Assembly: GCF_032444005.1 (NCBI RefSeq)
Contig: NC_091285.1
Location: 19,592,001-19,656,000, forward strand
Direction of reading: 5' to 3'
Length of the DNA: 64,000 nt
Origin: Ranitomeya imitator
Taxonomy: Eukaryota
Both the position numbers and the translations under genes were made by a program. Positions 1 through 64,000 of this stretch are shown piece after piece; the first letter of the stretch is position 1; each line of letters begins with the position of its first letter. Under the pieces are notes generated by a model that searched no databases, was not told where the DNA came from, and saw only the letters and a list, made by a program, of their open reading frames with translations.

Positions 1-1
1 T

Positions 2-409
2 ACCTCAGGACGACATTACTGGGATATGGAGACCAGGAGATCAGGAGTGTGGATGGTGGGGATGTGTTATCCCAGTATAGACAGGAGGGGGCGTCAGTCA
101 GTGATTGGATATAATAAAAAGTCCTGGTGTTTGTGGAGATTTGATGATGATGATGATGATAATGATCAGTATTCAGTGAGACATGACAGTAAAGTGATCC
201 GGTTACCTGACAAGATCTCCAGTGATAGATTCAGGATATGTCTGGATTATGAGGCCGGGCAGTTGTCCTTTTATGAGCTGTGTGACCCCATCAGACACTT
301 ACACACCTTCACTGCCACCTTCTCCGAGCCCCTTCATGCTGTATTATGTGTATATGATGGTTCTATAAAGATATTAGGGAGAAGCAGAAACTGGAAGAAA
401 CCGTCATAA
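2..409 (+). CDS. 3' end of a TRIM E3 ligase gene (PRY-SPRY/B30.2 domain), start lies upstream of the window
   Basis: Frame from position 2 reads TSGRHYWDMETRRSG...CLDYEAGQLSFYELCDPIRHLHTFTATFSEPLHA...RNWKKPS-stop, collinear with the C-termini of the three full TRIM ORFs. It carries a GAT-repeat poly-Asp insertion. Confidence 0.9.
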   Translation, partial: TSGRHYWDMETRRSGVWMVGMCYPSIDRRGRQSVIGYNKKSWCLWRFDDDDDDNDQYSVRHDSKVIRLPDKISSDRFRICLDYEAGQLSFYELCDPIRHLHTFTATFSEPLHAVLCVYDGSIKILGRSRNWKKPS

Positions 410-830
410 TTTTAAGGGAAAGTCCCACCAGTTTTCTTGTAGTTTGTTTTTGTGTGAAATTAAGCTTAAAATAGTAATTAAAATGTATTAATGCAATGTG
501 TGCAATGTTTGCAAACATTTCTATATGAAAAATATTATATATTTTCTTACAAATATAAATATATTTACCACTAGGGGGAGCATTTTCCATTTTAGACCTT
601 AATCAGCTATAGTAAGACTTGCCAGCTTTACGATATGTTTCCACAGTCAGGATTGCATCAGGATTTGCTCAGGATTTGACCCAGGTAAAATCTGCACCAA
701 ATCTGCACCTGAGGTCACTGACAGGTCACCTGCGTTTTTCAAGCATTTTTTTTTTTCATGCGGATTTGTGTGTGTTTTTGTAAGCTAAATAAAGATATAC
801 AAAAAAAAAGAATTGTGATGTCACAAACGT
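410..830 (+). repeat. TRIM 3' flank type B, duplicated at about 58928-59085 and 59597-59860
   Basis: Collinear match by eye (gtcccaccagttttcttgtag...accactagggggagcatttt...ctatagtaagacttgccagc...ccacagtcaggatt). The second copy is split by a 511-bp insertion. Confidence 0.85.
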
Positions 831-1084
831 CGCAAAACGGCCGTCGTTTGGACCTGTACACTCTGCTGTATGTACACCCCCGAGCCATGAAGATTTTATC
901 GCATTAAAGAGTTACCTGTTTTGAAGATTGGCGAGAGCTGCCGTTTTCTTCCTGCTTACGATTCGCATTTGTATGTCTTCCTAGCAAAGCACCTGAGATC
1001 AAGGGGCCAGCTTCAGCGGACAGCCGGAGTGTTCAATAAGCAAGCGCTCTGGTGGTGCGGTCAGCTGGTTTCTTTGTGATTAAA

Positions 1085-1213
1085 GATAGATAGATCCATA
1101 CAATAGATAGACAGATAATAGATAGATAATAGATAGATAAGATAGATACATACAATAGGTATCTATTGTATCTATCTATTATCTACCGATATATCTATCT
1201 ATAAATATATCTA
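1085..1213. repeat. Imperfect (GATA)n microsatellite followed by an inverted (TATC)n tract
   Basis: gatagatagat... at 1085-1150, tatctatctatt... at about 1160-1213. Confidence 0.8.
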
Positions 1214-1319
1214 TAAATGTGTACATGTATCTGGAATGATATTGAAATGAATACATTAGGTACATATAGCTCCACAATAAGACAAAAAGTGTACAGAATA
1301 TTGATATGAATAAGTATCA

Positions 1320-2160
1320 GCTTAGAATATATCCTGATATCGTTCAGGATCTAAGGCCATCCCTTTGAGATATGCAACACCATACATCAAATAATGGGAT
1401 ATACCACATAATAAAGACGAAACCAAAAACACTGGCGAAACAAAAAAAAACTGTATCCACCTGTCAAAGGAGAAAACCATTCTATGAAGAAAAAAGAAAA
1501 AAAGGTCCAAAAAGGAAAGGAAGAGGAACCAAAAACATAAGGTTCAAAAATAAAGGAATACTCCACAATGACCGAAAAATAAAGATAAAAATAAAAAAGA
1601 AAAACATATAATAATAATGTGAACATGCAAGTCCATGAAAATATCGAGTCCTGTAGATAAAGACTATGCATGGCCAAAACGAAAAAATGCAAAGTGAAAA
1701 TGAAATAACCTCCAGAACACGTATAGCTCACAGATGTGAGACCGCGGCAGGGGACATAATCCACTAAGTATAACGCATAACAAGAGGAGCAAAGAGCTGC
1801 TTACGAATATCTGATAATTACCAGTGGTGGGAGTCCAGCTGCATAAGGTCCGTAGTGCGGTGGAGATAAGGGCGCATAACCGCGCTTATATGTGCCAGAA
1901 CGCCGCAGTGAGGGGAGGAAGAAGAAGAACTTCCGGGTGCCCAGGAGGTCAGGATCCGCAGAGCGCAGGCGCAGGAAAAAAGTGGAACGCCGAATACAGC
2001 CAGAGAAAGCCGAGCGGTCGAGCGTCCTTCGCGCATGTGCAGTTAGCGCAAATCGGAGCCGGCCTGTAATAAAAAACGCAGAGTTAATACCAGGGAGAGG
2101 GCACCTGCTAGAAAAAAAAGAAATAACAAAATAAGTATCGGAGTACTAATTGCCAAAGGG
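1320..2160 (-). mobile_element. Possible Penelope-like UTR/pLTR fragment (unclassified)
   Basis: Composition and motifs (gcgcatgtgc, acttccgg, catataag followed by a gtaag donor-like site on the minus strand) resemble the UTR at 43.1-43.6 kb. No ribozyme or protein motif was found. Confidence 0.25.
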
Positions 2161-3009
2161 GTAAAGACTAGGGTTGAGCGAAACGGGTCGAACATTTTCA
2201 AAAGTCGCCGACTTTTGGCTAAGTCGGGGTTTCATGAAACCCGATCCGACCCCTGTGCGGGGTCGGCCATGCGGTACGCGACTTTCGCGCCAAAGTCGCG
2301 TTTCAATGACGCGAAAAGCGCCATTTCTCAGCCAATGAAGGTAAACGCAGAGTGTGGGCAGCGTGATGACATAGGTCCTGGTCCCCACCATCTTAGAGAA
2401 GGGCATTGCAGTGATTGGCTTGCTGTCTGCAACGTCACAGGGGCTATAAAGAGGCGTTCCCGCCGACCGCCATCTTACTGCTGCTGATCTGAGCTTAGGG
2501 AGAGGTTGCTGCCGCTTTGTCAGAAGCAGGGATAGCGTTAGGCAGGGTCCATTAACCACAAAACCGCTTGTGCTGCAGCGATTTGCACTGTCCAACACCA
2601 CCCTCGGTGTGCAGGGACAGTGGAAGTTTTTTTTTTTTTTTTTTCCCCTCAGCGCTGTAGCTCATTGGGCTGCCCTAGAAGGCTCCCTGATAGCTGCATT
2701 GCTGTGTGTACGCCGCTGTGCAAACCAACTGCTTTTTTCAAAGCACAAATCCTCTTGTTCCTTCCTTTCTGCACAGCTATCTTTTTTGTTTGTCCACACT
2801 TTTTATTTCATTTGTGCATCAGTCCACTCCTTATTGCTGCCTGCCATACCTGGCTGAGATTACTGCAGGCAGGGAGATAGTAGCTGCCTGCCATACCTGG
2901 CTGAGATTACTGGAGGCAGGGAGATAGTAATTGTAGGACATTCCCTGTTTTTTTTTTTTTTTTTTTTTTGGTGGGAGATTAAGATTGGCAATTTGGCATT
3001 TCTGCTAGA

Positions 3010-4739
3010 GTGCCATCCCTGTGTGTGCCATCTCTCTCACATAGTGGGCCATAGAAAGCCTTTTCATTTTTCTGTATTTTTTTTTGTGGGGTGTATAAAT
3101 TCTCCCTGATAAAAATACAGTGGGAGATTAATATTGGCCTTTGGGCTTGTGTGCCAGTCCTGAGTGTGCCATCTCTCTCACAAATAGTGGGCCATAGAAA
3201 GCCTATTTAATTTTTTTTTTGGTTTTATAAATTTTCCCTGAAAAAAGGGAGATTAATATTGGCCTCTGGGCTTGTGTGCCAGTTGTGAGCGTGCCATCTG
3301 TGCCAGTCCTGAGCGTGCCATCTCTCTCACAAATAGTGGGCCATAGAAAGCCTATTTAATTTTTTTTTTGGTTTTATAAATTTTCCCTGAAAAAAGGGAG
3401 ATTAATATTGGCCTCTGGGCTTGTATGCCAGTTGTGAGCGTGCCATCTGTGCCAGTCCTGAGCGTGCCATCTCTCTCACAAATAGTGGGCCATAGAAAGC
3501 CTATTTAATTTTTTTTTTGGTTTTATAAATTTTCCCTGAAAAAAGGGAGATTAATATTGGCCTCTGGGCTTGTGTGCCAGTTGTGAGCGTGCCATCTGTG
3601 CCAGTCCTGAGCGTGCCATCTCTCTCACAAATAGTGGGCCATAGAAAGCCTATTTAAATATTTTTTTGGTTTTATAAATTCTCCCAGAAAAAAAGGGAGA
3701 TTAATATTGGCCTCTGGGCTTCTGTGCCAGTCCTGAGCGTGCCATCTGTGCCAGTCCTGAGCGTCCCATCTCTCACACAAATAGTGGGCCATAGAAAGCC
3801 TATTTAATTTTTTTTTTGGTTTTATAAATTTTCCCTGAAAAAAGGGAGATTAATATTGGCCTCTGGGCTTGTGTGCCAGTTGTGAGCGTGCCATCTGTGC
3901 CAGTCCTGAGCGTGCCATCTCTCTCACAAATAGTGGGCCATAGAAAGCCTATTTAAATATTTTTTTGGTTTTATAAATTCTCCCAGAAAAAAAGGGAGAT
4001 TAATATTGGCCTCTGGGCTTCTGTGCCAGTCCTGAGCGTGCCATCTGTGCCAGTCCTGAGCGTCCCATCTCTCTCACAAATAGTGGGCCATAGAAAGCCT
4101 ATTTAATTTTTTTTTTGGTTTTATAAATTTTCCCTGAAAAAAGGGAGATTAATATTGGCCTCTGGGCTTGTGTGCCAGTTGTGAGCGTGCCATCTGTGCC
4201 AGTCCTGAGCGTGCCATCTCTCTCACAAATAGTGGGCCATAGAAAGCCTATTTAAATTTTTTTTTGGTTTTATAAATTCTCCCAGAAAAAAAGGGAGATT
4301 AATATTGGCCTCTGGGCTTCTGTGCCAGTCCTGAGCGTGCCATCTGTGCCAGTCCTGAGCGTCCCATCTCTCTCACAAATAGTGGGCCATAGAAAGCCTA
4401 TTTTTTTTTTGGGGGGGGTTTTAGAAATTCTCCCTGGAAAAAAAAAGGGAGATTAATATTGCCCTTTGGGCTTGTGTGCCAGTACTAAGCGTTCCATCTC
4501 TCTCTCTCTCTCTTAGTCAGTGGGCCATAGAACGCCTATTTTTGGTTTTATTTGTTTTCTAAATTCTCCCTGAAAAAATCATTTTATTTTATTTGGTTTC
4601 TAAATTCTTCCTGATAAAATCATATTTTTTTTATTATTTTTTTTTCTAAAGTCTCCCTGAAAAAAAAAAAAAAAAAAAAAAAACAGTGGGAGATTAATAT
4701 TGGCCTTTCTGCTTGTGTGCCAGTCTTGACTCCTGGGTG

Positions 4740-4802
<63 letters not shown>

Positions 4803-5412
4803 ATTGTGGTCCATAGAAAGCCTATATTTTTTTTCCTTGATTTGGGTTCCAAAATCTACCAGAGAAAATAACTCCATCAATCATTGGTAGAAAAATATTG
4901 GCCTCTGGGCTTGTGTGCCACTCCTGATTCCTGTGTGCGTCATCTCTCAGTCAGTGGGCCATAGAACGCCTATTTTTGGTTTTATTTGTTTTCTAAATTC
5001 TCCCTGAAAAAATCATTTTATTTTATTTGGTTTCTAAATTCTTCCTGATAAAATCATATTTTTTTTATTATTTTTTTTTCTAAAGTCTCCCTGAAAAAAA
5101 AAAAAAAAAAAAAAAAAACAGTGGGAGATTAATATTGGCCTTTCTGCTTATGTGCCAGTCTTGACTCCTGGGTGCGTCATCTCTCAGTCAGTGGGCCATA
5201 GAACGCCTATTTTGGGTTTTATTTGTTTTATAAATTCTCCCTGAAAAAATCATTTTATTTTATTTGGTTTCTAAATTCTTCCTGATAAAATCATATTTTT
5301 TTTATTATTTTTTTTTCTAAAGTCTCCCTGAAAAAAAAAAAAAAAAAAAAAAAAAACAGTGGGAGATTAATATTGGCCTTTCTGCTTGTGTGCCAGTCTT
5401 GACTCCTGGGTG

Positions 5413-5451
<39 letters not shown>

Positions 5452-5610
5452 ATTGTGGTCCATAGAAAGCCTATATTTTTTTTCCTTGATTTGGGTTCCA
5501 AAATCTACCAGAGAAAATAACTCCATCAATCATTGGTAGAAAAATATTGGCCTCTGGGCTTGTGTGCCACTCCTGATTCCTGTGTGCGTCATCTCTCACT
5601 CAGTGGCCCA
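3010..5610 (+). repeat. About 150-bp subterminal tandem repeats of the hAT element, with (TC)n tracts
   Basis: agtgggccatagaaagcctattt recurs about every 149-150 bp from 3042 to 4381, then longer diverged units follow. (TC)n at about 4746-4800 and 5418-5448. Confidence 0.9.
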
Positions 5611-5954
5611 TAGAAAGCATATAGTTTGTTACATTTGTTTTCTAAATTCTCCCTGCAAAAATCAATTTTTTTTTTGGGGGGGGGGTTTCTAAAGTGTTCC
5701 TGAAAAAAATAAAAATAAAAAACAAATAATAGTGTGACATTAATATTAACATTTGTGCTTCAGTGACAGTCCTGCGTGTGGGGCATCTCTCTAATTTGCA
5801 GCCACCAAAAAAAGAGTGTGTAACATTGTGCCTGATTTTCGCGGTGGTCTCACCAACCTGTAAAGGGGTAGCTAAATCATACTGAAGTTATAGCTCACCG
5901 TGTAAGTTGTGTGACTGCAACAAATAACGTTAGTTTGGTTACGTTTTTAAAACA

Positions 5955-8900
5955 ATGAGGAAGTCTAGTGGAAGAGGTCGTGGCCGGGGGCGTTCATTGT
6001 CAGCTGGTAATGAGGGTAGTGGTAGTGGTGGAGCATCAGGTGGTCGTGGGGAAAAAAATATTGCACCTAAGTCTGGAGCTGTGGAGCCAGGTTCGTCGTC
6101 CGGCTACACAAGGCCTCGAACGCTCCCTTTTCTGGGATTAGGAAAACCGCTTTTAAAGCCGGAGCAGCAAGAGCAAGTTTTGGCTTATCTTGCTGACTCA
6201 GCCTCTAGCTCTTTTGCCTCCTCTCGTGAAACTGGTAAAAGTAAAAGCAGCGCGTCGTTAGTGGATGTTCACGGTCAGGGACAAGTCACTTCCTTGTCCT
6301 CTTCAGCAAAAACAACAACAGAGAAGAATGCAGCAGGCGACACAACGGGTTACTCCATGGAGCTCTTTACACATACCGTCCCTGGCTTAGAAAGTGAAGC
6401 AGTTAACAGTCCATGCCCATTACAAATTGAATCTGACATGGAGTGCACTGACGCACAGCCACAGCCAGACTACTATGCTGGTCCTTTGACTCAGACCACA
6501 ACATTGCCCTCGCAGGGTGCTGATCAAGAATCAGACCCTGATGAGACTATGTTGCCCCATCACGAACGCTATACCACCGAACGACACGGTGACACAGACG
6601 AAGTTGCGCAGGAGGTACAAGAAGAGTTATTAGATGACCCAGTTCTTGACCCCGATTGGCAGCCATTGGGGGAACAGGGTGCAGGCGGCAGCAGTTCTGA
6701 AGCAGAGGAGGAGGAGGGGCCGCAGCAGGCATCAACATCGCCACAGGTTCCATCTGCCGGGCCCGTATCTTGCCCAAAACGCGTGGCAAAGCCAAAACCT
6801 GGTGGAGGACAGCGTGGCCATCCGGTTAAAGCTCAGTCTGCAATGCCTGAAAAGGTATCCGATGCTAGAAAGAGTGCAGTCTGGCATTTTTTTAAACAAC
6901 ATCCAATTGATCAGCGCAAAGTCATCTGTCAAAAATGTTCTACTTCCTTAAGCAGAGGACACAAAAGAGAATGGTAAAACCAAAAACACTCAGTTTGAAA
7001 AAATGTTTGCAGTAATCCGCAAGTGCTAGTAAAAGATGTAAATAACAGGGTATTTGGTTGATACGTTTTTTGCAAAAAATGTATACTAAGCTGCTCTACC
7101 AATCTTCACGGTATACCCATATCAGAGCAGTCCTAACTAATGTATGCAATCCCTATCTGATGTATTTAAAAACCTGATCATCTGTATATTGCCTGTGTGA
7201 ACAGGGTTCAGAGAGGAAAAATCCATGTGTGCATACAGGGCAGAACAGCTTTTGTGCAGCTAGCCCAAGAGGAGTGGTGGAACTCCCCAGTCTTGTAGAC
7301 ACAAGAGAACAATTATGGAAACAGGAACACATGGGCTACTTGCACAGTGAACAAGTCTGTAAGAACATGTTCACACACCACCAAGAAACCTGAAGACACA
7401 AAAGAGAATGGTAAAACCAAAAACACTCAGTTTGAAAAAATGTTTGCAGTAATCCGCAAGTGCTAGTAAAAGATGTAAATAACAGGGTATTTGGTTGATA
7501 CGTTTTTTGCAAAAAATGTATACTAAGCTGCTCTACCAATCTTCACGGTATACCCATATCAGAGCAGTCCTAACTAATGTATGCAATCCCTATCTGATGT
7601 ATTTAAAAACCTGATCATCTGTATATTGCCTGTGTGAACAGGGTTCAGAGAGGAAAAATCCATGTGTGCATACAGGGCAGAACAGCTTTTGTGCAGCTAG
7701 CCCAAGAGGAGTGGTGGAACTCCCCAGTCTTGTAGACACAAGAGAACAATTATGGAAACAGGAACACATGGGCTACTTGCACAGTGAACAAGTCTGTAAG
7801 AACATGTTCACACACCACCAAGAAACCTGAAGACACAAAAGAGAATGGTAAAACCAAAAACACTCAGTTTGAAAAAATGTTTGCAGTAATCCGCAAGTGC
7901 TAGTAAAAGATGTAAATAACAGGGTATTTGGTTGATACGTTTTTTGCAAAAAATGTATACTAAGCTGCTCTACCAATCTTCACGGTATACCCATATCAGA
8001 GCAGTCCTAACTAATGTATGCAATCCCTATCTGATGTATTTAAAAACCTGATCATCTGTATATTGCCTGTGTGAACAGGGTTCAGAGAGGAAAAATCCAT
8101 GTGTGCATACAGGGCAGAACAGCTTTTGTGCAGCTAGCCCAAGAGGAGTGGTGGAACTCCCCAGTCTTGTAGACACAAGAGAACAATTATGGAAACAGGA
8201 ACACATGGGCTACTTGCACAGTGAACAAGTCTGTAAGAACATGTTCACACACCACCAAGAAACCTGAAGACACAAAAGAGAATGGTAAAACCAAAAACAC
8301 TCAGTTTGAAAAAATGTTTGCAGTAATCCGCAAGTGCTAGTAAAAGATGTAAATAACAGGGTATTTGGTTGATACGTTTTTTGCAAAAAATGTATACTAA
8401 GCTGCTCTACCAATCTTCACGGTATACCCATATCAGAGCAGTCCTAACTAATGTATGCAATCCCTATCTGATGTATTTAAAAACCTGATCATCTGTATAT
8501 TGCCTGTGTGAACAGGGTTCAGAGAGGAAAAATCCATGTGTGCATACAGGGCAGAACAGCTTTTGTGCAGCTAGCCCAAGAGGAGTGGTGGAACTCCCCA
8601 GTCTTGTAGACACAAGAGAACAATTATGGAAACTGTTTCCATAATTGTTCTCTTGTGTCTACAAGACTGGGGAGTTCCACCACTCCTCTTGGGCTAGCTG
8701 CACAAAAGCTGTTCTGCCCTGTATGCACACATGGATTTTTCCTCTCTGAACCCTGTTCACACAGGCAATATACAGATGATCAGGTTTTTAAATACATCAG
8801 ATAGGGATTGCATACATTAGTTAGGACTGCTCTGATATGGGTATACCGTGAAGATTGGTAGAGCAGCTTAGTATACATTTTTTGCAAAAAACGTATCAAC

Positions 8901-11900
8901 CAAATACCCTGTTATTTACATCTTTTACTAGCACTTGCGGATTACTGCAAACATTTTTTCAAACTGAGTGTTTTTGGTTTTACCATTCTCTTTTGTGTCT
9001 TCAGGTTTCTTGGTGGTGTGTGAACATGTTCTTACAGACTTGTTCACTGTGCAAGTAGCCCATGTGTTCCTGTTTCCATAATTGTTCTCTTGTGTCTACA
9101 AGACTGGGGAGTTCCACCACTCCTCTTGGGCTAGCTGCACAAAAGCTGTTCTGCCCTGTATGCACACATGGATTTTTCCTCTCTGAACCCTGTTCACACA
9201 GGCAATATACAGATGATCAGGTTTTTAAATACATCAGATAGGGATTGCATACATTAGTTAGGACTGCTCTGATATGGGTATACCGTGAAGATTGGTAGAG
9301 CAGCTTAGTATACATTTTTTGCAAAAAACGTATCAACCAAATACCCTGTTATTTACATCTTTTACTAGCACTTGCGGATTACTGCAAACATTTTTTCAAA
9401 CTGAGTGTTTTTGGTTTTACCATTCTCTTTTGTGTCTTCAGGTTTCTTGGTGGTGTGTGAACATGTTCTTACAGACTTGTTCACTGTGCAAGTAGCCCAT
9501 GTGTTCCTGTTTCCATAATTGTTCTCTTGTGTCTACAAGACTGGGGAGTTCCACCACTCCTCTTGGGCTAGCTGCACAAAAGCTGTTCTGCCCTGTATGC
9601 ACACATGGATTTTTCCTCTCTGAACCCTGTTCACACAGGCAATATACAGATGATCAGGTTTTTAAATACATCAGATAGGGATTGCATACATTAGTTAGGA
9701 CTGCTCTGATATGGGTATACCGTGAAGATTGGTAGAGCAGCTTAGTATACATTTTTTGCAAAAAACGTATCAACCAAATACCCTGTTATTTACATCTTTT
9801 ACTAGCACTTGCGGATTACTGCAAACATTTTTTCAAACTGAGTGTTTTTGGTTTTACCATTCTCTTTTGTGTCTTCAGGTTTCTTGGTGGTGTGTGAACA
9901 TGTTCTTACAGACTTGTTCACTGTGCAAGTAGCCCATGTGTTCCTGTTTCCATAATTGTTCTCTTGTGTCTACAAGACTGGGGAGTTCCACCACTCCTCT
10001 TGGGCTAGCTGCACAAAAGCTGTTCTGCCCTGTATGCACACATGGATTTTTCCTCTCTGAACCCTGTTCACACAGGCAATATACAGATGATCAGGTTTTT
10101 AAATACATCAGATAGGGATTGCATACATTAGTTAGGACTGCTCTGATATGGGTATACCGTGAAGATTGGTAGAGCAGCTTAGTATACATTTTTTGCAAAA
10201 AACGTATCAACCAAATACCCTGTTATTTACATCTTTTACTAGCACTTGCGGATTACTGCAAACATTTTTTCAAACTGAGTGTTTTTGGTTTTACCATTCT
10301 CTTTTGTGTCTTCAGGTTTCTTGGTGGTGTGTGAACATGTTCTTACAGACTTGTTCACTGTGCAAGTAGCCCATGTGTTCCTGTTTCCATAATTGTTCTC
10401 TTGTGTCTACAAGACTGGGGAGTTCCACCACTCCTCTTGGGCTAGCTGCACAAAAGCTGTTCTGCCCTGTATGCACACATGGATTTTTCCTCTCTGAACC
10501 CTGTTCACACAGGCAATATACAGATGATCAGGTTTTTAAATACATCAGATAGGGATTGCATACATTAGTTAGGACTGCTCTGATATGGGTATACCGTGAA
10601 GATTGGTAGAGCAGCTTAGTATACATTTTTTGCAAAAAACGTATCAACCAAATACCCTGTTATTTACATCTTTTACTAGCACTTGCGGATTACTGCAAAC
10701 ATTTTTTCAAACTGAGTGTTTTTGGTTTTACCATTCTCTTTTGTGTCTTCAGGTTTCTTGGTGGTGTGTGAACATGTTCTTACAGACTTGTTCACTGTGC
10801 AAGTAGCCCATGTGTTCCTGTTTCCATAATTGTTCTCTTGTGTCTACAAGACTGGGGAGTTCCACCACTCCTCTTGGGCTAGCTGCACAAAAGCTGTTCT
10901 GCCCTGTATGCACACATGGATTTTTCCTCTCTGAACCCTGTTCACACAGGCAATATACAGATGATCAGGTTTTTAAATACATCAGATAGGGATTGCATAC
11001 ATTAGTTAGGACTGCTCTGATATGGGTATACCGTGAAGATTGGTAGAGCAGCTTAGTATACATTTTTTGCAAAAAAACGTATCAACCAAATACCCTGTTA
11101 TTTACATCTTTTACTAGCACTTGCGGATTACTGCAAACATTTTTTCAAACTGAGTGTTTTTGGTTTTACCATTCTCTTTTGTGTCTTCAGGTTTCTTGGT
11201 GGTGTGTGAACATGTTCTTACAGACTTGTTCACTGTGCAAGTAGCCCATGTGTTCCTGTTTCCTTAAGCAGAGGTCAGAATCTGAAAAGTCTCAATACTA
11301 GTTGCATGCATAGACATTTAACCACCATGCATTTGAAAGCTTGGACTAACTACCAAACGTCCCTTAAGGTTGTTGCACCCTCGGCCAATGAAGCTAGTCA
11401 TCAACGCAACATCCCTTCCGGCAGTGTAGGACCACCATTTAGCGCACCACCTGCTGTATCTGTGCAGGTATCTTTGCCAGGCCAAAGCAGTCAGGGTCAG
11501 GGAATCACCAGTTTCGTAGTAGGAAACACTGCATCTAGGGCACCGGCGGCAACAATACCATCTCCCACCGTCTCTCAGTCTGCCATGTCCACCGGCACCC
11601 CCGCTAGTTCCACGATCTCCATCTCTCCAGTCCAGCTCACCCTACATGAGACTATGGTTAGAAAAAGGAAGTACTTAGCCTCGCATCCGCGTACACAGGG
11701 TTTGAACGCCCACATAGCTAGACTAATCTCGTTAGAGATGATGCCCTACCGGTTAGTTGAAAGCGAAGCTTTCAAAGACCTGATGGACTACGCTGTACCA
11801 CGCTACGAGCTACCCAGTCGACACTTTTTTTCCAGAAAAGCCATCCCAGCCCTCCACCAGCATGTTAAAGAGCGCATCGTCCATGCACTCAGGCAATCTG

Positions 11901-13849
11901 TGAGCACAAAGGTGCACCTGACAACAGATGCATGGACCAGTAGGCATGGCCAGGGACGTTACGTGTCCATCACGGCACACTGGGTAAATGTGGTGGATTC
12001 AGGGTCCACAGGGGACAGCAAGTTTGGGACAGTTCTGCCTAGCCCACGGTCTAGTAAACAGTTGTCTGTAGCCGTTCGCACCCCCTCCTCCTCCTCCTCC
12101 TCCTCGTCCTCCTGCAGAAGCAAGAGCTCGTCCACAGACCGCAGTCGCACAAACACTCCATCCGCACCTGCCACTGTTGCACACCAGGTCTCCCATTATG
12201 GGGCAGCTACTGGCATACGTCAGCAGGCTGTATTGGCTATGAAGTGTTTGGGCGACAATAGACACACCGCGGAAGTTCTGTCCGAGTTCTTGCAGCAAGA
12301 AACGCAGTCGTGGCTGGGCACTGTAGATCTTGAGGCAGGCAAGGTAGTGAGTGATAACGGAAGGAATTTCATGGCTGCCATCTCCCTTTCCCAACTGAAA
12401 CACATTCCTTGCCTGGCTCACACCTTAAACCTGGTGGTGCAGTGCTTCCTGAAAAGTTATCCGGGGTTATCCGACCTGCTCCTCAAAGTGCGTGGACTTT
12501 GCGCACATATCCGCCGTTCGCCTGTACACTCCAGCCGTATGCAGACCTATCAGCGTTCTTTGAACCTTCCCCAGCATCGCCTAATCATAGACGTTGCAAC
12601 AAGGTGGAACTCAACACTGCACATGCTTCAGAGACTGTGCGAACAGAGGCGGGCTGTTATGTTTTTGTGGGAGGATACACATACACGGGCAGGCAGTAGG
12701 ATGGCAGACATGGAGTTGTCAGGTGTGCAGTGGTCGAAGATTCAAGACATGTGTCAAGTCCTTCAGTGTTTTGAGGAATGCACACGGCTGGTTAGTGCAG
12801 ACAACGCCATAATAAGCATGAGCATCCCCCTAATGCGTCTGCTGATGCAAAGTTTGACGCACATAAAGGATCAGGCGTCTGCACCAGAGGAAGAGGAAAG
12901 CCTTGATGACAGTCAGCGATTGTCTGGTCAGGGCAGTGTACATGACGAGGTACCGGGCGAAGAGGAGGTGGAGGATGAGGAGGATGATGGGGATGAGTAT
13001 ATTTTTAATGAGGAAGCTTTCCCGGGGGCACGGGAAATTGGTGGCGTGGCAAGGCCGGGTTCTGGTTTTTTGAGGGACACAAGTGACGTAGATTTGCCTG
13101 CAACTGCCCCTCAACCAAGCACAACCGCAGATTTGACAACGGGAACTTTGGCCCACATGGCGGATTATGCCTTGCGTATCCTCAAAAGGGACACACGCAT
13201 TACAAAAATGATGAACGATGACGATTACTGGTTGGCCTGCCTCCTTGATCCTCGCTATAAAGGCAAATTGCAAAATATTATGCCACATGAGAACTTGGAA
13301 CTAATATTAGCAACAAAACAATCAACTCTTGTTGACCGTTTGCTTCTGGCATTCCCTGCACACAGCGCCCGTGATCGTTCTCACACGAGCTCCAGGGGCC
13401 AGCAGACCAGAGGTGTTAGAGGGGCAGAAATCAGAAGTGGCGTTGGCCAGAGGGGTTTTCTGACCAGGTTGTGGAGTGATTTTTCTATGACCGCAGACAG
13501 GACAGGTACTGCAGCATCAATTCAAAGTGACAGGAGACAACATTTGTCCAGTATGGTTACAAACTATTTTTCATCCCTTATCGACGTTCTCCCTCAAACG
13601 TCATTCCCATTTGATTACTGGGCATCCAAATTAGACACCTGGCCAGAATTGGCAGAATATGCATTGCAGGAGCTTGCTTGCCCGGCAGCTAGTGTCCTAT
13701 CAGAAAGAGTATTCAGTGCTGCAGGTTCAATACTAACAGAAAAAAGGACTCGTCTGGCTACCCAAAATGTAGATGATCTAACCTTCATTAAAATGAACCA
13801 CAACTGGATTTCAAAATCTTTTGCCCCACCCTGCCCGGCTGACACCTAG
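5955..13849 (+). pseudogene. hAT transposase (ZBED-like: BED zinc finger, DDE core, dimerisation domain), interrupted by the 437-bp array
   Basis: Joining 5955-6958 to 11275-13849 restores one 1192-aa ORF. BED finger SAVWHFF...CQKCSTSLSRG|QNLKSLNTSCMHRHLTTMH, then LTTDAWTS, VSDNG, CLAH, TRWNST and SERVFS motifs, all present. Confidence 0.93.
6959..11263. repeat. Fold-back tandem array of a 437-bp unit (3.83 units, a 1-nt apex at 8634, then 6 inverted units)
   Basis: Identical 67-aa ORFs recur every 437 bp on minus (7336, 7773, 8210) and then on plus (8855-10603). Apex caattatggaaac-t-gtttccataattg. Flanked by a duplicated TTCCTTAAGCAGAGG at 6944-6958 and 11260-11274. Confidence 0.97.
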
Positions 13850-14299
13850 CTTTCCTATGAAAAGGTCTTGCCTGTGGACTATTCTGAATGACTTTTCCAA
13901 TCTCGTAATTTTCTTCACCTGATTGTCCAGCATACGACATGTTTCCACCTCACGAAATGGCCAAACTCCCCACACGGGGTCGTGCTATCGCCACTTTGCG
14001 CTTGGACCCTTGAGAGTGCTGTTTGTCTGAAGAGGTGGGTGAGCCCGCTTTTGGTCGACGGCACTGCCACTGGGTCCCTCATAGTACAATAAAGTGTCTC
14101 TGGCGGTGGTGGTGCGCACCCAACGTCAGACTCACCGTTGTAATATGAGGGGCCCTGTGCCTGTACCGCCGGCCACAAGCCAGTTCCCCCCCCCCCCAGC
14201 TCAAACAGTGCTCTACCACTAGCAAAATTATCTCTCACAGCTTCACCAATGTGTAGTCTAGGCGCTGACATCCTTCAATGCCTGGCACTGACAATACCA

Positions 14300-17200
14300 T
14301 TGTTTTGACATTTTTGTTATGTTAGGCCTTCGAAGCCTGTCTGCGGTCACTCCTTCCACTAGACTTCCACTGACCAGACCACTGCTGCCCGTGTACCCCT
14401 GGAACCAATTTAAAATTGCCTACAGCCATGTGTTAATATTTTAGGCCTTCGATGCCTGTCTGTGGTCACTCCTTCCACTAGGCCTCCACTGACCACACCA
14501 CTGCTGCCCGTGTACCCCTGGAACCAATTTAAAATTGCCTACAGCCATGTGTGATTATTTTAGGCCTTCGATGCCTGTCTGCGGTCACTCCTTCCACTAG
14601 GCCTCCACTGACCTGTCTACTGCGGCCCGTGTACCCCTTGAACCAACCTAATAAAATATTTAAAAAATTAATTTGATTATAAAAAATAAGATCGTGTTGA
14701 GATCTCAAATGCAGACATTTTAACATTAAAAACAAACACACAACAAAAATCTGGAACTGTACTAAAAAGGTCCACCAGCTACAATTACTTTCTCCTGCAA
14801 GAAGTTAACTGAAAGGTTTTTTTGGAGTTGTTAACACAGATATGGCATCCACCGAGTGTTGTCCTGTCGCGTCTCCTTTAAATTATTTCCAATAAGATGT
14901 TAAACTATTAATTTAATAAAATCAATAATTAAAAAAATAATTGAGTAAGTCAAAAGCACATTGCAAATAAACATTAATTACAAATCAAGAAGCATGGCGC
15001 GTCCGAGGGTGAGTAGATACCGAATAAGAATATAATCACCCTCGGGCGCGCAATGCTTATTTACAACAGCCTTCCTTCCTAAGAATCAGCCCTTCCGTGG
15101 TGTAGAGAGAGGTTGTTGTTACACTCCAAGGTGTTCCCCAGGTTGCCTTTCCTGAGCTTCGATCTTCCGGCTCTCGTTTAGTAGCTGTTGGAAACTACGC
15201 TGCATTAGGCCTACAAATTGTGTATGGGTGAAACAGTGGCGCATCTGCGGTCCCTCCTTCCACTAGGCCTCCACTGACCTGTCTACTGCTGCCCGTGTAC
15301 CCCTTGAACCAACATCTTAAAATAAAAAAATAATTATTTTGATTATAAAAAAGAAGATACTGGTGAGATCTCAAATGCAGACATTTTAACATTGAAAACA
15401 AACACACAACAAAAATCTGGAACTGTACTAAAAAGGTCCACCAGCTACAATTACTTTCTCCTGCAAGAAGTTAACTGAAAGGTTTTTTTGGAGTTGTTAA
15501 CACAGATATGGCATCCACCGAGTGTTGTCCTGTCGCGTCTCCTTTAAATTATTTCCAATAAGATGTTAAACTATTAATTTAATAAAATCAATAATTAAAA
15601 AAATAATTGAGTAAGTCAAAAGCACATTGCAAATAAACATTAATTACAAATCAAGAAGCATGGCGCGTCCGAGGGTGAGTAGATACCGAATAAGAATATA
15701 ATCACCCTCGGGCGCGCAATGCTTATTTACAACAGCCTTCCTTCCTAAGAATCAGCCCTTCCGTGGTGTAGAGAGAGGTTGTTGTTACACTCCAAGGTGT
15801 TCCCCAGGTTGCCTTTCCTGAGCTTCGATCTTCCGGCTCTCGTTTAGTAGCTGTTGGAAACTACGCTGCATTAGGCCTACAAATTGTGTATGGGTGAAAC
15901 AGTGGCGCATCTGCGGTCCCTCCTTCCACTAGGCCTCCACTGACCTGTCTACTGCTGCCCGTGTACCCCTTGAACCAACATCTTAAAATAAAAAAATAAT
16001 TATTTTGATTATAAAAAAGAAGATACTGGTGAGATCTCAAATGCAGACATTTTAACATTAAAAACAAACACACAACAAAAATCTGGAACTGTACTAAAAA
16101 GGTCCACCAGCTACAATTACTTTCTCCTGCAAGAAGTTAACTGAAAGGTTTTTTTGGAGTTGTTAACACAGATATGGCATCCACCGACTGTTGTCCTGTC
16201 GCGTCTTCTTTATATTATTGCCAAGAAGATGTTAAACAATGAAATTAATAAAATCAATAATTACAAAAATAATCGAGTAAGTCAAAAGCACATTGCAAAT
16301 AAACATTCATTACAAATAAAGAAGCAGGGCGCGTCCGAGGGTGAGTATATACCTACTAAGAATATAATCACCCTCGGACGCGCAATGCTTATTTCCAACA
16401 GCCTTCCTTCCTAAGAATCAGCCCTTCCGTGGTGTAGAGAGAGGTTGTGTTACACTCCAAGGTGTTCCCCAGGTTGCCTTTCCTGAGCTTCGATCTTCCG
16501 GCTCTCGTTTAGTAGGTGTCGGAAAGTAGGCTGCATTAGGCCTAAAAAATGGGGAATGGGGTGGAGAGAGATGGTGTGTTACACTCCAAGGTGTTCTCCA
16601 GGTTTCCTCGCCATTGCTTCGATCTTCCGACTCTCGTTTAGTAGTTGTAGAAAACTACACTGCATTAGGCCTACAAAATGGGTATCGGGTGGAGAGAGAT
16701 GGTGTGTTACACTCCAAGGTGTTCCCCAGGTTTCCTTGCCATTGCTTCGGTCTTCCGACTCTCGTTTAGTAGTTGTAGAAAAGTACACAGCATTAGGCCT
16801 ACAAAATGGGTATGGGGTGGAGAGAGATGGTGTGTTACACTCCAAGGTGTTCCCCAGGTTGCCTTTCCTGAGCTTCTATCTTCAGGCTCTCATTAAATTG
16901 TGGTTAAATGGAACAACTGCATTTGGCGTACTAGTTGGTTTGGGGCCTACTATCGGTGTCTGCCACTCCTTGCTGTTCTCCTGGTTTCCTGTCCTGAAAT
17001 TCCATTTTCAGCCTCTCGTTAAGTAGTTGTTAATGTTAGACTGCATTTGGCCTACTAGTTGGGTTGGGGCCTACTATCGGTGTCTGCCACTCCTTGCTGT
17101 TCTCCTCCACTGAACAAAGCTGTGCCGCCTGTTTACTACGGTTGCCAATTTTGAACTGCATTTCGACTACTTACTGATTTGGCCCTACTCTCTGTGTCAG

Positions 17201-17300
17201 CCTCTCATTCCAGTTGTCCTCCACTGCAATGCCCCCTGGTTATTCCTGTGTTACCAATTTTGAACTGCATTTAGCCCACTTTATTCTTTGGGCCTATATC
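14300..17300 (+). repeat. 3' subterminal repeats of the hAT element, including a 666-bp triplication and about 120-bp units
   Basis: Near-identical ORF-track hits at 14529, 15195 and 15861 (period 666). Shorter units ccttccactaggcctccactgacc and ggagagagatggtgtgttacactccaagg recur. Confidence 0.85.
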
Positions 17301-18152
17301 TGTGTTTCCACTTCATCGTGCCCATTGCCCAGCCAGTGATAGATGAGTCTGCTGGTACATTGACCCATAACGCAACATTCCCCGTGCACGCTACACAACA
17401 ACATTGTGACCCTGCTGAAAGTCAGGTTGCTCTTCCCGCATACCATACCACCTTACACGGGGACAAAGAGGAAGGTGCAGATGAAAGTGCAGGTTCCTTC
17501 ATCAGGTGGGGGGAGGAATACTAGTTGGCGACGTCACTGGCACAGGGCCTCTCATAGTACGCAAAAGTGTTGCTGCCGGTGGGAGGCGCCCCCGCCGTGC
17601 AAACACACCGCTGTACTTTGAGGGGCCCTGTGCCAGTGCCAATGCCAACGAGTGGGCCCCCCCTGCTTGCTCAGGATCACAGCACTTGCAAAGTTGAAAT
17701 ACTTACCTCTCCCTGCTCCACTGCCGTGACGTGGTCCAGATTTACTGGGCCCACTAATTACTTGAACCAGCCCTACCCCCCACAACTTTAGCCAAATGAC
17801 CCCCAATTTCAAATGCCTTCCAATTATTTTAAGGTAAATTACGCTTGACAAGCTTCATTAAGAAGAATGGATGGTTTTGACATTAAAATGGGCACTCTAG
17901 GTGTTTTCCTGGCCCCCACTCACTGCCGACTATGCTGCCCCATTGACTTGCATTGGGTTTCGTGTTTCGGTCGATCCCGACTTTACGTCATAATCGGCCG
18001 ATTTCACTCGACCCGACTTTGGACATAGTCGGGTTTCGCAAAACCCGGCTCGACTCTAAAAAGGTCAAGGTCGCTCAACTCTAGTAAAGACCCATAGAAT
18101 AAGCTCCTTTTATAAAATTATTGTACTCAGGGCTTTTGAGTCCGTCCTCATC

Positions 18153-19328
18153 GTGCAGTCCCGTCTGGCTGCTGGTAAGCTTGTTTTTTATCGTCGCTTC
18201 ATAGACAATCTCTTTTTAATTTGGACAGGCACTGAATTGGAAGCCCTTGAATTTGTTCACAGTCTCAACTCTAATTCTTGGGGTCTTACCTCCACAGCTA
18301 ATTTCTCACGCTCCTCAATTCAATTTTTAGATCTAATGGTACATGTTGACACTGAGGGCTTTTTCTCCACCACTACACACTTTAAAAAGGTGGATGTGAA
18401 TAGTTACTTGAATTTTAATAGTGGACACCTTCCCAAATGGATCCTTAACGTCCCGTATGGGCAGCATTGGCGCATAAGAAAAAATTGCACAAGAGACAAG
18501 GATTTTTTTGAAGAGCAACGTTTTTTACAGAAAGGCTACCCTAAAAAACTGGTTCAAGATGCCCTTTCTAAAACAGGAATATTGTCCAAATATGAATGTA
18601 TACAGAAAATTAAAAGTAAAACTAGTAGGGGTGCTAAATCTGTGACCTCTGAATTTGCCAAGTGGAGCTTGGTTACAACTTTTAATCAATCTCATGCTAC
18701 TATCCAAAGACTTTTGAAAAAATATTGGTTCATATTGGAAGGTGACCCGATATTCTCAGGTCACATCCCTACCCACCCCAGAATAATTTATAGGCGGAAT
18801 CGCACACTCCGCAACCTAGTTGCACCCAGCAATACAGTTATTAGCCCCAGTGCCACATCCGCGACCCAGCTAACAAAAAATCCCAGCTGTTTTGCTTGCA
18901 GATCTGCAAAATGTCTGTGTTGTAACTCCATCAGAAATGGTGTTAAAGAATTCACATCCAATACTACTAATATTAATTACAGAATCAACTACCATGTTAA
19001 CTGTCAATCCTCATTTGTAGTATATCTAATAGAATGCGGATCTGGGCTCCAATATGTTGGACGGACTATACAGACCATGCACGCAAGACTGAAGAAGCAT
19101 CGCCAAAATATTAGGAATGGTTTTATGTTGCATAGCCTATCAAAGCATTTTTTAACCAAGCACCAAAAAAATTTAGAATCTCTGAAACTGACGATTATAG
19201 ATTTTATACCAGAAAATGTATCTGATCGGTATGGGAGCTTGATTAATAGGGAAAGTTTCTGGATTTTTAAGTTGGGGACTCTGGCGCCTGAAGGGTTAAA
19301 TCTTACTATTGAAAGGGTTAACAAGTGA
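18153..19328 (+). pseudogene. Penelope-like RT C-terminus and GIY-YIG endonuclease (5' truncated)
   Basis: YRRFIDNLFLIW (YxDD-like motif, last D changed to N), linker LLKKYWFILEGDP...RRNRTLRNLV, CxxxxCxxC, VVYLIEC...YVGRT...RLKKH, LAPEGLN. Confidence 0.85.
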
Positions 19329-19604
19329 TCTCTCTGTTTTTAATCATTTTTATAGTGTTTTTATAGTGTATTTTATTATATGTTGTCTTATTTTTGCTTT
19401 TTACCATGTTTTATATTTTAATCAGGTCTAGGGGCTTTATTTAATCTTTTTTTATATATACATAGTTTTGTTCCTATTGTGTTTTTACCATGTGACCTTA
19501 CTATTTTATCATTTGATTTGTTCTTATCATGTGACCTGCTGACTATGAATTTTAGTGGTTGCTATTTGTTTAAATACCCCTTCCTGCTCTCCTTTAATAA
19601 ACTT

Positions 19605-19645
19605 CCACCTGATGAAGACGGTTTAACTGTTGAAACGCGTTGTGG
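19605..19645 (+). ncRNA. Minimal type I hammerhead ribozyme in the Penelope pLTR
   Basis: CCAC-CTGATGA-a-gacggt/tta/actgtt-GAAA-CGCG-TT-GTGG. Stem I ccac/gtgg, intact core, palindromic stem III, GUU triplet. Confidence 0.8.
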
Positions 19646-20016
19646 TTCAACACTAAAATCCTTGTTTTGGTCTCATTTCCAGCGCTCCTAGGACCGTTAT
19701 TACTATTTACAGCTATGCGTTTATGTCATAGTTTTACAATCAATTTATGTCATTTTGCGTGAACCCTTTCCCCACCATGATGTATATTTATGTAAAATTT
19801 CATGAAGGGGTTAATAAAAAAATAAATAACCCATTAAAGGAAGTGATACATTTCTGTAATTAGGGTCTTTGCCCCTAAATCATGATTCTCTCAGAGGGGT
19901 ATAAAAAATCTCGTGCCAGATTATTCAAGAAGTTAAGTGAATGGGTGCAACTATAACATTGCTAAGTATTGAGTAATAGACACTTTCAGTTTCATTTCTT
20001 CCTTCTTCCGTCAGCC

Positions 20017-21624
20017 ATGGCGTCTGCTGATCTGAGGGAAGAGCTGCTCTGCTCCATCTGTCTGAGCACTTATACAGATCCTGTAATGCTGAGATGTGGA
20101 CACAACTTCTGCCGGGTCTGTATTGGTCGTGTGCTGGATACACAGGACGAGTCTGGAATTTATTCCTGTCCTGTATGCAGAGAAGAGTTTCAGCAGCGGC
20201 CGACACTGATGAGGAACTTATATCTTCATAATGTCGCAGAACGTTTCCTGATTACTCAGCAAGAACAAGAGGAGATCACCGGGATCTGCTGCACTTACTG
20301 TGTGGACTCTCCGGTACCTGCTGTTAGATCCTGTCTACACTGTGAGGCTTTTCTGTGTGATAAACACCTGAGATCTCACAGCAAATCACCAGAACACGTC
20401 TTATCTGATCCCAGCACTTCTCTGGAGAAAAGGAAATGTTCTGTCCATAAAAAGATCCTGGAATATTACTGCACTGAGGACGCTGCTTGTATCTGTGTGT
20501 CCTGCAGTTTGGCCGGAGAACATCGGGGACACCAGGTGGAGATACTGAATGAGGCCTCAGAGAAGAAGAAGAAGAAATGGAGAAATGTTCTGCAGAAACT
20601 GATCACAAAGAGAGAGAAGACTAAGGAAAGAGTCCGGAGTCTGGAGGAGCAGAGGAGAAAAGCTCAAGAAAAAGCAGCTGGAGAAGCCGAGAGAGTCACT
20701 GCCCTGTGTACAGACATCAGGAGACGGGTGGACGACCTGGAGAAGATGGTCCTGAGTGAGATCTCCAGGCAGGAGAAGGAAGAGTCACTGTCACTGTCTG
20801 CTCTGATCCATCAGCTGGAAATAAAGAAGGACGAGCTGTCCAGGAAGATGAGACACATTGAGGAGCTGTGTAACATGATGGATCCACTGACTGTCTTACA
20901 GGAACCAGACACCGGTGACTTGTGTGATCCTGAGGAGGAGGGAGGTGATGAGGACACAGGAGGACATGATAAACAGCCCCATGATGGAGATGACCTGGAT
21001 GTGGCTGTGATCTCACACACATTACACACATTATGTGAGGTAATATCAGGTATAAGGAGCGGGATCTATGTGGTGAGTCCTGCAGACATATTACTGGATG
21101 TAACCACAGCTGATAATAATGTCCGTATATCAGACGACCTGAAAACTGCAACCTGGACAGAAGAGAATCAGAAACGTCTTGAAACAGCAGAGAGATTCCA
21201 GAAATATAATCAGGTGATGAGCAGGAGAGGATTTACCTCAGGACGACATTACTGGGATGTGGAGACCAGGAGATCAGGGTGGTCAATAGTGGGGATGTGT
21301 TATCCCAGTATAGACAGGAGGGGAGGTCAGTCACTGATTGGAAATAATAACAAGTCCTGGAGTTTGTGGAGATCTAATAATCAGTATTCAGTGAGACATG
21401 ACAGTAAAGAGATCTGGTTACCTGACAAGATCTCCAGTGATAGAGTCAGGATATATCTGGATTATGAGGCCGGGCAGTTGTCCTTTTATGAGCTGTGTGA
21501 CCCCATCAGACACTTACACACCTTCACTGCCACCTTCTCCGAGCCCCTTCATGCTATATTATATGTATATGAAGGTTCTATAAAGATATTAGGGGGAAGA
21601 AGTAACTGGGTGAAACCACTATAA
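20017..21624 (+). CDS. TRIM E3 ubiquitin ligase, 535 aa (RING-Bbox1-Bbox2-CC-PRY/SPRY), single coding exon
   Basis: CSIC...CGHNFCRVC...CPVC RING, CTYC...CLHC...CDKH B-box1, CSVH...C B-box2, PRY-SPRY. ATG in gccATGG context; the TTG start at 19969 in the ORF track is an upstream in-frame extension. Confidence 0.95.
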   Translation: MASADLREELLCSICLSTYTDPVMLRCGHNFCRVCIGRVLDTQDESGIYSCPVCREEFQQRPTLMRNLYLHNVAERFLITQQEQEEITGICCTYCVDSPVPAVRSCLHCEAFLCDKHLRSHSKSPEHVLSDPSTSLEKRKCSVHKKILEYYCTEDAACICVSCSLAGEHRGHQVEILNEASEKKKKKWRNVLQKLITKREKTKERVRSLEEQRRKAQEKAAGEAERVTALCTDIRRRVDDLEKMVLSEISRQEKEESLSLSALIHQLEIKKDELSRKMRHIEELCNMMDPLTVLQEPDTGDLCDPEEEGGDEDTGGHDKQPHDGDDLDVAVISHTLHTLCEVISGIRSGIYVVSPADILLDVTTADNNVRISDDLKTATWTEENQKRLETAERFQKYNQVMSRRGFTSGRHYWDVETRRSGWSIVGMCYPSIDRRGGQSLIGNNNKSWSLWRSNNQYSVRHDSKEIWLPDKISSDRVRIYLDYEAGQLSFYELCDPIRHLHTFTATFSEPLHAILYVYEGSIKILGGRSNWVKPL

Positions 21625-23975
21625 CGTGATAGATCCATTGATACGATAGAGAAAATCTCAGATTTGTTGCAGTTAAATGTTTTAGATCATTCAACTAATT
21701 GTAGTATGAAATAAAGACAAGCTTAAAGATCAAAATGTGTTAAAATTCCAAGTGTTTGCCCCTTATAACTAATAACTGGTTATATATCTGCAATGATTCT
21801 TTTATTGAGAATTAATATTTAGCACACTCTTTGCATAATTGTTTTAATTCTACTATTCTGGAGGGTTTTCTCACATGAACTTCCCGATTCTGTCCTGTAA
21901 CAGTAACAATATCTCGAGGGTTATTATATATGATGTATTTTTTTGAAATAACAAAAAAAAAACTGTTCAGAATAAAGTACCGGCAAATTAAATTAGATAT
22001 TTGAAATGTTATGTGCACGATGCCTCATTTTCCGCTTGTAACTTGAACGGTGCAAATGTTTAAAATTTACCATGTCCATTGTTTCTGCATTTTGCTGCAT
22101 TTTTGCGGTCATAGACATCAATGTGGAGCCCATTTTCTGAATAAAATAAGTGTTGCTCTAATGATTTCTACATGAAGTGATATAAAATATAAAAAATATA
22201 TAAAAATATGTAAGAAAATTAAAAAAATAGAAAAAAGTGTCACTTTCTAGAGAAAGGAAATGTGATATCACAGGAGCAAGAAGCAACAATCCAGCAGGAA
22301 TATAAAATGTTGAACATTAAAAAAAAATTCAAATACAAAATTTACTTGCAGATTTTCATGAGTTTTATGCATTTTGTAAGTTGAAAAAAAAAACACATAA
22401 AAAATCCATTGCATACATTGACCCAAATAGGGTCAGTATTCGAATTGCCCATTCTTTATTTTCTTTTAGAAGTGTCCTTATTGCTTTGATTCAGTCTACC
22501 GTCCGACAACTTAACCCAACGGTCCTTGATCTTTATTAGAGATGAAGAAATATGTTTGGAAAACGATCGCCAACATAAATTCGGCACAAATATGGCACAT
22601 TCGGAATCATGAGCATTTTTGTCTTATATTAATTCGGTAAAAAGTGCAGGAAAATAATTGCGTTGCCACTAAAGTATTTTCAGCACTTTGGCTAGGATAG
22701 TGGTGGTGTATGATGAGCGGGGGGCACATGTTTGATGAGGGGAGGGGGTGGGGAGAGCTCAGAGGATCTGAGTGCTTGTAATTTTTTTTTCTAACTTTAT
22801 GTATTCAAATTACGGCTAGCCAATCAGGGTGCAGGAAACATCCACAATGTCCAGACACAAGGGCTGGTGCCATTGGCTGCTGAAATCACATGTCTCTCTC
22901 GATATAAAGAGCGGACATCTTGTTTTAGCGCCATTTTGTCACTATAACAGTGCAGAGAGGCTGCTCCTGACGCTAGTCCTCGGTGCTGATAGATTTTAGC
23001 TAGTTAGCTAGGCGGTTGTTTCTAAGTCAGATAATTTAGCTAGCTAGTGTCCTGTGTGGCTGTGAAATCGACCATCCAGCAGATTTTTTTTTCTAGCGCC
23101 ATTAGTGAGGTCCACAGGCAAAGACAGCAGGGCACATTTCATAGAAGTGTGTTGTGCGTTGCTCCTATTGTGCTCCATGCAGTAATAGACCATTAAAAAT
23201 CTATGTTTTTCAGTGCTAACGTGATTCAGCAAAGCATATGTCACCTTGTCATTTATAGCTGCTGAACTTCATCTTTGTGCAGAGTAAGAAAGTAGGAATT
23301 AGGCTGCTTTAACACATCAGTTTTTTGCCGTCAGGCTCAATCCAGCAAATCTTGAAAAAAACAGATCTGACGAATGATGCTGCCATATCCGTTTTTTTTC
23401 TCATAGGCTTGTATTAGCGATGGATGACCTCACGTTTCATCCGTCGTTCGCCAGATCCGTGGAAAACGGACAAAGTAAAGTTTTTTGTCTCCGGCAAAAA
23501 AACGGACAGTGCCGTTTGCTAGAATGGAAGCCTATGGGCGCCGGAAGGTGCCGGATCCGTCACATGACGGAATCCGGAGTCGGATTCTGTTTTTTTAACT
23601 GCGCATGCTCAGATACAATTGGCCAGCCCCCAATTAGGAAAGGTGTATATAAAGCCTGCTATGTAGGGCTTCACTCATCCATTTACCAGCCAGCCAGCAA
23701 GACGCAGACCTGCTGCCAGAGCTTAAACCTTCCCCAGGCCAGCCAGCCACAGCTTGCCAGCAGCCAGCCACAGCCTGCCAGCCACAGCCTACCAGCCACA
23801 GCCTACCAGCCACAGCCTACCAGCCACAGCCTGCCAGCCACAGCCTACCAGCCACAGCCTGCCAGCCACAGCCTGCCAGCCACAGCATGTCTTCTTCTGG
23901 CAGCCCTCCCCCGCGTCATCAGCGCTGTGAGGTAAATATTTTTCTTTTGTTTTTTCTCTTTTTGGTGATGTTCAC
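21625..23975 (+). repeat. TRIM 3' flank type A, duplicated at about 36250-40537
   Basis: Collinear homology by eye. The second copy has a Tc1 (36775) and a MITE (39534) that are absent here, with empty sites at about 22146 (TA) and 23299 (TTA). Confidence 0.9.
22537..23298 (+). mobile_element. Degenerate hAT-related element 5' end (also at 38774-39530)
   Basis: Starts tagagatga(a/g), like the TAG(A/G)GTTGAGCG terminus at 2169. CCAAT, TATA and gccatttt layout resembles 2330-2480. Confidence 0.4.
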
Positions 23976-24750
23976 ATAATTTATATATATATTATTAATA
24001 CATAATTTTTGTATAACAGGAAGCTGCAGGATCAGAGGTGCTTCCAGAAGGAGACGGATGGGGTGGAGAAATACCCGGAGTAGGCTCGCAATTGGTAAGT
24101 TTCTTACATGCATCGCAGAACCACATCATCACAGACATCACAGTACACATAACACATAAGCCTACATCCAAGCACATAATGTTTTTTTTTCTTTTTAAGT
24201 CTTCCCATTCTGGGGCTCGATCAAGAGGTCCTCAAAGCGCCTCCCAGGGTCATCGGCGTTAGTGTCAGGGCGGTCGCCATCGAGGATTTCAGTGTAATGT
24301 TTTTGTTTTTTGTCTTTTTTAACAGGCTTCACAGCGTGCTCCTGACTTGGATGGTGAGGAGGCCGGGATAAACATCGACCTTCTCATCGATCTAATCCTA
24401 GAGCGGGAGCCGCTGTGGAACATGGGGGTCTGCCACCACGCCTATATCGTTGTGACCCATCGACTCTGGGAGCAAGTGTGCAACAAAGTTGTGGGCAACT
24501 GGGAGGACCTCGATGTTCGGGCCCAGAATCAAGCGCGTAAGTATTCCCAGTTCAGTTATGTTGCCTGGATGTAATGTGTTGTATACTAACCAAGAGAGTT
24601 GTCAAGCAGTGGCGGTCAATCAGGGATCACTTCAAAAAGGAGTTTTACAAGGAGATGCGGGCCCCGAGTGGATCGGGAGGACGCAGGAGCAAGTACAAGT
24701 ATGCTACAGCCTTGTCGTTCCTTCGGTCAACGATGGTGAGCAGAAGGTAA
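23887..24750 (+). pseudogene. Harbinger Myb/SANT-like (MADF) DNA-binding protein, spliced and degenerate
   Basis: ATG at 23887, GT-AG exon boundaries near 23930, 24020 and 24325. INIDLLIDLILEREPLWNM...LWEQVC and VVKQWRSIRDHFKKE MADF motifs. Confidence 0.65.
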
Positions 24751-25110
24751 ATATCACCCACCCCATTTAATAAAAAATGTTTACATGTCTAACACTTTTT
24801 TATTGGGTTTCAGCCCATCCAGTATTATCTCCACCCCACACTATTTAAATTTATAAAGATTTTGTTTGTTAAAAATTTGCTAATAAAAAAAAACAGTTTT
24901 TTGGTTTAAAAATTTTGTCTTTCATTTGTTAGTTTATAAGGTTAAATACTTTGGTTAAAACAAGGTACAATACTTTGGGTAAAGAAGGTCAAATACTTTG
25001 GGGAAAACCCAACCATGTACAATGCTTTGGGTTAAAAAGGTACAATACTTTGGGTAAAGAAGGTCAAATACTTTGGGTAACAAGGTCCAAGACACATTTT
25101 TCAAACTCTC

Positions 25111-25805
25111 TCATCCTGCCAGTCTATATCTTCCTTGAGGTGAAATACAGTACTCAGCAAATTTGTCCCTCATTCTGGAAACTGACACAGAACTTCTATA
25201 AGTAATGTTCTGATAATCATGCAAGGTGGTTTCTTCAGAGTGGTCATCAATGGAAATCTGTTCCTTGCACATAACAAAATTGTGCAGGACCACACAGTCT
25301 TCAAGTTGATAGCGGTCAATAGAACTCGCCAATTGGCTGTCAGAATCCCAAAAGCGCACTCCACCATTCTCCGTGCTCGTGTTAGGCGGTAATTAAATAC
25401 TCTTCTAGTGGGCGTCAATCCACTACTGGAGTACGGTTTCAGCAGGTGTTCTGAGAATTGGAAGGCTTCTTCTCCAACACAAACAAAAGGCATTGGTGGC
25501 CCAGAGGTTTCCTGCAGCGGTCTTGGGGGTGGAAATTGGAAGGTGTTTCCATAGAGATGATGACCCATTGCAGACAATTTAAAAACTTGTGAATCATTGG
25601 AGCGGCCATAGGCCTCTATATTGACCGCTATAAATTTGTATTCAGCGTCAGCGATGGCCATGAGCACAATGGAGAAATATTTTTATAGTTAAAATATTCT
25701 GATCCAGATCCAGCAGGTTTGACGATGCGGATATGTTTCCCGTCCACTTCACCCAAGCTATTTTCAGCCAACTCTCCATTGTAGGATGTGGTATAAACTC
25801 GCCAT
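25111..25805 (-). pseudogene. Harbinger (HARBI1-like DDE) transposase C-terminal part, frameshifted
   Basis: GEVDGKHIRI, LMAIADAEYKF, GRSNDSQVF, HLLKPY, FNYRLTRARRMVECAFGIL, CVVLHNF. Confidence 0.85.
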
Positions 25806-25809
25806 TTAA

Positions 25810-26120
25810 CCCCTTTCTGACCTCGGACGGGATAGTACGTCTGAGGTCGGATCCCCCTCTTTGATGCAGGGCTCCGGTGGTGAGCCCGCATCAAAGCCGG
25901 GATATGTCAGCTGTTTTGAGCAGCTGACATGTGCTCGCAATAGCGGCGGGTGAAATCGCGATTCACCCACCGCTATTAGCTAGTTAAATGCCGCTGTCAA
26001 ATGCAGACAGCGGCATTTAACCGGTGCTTCCAGACGGAAATGAGCGCATCGCTGACCCCCGTCACATGAATGGGGGTCAGCGATGCATCAGAATGGTAAC
26101 CATAGAGGTCCTTGAGACCT
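25810..26120 (+). mobile_element. piggyBac-type MITE left fragment, truncated
   Basis: TTAA followed by CCCCTTT; same family as 48001 and 59998. Ends abruptly at the TRIM fragment. Confidence 0.7.
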
Positions 26121-26123
26121 GAG

Positions 26124-26802
26124 GTGATCCTGAGGAGGAGGGAGGTGATGAGGACACAGGGGGACATGATAAACAGCTCCATGATGGAGATGACCTGGAT
26201 GTGGCTGTGATCTCACACACATTATGTGAGGTAATATCAGGTATAAGGAGCGGGATCTATGTGGAGGATCCTGCAGACATATTATGGGATGTAATCACAG
26301 CTGGTAATAATCTCCTTATATCACACAACCTAAAAACTGCGACCTGGAGACAAAAGAAAAGGAATCATTCAGAAACAGCAGAGAGATTTCAATATCCTCA
26401 GGTGAGGAGAGGATTTACCTCAGGACGACATTACTGGGATGTGGAGATCAGTAGATCAGGGAGGTGGATGGTCTGGATGTGTTATCCCAGTATAGATAGG
26501 AATGGAGATCAGTGATTGGAAATAATAACAATTCTTGAAGTTTGTCGAGATATAATGTTCAGTATTCAGCGATAAACGGTAGTTAAGTGATCCTATTGTC
26601 TGACAAGATCTCCAGTGATGGAGTCAGGATATGTCTGGATTATGAGGTCGGGCAGTTGTCCTTTTATGAGCTGTGTGACCCCATCAGACACTTACACACC
26701 TTCACTGCCTCCTTCTCCGAGCCCCTCCATGCTGTATTATGCGTATGGGATTGTTGTATAAAGATATCTGTGGGGAGAAGTAACTGGAAGAAACCAACAT
26801 AA
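26124..26802 (+). pseudogene. 5'-truncated TRIM pseudogene (acidic linker and PRY-SPRY)
   Basis: Starts at gtgatcctgaggaggag (linker). Frameshift and stop around 26505-26590; ends GRSNWKKPT-stop. No RING or B-box upstream. Confidence 0.88.
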
Positions 26803-27479
26803 TCTATTACATCTGCTGTATAAATAGGAACCGGTCTGGTCACATCTGAGCTTTTATTTGTTTTGCACCTGATGATATTTACCTGTCCTTTACAATGGAA
26901 TTAAACCGAATAAGCATAATACAATATGTAAGCCAAATCAATGTTGGTTTTCTTCAATGTTATATACAAGGGATAAATGAGAAATTGATTCTATTTGGTG
27001 CCTATTGCTGGGAGTTGTAGTTCATAATTACGCTCTTAACAATACATACGTTCAAAATACTCAAATACTCTAATCATTAAACGAAACTGGTAATATTTTG
27101 TACTATATAATATATAGTATTTTTATTTATTCTGTGATTATAGGATATTATACAGGTACATGTATACTAAATAATATAACAATCTGTTACACTCAGATTT
27201 AATTGGTGCAAATTGAATTTTTTGAGGAAAATTCAGTGAAGCCGACGATTTCAAATTTGGAATGATCTGCTGATCTCTAGTTCTTACCCCTGTGGTATCT
27301 GCCACTGATGAGGATTAGACCCTAGAATCGTATACTAATTATTCTATTACAGGCTGTTGTCACACGCATGTGCACGAGACATCGTTCTGTTTTTCTTGAA
27401 TCATTTTTTTAGATGTCTTTTCAGATGACTATTGCGGCATTTTTTACTTTTTCCCCCCAGATTTTATGTATTAGTCATG

Positions 27480-29600
27480 AGCATTTTATGTATTAATCAT
27501 GAGCAGAAGACTCCACAAGAATGTACTGTTGACTACTCTTAACCGTTTCACGTTTTTGAAGACCTGAAGAGGTTCAAAGAAGCACAGAATATATACACAG
27601 CAAGTACTTTTGACATGGCAGGGCATTTGTTCATTATTTTTGGCATTTTTAATGCTTTTTCCAGGCAAAATACATGTGAAGTGCTCATACTCTGATACAG
27701 GAAAGATATATATCTTGGTACCGTATTTTTCATACCCTGATAGTCACCATCATATGCATCTCCCAACAGCAAGTGATCCACATATGAGGGTTTGAAGGCA
27801 ACATTAGGCTCCCAATCCACTGCCTGGGCTTTTGGTGACTGTATCGCTAGCAAACCAGGATAATTACACAAAGAACTACGGCATCAAACTGAATTTTTGC
27901 CCTGGGTGAAGTAGAGGTCAACTACGCTTCCAAATTATTACCTTCAGGCTTAAACGAATATTCACTGCGGAGAATTCCTTCACAATGCACTGATCCCCTT
28001 ACGATAAGCTGATCACAGGGTTTCCCACCACTGGAACTTGCTTCAATTATCTTGTCAGGTCTCGAAAACTTTTCCAAACTGCCTTTATTATGTTATGTCT
28101 CCATATTCCACAATTCCTTCCATGTCCTTGATGTCCCTGTTGTGGATAAGTTTGCAAAAAAAGGTATTATGTCAGTCACTTAGCAGCCTTATGAGTTAGT
28201 TGTCATCAACTTGGGTGCCAATTCAACCCTTAACAGTCCAGTCTCAGACACTGCAATCATGGGCACGCGGGTGTGATTGATGGCCTCCTCTTGTTAAGCT
28301 CTAAGCGGAACATCAAGGATAGTGTGGGAATCATGGAGTAGGGCTAAATTACATAAAGTTGGTGGTTTGGGAGGCCTGCAAGACTTGACAAGTTTCTTTT
28401 AAACCATGTCTAAGGCCGGTTTCACACGTCAGTGGCTCCGGTACGTGAGGTGACAGTTTCCTCACGTACCGGAGACACTGACTCACGTAGACACATTGAA
28501 ATCAATGTGTCTCTGCACATGTCAGCGTGTTTTCACGGACCGTGTGTCCGTGTGCAAAACACGGAGACATGTGAGTGTTCGTGGGAGCGCACGGATTACA
28601 CGGACCCATTAAAGTCAATGGGTCTGTGTAAAACACGTACTGCACACGGACGCTGTCCGTGTGCAGTCCATGTGCTGTGCAGGAGACAGCGCTACAGTAA
28701 GCGCTGTCCCCCCCACGTGGTGCTGAAGCCGCCATTCATATCTTCTCTCCAGCAGCGTTCGCTGGCTAGAAGATATGAAAATTTTTTTTTTTTTTTCGTG
28801 TTTAAAATAAAGATCCCTGTCCCCACCCCCCTCCCACCCCCTGTGTGCCCCCCCCCCTTCCCGCTGTTAATAAAATACTCACCCGGCTCCCTCGCAGCTT
28901 CCTGTCCTCGCCGCACCTTCTCCTGTATGAGCGGTCATGTGCGGCCGCCGATTACAGTCATGGGGTGGATCTTTATTTTAAACACGAAAAAAAAAAAAAG
29001 AATTTTTGATATCTTCTAGCCAGCGAACGCTGCTGGAGAGAAGATATGAATGGCGGCTTCAGCACCAGATGCAGGGGACAGCGCTTACTTGTAGCGCTGT
29101 CTCCTGCACGGTCTGTGTGGAACCCAGTGTGCCGCACGTGTGCCACACTGATGTTCACGGTAAGCACACGGACACATGGACACGGATAATTCCGGTACCG
29201 ATTTTTCCGGTACCGGAATTATTTGGACGTGTGAGACTGGCCTAAGGGTTAACGTTTCAACTTATGGAGAGTGACAATCAAAGCTGGCATGTCAGAGTGA
29301 GAAGACTTAAAACCCATGCATGCTCCTCTGGGAAATTAAATATGCAAATTGTCTCTCGAGATTCTGGTTTGGTTTTTATCCTGATTCATATTGCAAGGCT
29401 CGTTAAACAGTCACTGTTGACTTTCAGGATCGCTGCTTGCAATAGGTGGTGCTCGAGCTTAGTCCTCTTCTTCCATTAAGACAAAATTTGCATCTTTAAA
29501 CCATGTAAAATCGCTGGAGTCTTTCAGGCCAAGAGATGCTGTGTGTAAGCACTGATGGGTTCACGACACATATTGTTGGCTGAAGATGAAATATTGTAAT
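27480..29600 (-). mobile_element. Possible highly degenerate LINE (L1/Tx1-like) ORF2 3' remnant, split by a MITE
   Basis: Broken minus-strand fragments such as IWRHNIIKAVWKSFRDL...PVVGNP and SHVFC resemble the L1 C-terminus only loosely. Confidence 0.25.
28414..29242. mobile_element. PIF/Harbinger-type MITE
   Basis: TAA TSD at 28411-13 and 29243-45. TIRs ggccggtttcacacgtc / gacgtgtgagactggcc. Internal inverted repeats. Confidence 0.85.
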
Positions 29601-30104
29601 CTGTGTTTGGTTTGATTTGATGGATTGAAATCAATTATGATATTATTTATAAATCATGGTGAACAGCTTCAAAATAATAATTATAAAAAAAATATTTTGC
29701 ATAAATGTTTTAAACATTTTTCACATATCACAGTTTATTAAATATTTTATTAAGAATATGTTATGTTTTGTATGTGATGTATATGCAATGTATATGGTGT
29801 GTAATGGGTATGTCAAGTCCAGTAAACATATTGGAATCTGAACGACCTTTTGGGAGGTAGCAATTCTAGATCCTGGTTACTTAAAAGTGTGTCTATATAC
29901 TTTGATCTAGATTTTATCTATCATCTGGCAAGACAATTTACAGTCTCATTACACAAGATACCAGAGAGAAGTAGCAATATTCATGTCAGATATACTATCT
30001 TTTTCATTTCAATCCCCAAAATCAGATGTATATTGAATTCCCTGAGCTTACTAGGTGGTGAATGAACATGGAATATTTGCAGCTTCCATGGGAATGAACA
30101 CATG

Positions 30105-30190
30105 CAGGTGCTTCCCACAAAATTAGAATATTCTCAAAAAGTTAATTTATTTCAGTTCTTCAATACAAAAAAATGAAACTCATATTATAT
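30105..30190 (+). mobile_element. Tc1-like terminal remnant
   Basis: caggtgc...aaattagaatattctcaaaaagttaatttatttcag resembles a Tc1 TIR; it ends in the TA run used by the next element. Confidence 0.35.
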
Positions 30191-30195
30191 ATATA

Positions 30196-31950
30196 CACTG
30201 CTCAAAAAATAAAGGGAACACTAAAATCCCACATCCTAGATATAACTGAATGAAATATTCCAGTTGTAAATCTTTATTCATTACATAATGGAATGTATTG
30301 AGAACAATGAAACCTAAAAATGATCAACGTAAATCACAACTAATATCCCACGGAGGTCTGGAGTTGGAATGATGCTCAAAATCAAAGTGGAAAATTAGGT
30401 TACAGGCTGATCCAACTTCAGTGGAAATGCCTCAAGACAAGGAAATGATGCTCAGTAGTGTGAGTGGCCTCTACGTGCCTGTGTGATCTCTCTACAACGC
30501 CTGGGCATGCTCCTGATGAGGCGGCGGATGGTCTCCTGAGGGATCTAGTCCCAGACCTGGACTAAAGCATCCGCCAACACCTGGACAGTCTGTGGTGCAA
30601 TGTAACGTTGGTGGATGGTGCAAGACATAATGTCCCAGATGTGTTCAATCGGATTCAGGTCTGGGGCATGGGCGGCCAGTCAATAGCTTCAATGCCTTCA
30701 TCTTGCAGGAACTGCTGACACACTCCAGCCACATGAGGTCTGGCATTGTTCTGCATTAGGAGGAACCCAGGGCCAATCACGCAAGCATATGTTACCCAAA
30801 CCAAAAAAGTGAATCATAGAGCGAAGTACCATTAAGTATAAACATTCTTATTGATAAATAGTACAAAACAAGGGTAGTTATTAAAGTACATGTAAAAATT
30901 AATAACAGGGATAGTGACACCTAAGTACCATGTCCGGCAAGAATATAATACAAATGTAGGGAGGTAGGGCGCAAGCATATGGTCTCACAAGGGGTCGTAG
31001 GATCTCATCTCGGTACCTAATAGCAGACAGGCTACCTCTGGTGAGCACATGGAGGGCTGTGCGGCCCTCCAAAGAAATGCCACTCCACACCATTACTGAC
31101 CCATTGCCAAACCGGTCATGCTGAAGGATGTTGCAGGCAGATTGCTCTCCACAGCGTCTCCAGAACCTGTCACGTCTGTCACATCTGCTCAGTGTGAACC
31201 TCCTTTCATCTGTGAAGAGCACAGGGCGCCAGTGGCGAATTTGCCAATCCTGGTGTTCTGTGGCAAATGCCAAGCGTCCTGCACGGTGTTGGGCTGTGAG
31301 CACAACCCCCATCTGTGGATGTCAGGAACTCAGACCATCCTCATGGAGTCGGTTTCTAACAGTTTGTGCAGGCACATGCACATTTGTGGCCTGCTTGAGG
31401 TAATTTTACGGGGCAGTGCTTCTCCTTTTTCTGCTTTTACAATGGCTGAGGTAGTGGTCCTGCTGCTAGGTTGTTGCCCCCCTACAGTCACCTCCACGTC
31501 TACTGGTATACTGGCCTGTCTCCTGGTAGCGCCTCCAGCCTTTGGACACTACGCTGACAGACACAGCAGACCTTCTTGCCACAGCTCGCATTGATGTGCC
31601 ATCCTGGATGAGCTGCACTACCTGAGCCACTTGTGTGGGTTTTAGAGTCCGTCTCATGCTACCACGAGTGTGAAAGCACAACCAACATTCAAAAGTGAAC
31701 AAAACATCAGCCAGAAAACCATGGTACTGGGATGTGGTCAGTGGTCCCCACCTGCAGAACCACTCCTTTATTGAGTGTGTCTTGATAATTGCCAATAATT
31801 TCCATCTGTTGTCTATTCCATTTGCACAACAGCATGTGAAATTGATTGTCAGTGTTGCTTCCTAAGTGGACAGTTTGATTTCACAGACGTTTGATTTACT
31901 TGGAGTTATATTCTGTTGTTTAAGTGTTCACTTTATTTTTTTGAGCAGTG
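30196..31950 (-). mobile_element. Tc1 transposon, degenerate transposase on minus
   Basis: TA-CACTGCTCAAAAAATAAAG...CTTTATTTTTTTGAGCAGTG-TA. ORF pieces [28 protein letters not shown]. Confidence 0.92.
30792..30969. mobile_element. 178-bp insertion with a 12-bp TSD inside the Tc1 transposase
   Basis: CGCAAGCATATG at 30780-30791 and 30970-30981. AT-rich insert with no TIR and no poly-A. Confidence 0.8.
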
Positions 31951-31977
31951 TATATTTACACCATACACATATATATA

Positions 31978-33624
31978 TAGTTATATGAAAAAGTTTGGGC
32001 ACCCCTATTAATCTTAAGCTTAATGTTTTATAAAAATTGTTTTTTTGCAACAGCTATTTCAGTTTCATATATCTAATAACTGTTGAGCACAGTAATGTTT
32101 CTGCCTTGAAATGAGGTTTATTGTACTAACAGAAAATGTGCAATCTGCATTAAAACAAAATTTGACAGGTGCATAAGTATGGGCACCCTTATCATTTTCT
32201 TGTTTTAAATACTCCTACCTACTTTTTACTGACTTACTAAAACACTTTTTTTTTTGTTTTCTAACCTCATTGAGCTTGAACTTCATAGCCAGGTGTATGC
32301 AATCATGAGAAAAGCTACTTAAAGTGGCCACTTGCAAGTTGTTCTCCTGTTTGAATCTCCTCTGAAGAGTGGCATGATGGGCTCCCCAAAACAACTGTCT
32401 AATGATCTGAAAACAAAGATAATTCAACATAGTTGTTCAGGGGAAGGATACAAAAAGCTGTCTCAGAGATTTAACCTGTCAATTTCCACTGTGAGGAACA
32501 TAGTAAGGAAATGAAAGAACACAGGTACAGTTCTTGTTAAGGCCAGAAGTGTCAGGCCAAGAAAAACATCAGGAAGGCAGAGAAGAAGAATGGTGAGATC
32601 AGTCAAGGACAATCCTCAGACCACCTCCAGGGAGCTGCAGCATCAACTTGCTGCAGATGGTGTCACTGTGCATCGGTCAACTATACAACGCACTTTGCAC
32701 AAGGAGAAGCTGTATGGGAGAGTGATGCGGAAGAAGCCGTTTCTGCAAGCACGCCACAAACAGAGTCGGCTAAGGTATGCAAAAGCACATTTGGAGAAGC
32801 CAATTTCTTTTTGGAAGAAGGTCCTGTGAACTGATGAAACCAAGATTGAGTTGTTTGATCATACAAAAAGGCGTTATGCAAGGCGGCCAAAAAACAGAAT
32901 TTCAAGAAATACACTTGCTACCCACAGTAAAATTTGGTGGAGGTTCCATCATGCTTTGGGGCTGTGTGGCCAATGCCGGCACCGGGAATCTTGTTAAAGT
33001 TGAGGGACACATGGATTCCTCTCAGTATCAGCAGATTCTTGACAATAGTATTCATGAATCAGTGACAAAGTTGAAGTTACGCAGGGGATGGATCTTTCAG
33101 CAAGACAATGATTCAAAACACCGCTCCAAATCTACTCAGGCATTCATGCAGAGGAACAATTACACTGTTCTGGAATGGCCATCCCAGCCCCCAGACCTGA
33201 ATATCATTGAACATCTGTGGGATCATTTGAAGAGGGCTGTCCATGCTCGGCGACCATCAAACTTAACTGAACTGGAATTGTTTTGTAAAGAGGAATGGTC
33301 AAAAATACCTTCATCCAGGATCCAGGAACTCATTAAAAGCTACAGGAAGCGACTAGAGGCTGTTATTTTTGCAAAAGGAGGGTCTACTAAATATTAATGT
33401 CACTTTTCTGGTGGGGTGCCCATACTTATGCACCTGTCAAATTTTGTTTGAATGCAGATTGCACATTTTCTCTTAGTACAATAAACCTCATTCAAGGCAG
33501 AAACATTACTGTGTCCAACAGTTATTAGATATATGAAACTGAAATGGCTGTTGCAAAAAAATATATTTTTATAAAACATTAAGCTTAAAATTAATAGGGG
33601 TGCCCAAACTTTTTCATATAACTG
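31978..33624 (+). mobile_element. Tc1 transposon with about 220-bp TIRs; DD34E transposase pseudogene (about 32374-33397)
   Basis: (t)agttatatgaaaaagtttgggcaccc...gggtgcccaaactttttcatataactg-TA. TDETK, QQDND and DLNIIEHLW motifs. Two TGA stops (32512, 32827) and a frameshift. Confidence 0.93.
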
Positions 33625-33656
33625 TATATACACACACACACACACAAACACATATA

Positions 33657-34473
33657 CCGTATTTTTCGAACTATAAGACACACCCCAAATGTTCAGAAGG
33701 CAAATAGGGAAAACAATTAATGTGTCAAATGGGGGTCTGTCTTACAGTCTGAATTCATCTTACTGGAGGGAGTTCGAAAGCGCTGGTGGAGCGGGGTCAC
33801 AGGGGGTATTCAGTGGTCCAACGATATGACTTTCATCCCAGACTGGTGTGGCGGTTCGACGGTGCTAAAGGTGCGGGGGCTCCGCCGACATTGTGTGAAA
33901 TCCCGGAGGCCCAGACATCCATTGCTGTTCTGTGGTGGCCTCCGGGAAATCCCATCCCAGGCTGGTGCAGCAGGTTCGGCGGTGCCTTGTGGTGCGGGGG
34001 CTGTGCCGGCATTTTGTGAAAGCCCGGAGGCCCACACATCCATTGCTGCGATGCGGTGACCTCTGGGAAAATGGCCACCAAGGGCAGTGCACACTCAGAT
34101 TGAGATCTCGCGCCGAGATCTTGTCTCCAGAGATTTCGGAACAAGATCTCCTTGCCGAGATCTCAATCTGAGCATGCTCCGCCCCTAACGGCCATTTTAC
34201 TGAAGGCCACGGCATCGCAGCAATGGATGTAAGGGGCCTTTGGGCTTTCACAAAATGCCAGAGCAGCCCCGAACCACAGAGCACCGCCGAACCTGCCGCA
34301 TCAGCCTGCAAAGGGAGTGTGATCATTATCCTGCAGGGTCGGACCGCCGCAGTATCGCCCGACTCCTGCTGCCGTCACACTACACTTAAGTATATTCTGA
34401 CTATAAGACGCTCCCCCGTTTTACCCAAAAAAAATTTGGGGAAAAAGTGCATTTTATACTCCGAAAAATATAG
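33657..34473. mobile_element. TA-flanked pogo/mariner-type MITE
   Basis: TA-ccgtatttttcgaactataagac ... ttttatactccgaaaaatatag-TA, imperfect TIRs, no coding capacity. Confidence 0.7.
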
Positions 34474-34641
34474 TATATACACACATCTATTAATCTATTA
34501 TATACATATTCTTACATCATATATAGAGGACTGAAGACCTGTTACAATTCTGCCGCACCCTGTGTCAAGAAAGTTGAACCTGACCTTTGCTTTCTTAATA
34601 TCAGAGAATTGTAGTTTCATTTCTTCCTTCTTCCGTCAGCC

Positions 34642-36249
34642 ATGGCTTCTGCTATTCTGAAAGACGAGCTGCTCTGCTCCATCTGTTTATCTACATTTAA
34701 GGACCCTATAACACTGAAATGTGGACACAACTTCTGCCGGGTCTGTATTGGTCGTGTGCTGGATACGCAGGACGGGTCTGGAGTTTATTCCTGTCCTGAC
34801 TGCAGAGAAGAGTTTCAGGAGCGGCCGACACTGATGAGGAACATAAATCTCCATAATGTCGCAGAACGTTTCCTGATTACTCAGCAAGAACAAGACGAGA
34901 TCACTGGGATCTACTGCACTTACTGTGTGGACTCTCTGGTACCTGCTGTTAGATCCTGTCTACTCTGTGAGGCTTCTCTGTGTGATAAACACCTGAGATC
35001 TCACAGCAAATCACCAGGACACGTCTTATCTGATCCCAGCACTTCTCTGGAGAAAAGGAAATGTTCTGTCCATAAGAAGATCCTGGAATATTACTGCACT
35101 GAGGACGCGGCTTGTATCTGTGTGTCCTGCAGTTTGATCGGGAAACATAATGGACATAAAATGGAGTCACTGGATGAGGCCGCAGGGAAGAAAAAGAAAA
35201 AATGGAGAAATGTCGTCCAGAAACTGATCACAAAGAGAGAGAAGACTGAGGAAAGAGTCCGGAGTCTGGAGGAGCAGAGGAGAAAAGCTCAAGAAAAAGC
35301 AGCTGGAGAAGCCGAGAGAGTCACTGCCCTGTGTACAGACATCAGGAGACGGGTGGACGACCTGGAGAAGAAGGTCCTGAGTGAGATCTCCAGGCAGGAG
35401 AAGGAAGAGTCACTGCCACTGTCTGCTCTGATCCATCAGCTGGAAATAAAGAAGGACGAGCTGTCCTGGAAGATGAGACACATTGAGGAGCTGTGTAACA
35501 TGACGGATCCACTGACTGTCTTACAGGAACCAGACACCGGTGACTTGTGTGATCCTGAGGAGGAGGGAGGTGATGAGGACACAGGGGGACATGATAAACA
35601 GCCCCATGATGGAGATGACCTGGATGTGGCTGTGATCTCACACACATTACACACATTATGTGAGGTAATATCAGGTATAAGGAGCGGGATCTATGTGGTG
35701 AGTCCGGCAGACATATTACTGGATGTAACCACAGCTGGTAATAATGTCCTTATATCAGACGACCTGAAAACTGCAACCTGGACACGAGAGAATCAGAAAC
35801 GTCCAGAAACAGCAGAAAGATTCCTGGGTTATAGTCAGGTGATGAGCAGGAGAGGATTTACCTTAGGACGCCATTACTGGGATGTGGAGATCAGTAGATC
35901 AGGGTGGTGGAGGGTGGGGATGTGTTATCCCAGTATAGACAGGAGCGGAGATCAGTCACTGATTGGAAGAAATAACAAGTCCTGGAGTTTGAGGAAATAT
36001 AATAATCAGTATTCAGTGAGACATGACAGTAAAGTGATCCGGTTACCTGACAAGATCTCCAGTGATAGATTCAGGATATGTCTGGATTATGGGGCCGGGC
36101 AGTTGTCCTTTTATGAGCTGTGTGACCCCATCAGACACTTACACACCTTCACTGCCACCTTCTCCGAGCCCCTTCATGCTGTATTATATGTATGTGAAAG
36201 TTCTATAAAGATATTAGAGGGAAGAAGTAACTGGGTGAAACCATCATAA
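34642..36249 (+). CDS. TRIM E3 ubiquitin ligase, 535 aa (RING-Bbox1-Bbox2-CC-PRY/SPRY)
   Basis: Intact ORF with the same domain order as 20017. A pyrimidine tract and CAG lie directly before ccATG. Confidence 0.95.
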   Translation: MASAILKDELLCSICLSTFKDPITLKCGHNFCRVCIGRVLDTQDGSGVYSCPDCREEFQERPTLMRNINLHNVAERFLITQQEQDEITGIYCTYCVDSLVPAVRSCLLCEASLCDKHLRSHSKSPGHVLSDPSTSLEKRKCSVHKKILEYYCTEDAACICVSCSLIGKHNGHKMESLDEAAGKKKKKWRNVVQKLITKREKTEERVRSLEEQRRKAQEKAAGEAERVTALCTDIRRRVDDLEKKVLSEISRQEKEESLPLSALIHQLEIKKDELSWKMRHIEELCNMTDPLTVLQEPDTGDLCDPEEEGGDEDTGGHDKQPHDGDDLDVAVISHTLHTLCEVISGIRSGIYVVSPADILLDVTTAGNNVLISDDLKTATWTRENQKRPETAERFLGYSQVMSRRGFTLGRHYWDVEISRSGWWRVGMCYPSIDRSGDQSLIGRNNKSWSLRKYNNQYSVRHDSKVIRLPDKISSDRFRICLDYGAGQLSFYELCDPIRHLHTFTATFSEPLHAVLYVCESSIKILEGRSNWVKPS

Positions 36250-36774
36250 CATGATATATCCATTAATACGACAGAGAATACATCAGATTTGTTACATTTA
36301 CATGTTTTAGATCATTCAACTAATTGTAATATAAAATAAAGAAAAGCTGAAGGATCAAAATGTGTTAAAATTTCGAGTGTTTGCCCCCCCCCCCCTTATA
36401 ACTAATAACTGCTTATATATCTGCAATGATTCTTTTATTGTGAATTAATATTTGGTGCACTCTTTGCATAATTGTTTGAATTCTACTATTCTGGAGGGTT
36501 TTCTTGCATGAACTTCCCGATTCTGTCCTGTAACAATTTCTCAAGGGTTATTATATATGATGTTTTTTTTTTTAAATGACAAAAAAGAACTGTTCAGAAA
36601 AAAGTACCGGAAAATTAAATGAGATCTTTGGAATGTTATGTGCATGATGCCCCATTTCCGCTTGTAACTTGAATGGTGCAAATGTTTAAAATTTGCCATG
36701 TCCATTGTTTCTGCGTTTTGCTGCATTTTTTGGGTAATAGACATCAATGTAGAGCCCATTTTCTGAATAAAATA

Positions 36775-38394
36775 CAGTTAGGTCCATATATATTTGGACA
36801 GAGACAACATTTTTCTAATTTTGGTTATAGACATTACCACAATGAATTTTAAACAAAACAATTCAGATGCAGTTGAAGTTCAGACTTTCAGCTTTCATTT
36901 GAGGGTATCCACATTAAAATTGGATGAAGGGTTTAGGAGTTTCAGCTCCTTAACATGTGCCACCCTGTTTTTAAAGGGACCAAAAGTAATTGGACAGATT
37001 AAATAATTTTAAATGAAATGTTCATTTCTAGTACTTGGTTGAAAACCCTTTGTTGGCAATGACTGCCTGAAATCTTGACCTCATGGACATCACCAGACGC
37101 TGTGTTTCCTCCTTTTTGATGCTCTGCCAGGCCTTCACTGTGGTGGTTTTCTGTTGCTGTTTGTTTGTGGGCCTTTCTGTCTGAAGTTTAGTCTTTAACA
37201 AGTGAAATGCTGCTCAATTGGGCTGAGATCAGGTGACTGACCTGGCCATTCAAGAATATTCCACTTCTTTGCTTTAATAAACTCCTGGGTTGCTTTGGCT
37301 TTATGTTTTGGGTTATTGTCCATCTGTAGTATGAAACGACGACCAATCAGTTTGGCTGCATTTGGCTGGATCTGAACACACAGTATGTCCTGAAGACCTC
37401 AGAATTCATTTGCCTGCTTCTGTCCTGTGTCACATCATCAATAAACACTAGTGACCCAGTGTCACTGGCAGCCATGCATGCCCGCGCCATCACACTGCCT
37501 CCGCCGGGTTTTACAGATGATGTGGTGCTTTGGATCATGAGCTGGACCACGCCTTCCCATACTTTTCTCTTTCCATCATTCTGGTAGAGGTTGATCTTGT
37601 TTTCATCTGTCCAATAATGTTCTGCAAGAACTGTGCGGCTTTTATAGATGTTTTTTAGCCTTTTTCTTCTTGATGCTTATAAGTGGCTGCACCGTGCAGT
37701 GAACCCTCTGTATTTACTTTCATGCAGTCTTCTCTTTATGGTAGATTTGGATATTGATACGCCGACCTCCTGGAGAGTGTTGTCACTTGGTTGGCTGTTG
37801 TGAAGGGGTTTCTCTTCACCATGGAGATTATTCTGCGATCATCCACCACTGTTGTCTTCCGTGGGCGCCCAGGTCTTTTTGCATTGATGAGTTCACCAGT
37901 GCTTTCTTTCTTTCTCAGGATGTACCAAAATGTAGATTTTGCCACTCCTAATATTGTAGCAATTTCTCAGATGGTTTTTTTCTGTTTTTGCAGCTTAAGG
38001 ATGGCTTGTTTCACCTGCATGGAGAGCTCCTTTAACTGCGTGTTTACTTCACAGCAACACCTTCCAAATGCAGCACACCTCAAATCAACTCCAGGCCTTT
38101 TATCTGCTTAATTGAGAACAACATAATGAAGGGATTGCCCACACCTGTCCATGAAATAGCCTTGGAGTCAATTGTCCAATTACTTTTGGTCTCTTTAAAA
38201 ACAGGGTGGCACATGTTAAGGAGCTGAAACTCCTAAACCCTTCATCCAATGTTAATGTGGATACCCTCAAATGAAAGCTGAAAGTCTGAACTTCAACTGC
38301 ATCTGAATTGTTTTGTTTAAAATTCATTGTGGTAATATCTGTAACCAAAATTAGAAAAATGTTGTCTCTGTCCAAATATATATGGACCCAACTG
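36775..38394 (-). mobile_element. Tc1 transposon, degenerate
   Basis: TA-CAGTTAGGTCCATATATATTTGGACAGAG...CTCTGTCCAAATATATATGGACCCAACTG-TA. Empty TA site in the paralogous flank at about 22146. RPGRPRKTT and KPGGGSVM fragments. Confidence 0.93.
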
Positions 38395-39533
38395 TAAGTG
38401 TTTCTCTAATGATTTCTACAGGAAGAGATATAAAATATAAAAAATATATTAAAAAATTGAAAAAAATAGAAAAAAAGTGTTGCTTTCTAGAGAAAAGTAA
38501 TGTGATATTACAAGAGCAAGAAACAACAATCCAGCAGGAATATAAATGTTGTACATTAAAAAAAAATTCAAATACAACACTTCCTTGCAGATTTTCGTGA
38601 GTTTCATGCAATTTGTAAGTGAAAAAAAACACATATAAAAATCCATTACATACATTGACCCAAATAGGGTCAGTATTCAAATTGCCCATTCTTTATTTTC
38701 TTTTAGAAGTGTCCTTATTGTTTTGATTCAGTCTACTGTCCGACAACTGAACCCAACGGTCGTTGATCTTTATTAGAGATGAGCAAATATGTTTCGAAAA
38801 CGATCGCCAACATAAATTCGGCACAAATATGGCACATTCGGAATCACTAGCATTTTTGTCTTATATTAATTCGGTAAAATGTGCGGGAAAATAATTGCGT
38901 TGCCACTAAAGTATTTTCAGCACTTTGGCTAGGATAGTGGAGGTGTATGATGAGCGGGGGGCACATGTTTGATGAGGGGAGGGGGTGGGGAGAGCTCAGA
39001 GGATCTGAGTGCTTGTAATTTTTTTTTCTCTAACTTTATGTATTCAAATTGCGGCTAGCCAATCAGGGTGCAGGAAACATCCACAATGTCTAGACACAAG
39101 GGCTTGAGTCATTGGCTGCTTAAATCACATGTCCCTCTCGATATAAAGAGCGGACATCTTGTTTTAGTGCCATTTTGTCAATATAACAGCGCAGAGAGGC
39201 TGCTCCTGATGCTAGTCCTCGATGCCAATAGATTTTAGCTAGTTAGCTAGGCGGTTGTTTCTAAGTCAGATAATTTAGCTAGTGTCCCGTGTGGCTGTGA
39301 AATCGACCTTCCAGCAGATTTTTTTTTCTAGCGCCATTAGTGAGGTCCACAGGCAAAGACAGCAGGGCACATTTCATAGAAGTGTGTTGTACAATGCTCC
39401 TATTGTGCTCCATGCAGTAATAGACCATTGAAAATCTATGTTTTTCAGTGCTAACGTGATTCAGCAAAGCATATGTCACCTTGTCATTTAGAGCCGCTGA
39501 ACTTCATCTGTGTGCAGAATAAAATAGGAATTA

Positions 39534-39948
39534 GGGTACCGTCACACAGTGGCATTTTGATCGCTACGACGGCACGATTTGTGACGTTCCAGCGATATAT
39601 CCGTGACGTTCCAGCGATATCGCTGTGTCTGACACGCTCCTGCGATCAGGGACCCTGCTGAGAATCGTACGTCGTAGCAGATCGTTTGAAACTTTCTTTC
39701 GTCGTCCAGTGTCCCGCTGTGGCGGCATGATCGCATGGTGTAACAAAGGTGTGCACGATATTGTATACGATGTGCGCATAGTAACCAACGGCTTCTACAT
39801 CGCACATACGTCATGAAATTATCGCTCCAGCGTCGTACATTGCAAAGTGTGACAGCAGTCTACGACGCTGGAGCGATATTGTTACGACGCTGGAGCGTCA
39901 CGGATCGTGCCGTCGTAACGATCAAAATGCCACTGTGTGACGGTACCC
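39534..39948. mobile_element. PIF/Harbinger MITE (415 bp)
   Basis: TTA TSD at 39531-33 and 39949-51. TIR gggtaccgtcacacagtggcatttt. Empty site ggaa-TTA-ggctgc at 23299. Confidence 0.92.
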
Positions 39949-39951
39949 TTA

Positions 39952-40537
39952 GGCTGCTTTAACACATCAGTGTTTTGCCGTCAGGCTCAATCCAGCAAAT
40001 TTTGAAAAATACAGATTCGACGAATGATGCTGCCATATCCGTTTTTCTCATAGACTTGTATTAGCGACGGATGACCTCACATTTCATCCATCGTTCGCCA
40101 GATCCGTCGAAAACGGACAAAGTAAAGTTTTTTGTCTCCGGCAAAGAAACGTACAGCGCCGGATTCGGCATTTGCTAGAATTGAAGCCTATGGGCACCGG
40201 AGGGCGACGGATCCGTCATATGCTGGAATCCGGAGCCAGATTCCGTTTTTTTTAACTGCGCATGCTCAGATACAATTGACCAGCCCACAATTAGGAAAGG
40301 TGTATATAAAGCCTGCTATGTAGGGCTTCACTCATCCATATACCAGCCAGCAAGACGCAGACCTGCCGCCAGAGCTTAAACCTGCCCCAGTCCAGCCAAC
40401 CACAGCCTGCCAGCCACAGCCTGCCAGCCACAGCATGTTTTCTTCTGGGAGCCCTCCCCCGCGTCGTCAGCGCTGTGAGGTAAATAAATGTTTTTCTTTT
40501 GTTTTGTTTTTTTTATTGTTGGTGATGTTCACATAAT
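39952..40537 (+). mobile_element. Second copy of the Harbinger 5' end, cut off by a Tc1
   Basis: Homologous to 23302-23980, with fewer cagccacagcctgc repeats. Confidence 0.8.
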
Positions 40538-40540
40538 ATA

Positions 40541-41883
40541 CAGTACAGACCAAAAGTTTGGACACACCTTCTCATTTAAAGATTTTTCTGTATTTTCATG
40601 ACTATGAAAATTATACATTCACACTGAAGGCATCAAAACTATGAATTAACACATGTGGAATTATATACTTAACAAAAAAGTGTGAAACAAGTGAAATTAT
40701 GTCTTATATTCTAGATTCTTCAAAGTAGCCACCTTTTGCTTTGATGACTGCTTTGCACACTCTTGGCATTCTCTTGATGAGCTTCAAAAGAAAGTCACCG
40801 GGAATGGTTTTCACTTCACAGGTGTGCCCTGTCAGATTTAATAAGTGGGATTTCTTGCCTTATAAATGGTGTTAGGACCATCAGTTGTGTTGTGCTGAAG
40901 TCTGGTGGATACACAGCTGATAGTCCTACTGAATAGACTGTTAGAATATGTATTATGGCAAAAAAGCAGCTAAGTAAAGAAAATGAGTGGCCATCATTAC
41001 TTTAAGAAATGAAGGTCAGTCAGTCCAAAAAATTGGGAAAACTTTGAAAGTGTCCCCAAGTGCAGTGTCAAAAAACCATCAAGCGCTACAAAGAAACTGG
41101 CTCACATGAGGACCGCCCCAGGAAAGGAAGACCAAGAGTCACCTCTGCTTCTGAGGATAAGTTTATCCGAGTCACCAGCCTCACAAATCACAGGTTAGCA
41201 GCATCTTAGATTAGAGACCAGGTCAATGCCACACAGAGTTCTAGCAGCAGACACATCTCTACAACACCTGTTAAGAGGAGACTTTGTGCAGCAGGCCTTC
41301 ATGGTAAAATAGCTGCTAGGAAACCACTGCTAAGGACAGGCTACAAGCAGAAGAGACTTGTTTGGGCTAAAGAACACAAGGAATGGACATTAGACCAGTG
41401 GAAATCTGTGCTTTGGTCTGACGAGTCCAAATTTGAGATCTTTGGTTCCAACCACCGTGTCTTTGTGCGATGCAGAAAAGGTGAATGGATGGACTCTACA
41501 TGCCTGGTTCCCACCGTGAAGCATGGAGGAAGAGGTGTGATGGTGTGGGGGTGCTTTGCTGGTGACACTGTTGGAGATTTATTCAAAATTGACGGCATAC
41601 TGAACCAGCATGGCTACCACAGCATCTTGCAGCGGCATGCTATTCCATCCGGTTTGCGTTTAGTTGGACCATCATTTATTTTTCAACAGGACAGTGACCC
41701 CAAGCACACCTCCAGGGTGTGTAAGGGCTAATTGACCAAGAAGGAGAGTGATGGGGTGCTACGCCAGATGACCTGGCCTCCACAGTCACCAGACCTGAAT
41801 CCAATCGAGATGGTTTTGGGTGAGCTGGACCGCAGAGTGAAGGCAAAGGGCCAACAGGTGCTAAGCATCTCTGGGAACTCCTT
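40541..41883 (+). mobile_element. Tc1 transposon, 3' truncated
   Basis: TA-CAGTACAGACCAAAAGTTTGGACACACC. VLWSDESKFE, FQQDSDPKH and DLNPIE motifs. Stops at the junction with a Penelope fragment. Confidence 0.88.
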
Positions 41884-43505
41884 TCGACGATCAAAACCCC
41901 AAAGTAATGCATATTCTCAGAAAGCATTGGAACGTCTTGAGAACTGACTCTGATATTGCTAAGTGGATTACACCCAGACCCTTGGTGACATTCAGACGGG
42001 GTAAATCAATAAAGGACCAACTTGTTAACAGTCACTTTGCCCCCCCTAAAAAAAGAAGGTACGTGGCTAGAAAATAGAGCCATAGGTACCTTCAGATGTG
42101 GGCATTGTAGTTATTGTCGGTATGTAACGCCTTCCAGTACGTTCACGAGTACAGTCACCAAGAGAACATACAATAATAAACAGTTTGCAAATTGCAAAAC
42201 GGTGGGTGTTGTTTATCTCTGTACGTGTTGCTGTCCATTAAACTATATCGGAAAGACCAAGAGACAGTTTAAAATACGTATTGGGGAGCATCTTGGCGAC
42301 ATACGCAAAAAGAGGGATACACCGTTGGCGCGTCATGTGAATATGCATCACGGAGGGATTTGGGGTCAATTGCATTTAGGGTAATTGAAGTGGTGGAACC
42401 ATCGGTCCGTCAAGGAGATTGGGATAAGAAAATCTTGCAGAGAGAAACAAGGTGGATCTTTTGGATGGACACCGTCCACCCTAACGGACTTAATGAGCAG
42501 CTGACTTTCTCGAGCTTCATCTAGTTGTGATGGTGAGAGCATTTCCCATGCGAGGAAACAATATAGCCTGGTTAATACATTGATATTGTGTTATCCATGC
42601 AAATCCAGGTGGTAGAGGTACTCCTAGACCGCAACATCCTTTAATATAGTGGGAGACGATTAAAGGTTTTATTGGCTATTGAGCCTTAACATATATATGG
42701 AATTTCATATCTGGCAATTATTTGCCGTATAGCTTCCACTATGTTCCATATCCTCTCTCTACTTGATGTTCTGCTGGTACCCAGCAAACTGTATGTTATG
42801 CTGCGAATAAAGATACATATGAAGTCCTATAATTGCCATTTAATTAGGTAGGATGGCATTGTGGCAGCTGATAAGTCATATTTTATGCTGTGGCTAAATA
42901 TATGTGTAAACTATTAATTGTCATCTTGTCACTCAGGACATTGCCTGAATTAATAACATCACTTACTTATAATTTAAATGGCAGGCATTACTTGGGAACA
43001 ATAATATGTTACCCACATCCAGCTGCTGGATTTACCGTACATCTGGGCAGCACACAAGGCAGGATTGCTATGTGCATGAGAAAGTGCAGGCGCATGCGCA
43101 GGACAGAAGCGGGCGCGATGAGAAAGGGAGACATTATATCTCCGGGACCAACAATGCTGCTCTGAGGCTGTACGCAGAGTTATGGTGGAGCGCATGTGCG
43201 TTCCACAGAACGCTCCTCACGTCATCAGTGTGAGCATATGCGTTCCACAGAGCGTCATCAGTATGAGCACATGCGCTCCAGAGAGCGCGCCTGACGGCAT
43301 TAGGCTTCCTGATTCAGCACAGCACGTGTATTATGGTGCCGGACATAGGAGGACGTCACGCCAATGCCTAATTAAGGTGGGTGGAGATTAAAGCACTGCA
43401 CTATATAAGAGAGTGGATATGGTAGCTGGTAGCACAGACTCTGGTATACAGCATCTTGATTCCCGCCTGTAGCTCTACGACCTATTAAGGATAAGCAATC
43501 TTCAA

Positions 43506-43558
43506 GTCCCCTGATGAACCCCCTGAGAAAATATTACGGGGGAGAAACGCGTCGGGAC
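43506..43558 (+). ncRNA. Minimal type I hammerhead ribozyme
   Basis: GTCCC-CTGATGA-a-CCCCC(loop)GGGGG-a-GAAA-CGCG-TC-GGGAC. 5-bp stem I, 5-bp stem II, canonical core, GUC triplet at 43551-53. Confidence 0.88.
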
Positions 43559-43991
43559 AGCGTGAGCTAACGTATTGACATGGCTGCTCTAAGGGAACGC
43601 CTGAGGAGCAAAGAGCTAAGTGGATGATTCTTATTAGCTATGATTTTTATATCACATGGCGCATATTTAGCATACTAAGCACTTGATTTACTAAGGCATT
43701 AGTTATACATAACGTGTGTGTGGGTATATCCCCGTTATGATAAACTATGAAGATGGGAGTGTTCACCTAACTTATCTATGTAACTTACAGTATATGGTGC
43801 ATATATAGCATATTAAGCACTTTATTGACTAAGGCATTAGTTATAGATGATATGCGTGTGGGTATATCCCCTCTATGATATACTATGGATATGGGGGCAT
43901 TTTTCTAGCCTAACTGTGCACTCAGTAAGGCAGTTATTGATGTAGTATTTTCTAACAGTATCTTCTCAAGCTGTCAAAGAAAAACTTGTTT

Positions 43992-43994
<3 letters not shown>

Positions 43995-44047
<53 letters not shown>
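43995..44047. repeat. (AT)n microsatellite
   Basis: About 26 perfect AT units. Confidence 0.95.
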
Positions 44048-44051
<4 letters not shown>

Positions 44052-44715
44052 AGCTTAGGTGTATTATAGCTTCCTGCTGATCGCAGACTTGTTACTACCC
44101 CATAGTTTTACATAGTTCTACAAACAACTAATCAAGCCCTTAGTGACTATTTATTATAAGCAAGTCATTTTTGTAAGGAATAGTGGCAGCCATAGTTGCA
44201 GTGTATATAGAAGTGCTTTTGCATTTTTACTATGGATCTAATCTGATCCATATATGTTTGTTTTTGTCTGTGGTTATTAGGTTTTTAGGGACTTCCTAGG
44301 GATATAAGGGACAGCCACCGTGGAGCGAGGGGGGCGCCATATCGCAAATTTAGGGTGCCAACCTCCGCTGCAAGGAAGGATATCAGACTTTAGGGCCTAT
44401 TAGGGTCAGAAGAGGCATATTATATGTAGCATTTTTTCAATTTTTGATGTTTTTTTTATTGTTATTTTTTATATTTTTTTTTTTCAGTTTTTCTATATGG
44501 GTTTTTCTGGTATCACAAAAATGTACTCTATATAAATGTCTCTATAGGTAGGCTGTGCCCCTAATTGCAGGAACTTGTAGTCCCTAATAGGGATGTTCTT
44601 CATTTAGATTTTTGTTGATCGTATGTATTGTACTTGATTATTAATAAAGACTGATGTTTTTAGGGGTAGGTTTGTTTTTTGGGTCTGCAGGATGGCCAAG
44701 GTTCATGACTCTACC

Positions 44716-47700
44716 CAGGGGTGCATTAAGGGTAGCCAGGGCCCCGGGCTGTTCACACACTGTGGGCATGTGACGGGGGTCATGTGACGGGGGTCATGTG
44801 ACGGGGGTCATGTGACGGGGGTCATGATATACCCGAACCAGATTATACCAGAAAAATGTCCGGGCCCTACTCTACTGTAACCTATTAAATATTTGTTAAA
44901 ATCTGCAATACAATTTAGGTATATCTTGACCAATAATATCACATACAAGGAACAAATACAACCGCACCGTGACCAGATCACAAATTACAACCACAGTGAT
45001 CGAATAATATCACATACAAGGAACAAATACCACAACACCATGTCAAGACCACATATTACCACTTGGTGACCAAATAGCACATACAAGGGACAAATACCAC
45101 AACACCATTTCCAGACCACATATTACCACCACATAGTGACTGAGTACCACAATACTGATCAGTAATATAAAAACAAAAACACAATACTATCACCATAAGT
45201 GCCAGTATTCACAGGAGATCTGTACTTAGTATGCAGTGTCTGTGTAGAGGTAATACTGAGATCACTGGTGGTATTATACACAGGACCTCTATATAGTATA
45301 CAGTGTATAGTGTCAGTGTATAGGTAACACGGACTCACCAGTGACGTCTCTAGGTGAAGTCCTTCATCTTTCATCCAGCACAGACCGCCATCATTCCTTC
45401 CAGCCAGGACTCGTTTCTGCAGGAAATAACACAGTTATCTCGAGCTCCACTTGCAGAACACATTACTTAATTTTTCACAACTTCTACATTACACCACATG
45501 AAGATAAAAAGGCGATATAGTGTCACTCTGCACAATAACAGGACCGCCCCCCCATTTAAAACAGTATACTCAAAAAATAAAATAAATACATCACTGCAGT
45601 AACAATATCCCTTAATTAGCCCCTATGGTAATAATATTCCCCACCCTGGCTCCGTTTATCGCATTCCTGGCTCCAGCCATATGTTCTCCCATCCTGCACT
45701 CATGAGTATCCATTCTACCCCATATGATCTCCACATCCTGCCCCATCTGTCTCCATCGTATCCATCCTGCCCCATGTCTCCAATCATGCCCCGTGTCTAC
45801 ATTCTGCCCATGCCTCCAGTCCTGCCCCCAGTGTGTCCAGCATATTACCCTCAGTGTGTCCAGCATATTACCCCCAGTGTGTCCAGCAATCTGCCCCAGT
45901 ATGTCCAGCATATTGCCCCCAGACAGTGTGTCCAGCAATCTGCCCCAGTGTGTCCAGCATATTACCACCAGTGTGTCCAGCAATCTGGCCCAGTGTCTCC
46001 AGCATTGCCCCAGTGTGTCCAGCAATCATCTGCCCCAGTGTATCCAGCATTGCCCCAGTGTGTCCAGCAATCATCTGCCCCAGTGTCTCCAGCAATCATC
46101 TGCCCCAGTGTCTCCAGCAATCTGCCCCAGTGTCTCCAGCAATTTGCCCCAGTGTCTCCAGCAATCTGCCCCCAGTGTGTCCTCCAGCAATCTGCCCCCA
46201 GTGTGTCCTCCAGCAATCTGCCCCCAGTGTGTCCTCCAGCAATCTGCCCCACTGTCTCCAGCATTGCCCCACTGTCTCCAGCAATCTGCCCCACTGTCTC
46301 CAGCAATCTGCCCCCAGTGTGTCCTCCAGCAATCTGCCCCCAGTGTGTCCTCCAGCAATCTGCCCCCAGTGTGTCCTCCAGCAATCTGCCCCCAGTGTGT
46401 CCTCCAGCAATCTGCCCCCAGTGTGTCCTCCAGCAATCTGCCCCACTGTCTCCAGCAATCTGCCCCACTGTCTCCAGCAATCTGCCCCACTGTCTCCAGC
46501 ATTGCCCCCCAGTGTGTCTTCCAGCATTGCCCCCCAGTGTGTCCTCCAGCAATCTGCCCCACTGTCTCCAGCATTGCCCCACTGTCTCCAGCATTGCCCC
46601 CAGTGTGTCCTCCAATCTGCCCCAGTGTCTCCAGCATTGCCCCCCAGTGTGTCCTCCAATCTGCCTCACTGTCTCCAGCAATCTGCCCCACTGTCTCCAG
46701 CAATCTGCCCCACTGTCTCCAGCAATCTGCCCCACTGTCTCCAGCAATCTGCCCCACTGTCTCAAGCAATCTGCCCCACTGTCTCCAGCAATCTGCCCCA
46801 CTGTCTCCAGCAATCTGCCCCACTGTGTCCTCCAGCATTGCCCCCCCAGTGTCCTCCAATCTGCCCCACTGTCTCCAGCATTGCCCCCAGTGTGTCCTCC
46901 AATCTGCCCAGTGTCTCCAGCATTGCCCCCCAGTGTGTCCTCCAATCTACCCTACTGTCTCCAGCATTGCCCCCAGTGTGTCCTCCAATCTGCCCCAGTG
47001 TCTCCAGCATTGCCCCCAGTGTGTCCTCTAATCTGCCCTACTGTCTCCAGCATTGCCCCCAGTGTGTCCTCCAATCTGCCCTACTGTCTCCAGCATTGCC
47101 CCCCAGTGTGTCCTCCAATCTGCCCCAGTGTCTCCAGCATTGCCCCCAGTGTGTCCTCCAATCTGCCCCAGTGTCTCCAGCATTGCCCCCAGTGTGTCCT
47201 CCAATCTGCCCCACTGTCTCCAGCATTGCCCCCAGTGTGTCCTCCAATCTGCCCTACTGTCTCCAGCATTGCCCCCCAGTGTGTCCTCCAATCTGCCCCA
47301 GTGTCTCCAGCATTGCCCCCCAGTGTGTCCTCCAATCTGCCCCAGTGTCTCCAGCATTGCCCCCAGTGTGTCCTCCAATCTGCCCCAGTGTCCTCCAGCA
47401 TTGCCCCCCAGTGTGTCCACCGCACCGATAATAACTGATCCAAAAAAAAAAAACAGTCTCCTCACCTGTCCACGCTCCAGGCGGCGAGCTGCTCCCTTCT
47501 GCAGCACACTCGCCGGCGACTGACAATGACGTCAGACGCCGGCGACGTGTGCGCTGCGGCCGACATCAGCTGCCAGCCTCCAATTGGCTGGCGGCTGGTG
47601 TTGTTAACTATTGATGTGCGGGCGCACGCCCGCACATCAATAGGAAACCGCCGCAGCGCCGGAAGGGGCCCGGTGAGCAGATGAGAAGGGGCCCAATGCG

Positions 47701-47861
47701 GGCCCCCTCTCTCTGCCCACCGGGTCCGGGGGGCACATAAACGCCGCCCGGCGGGCAGTCACAGAGGATTATCAGAGGGTTAATCTGCGGTAGCCCAGGG
47801 CCCCCCAGACCACTGGGCCCTGGGCTACCGCCCATATTGACCCTCTGATAATCCGCCCCTG
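44716..47861. mobile_element. Non-autonomous hAT-type element carrying a minisatellite, inserted in the integrase
   Basis: 8-bp TSD ACTCTACC at 44708-15 and 47862-69. TIRs CAGGGGTGCATTA / TAATCCGCCCCTG (2 mismatches). Confidence 0.9.
45810..47420. repeat. Minisatellite of about 20-24 bp variant units (ccccagtgtgtcctccagcaatctg / ccccactgtctccagcattg)
   Basis: Direct reading; produces long repetitive ORFs in many frames. Confidence 0.95.
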
Positions 47862-48000
47862 ACTCTACCAGTCATTAGTTGATATGGGGTGATTGCAGTG
47901 CTCTTTGCATCCGTTCCCCGTATTGCCATTAGAATCGCAGGTAGGTGACACAGCCAATTACGTCCGGATTGCAAAACCATTTTTTTAATCTCTCCTTTAA

Positions 48001-48897
48001 CCCCTTTCTGCCAGCTGACGGAATAGTACGTCAGCTGGCAGATCCCCTGCTTTGAGGTGGGCTCCGGCGGTGAGCCCACCTCAAAGCCGCGACATGTCAG
48101 CTCTTTTGTACAGCTGACATGAGCGCGAGCGGAATCGCGATCCGCCCGTGCCCATTAACTAGTTAAATGCCGTCGTCAAGCGCTGACAGCGGCATTTTAA
48201 AAAAAAATCAAACATACACATATTTGGTATCGCCGCGTCAATCAATCGCCCGATCTATCAATAAAAACAAAGGATTAACCTGACCGCTAAATGGCGTAGC
48301 GAAAAAAAAAAATCAAAACGCCCAAATTAAGTTTTTTTGGTCGCTGCGACATTGCATTAAGATGCAATAACGGACGATCAAAAGAACGTATCTACACCAA
48401 AATGGTATCATTAAAACGCCAGCTCGGCATGCAAAAAATAAGCCCTCACCTGACCACAGATCACGAAAATTGGAGACGCTACGAGTATCGGAAAATTGCG
48501 AAAGATGTTTTTTTTTAGCAAACTTTGGAATTTTTTTTCACCACTTAGATAAAAAATAACCTAGACATGTTAGGTGTCTATGAACTCGCAATGACCTGGA
48601 GAATCATAATGGCAGGTCAGTTTTAGCATTTGGTGAACCTAGCAAAAAAGCTAAACAAAAAACAAGTGTGAGATTGCACTTTTTTTGCAATTTCATCACA
48701 CTTGGAATTTTTTTTCCCATTTTCTGTTACATGGCATGTTAAAATCAATGGTATTGTTCAAAAGTACATCTCGTCCCGCAAAAAATAAGCCCTCACATGG
48801 CCATATTGACGGAAAAATAAAAAAAGTTATGGCTTTCGGAAGGAGGGGAGCGAAAAACGAAAATGAAAAAACGGAAAAAGCTCCGGGGGTGAAGGGG
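48001..48897. mobile_element. piggyBac-type MITE inside the integrase
   Basis: TTAA TSD at 47997-48000 and 48898-48901. Termini CCCCTT...AAGGGG. Confidence 0.88.
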
Positions 48898-51066
48898 TTA
48901 AAGTTCGATTCATTCTTTCTACTATCCCAGATGATTGCGGATGATATGATACATGAAACTTTGGTTTTACATTCAACATTTCACACATATTAGTCATGAT
49001 TTTGCCGGTGAAATGTGTGCCTCTATCTGATTCAATGACTTTTGGAAATCCCCACCTTGAGAAAACCTCCCTCCATAATGCTTGCCTCACAGCTTCTAGT
49101 TCAGCTCTTGGTGCTGAGAATTTTCTTGGGCATTTAATGAGAATTTGTTCATTTGTTTGAGGACGCCACAGGGCATAACCTGTGTAAAATTGTCCCTCTT
49201 CCCAATACCTTGATCCATCCACCCAAATTTTTAGATCTTCCTTCCCTGCCACTAATCCAAACCCCTCCTGGGTCTTGGTCATGTGTACCACCCCGCAGTC
49301 ATGTTTTTCCCCTTTGTATTGCATCAACTGTGGCAGGATGTAGTTAGTATCATGAGTTATTGTGATGTTCCTAGGTGTCAAATCTACCAGCCATCTTGCT
49401 ACTCTTTGGGAAGATACTGAGTGTTCACTCCAAGAGCATTTTGATGGGTGTGTGGGGTGTTTGTAGTATGATTTCATAAAATCCTACTATGTATTCCGTG
49501 GATAGTATTGCCCAATGTACTGCCAACAGATTCCTCACACAATCACCAAATCCTATTTCCACAGGACTTAACAATCTTGATAGGTATCCAACAGAAACCC
49601 ATTTTCCTTGCCTCTCCTGTAGCAATACAGAGACGTGAACCTACAAGGCAAAATGCTGCCACAAGATGTCAGCCAATATTTCATCATCTGTTCTCAAAAG
49701 CATAGCTGGATCTAAAGATTCTGCACCTTCGATTGAATCAATACCATAATTGTCAGTAACCATCTTTAAACAGCCTCTATACCGTGATCCTCTCCACAAC
49801 ATCCAGTTGCACAAATCTACAATAAGTCCATGTTCCTTCATAACATCTGACCCAACAATGGTACCTTCACGTGTTGGTGAAAGATATAAGCCATGCTCAA
49901 CACATAGATTACCTAGGTTTATTGATACTGGCAAAGATTGCTCTGAAGATACTAATTGTCCTCCAAAACCTCTCAGGAAAATCTGTTTACCACTAGGATC
50001 CATCTTCAAATCCAGATTAGTTAAACTGACAGCAGCCCCTGTATCCAGATGTTTGTACGGTGGCCCCCTACCGTACCCTGAATACGGGGTCTCCCGGCCT
50101 TGTCCTTGCTAAGCTGACTCGCTAGGGACAACACTGGGGCCTGACATCCCTATTGTTTTAGGTGGGATCTTTAATTCCTCTGGCTTTCCTGCCATTGCCT
50201 TTCCAATCTTCCTCAGCTCTTCCAGAAGAGGGCCATATAATGTAACTTCAGGAAGACTATGCTCTCCATTACTTGCATTTGGTTCTTGTTCTTGAGTTTG
50301 CTTCCTATCAATAAAAGGTCTATTATTGATAATTCTTTTACGACTTCTGCATTCTTTCATAGTGTGACCTGTGTATCCACATCTATAACATTTCCCAACG
50401 AACCTTACTTTGCCTTCATTTTTGACTATCTCTGAGATTCGCCTTTGGGGCTTGTTGTCATGACTTGTGTCCTGAATCCAATCCTTCAATATATTTACAA
50501 AGGCTTGATAGGAATTTGCGTTCCTCGAGGCAAGTTTTGTTGGATAGTCAACAAAGGTGCATTTGTTAGCCATTGAATATAGAAAACTGTTATCATCAGG
50601 AGACATGTCAGGGCAGTTATAGGTAGAACGATATAATGTCAAATATTCACTGCAGAAAATAATTGGATCATCTCCTCTATTTAGTTTTGCATTTTCTAAG
50701 GCATTAGTACCTCTTGTATCTCGTCCTCCCATGACTCTCTTTAATTCCTCCATTCTGTCACTAGCATTTCCCCAATTGCATTCAAGATCTGCAGACAATC
50801 CTTTGTGATATCCTACAGGAGGCTGCAACTTTTCACAGAGTTGGGATGGGAGCCATACCCGAAGCCCTATTACCTAGATTGTATTGTGTCACTACAGCCT
50901 CTAGCCTATTGGAGAGACTAATGGCTGATGCGCTTGGGTCAAATGTCCCTAATATCTGGCATACGTTTGTCTTTTCTTGCATGGTGAGTGTTGTGCAATG
51001 TACTTGATTGCTGCTCTTTATAAGTGAATTCTCCCTCGTTTGTCTCAATCTACCTGACTCATGGTA

Positions 51067-51593
51067 ACACAAGCCCCACCATTCAAAATAAATAAGACAA
51101 ACACACCAGATTTAGTTTGGAATAAAAATTGACCGTGGCGTTTATTTTTGAGTAACATGAAGAATAAATTATTAATAAAATAACCAACCAGAATTAAATA
51201 ATCATTCATCAACTGAATTAAATTTCACCATTAAAAATCCAATCCACCCGACACCGGGCGATTTTTCCCACAAAATAAACGACACGACAAGGTTACAACA
51301 GAACCAAAAAAAAGGGGGTGGGAGAACGGGATCTTGAATCTTCTGAGGTAAACTAGTGACAGCGGCTCTGAACAGCTGTTTTTATAGCCAGGAATTCTCT
51401 CAGTTCGATATCTGTAAGCCAATCAAAACACTGGAAAAAAACGGGAAGAACAGTGGGGAAAAAACAGAGAAAACCAGAATCAACCTGCTCGTGCACAGCA
51501 CAGCTTACATAGCTATTAATAGCCTTTTCTGACAGAACAATAAACTGAGGAGAATTCACCCATAACCATAATAAATTTCATTAGGGGCTGTGT
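51067..51593. mobile_element. 527-bp insert with short TIRs in gag (unclassified; could be a MITE or a solo LTR)
   Basis: TA-acacaagcccc...ggggctgtgt-TA. The minus strand carries a CCAAT motif (tgattggc), gctataaaaa and aataaa. Confidence 0.5.
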
Positions 51594-51611
51594 TATCATA
51601 GATTACACTAA

Positions 51612-52329
51612 AGGTACCGTCACATTAAGCGATGCTGCAGCGATATAGACAACGATATCGATCGCTGCAGCGTCGCTGTTTAGTCGCTGGAGAGCTGTCA
51701 CTCAGACAGCTCTCCAGCGACCAACGATGCCGAAGTCCCCGGGTAACCAGGGTAAACATCGGGTTACTAAGCTCAGGGCCGCGCTTAGTAACCCGATGTT
51801 TACCTTGGTTACCATTGTAAAAGTAAAAAAAAAAAACACTACATACTTACATTCCTGTCACGCCCTCCAGCGTCAGCTTCCCATCACTGTGTAAGCGCCG
51901 GCCGGAAAGCAGAGCGGTGACATCACCGCTGTGCTTTGCTTTACGGCCGGCCGGCACTGACACTGGGGGATACAGGGAAGCTGACGCTGGGTGACGTGAC
52001 AGGAATGTAAGTATGTACTGTTTTTTTTTTTTTAACTTTTACAATGGTAACCAGGGTAAACATCGGGTTACTAAGCGCGGCCCTGCGCTTAGTAACCCGA
52101 TATTTACCCTGGTTACCAGTGAAGACATCGCTGGATCGGCATGTGTGCGATGTCAGCGGGAGATCAGCGACTAAAAAAAGGTCCTGATCATTCCCCAGCG
52201 ACCAACGATCTCCCAGCAGGGGCCTGATCGTTGGTCGCTGTCACACATAACGATTTCGTTAACGATATCGTTGCTACGTCACAAAAAGCAACGATATCGT
52301 TAATGAAATCGTTATGTGTGAAGGTACCT
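51612..52329. mobile_element. PIF/Harbinger MITE inside gag
   Basis: TAA TSD at 51609-11 and 52330-32. TIR aggtaccgtcaca / tgtgaaggtacct. Confidence 0.85.
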
Positions 52330-53873
52330 TAAGGGGAGGGCATTCAGGAGTAAAGAGAGAGGACCTCTGCTTTGGGTTACCTTCAGGGCTATCCGCGGTG
52401 CATACAGGCCGCTCCTCCCGCCTTTTCCAGTCTCTTTCTTCCTGGTCATTAGATTTGCACATTTGATTACAGCAATGATTATTCACTTTAGTACCTTTCT
52501 GTGATTTCAAAGACATATTATCATGTTCTTTTAGTTCCAGTTTTACATTGGCATCATGCAACTGATTTCTAAGTATTGTCATAACATCATTATACTTTGC
52601 TTCCTTTTCTTCTAGCAAAGCAATTCGCTGCTCCCTAAGTTGACATCTTTCCTCATACTCCTCGAGCTTATCTTCTAACTCACAATTTTGGTCATTCATA
52701 TTGTCTACCTCATCCCTTAGATTTTCACATTCACAACTATGATCTTCAGCACTAGCAATAGCCATACTGACTTCCTGTTCAATTTTGTCCACCTCACCTC
52801 TTAATTGAGCTTTCTCTGAATACCAATGTGATTCCTTTCATTTTCAACAACATACACAAAACATTTGCTAACTTCTCTTTCTTTGCTTTCTTTTTCGACA
52901 ATTTACTCTCACTCTTCCCTTCACATTGTTTCATTCGGTCATTAGGCGTCTCAGGCGTTCAAGTTTCCACGAACCAGCGTGTCACTTGTTCACCGATAAG
53001 ATGTTCTCCTTGGGTCTGTTTCCTTGAAGAAGGGCTTTCTTGTCTGGTCTTAAAACTGGATATTTTCAGGCACTTGGATGAAGCAGTTGGGAACTTCTCG
53101 TTCTGGGTAGAATGCTGTTTTTCCACGATCCGCTGGGGTGACAAATGTCGGTGGTGATTTCTCGTCCTGTATCCTGTCCTGAATATTTCCTATACAATCA
53201 ATAACTCAAGTTTGGGAAAATGACAAATATATTTAATGACAAGTAAAATAAGATAGTAGTAAGACAATTCAGAAAATAAAATAACAATAAAACCTTATCT
53301 TCAAGGTCCTATAATTAGAGAAAATACCAATACAAGTATCTACAAGTATACTTAGCAATGATTCTTCATGGCAATAATAAGAGAGAGAGAGAGAGAGAGA
53401 TGGACTTGATTCTTCCTCCATTTCTACCAACATTTCACATCCACACGCACATACAAGCCATGACTCCACCATTGCTTCCAGTATCTTCTATGGCAAATGT
53501 CCAATCGTCTTCCGGCAATGTGAACACTGTCATTGGCTGCAGTAATCATCACCTTCCTGCAGATGGCGTCCTCCTACTTGGGAAGAAAGTTCTAGTGTAG
53601 GACAGGTTCAACTCCATTTGGGCTGGCTCCAACATGTCCATTCACAGAACAATGGTTCGTCACCCGAACACCACAGGCATTGTGTATCCATATACATATC
53701 CATTGGCCGAAGACAGGATGTCTATCTCATGACCAGTGGCTTATAATGGAAACCCACAGGAGTTGTGAACATATGTAGATGATGGGCCACAAACAAGACA
53801 GAGGCTATTGATTCAAGATTTCCACAGTGTATACCTGTGTCCTCCATTAGGGTGGAGGGCCAATATTCACTTA

Positions 53874-54151
53874 GGCTACGTTCACATTAGCGCGTCATGC
53901 GCCCCTATGTTTAACATGGGGGACGCATGCGTTTTTCGCGTTGCGTTTTCTGACACGTGCGTCGTTTTTTACGCTAGCGTCGGACGCAAGAAAATGCAAC
54001 AAGTTGCATTTTTCTTGCGTCCGATTTTCGTCAAAAAACGACGCACGCGTCGCAAAACGCAGCGTTTTTGCGTGCGTTTGCACGCGTTTTTGCGTGCGTC
54101 GTGCGTTGCGTCGCCGACGCAGCGGCGCGCAACGCTAATGTGAACGTAGCC
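53874..54151. mobile_element. PIF/Harbinger MITE (278 bp, largely palindromic)
   Basis: TTA TSD at 53871-73 and 54152-54. TIR ggctacgttcacattagcg. Confidence 0.9.
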
Positions 54152-54344
54152 TTAGTATGTAGATGCACCTCTGCCTTCTCACTAAAACAAAGGACATCAC
54201 ACAAAAGAACACCGGCCTGACCGCCTGATAGGTTTACAGTCTTGTATCTGGTTTATCTCATCAACAGAGTCCTGATCATATTCAGCACTCATAAATTCTA
54301 TATATTTCTACGGTACGCACATTGTCCATGTTGTCTTCCAACAC

Positions 54345-54560
54345 CCTATAATTAATAACCAGCAAAGGCTATGCAGACAGCTGCGGGAAGAAATTAATAG
54401 CCTAGAAATAGGCCATGGATATTGCCCCCCTCCCCCCCCTGGCTAAACACATCAGCTCTCAGCCGCCCCCGAAAAGGCGCAATTCCAAGATGCGCAAATT
54501 CTGGCACTTAGCCTTGCTCATCCTACTTGCCCTGTAGCGGTGAGCGGTAGCAAGTGGGGT
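54345..54560 (+). repeat. Fragment of an interspersed repeat also present at about 61540-62150
   Basis: Shared gcagacagctgcggg, ccatggatattg, agatgcgc(c/a)aatt and tgtagcggtg blocks. Confidence 0.55.
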
Positions 54561-54567
54561 TCATATT

Positions 54568-55565
54568 TGTTGAGTTGCACTTTTGAACGACACAATTGGT
54601 TTTACCACGTCTTGTACTGGAAAACGGGAACAAAATACCAAGTGTGGTGTAATTGCAAAAAAGTGCAATCCCACACTTGTTTTTTGTTCACTAAATGCTA
54701 AAACTGACCTGCCATTATGATTCTCCAGGTCATTACGAGTTCATAGACACCAAACATGTCTAGGTTATTTTTTATCTAAGTGGTGAAAAAAAATTCCAAA
54801 CTTTGCTAAAAAAAAAAACAAATAAAAAAAATAGCGCAATTTTCCGATATCTGTAGCGTTTACATTTTTCGGGATCTTGGGTCGGGTGTGGGCTTATTTT
54901 TTGTGCGCTGAGCTGATGTTTTTAATGATACCACGTTTGTGCCGATACAATCTTTTGATCGCCCTTTATTGCATTTTAATGCAATGTCGCAGTGACCCAA
55001 AAAAATGTAATTCTGGCGTTTAGAATTTTTTTTATCATTACACCGTTTAGCGATCAGGTTGATCCCTTTTTTTATTGATAGATCGGGCGATTCTGAACAC
55101 GGCGATACCAAATATGTGTATGTTTGATTTTTTTTTTTACTGTTTTATTTTGAATGGGGCAAAAGGGGGGTGATTTAAACTTTTATATATATTTTTTTTT
55201 TTCATATTTTTTAAAACATTTTTTATTTACTTTTGCCATGCTTCAAAAGCCTCCATTGGAGACTAGAAGCTGGTATAGCCTGATCGGCTCTGCTACATAG
55301 AAACGATGCTCAGATCGCCCCTATGTAGCTGAATTACAGCATTGCTATGAGCGCCGACCACAGGGTGACGCTCACAGCAATCCAGCATCAATAAACATAG
55401 AGGTCTTAAGGAGATATCTGGTTGTCATGCCGACACATCGCTGACCTCCAATCACATGACGGGGGTCAGCGATGAGCACATTTCCGGCCCGATGGCCGGA
55501 AGCATTAGTTAAATGCCGCTGTCAGAGTTTGACAGCGACATTTAACTAGTTAATAGCGGCAGGTA
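54568..55565. mobile_element. Internal fragment of the piggyBac-type MITE family
   Basis: Collinear with about 60130-61110 (tttgaacgaca...aaaactgacctgccattatgattctccaggtc...aaatgccgctgtc). Confidence 0.75.
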
Positions 55566-55813
55566 AATCATGACAGGTCAGTATAATGATTTCTGTTTTA
55601 TCCTTATTTTTACAGGTGGAGACAGTGGGAGCAGACTACTACTCTTATCATTATCTTCTGCTGGTGCTGGGAACCATGATGAGGGTAGCGTTCAGCACTC
55701 GGCGCTTGGGAACAGAGAAAAACTGTACACTGATTCCCAGGCTCCGGATGGCAGCCGTGTGGGGTACGTGTCACATGGACTCATTGACTTGTGATCTGTG
55801 CAGTCGTCCATCA

Positions 55814-55989
55814 CAGATCACGTGTGCAGTGCGCTCACTACACTGAGCAGCCAATCACAGATCATGTGCGCAGTGCACTCACTACACTGAGCAGCCAATC
55901 ACAGATCATGTGTGCAGTGGACTCACTACACTAAGCAGCCAATCACAGATCATGTGTGCAGTGCACTCACTACACTGAGCAGCCAATCA
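55814..55989 (+). repeat. Four tandem 44-bp units, each containing a CCAAT box
   Basis: cagatca(c/t)gtgtgcagtgcactcactacactgagcAGCCAATCA x4. Confidence 0.9.
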
Positions 55990-56474
55990 CAGTAATGTAT
56001 GTGTTTATGTGGGAGGAGCCCGATCACAACAAAGCATTGCCAACCATTCCCCACTTGCTCACACTGCTCCAAGTCTCCTCCACATCACTAGCAGCTGGCA
56101 GAGGAAAAGCACAAACCAAGGTAAGAGCTGCTCAAATATGAGCAAAAAAAATCAGCTAGATCAGTGGGAAACGTCCTTACGACGGGCATTAAGGAGCCGT
56201 GTGCGAGTCCAGAATCTTATTTGTGGAAGTTCTTCTGTTGATACATTCAGATTCTTCAACTTTTATTCATTTTTATTTGTGTTTTCTGAGTTTCTTTTAC
56301 AACTTTTTATATGAACATTTCAAACTTCTAATTGTAATGAACATAAAAGAAAACTGGATGGAGCGTACACAGTATATACAAAAAGTTATGGCTCTGGGAA
56401 GAAGGGAGCTAAGACAAAAAAAAAGCACGCACGCCTTTTGTGTTTTTTTTCATTTCCATCAATATGGCCGTGTA

Positions 56475-57178
56475 AGGCTATGTGCACACGCTCCAAATTT
56501 TTCGCATTTTTGCATGTTTTTTTCTCAAGCAAAACACTTCAAAAGCGCCTAAAAACACATGCATTAGAATCCCATAATTTATAATGGATTTTGCATTTTT
56601 TGTGCACATGTTGCGCTTTTTCCGTTTGCGTTTGTGGGAAAAAACCGCATGTGGAAAAAAACGCAGCATGTTCATTAATTTTGCAGATTTTTTGCGGATT
56701 TCCCATTATATTATGGCATTGGGAACGTATATTGCTCCATACAGAGTGGGCCCCATATATTGCTCCCTACAGAATGGGCCCCATATAATGCTCCCTACAG
56801 AATGGGCCCCATATACTGCTCTACATGTAATTGGCCCCCATATACTGCTTTAAACATTATAAAAAATATATATATATTAATCTCTCGACGCTGTCCGACT
56901 CATCGGCGTCTTCCGGCTCTCTGCGCCGTGACTGTTCAGGCAGAGGGCGCACACTATTCACATCATCGCGCCCTCTCACCTGAAACGTCACAGTCAAAGG
57001 ATGGAAGACCACGCAGCCCAGAAACGGAGAGGCGAGTATGGCAAATCTCGGGGTTTGGAGCAAGCAGCAGGGGATTGGGCCCCCATAGCACGCCAGTGAC
57101 CCCGATGGTGAGTGAGCCCCTCCACCTGCTCAGGGCCCCGGCACTTGCCCGCGTGCGCCGGGTGCTGATACCGGCCCT
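56475..57178. mobile_element. Harbinger MITE half, about 28-bp tandem repeat, and hAT-like MITE end
   Basis: taaggctatgtgcacacg start. gggccccatata...gctccctacagaat repeats at about 56740-56850. Terminus ...tgataccggccctg at 57178, after which homology to the 34502 flank begins. Confidence 0.5.
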
Positions 57179-57316
57179 GTACATATTCATACATCATATA
57201 TAGAGGACTGAATACCTGTTATAATTTTTCTGTATCCTGTGTCTACATAGCTGAACCCAAACTTTACTCTGAGTATTAAATAATTGTAGTTTATTTTCTC
57301 TCTTTTTCCATCAGCC

Positions 57317-58927
57317 ATGGCGTCTATTGATCTGAGAGATGAGCTGCTCTGCGCCATCTGTTTATCCACGTTTAAGGACCCTGTAATGCTGAGATGTGGA
57401 CACAACTTCTGCCGGGTCTGTATTGGTCGTGTGCTGGATACACAGGACGAGTCTGGAGTTTATTCCTGTCCTGAATGCAGAAAAAGATTTCAGGAGCGTC
57501 CGGCACTGATGAGGAACATAAATCTCCATAATGTCGCAGAACGTTTCCTGATTACTCAGCAAGAACAAGAGGAGATCACCGGGATCTGCTGCACTTACTG
57601 TGTGGACTCTCCGGTACCTGCTGTTAGATCCTGTCTACACTGTGAGGCTTCTCTGTGTGATAAACACCTGAGGGTTCACAGCAAATCACCAGAACACGTC
57701 TTATCTGATCCCAGCACTTCTCTGGAGAAAAGGAAATGTTCTGTCCATAAGAAGATCCTGGAATATTACTGCACCGAGGACGCGGCTTGTATCTGTGTGT
57801 CCTGCTGTTTGATTGGGGAACATCGTGGACACCGGGTGGAGATGCTGGATGAGACCTCAGAGAAGAAGGAGAAACTGAGAAATGTTCTGCAGAAACTGAT
57901 CACAAAGAGAGAGAAGACTGAGGAAAGAGTCCGGAGTCTGGAGGAGCGCAAGAGAAAAGCTCAAGAACAAGCAGCTGGAGAAGCCGAGAGAGTCACTGCC
58001 CTGTGTACAGACATCAGGAGACGGGTGGACGACCTGGAGAAGAAGGTCCTGAGTGAGATCTCCAGGCAGGAGAAGGAAGAGTCACTGTCACTGTCTGCTC
58101 TGATCCATCAGCTGGAAATAAAGAAGGACAAGCTGTCCAGGAAGATGAGACACATTGAGGAGCTGTGTAACATGACGGATCCACTGACTGTCTTACAGGA
58201 ACCAGACACCGGTGACTTGTGTGATCCTGAGGAGAAGGGAGATGATGAGGACACAGGAGGACATGATAAACAGCCCCATGATGGAGATGACCTGGATGTG
58301 GCTGTGATCTCACACACATTACACACATTATGTGAGGTAATATCAGGTATAAGGAGCGGGATCTATATGGAGGATCCTGCAGACATATTACTGGATATAA
58401 ACACGGCTGATAATAATCTCCTTATATCAGACGACCTGAAAACTGCAACCTGGACACAAGAGAATCAGAAACGTCCAGAAACAGCAGAGAGATTCCAGTA
58501 TAACAATCAGGTGATGAGCAGGAGAGGATTTACCTCAGGACGACATTACTGGGATGTGGAGGGCAGTAGATCAAGGTCGTATATAGTGGGGATGTGTTAT
58601 CCCAGTATAGACAGGAGGGGGAGTCAGTCAGCAATTGGAGGAAATAATAACAAGTCCTGGAGTTTGTGGAGATATAATAATAATCAGTATCTTGTGAGAC
58701 ATGACAGGAAAGTGATCTGGTTACCTGACAAGATCTCCAGTGATAGAGTCAGGATATGTCTGGATTATGAGGCCGGGCAGTTGTCCTTTTATGAGCTGTG
58801 TGACCCCATCAGACACTTACACACCTTCACTGCCACCTTCTCCGAGCCCCTCCATGCTATATTATGTGTATGTCATGGTTCTATAAAGGTATTAGGGAGA
58901 AGCAGAAACTGGAAGAAACCATCATAA
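57317..58927 (+). CDS. TRIM E3 ubiquitin ligase, 536 aa (RING-Bbox1-Bbox2-CC-PRY/SPRY)
   Basis: Intact ORF with the same domain order. A pyrimidine tract and CAG precede ccATG. Confidence 0.95.
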   Translation: MASIDLRDELLCAICLSTFKDPVMLRCGHNFCRVCIGRVLDTQDESGVYSCPECRKRFQERPALMRNINLHNVAERFLITQQEQEEITGICCTYCVDSPVPAVRSCLHCEASLCDKHLRVHSKSPEHVLSDPSTSLEKRKCSVHKKILEYYCTEDAACICVSCCLIGEHRGHRVEMLDETSEKKEKLRNVLQKLITKREKTEERVRSLEERKRKAQEQAAGEAERVTALCTDIRRRVDDLEKKVLSEISRQEKEESLSLSALIHQLEIKKDKLSRKMRHIEELCNMTDPLTVLQEPDTGDLCDPEEKGDDEDTGGHDKQPHDGDDLDVAVISHTLHTLCEVISGIRSGIYMEDPADILLDINTADNNLLISDDLKTATWTQENQKRPETAERFQYNNQVMSRRGFTSGRHYWDVEGSRSRSYIVGMCYPSIDRRGSQSAIGGNNNKSWSLWRYNNNQYLVRHDRKVIWLPDKISSDRVRICLDYEAGQLSFYELCDPIRHLHTFTATFSEPLHAILCVCHGSIKVLGRSRNWKKPS

Positions 58928-59085
58928 TTTAAAGGGAAGGTCCCACCAGTTTTCTTGTAGTTTTTTTTTTTTTTGTGAAATTAAGCTTAAAATTTTAATT
59001 AAAATGTATTAATGCAATGTGTGCACTGTTTGCAAACATTTCTATATGAAAAATATTATATTATTTCTTACAAATATACATATTT

Positions 59086-59596
59086 GAAACAAGAAAAGAA
59101 AACAGTGCGGCACTCACCCTTATTATTTGAAGCTGTGAAATCGTGCTCTTTATTGGAGAAAAATGTATAAAACATCCATTAGGACATCAGGTCAGCGAGA
59201 GGGTGCGGAGGTGGAGTGTGGACGACGGCCGTTTCGCACGGTATGTGCTTCAACGGGTCCAACGGGAACTGGACCCGTTGAAGCACATACCGTGCGAAAC
59301 GGCCGTCGTCCACACTCCACCTCCGCACCCTCTCGCTGACCTGATCTCCTAATGGATGTTTTATACATTTTTCTCCAATAAAGAGCACGATTTCACAGCT
59401 TCAAATAATAAGGGTGAGTGCCGCACTGTTTTCTTTTCTTGTTTCATCGTATTTACTCTGGATTGCATATCAGTGCTGAGCACCATATACCCAGAACATT
59501 CGTGCCACCTGCGTATTTTTCGGATGTTCTTTAAGGAGTGTATGTCCATATTGATTTGTGCTTCTCTAGTGCCGTCCATTGCTCATTCTGTGTGTT
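59086..59596 (+). mobile_element. Penelope-like pLTR insertion with a 5' fold-back (177-bp arms, 8-nt loop)
   Basis: Arms 59085-59261 and 59270-59446 with 1 mismatch. TSD aaatata(c/t)atattt at 59072-85 and 59597-610. Absent from the paralogous flank at about 551-566. Contains aataaa, a gggtgagt donor and a hammerhead-like fold. Confidence 0.85.
59270..59312 (+). ncRNA. Hammerhead-like fold with variant core (mirrored on minus at 59219-59261)
   Basis: TGGAC-CCGTTGA-a-GCAC(atacc)GTGC-GAAA-CGGCCG-TC-GTCCA. Stems intact; the core differs from CUGANGA at two positions. Confidence 0.6.
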
Positions 59597-59955
59597 AAAT
59601 ATATATATTTACCACTAGGGGGAGCATTTTCCGTTTTAGACCTCAAGCAGCTATAGTAAGACTTGCCAGCTTTACGATATGTTTCCACAGTCAGGATTTG
59701 CTCAGGATTTGACCCAGGTAAATCTGCACCAAATCTGCACCTGAGGTCACTGGCAGGTCACCTGCGTTTTTGATGTGTTTTTCATGCGGATTTGTGTTTT
59801 TTTTTTGTAAGCTAAATAAAGATATAGAAAAAAACAGAATTGTGATGTCATTTCTTGTCCAACCTCTTCATTTACTGTACGTACTCCATTGAAGAATAAT
59901 GTTTACACACACAGACAGATAGATGATAGATAGATAATAGATGGATATGATAGAT

Positions 59956-61425
59956 GGATCACACATGCGAGAAACTCGGATGAGTCTCGCATCTTAACCC
60001 CTTCATGACCTTGGGATTTTTCGTTTTTCCGTGTTCGTTTTTCGCTCCCCTCCTTCCCAGAGCCATAACTTTTTTATTTTTTTGTCAATTTGGCCATGTG
60101 AGGGCTTATTTTTTGCAGGACGAGTTGTACTTTTGAACGACATCATTGGTTTTACCATGTCGTGTACTAGAAAACGGGAAAAAAATTCCAAGTGCGGTGA
60201 AATTGCAAAAAAAGTGCAATCCCACACTTTTTTTTTGCTTGGCTTTTTTGCTAGGTTCACTAAATGCTAAAACTGACCTGCCATTATGATTCTCCAGGTC
60301 AGTACGAGTTCATAGACACCTAACATGTCTAGGTTATTTTTTACCTAAGTGGTGAAAAAAAATTCCAAACTTTGCTAAAAAAAAAAAAATTGCGCCATTT
60401 TCCGATACTCGTAGCGTCTCCATTTTTCATGATCTGGGGTCGGTTGAGGGCTTATTCTTTGCGTGCCGAGATGACGTTTTTAATGATAGCATTTTGGTGC
60501 AGATACGTTCTTTTGATCGCCCGTTATTGCATTTTAATGCAATGTCGCGGCGACCAAAAAAACGTAATTCTGGCGTTTCGATTTTTTTTCTCGTTACGCC
60601 GTTTAGCGATCAGGTTAATGCTTTTTTTTTATTGATAGATCGGGCGATTCTGAACGTGGCGATACCAAATATGTGTAGATTTGATTTTTTTTTATTGATT
60701 TATTTTGATTGGGGCGAATGGGGGGTGATTTAAACTTTTATATTTTTTTTATTTTTTTCACATTTTTTTTACTTTTTTTTTAACTTTTGCCATGCTTCAA
60801 TAGCCTCCATGGGAGGCTAGATGCAGGCATAGCACGATCGGCTCTGCTACATAGCAGCGATCTGCTGTTCACTGCTATGTAGCAGAATTACAGGTGTGCT
60901 GTGAGCGCCGACCACAGGGTGGCGATCACAGCTACCGGCGATCAGTAACCATAGAGGTCTCAAGGACCTCTATGGTTACCATTCAGAAGCATCGCCGACC
61001 TCCGATCATGTGACGGGGGTCGGCGATGCGCTCATATCCGGCCGCCCGGACGGATACGGTAATTAAATGCCGCTGTCTGCGTTTGACAGCGGCATATAAC
61101 TAGTTAATAGCGGCGGGTGAATTGCGATTTCCCCCGCCGCTATTGCGGGCACATGTCAGCTGTTCAAAACAGCTGGCATGTCCCGGCTTTGATGCGGGCT
61201 CACCGCGGAGCCCTGCATCAAAGTAGGGGAGCTGACATCAGACGTACTATCCCGTCCGATGTCAGTAAGGGGTTAATACCCAGCACTGTCGCCGACACGC
61301 GGGACCAGAGCGTGCAGATACATGTATTTCTATGCAGCCGCACGCTCCGCTCCCGAGTGACGGTGGCAGTGACGGGTAGTAAGATAAGAGACTCGTCCGA
61401 GTTTCTCGCATGTGTGATCCCGGCC
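59956..61425. mobile_element. Harbinger-type MITE hosting a piggyBac-type MITE
   Basis: ggatcacacatgcgagaaactcgga ... tccgagtttctcgcatgtgtgatcccggcc-tta; left terminus truncated. Confidence 0.7.
59998..61272. mobile_element. piggyBac-type MITE (1275 bp)
   Basis: TTAA TSD at 59994-97 and 61273-76. Termini CCCCTT...AAGGGG. Confidence 0.9.
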
Positions 61426-62829
61426 TTAAATAAAGACACACACTCGGGACCAGAGTGTGCGGCTGCATGTATTTCTATGCAGCTGAGCGCTCCGGTAGCG
61501 AGTGCCGGCGGCAGTGCCAGGTATTGACCCCGGCCTTAAATGCAATATGTTTAATTTAAAAAAAAAATTTTTAAAATGCCGTGGGCTCCTGCGCAATTTT
61601 CTGCGCCAGAGAGGGAAAGCCAGCGACGGAGGGACTGATGTTTGTAGCCTGGGAAGGGGGTAATACCCATGGAGCTTCCCAGGCTATGAATATCAGTCCG
61701 CGGCTGTATATTTAGCCTTTACTGGCTATAAAAAAATAGGGGGATCCCCCCAAAAAATGACGTGGGGTCCCCCTATAATTTATAGCCAGAAAAGCTACGC
61801 AGACAGCTGCGGGGCTGATATTCATAGCCTAGAGAGGGACCATGGATATTGGCCCCCCGGCTACAAATACCAGCTCCCAGCCGCCCCAGAAATGGTATAT
61901 CTGCAAGATGCGCCAATTCCGGCACTTAGACTCTCTCTTCCCACTCCCGTGTAGCGGTGGGATATGGGGTAATAAAGGGTTAATGTCACCTTTGTAAGGT
62001 GACATTAAGCTGGCTTAGTAACGGAGAGGCGTCAATAAGATACCTACCATTACTAATCCTATAGCTGTGAAAGGGTTAATAAAACATGCACATGCAGAAT
62101 AAAGTATTTTAATGAAATAAAACCACACAGTTTTGCCATCTTTATTATACGCTCATTCCTGCGATGCCCTCGTTCTCCTAGAAAAAAAGTAAAAATAATA
62201 AACCAACAGTATGCTCGCTGTGTCCGACGTAGTCCAATACAACGAGTGTCCCACGACGAGTCCGGCTCTGCTGTATCTGGATGCCTGACATTCAGACATA
62301 GCAGAGCTTGTAGATGATCTCCGGAGATAACTCTCCAGCCATCACCTACATTCTAGCACTCAGGGTCAGCTGACCGTGCGAACCAGCCTGATGTGACCGG
62401 AGATAACCCGCGGTCACGTGCACGGCAGTTCTAGCGGTAAGCTGTTATCACGAGAACTTAGTTTACCGCGAGAAGTGCAGTGGATGCGATCTTCCGGCGG
62501 CGGGACAGGTAAGTTGGCATGTGAATTAGTAGATATGCGTTGTAAGCTGCGTTAATGCAGTTCTACGCATGTGAATAATCATTAGATGCGATTTTACCGC
62601 ATCTAATCATTATCTATGGGAAATTTACGGGCGTCGCCGCATTGTAAACAGACATGCTGCGTTCTGAAAAGACGCGCCTCATGTCCGTTTACGCGGGTCT
62701 GCCGCAGGCGTGTTTTACCGCATAGTAGAGCCGGCATTTCATGAAATCCCTCCACTATGCTGTAACATCTGGACGCTGCGGGTTTGACGCTGCAGCTCTA
62801 CGGAGCGCCAAACACACAATGAATTTTTT

Positions 62830-64000
62830 TGCTCTCCCCCAAGATAACCTCTATAGGGGACAAAAAAAATGGGAATGAAGTGACACCAAGAATCAAATAA
62901 TCTTAAATGCAAAAATATATTAATTCATGCAAAAACAGTATTATATTAAAATTCAGAGGCAAGGTACGGGATAAACAGAGGTAGCTCTATATATTGACCA
63001 TCCTATTGTTATGTAGCATCTGTACACCAAATTGTCTTTTTTATATATAATCAGTAATTCATCTACAATACATACAATGAAAATGAAGCAATAAAGTGCC
63101 GAAAGCTGTGCAAAAATGCTATGAATTGTAAATATACAGACAATTTAACTACACATGAGCGCCAGGTGGCATTATTGCTCTATTTTCCCAGATTCCTATA
63201 GAGAGATATAGAGAGATTTTATTATAATGAGACCTTTGAAAGATGCTCATAACCATTGGCATGTATTGCTGGTACTAACTTGTAAACATATCCTTTCTGT
63301 GGGAATTAGGAAGTAATGCTATCATCATCTATCATGAGTCTACCATTAGTGTATATATATGCATTATTGCTCAAACATTTTTTTTATATATTATGAATCG
63401 AGGTCCGGTAGAGATCATATAAATAAGTAAACATATAAGTATCCAAACAAATAGGAAGTAAATTTACCGAATGTATCGCTGTAACCTGGTGAGTATCGCT
63501 GGTGGAATATAGAGAACCTCGCGCCCCGACGCGTGTTTCGCCCAGATTCTTCTGGGGGCGTGTCTTAACTAACAAAGGTGGCATGCATATATATATCAGG
63601 CTTGACCAATAGGAGTACTTTATGGGAGGACCTAATGAATGTGTCGCTAGTCATATCAGTGTGTGTAAAAACAACCGGCCAATAGGAAAAATCGCCTATT
63701 AATGACGCGTTTGTTGTCATGCACACATTGCGCATGCGTAAAGACCGAAAAACTACCGCCAATAGAAAAATTCACGGTACTGTGACGCGGCTGTTGCCAG
63801 GAGCACAGTGCATAAACATTGGCAAAGAAAATCAGCTAACTGACAATATGTCAAACGCAAGGACGCTGCCGTCGCCCTCCATAGAAAGAATAATCTGTTA
63901 ATGAAGCTGTTGTTACCGAGCACATATTGTGCATGCGTGAGGGCCAAAAAGTAGCAGCGTAGCAGAGTTTCGTGCAATAAACGCTGCAGATAGGGAGGGG
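62830..64000 (-). mobile_element. Probable Penelope-like UTR/pLTR on minus with a degenerate hammerhead at 63522-63560
   Basis: Minus strand reads CGCCCC-CAGAAGA-atctgggc-GAAA-CACGCG-TC-GGGGCG. gcgcatgcg-rich upstream region; no ORF in the window. Confidence 0.5.

Follow-up and report, generated by a model that had tools for sequence, protein, structure and literature searches.

A recent fold-back insertion of a ribozyme-free 437-nt repeat in a hAT transposase gene of Ranitomeya imitator, probably made by the Penelope-like integration route

The window analysed here is a stretch of 64,000 nucleotides from Ranitomeya imitator (contig NC_091285.1, positions 19,592,001 to 19,656,000 of the forward strand). 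It contains a hAT/BED transposase open reading frame (ORF) on the plus strand, which is split in two. The 5' part (5955..6958) has a zf-BED match and the 3' part (11275..13849) contains the hAT dimerisation domain. Between them lie an insert of 4301 bp (6959-11259) and, on either side of it, a copy of a 15-bp target site duplication (TSD). The two copies, to which no strand is assigned, are located at 6944..6958 and 11260..11274. They are the only exact occurrences of the 15-mer TTCCTTAAGCAGAGG in the 64-kb window, for which about 6e-5 would be expected by chance. When the insert and one TSD copy are taken out, 5955-6958 joins 11275-13849 and the frame is restored to a single ORF of 1192 aa, which is interrupted by no stop other than the terminal one. 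The empty site is seen in contigs and loose ends of other hAT copies from organisms A and B (X6 record 18; X5 and X8 at 6958; X1 at 11260), and the 15-mer is present once in the empty-site contigs of these paralogous copies. The insertion is thus real, recent and due to a single event: the TSD is exact, the ORF is restored by excision, and contigs of other copies carry the empty site. The same observations support the proposal of the initial annotation that it was made in one event by target-primed reverse transcription.

The insert is a fold-back array of a 437-bp unit, the phases of which are given 0-based and in the orientation of the left arm. The left arm (6959..8633; 1675 nt, 3.83 units, putative RNA sense on the minus strand) comprises three full units and 364 nt, each 100% identical to the reference unit 6959-7395, and runs from phase 0 at its outer end to phase 363 at its inner end. 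TRF reports for it a period of 437 and 3.8 copies. The right arm (8635..11259; 2625 nt, 6.0 units, putative RNA sense on the plus strand) consists of six reverse-complement units and runs from phase 363 at the apex to phase 362 at the junction, that is, it begins and ends at one phase. The apex itself (8634..8634, no strand) is a single T, which also fits phase 364 of the right-arm cDNA, and around it the sequence is perfectly palindromic for 1676 nt on either side. There are no substitutions across the 9.83 units; the sole difference is an A7 instead of an A6 run at 11071-11077 in the outermost unit of the right arm. At the right junction four nucleotides (TTCC/GGAA) overlap with the target, at the left junction only one nucleotide matches. 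All of these features, from the roughly 9.8 identical units with one extra A to the six-unit right arm, the orientation flip and the unequal junction homologies, had been described before and are borne out by the alignment of all units; for the flip this refers to the assembled sequence, since the apex at 8634 is crossed by no short-read contig. Apparent skips joining the two arms (with sides of 20-25 nt) are placement noise from the repeat and were excluded. The idea that transcription starts at the phase of the apex was rejected, as no TATA-like or Inr-like motif is located upstream.

The outer ends of the two arms are offset by 75 nt in phase. A tail is therefore present at one end only, the outer end of the right arm, where by phase arithmetic it corresponds to 11185..11259 on the plus strand (phases 436 down to 362).

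The absence of a poly-A, of TIRs and of credible coding capacity, noticed at the outset, is confirmed for the insert, and the longest ORF in a unit trimer has 71 aa. The Rfam scan of the whole window at gathering thresholds gave 0 matches. With E<=10 no ribozyme was found on either strand of the insert, only hairpin-type matches which are caused by the apex palindrome, and when the insert and the segments 13.8-20 kb and 58.9-59.65 kb were scanned by E-value, all matches were miRNA-like and palindrome-driven. A scan for the hammerhead core (CUGANGA, helix II and GAAA, with at most one mismatch) gave 0 matches on either strand, and GAAA is absent altogether from the putative RNA-sense strand of the unit. 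The statement of the initial annotation that there is no obvious ribozyme is thus supported by both kinds of scan. Neither strand has a hammerhead or other Rfam ribozyme, which by definition excludes the unit from the retrozymes.

Several traits of the metazoan non-LTR retrozymes (Cervera & de la Pena 2020, PMC7229834; Li, Clavereau & Pollet 2026, preprint) are nevertheless found. Retrozymes are non-coding tandem units of about 50-970 nt with a TSD of more than 4 bp, and the insert has a non-coding unit of 437 nt in 9.83 tandem copies within a TSD of 15 bp. The abundance in amphibians is a further likeness. In contrast to non-LTR retrozymes the defining type I hammerhead is missing, so that self-cleavage and circularisation have no evident basis here, and the fold-back layout is not part of the retrozyme description. 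Expression as monomer RNA, both linear and circular, is also part of the description of non-LTR retrozymes. Penelope-like elements (PLEs) are regarded as their mobilising agents, and their tandem cDNA copies would be integrated in a single step (PMC7229834; Li, Clavereau & Pollet 2026).

The unit belongs to a high-copy, diverged repeat family, which is found under at least three organism labels. In one run 1408 contigs matched the unit with 85-100% identity; sequencing depth was not taken as copy number. Within the window, no match to the unit or to the module described below was found outside the insert (blastn with words of 11 and 7, nhmmer), and exact look-up and homology search of called ORFs gave no record of other genomic copies. 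Part of the unit is shared with a longer element. A module of about 93 nt, one instance of which is located at 8988..9080 on the plus strand (phases 10 to 0, then 436 to 355), is common to the unit and to an element of more than 1.6 kb, covers both outer ends of the insert and holds both putative start sites of reverse transcription. The match to the unit is confined to this module in contigs with lengths of 1612, 597 and 478 nt, and the loose ends diverge at phases of about 355 and 10. Other copies stop exactly at phase 362, where they border on unrelated sequence (X6, loose end at 9073; X20 contig), and contig breaks at phases of about 0 and 357 are seen in several runs. A stem-loop is predicted by folding at 9020-9047 (plus strand). 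The z-scores are -2.7 for the whole unit and -0.7 for the module alone, and neither is strong evidence of a selected structure. A reconstructed 150-nt fragment of the shared module has a stop in every frame, and no coding claim is made for it.

The architecture of the insert is well known from PLEs (Penelope/Poseidon, Neptune, Naiad, Chlamys; Evgen'ev & Arkhipova; PMC3846280, PMC8557442, PMC11167929). These elements form head-to-tail tandems within TSDs of variable length and use both target strands as primers. Their hallmarks are a one-ended tail and partial tandems next to an inverted, 5'-truncated copy, with a palindromic joint that is mostly head-to-head (PMC8557442; PMC3846280). Tandem units, an adjacent inverted 5'-truncated copy and a palindromic joint are all found here within one TSD, and the outer ends at phases 0 and 362 leave 75 nt at the right end only. 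For the PLE PAc it was reported that both strands are cleaved and extended, that reverse transcription begins at two adjacent internal sites, and that these two sites delimit the tail (PMC11167929). Non-autonomous PLE riders which have a common 3' end with their partner give rise to multicopy head-to-tail insertions (PMC8557442). One of them, the Chlamys element MRC1 from Chlamydomonas, also lacks a canonical hammerhead, and its likeness to the autonomous element is limited to the 3' end (PMC8557442), which we count as a trait shared with the 437-nt unit. MRC1 is from a green alga and belongs to another PLE clade, whereas the host here is a vertebrate. In contrast to PLEs themselves the insert has no RT/GIY-YIG ORF, the unit is just 437 nt long and repeated about ten times, and there is no hammerhead. 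The tail of 75 nt is longer than the 30-40 nt of published PLEs (PMC11167929, PMC8557442).

We consider it fairly probable that the insert is a non-coding, ribozyme-free and non-autonomous repeat which was recently retro-inserted in one event via the PLE integration route. The PLE identity of the enzyme would be assigned solely by the architecture of the insertion. In favour of a PLE, a GIY-YIG ORF is present in the window, but this sole PLE fragment is unrelated to the 437-nt unit, and no RT/GIY-YIG partner with the shared module was identified. The analogy with inverted Penelope pLTRs, already drawn in the initial annotation, became the core of the explanation. Its suggestion of a lone new mobile RNA did not hold, as the unit is an abundant diverged family and the geometry is a published hallmark of PLEs and their riders. 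The insertion looks like a hitch-hiking ribozyme-free relative of retrozymes and not like a new kind of mobile RNA.

Under target priming, both cDNAs would have copied one RNA sense, because the same unit strand is attached to the target 3' end at both junctions. Together with the 75-nt distance between the outer ends this supports the earlier proposal of priming from both nicks. From these data we infer the RNA sense, two start sites and a template jump. A dimeric RT/endonuclease would nick the two target strands 15 bp apart, and from each 3'-OH a cDNA would be extended along RNA of one and the same sense, that of the right arm's plus strand. At one nick synthesis would begin at site B (phase 362), helped by the 4-nt overlap, and at the other nick it would begin at site A (phase 0), 75 nt upstream in the RNA. 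Site A is a candidate recurrent start, as suggested by the contig break points. The repeating template of both cDNAs may be a circle or a multimeric transcript, or else consist of identical monomers linked by template jumps; the rolling-circle reverse transcription suggested initially is thus one of several fits, and the other two fit equally well. Both cDNAs would halt at one template position (phase 363/364) beside site B. One of them would then take the 3' end of the other as its new template and copy it back, which would give the head-to-head perfect palindrome with its 1-nt centre, and fill-in of the staggered nicks would give the 15-bp TSD.

The palindrome could also have been formed with a single priming event, in which six units are copied from the right nick, the cDNA then folds back at its 3' end and serves as its own template for 3.83 units, and end-joining connects it to the left nick. 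The shorter arm indeed repeats the inner part of the longer one without a mismatch, the apex is 1 nt, the match at the left junction is just 1 nt, and the palindromic inverted joints of PLEs were read as self-priming by Arkhipova et al. 2013 (PMC3846280). However, the phase of the left outer end should then be random, but it is at most 2 nt away from a break point recurring in several runs (chance about 1 in 90) and falls within the module common to the longer element; moreover, both strands are extended by a PLE in vitro. We regard single priming as unlikely. Still less probable is mobilisation by a non-PLE LINE, with unit and LINE forming a stringent LINE/SINE pair through a common 3' module, and template jumping and twin priming producing tandem and inversion. 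Target priming of the LINE type typically leaves a TSD such as the one of 15 bp seen here, and many SINEs borrow LINE enzymes through a shared 3' module, but a poly-A or microsatellite tail is missing, the complete overlap of the arms in a perfect palindrome is unlike L1 twin priming, and the one-ended tail and multicopy head-to-tail units are PLE traits. L1 twin priming, named as a parallel in the initial annotation, agrees in the TSD range of 7-20 bp and in the use of two target 3' ends as primers on RNA of one sense, which results in an inversion. It gives two non-overlapping segments, whereas the arms here overlap fully, and it was rejected on this ground and for the lack of a poly-A and of a TTTT/AA target.

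An origin at the DNA level, by rolling-circle replication of a small repeat circle with strand switching and capture at a staggered break, would be expected to yield identical units and a fold-back. It is very improbable, as end-joining capture is not expected to involve a break that is staggered by 15 bp and cleanly filled in, the outer ends match recurrent ends of the family, and other copies stop at the same base against unrelated flanks. There is equally little chance that the insertion is real and the inversion or the number of units (or both) result from chimeric reads or collapse. Tandem and inverted structures of PLEs are known to trouble assemblies (PMC8557442) and the apex is the point which no contig crosses, but both junctions are tail-out and force an inversion within, the flanks carry one ORF on in frame, and after a missed adapter the left flank would reappear in mirror image instead of being followed by the right one. 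Insertion of a monomer or dimer followed by local growth through unequal crossover or replication slippage, the satellite-birth model that Li et al. 2026 (10.64898/2026.07.22.740005) favour for the arrays of non-LTR retrozymes, is extremely unlikely here, given zero substitutions in 9.83 units, a palindrome that is perfect over 1675 nt and a target ORF that is still intact; both arms would have to grow and yet stay identical in a short time. Two further candidates were rejected. A pseudogene derived from a back-splice circRNA does not agree with a unit that is a high-copy diverged repeat and has no AG/GT at the unit joints. Helitrons have no TSD, insert between A and T and have 5'-TC and 3'-CTRR ends with a hairpin. 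A Helitron or other rolling-circle DNA transposon was dismissed in view of the 15-bp TSD and the misfitting ends.

The locus bears on how PLEs build tandem and inverted insertions and on how retrozyme-type satellites originate. Within the PLE explanation we tentatively suggest, as a possibility of rather low probability, that a ribozyme-free 437-nt RNA parasitises only the start-site module of about 93 nt of a PLE, is copied over and over from both nicks at once, either as a true circle or by seamless jumps from monomer to monomer, and that both cDNAs come to a stop where initiation took place and are joined by an end-to-end jump. If true, satellite-like arrays, palindromes included, could be born in one retrotransposition event, of which the locus would be an in vivo snapshot, and the hammerhead would be dispensable for the birth of such arrays in vertebrates. 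One published view on retrozyme-type satellites favours local amplification after insertion (10.64898/2026.07.22.740005). The locus is a case of zero divergence with both junctions, TSD and empty site intact, in which about ten units and a palindrome were laid down at once, and it points to a vertebrate rider that is able to build such an insertion without a hammerhead. It also gives base-level positions for two putative start sites and a common stop, and two-strand priming as described in vitro may thereby be tested against natural insertions. The common stop at 363/364 and the exactly six units of the right arm are not accounted for by the PLE model.

A preference for AT-rich targets was reported for PAc and Penelope. 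The target here, a single insertion, is not AT-rich at either nick context, which counts against the PLE route. The two contexts are GCAGAGG^TCAGAA and TAAGGAA^GTAGAA, and each on its own strand fits ..RR^NNAGAA. A motif common to both nicks is as expected of a symmetric dimer.

The insert is bounded by the only two copies of the 15-mer TTCCTTAAGCAGAGG in the window, at 6944 and 11260, which are separated by 4301 bp (6959-11259). It is built of a 437-bp unit with a G+C content of 40%, within which phases are counted from 0 in the orientation of the left arm. The left arm (6959-8633, phases 0 to 363) comprises three full units and a further 364 nt, with no difference from the unit at 6959-7395 anywhere. 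The apex is a lone T at 8634; a perfect palindrome, with 1676-nt arms, is centred on it. The right arm (8635-11259) consists of six units in reverse complement; with phase 363 at the apex and phase 362 at the junction, it is an exact multiple of the unit. It departs from the unit sequence only at 11071-11077 in the outermost unit, where A7 replaces A6. The sequence TTCC is common to the right junction and the target, and the unit is non-coding, the longest ORF in a scanned unit trimer being 71 aa. Of these features, the initial annotation had claimed the 15-mer pair, the spacing, the apex, the units identical apart from one extra A, the six-unit right arm with equal start and end phase, the TTCC microhomology and the lack of credible coding capacity, and all of them hold.

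The insert is a real, single and recent insertion. Removal of the insert and one 15-mer joins 5955-6958 to 11275-13849 into a single ORF of 1192 aa with a terminal stop only. The two halves bear a BED zinc finger and a hAT dimerisation domain, and the insertion point lies within the BED finger of this complete hAT transposase. The uninterrupted site with one 15-mer copy is present in contigs of public DNA runs labelled as organisms A and B. One contig of 222 nt runs directly from 6959 to 11276, loose contig ends at 6958 carry on into the right flank, and those at 11260 have the left flank before them. The restored ORF and the empty-site contigs bear out the single event proposed earlier, and the intact target ORF together with the ten identical units indicates that it is very young. 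The hAT family is high-copy, very much so in two of the organism labels, and may be a recently active transposon. Repeat arrays of 149/299-bp, 119-bp, 128-bp and 666-bp flank the hAT element (3150-4499, 14318-17106); they may be hAT subterminal repeats or separate satellites.

Under target priming, whichever strand continues a target 3'-OH would be cDNA: at the right junction this is the bottom strand, at the left the top strand. As these two correspond to one and the same strand of the unit, a single RNA sense would have served as template for both cDNAs, presumably that of the right arm's plus strand, and the RNA 3' ends would point outward. The two start phases, 0 at the left outer end (site A) and 362 at the right outer end (site B), are 75 nt apart; the right end therefore has a 75-nt extension (11185-11259) that is missing from the left. 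The inferred nicks lie 15 bp apart. Each read on the nicked strand, their contexts GCAGAGG^TCAGAA and TAAGGAA^GTAGAA have the same local motif of purines, nick and NNAGAA (6932-6958 and 11275-11286). Judged from the sequence of this single case, the pair fits a symmetric dimer, and the integrating enzyme may recognise it as a symmetric site. Both cDNAs would halt at the same template position (phases 363 and 364), and one of them would then jump onto the other's 3' end and copy it back, which would give the 1-nt apex. Three candidate causes fit a stop near site B: a shared RNA 5' end, a collision with an initiation complex on an upstream unit, or a pause immediately after a jump between monomer RNAs.

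The unit is not a one-off, as 1408 contigs of one organism A run match it at 85-100% identity, and it is also matched in runs labelled as two further organisms. The identity of the ten units speaks for one sequence copied over and over, as a circle or through jumps between monomers, or else for a source array just as young. In several longer contigs (1612, 597 and 478 nt) the match is confined to phases ~355-437, after which the contig ends, and loose ends reveal another element that shares phase ~355 through ~10 and is unrelated on either side. The unit thus consists of a private body of ~345 nt and a module of ~93 nt, the latter common to the unit and an element of more than 1.6 kb. The insert's two outer ends (phases 362 and 0) fall inside this module, each only a few nt short of an edge. 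Phase 362 is also the precise terminus of other family copies, beyond which unrelated flanks follow, namely in a contig of organism A (loose end at 9073) and in one of organism C. Several runs have contigs that break at phase ~0 or ~357, which indicates that sequence contexts diverge there.

Penelope-like elements (PLEs) offer a comparison. The purified protein of the PLE PAc cuts and extends both strands, and its reverse transcription begins at two adjacent internal sites, the stretch between them being the genomic 'tail' (PMC11167929). PLEs insert as partial tandems, next to which an inverted, 5'-truncated copy often lies, and the tail is confined to one end (PMC8557442). Their inverted joints are palindromic and mostly head-to-head, and pLTR sequences are enough to mobilise unrelated DNA in trans (PMC3846280). 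The one-sided extension, the presumed single RNA sense and the two presumed starts of the insert match the published PLE pattern. The insert shows the PLE insertion architecture in full, and the element behaves like a PLE rider; its enzyme would be a putative PLE one. An ORF with a GIY-YIG domain at 18153-19328 (+) is a PLE fragment that resembles neither the 437-bp unit nor the shared module in sequence.

Snap-back from a single primer also fits the palindrome. It predicts, however, a random phase of the left end, whereas the actual left end lies at most 2 nt from an independent break point, a coincidence of about 1 in 90 by chance. The partner of the unit may also be a LINE other than a PLE. 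Capture of rolling-circle products at the DNA level is unlikely, and the same applies to amplification of the units after insertion and to an error of the assembly.

The closest described systems to the PLE-like rider proposed here are metazoan non-LTR retrozymes, which are non-coding elements in tandem that abound in amphibians, and whose circles are proposed to be copied into tandem cDNA and mobilised by PLEs (PMC7229834; Li et al. 2026 preprint). In contrast to these, the 437-bp-unit element lacks the hammerhead, their defining feature. The ribozyme searches agree with the initial annotation, which had seen no obvious ribozyme. On both strands of the insert Rfam gave only hairpin-like matches at E<=10, which are due to the apex palindrome, and the whole window contained no gathering-level match. 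A scan for the hammerhead core (CUGANGA, helix II of >=3 bp, GAAA, 1 mismatch allowed) found no match on either strand, and GAAA is absent from the inferred RNA strand of the unit. Compared with shuffled sequences, the unit RNA has a somewhat better fold (z = -2.7); the ~93-nt module holds a stem-loop (9020-9047) and is not unusual when folded alone (z = -0.7).

A near-perfect palindrome of 362 bp (59085-59446; arms 177 nt, 99%, spacer 8 nt) lies on the 3' side of a TRIM gene. Both arms contain a helix II-like hairpin followed by GAAAC-GGCC-GUC, which corresponds to the 3' half of an amphibian/PLE-type hammerhead. It has no CUGANGA box, no Rfam hammerhead match and no TSD clear by eye, and probably represents a twin insertion, small and truncated, of PLE/retrozyme type. 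A TRIM gene cluster is formed by three intact plus-strand ORFs with RING-B-box-PRY/SPRY (TRIM) organisation (19969-21624, 34642-36249, 57317-58927). A 22-bp minisatellite of ~70 copies with 79% matches (45826-47419) is overlapped by long spurious ORFs.
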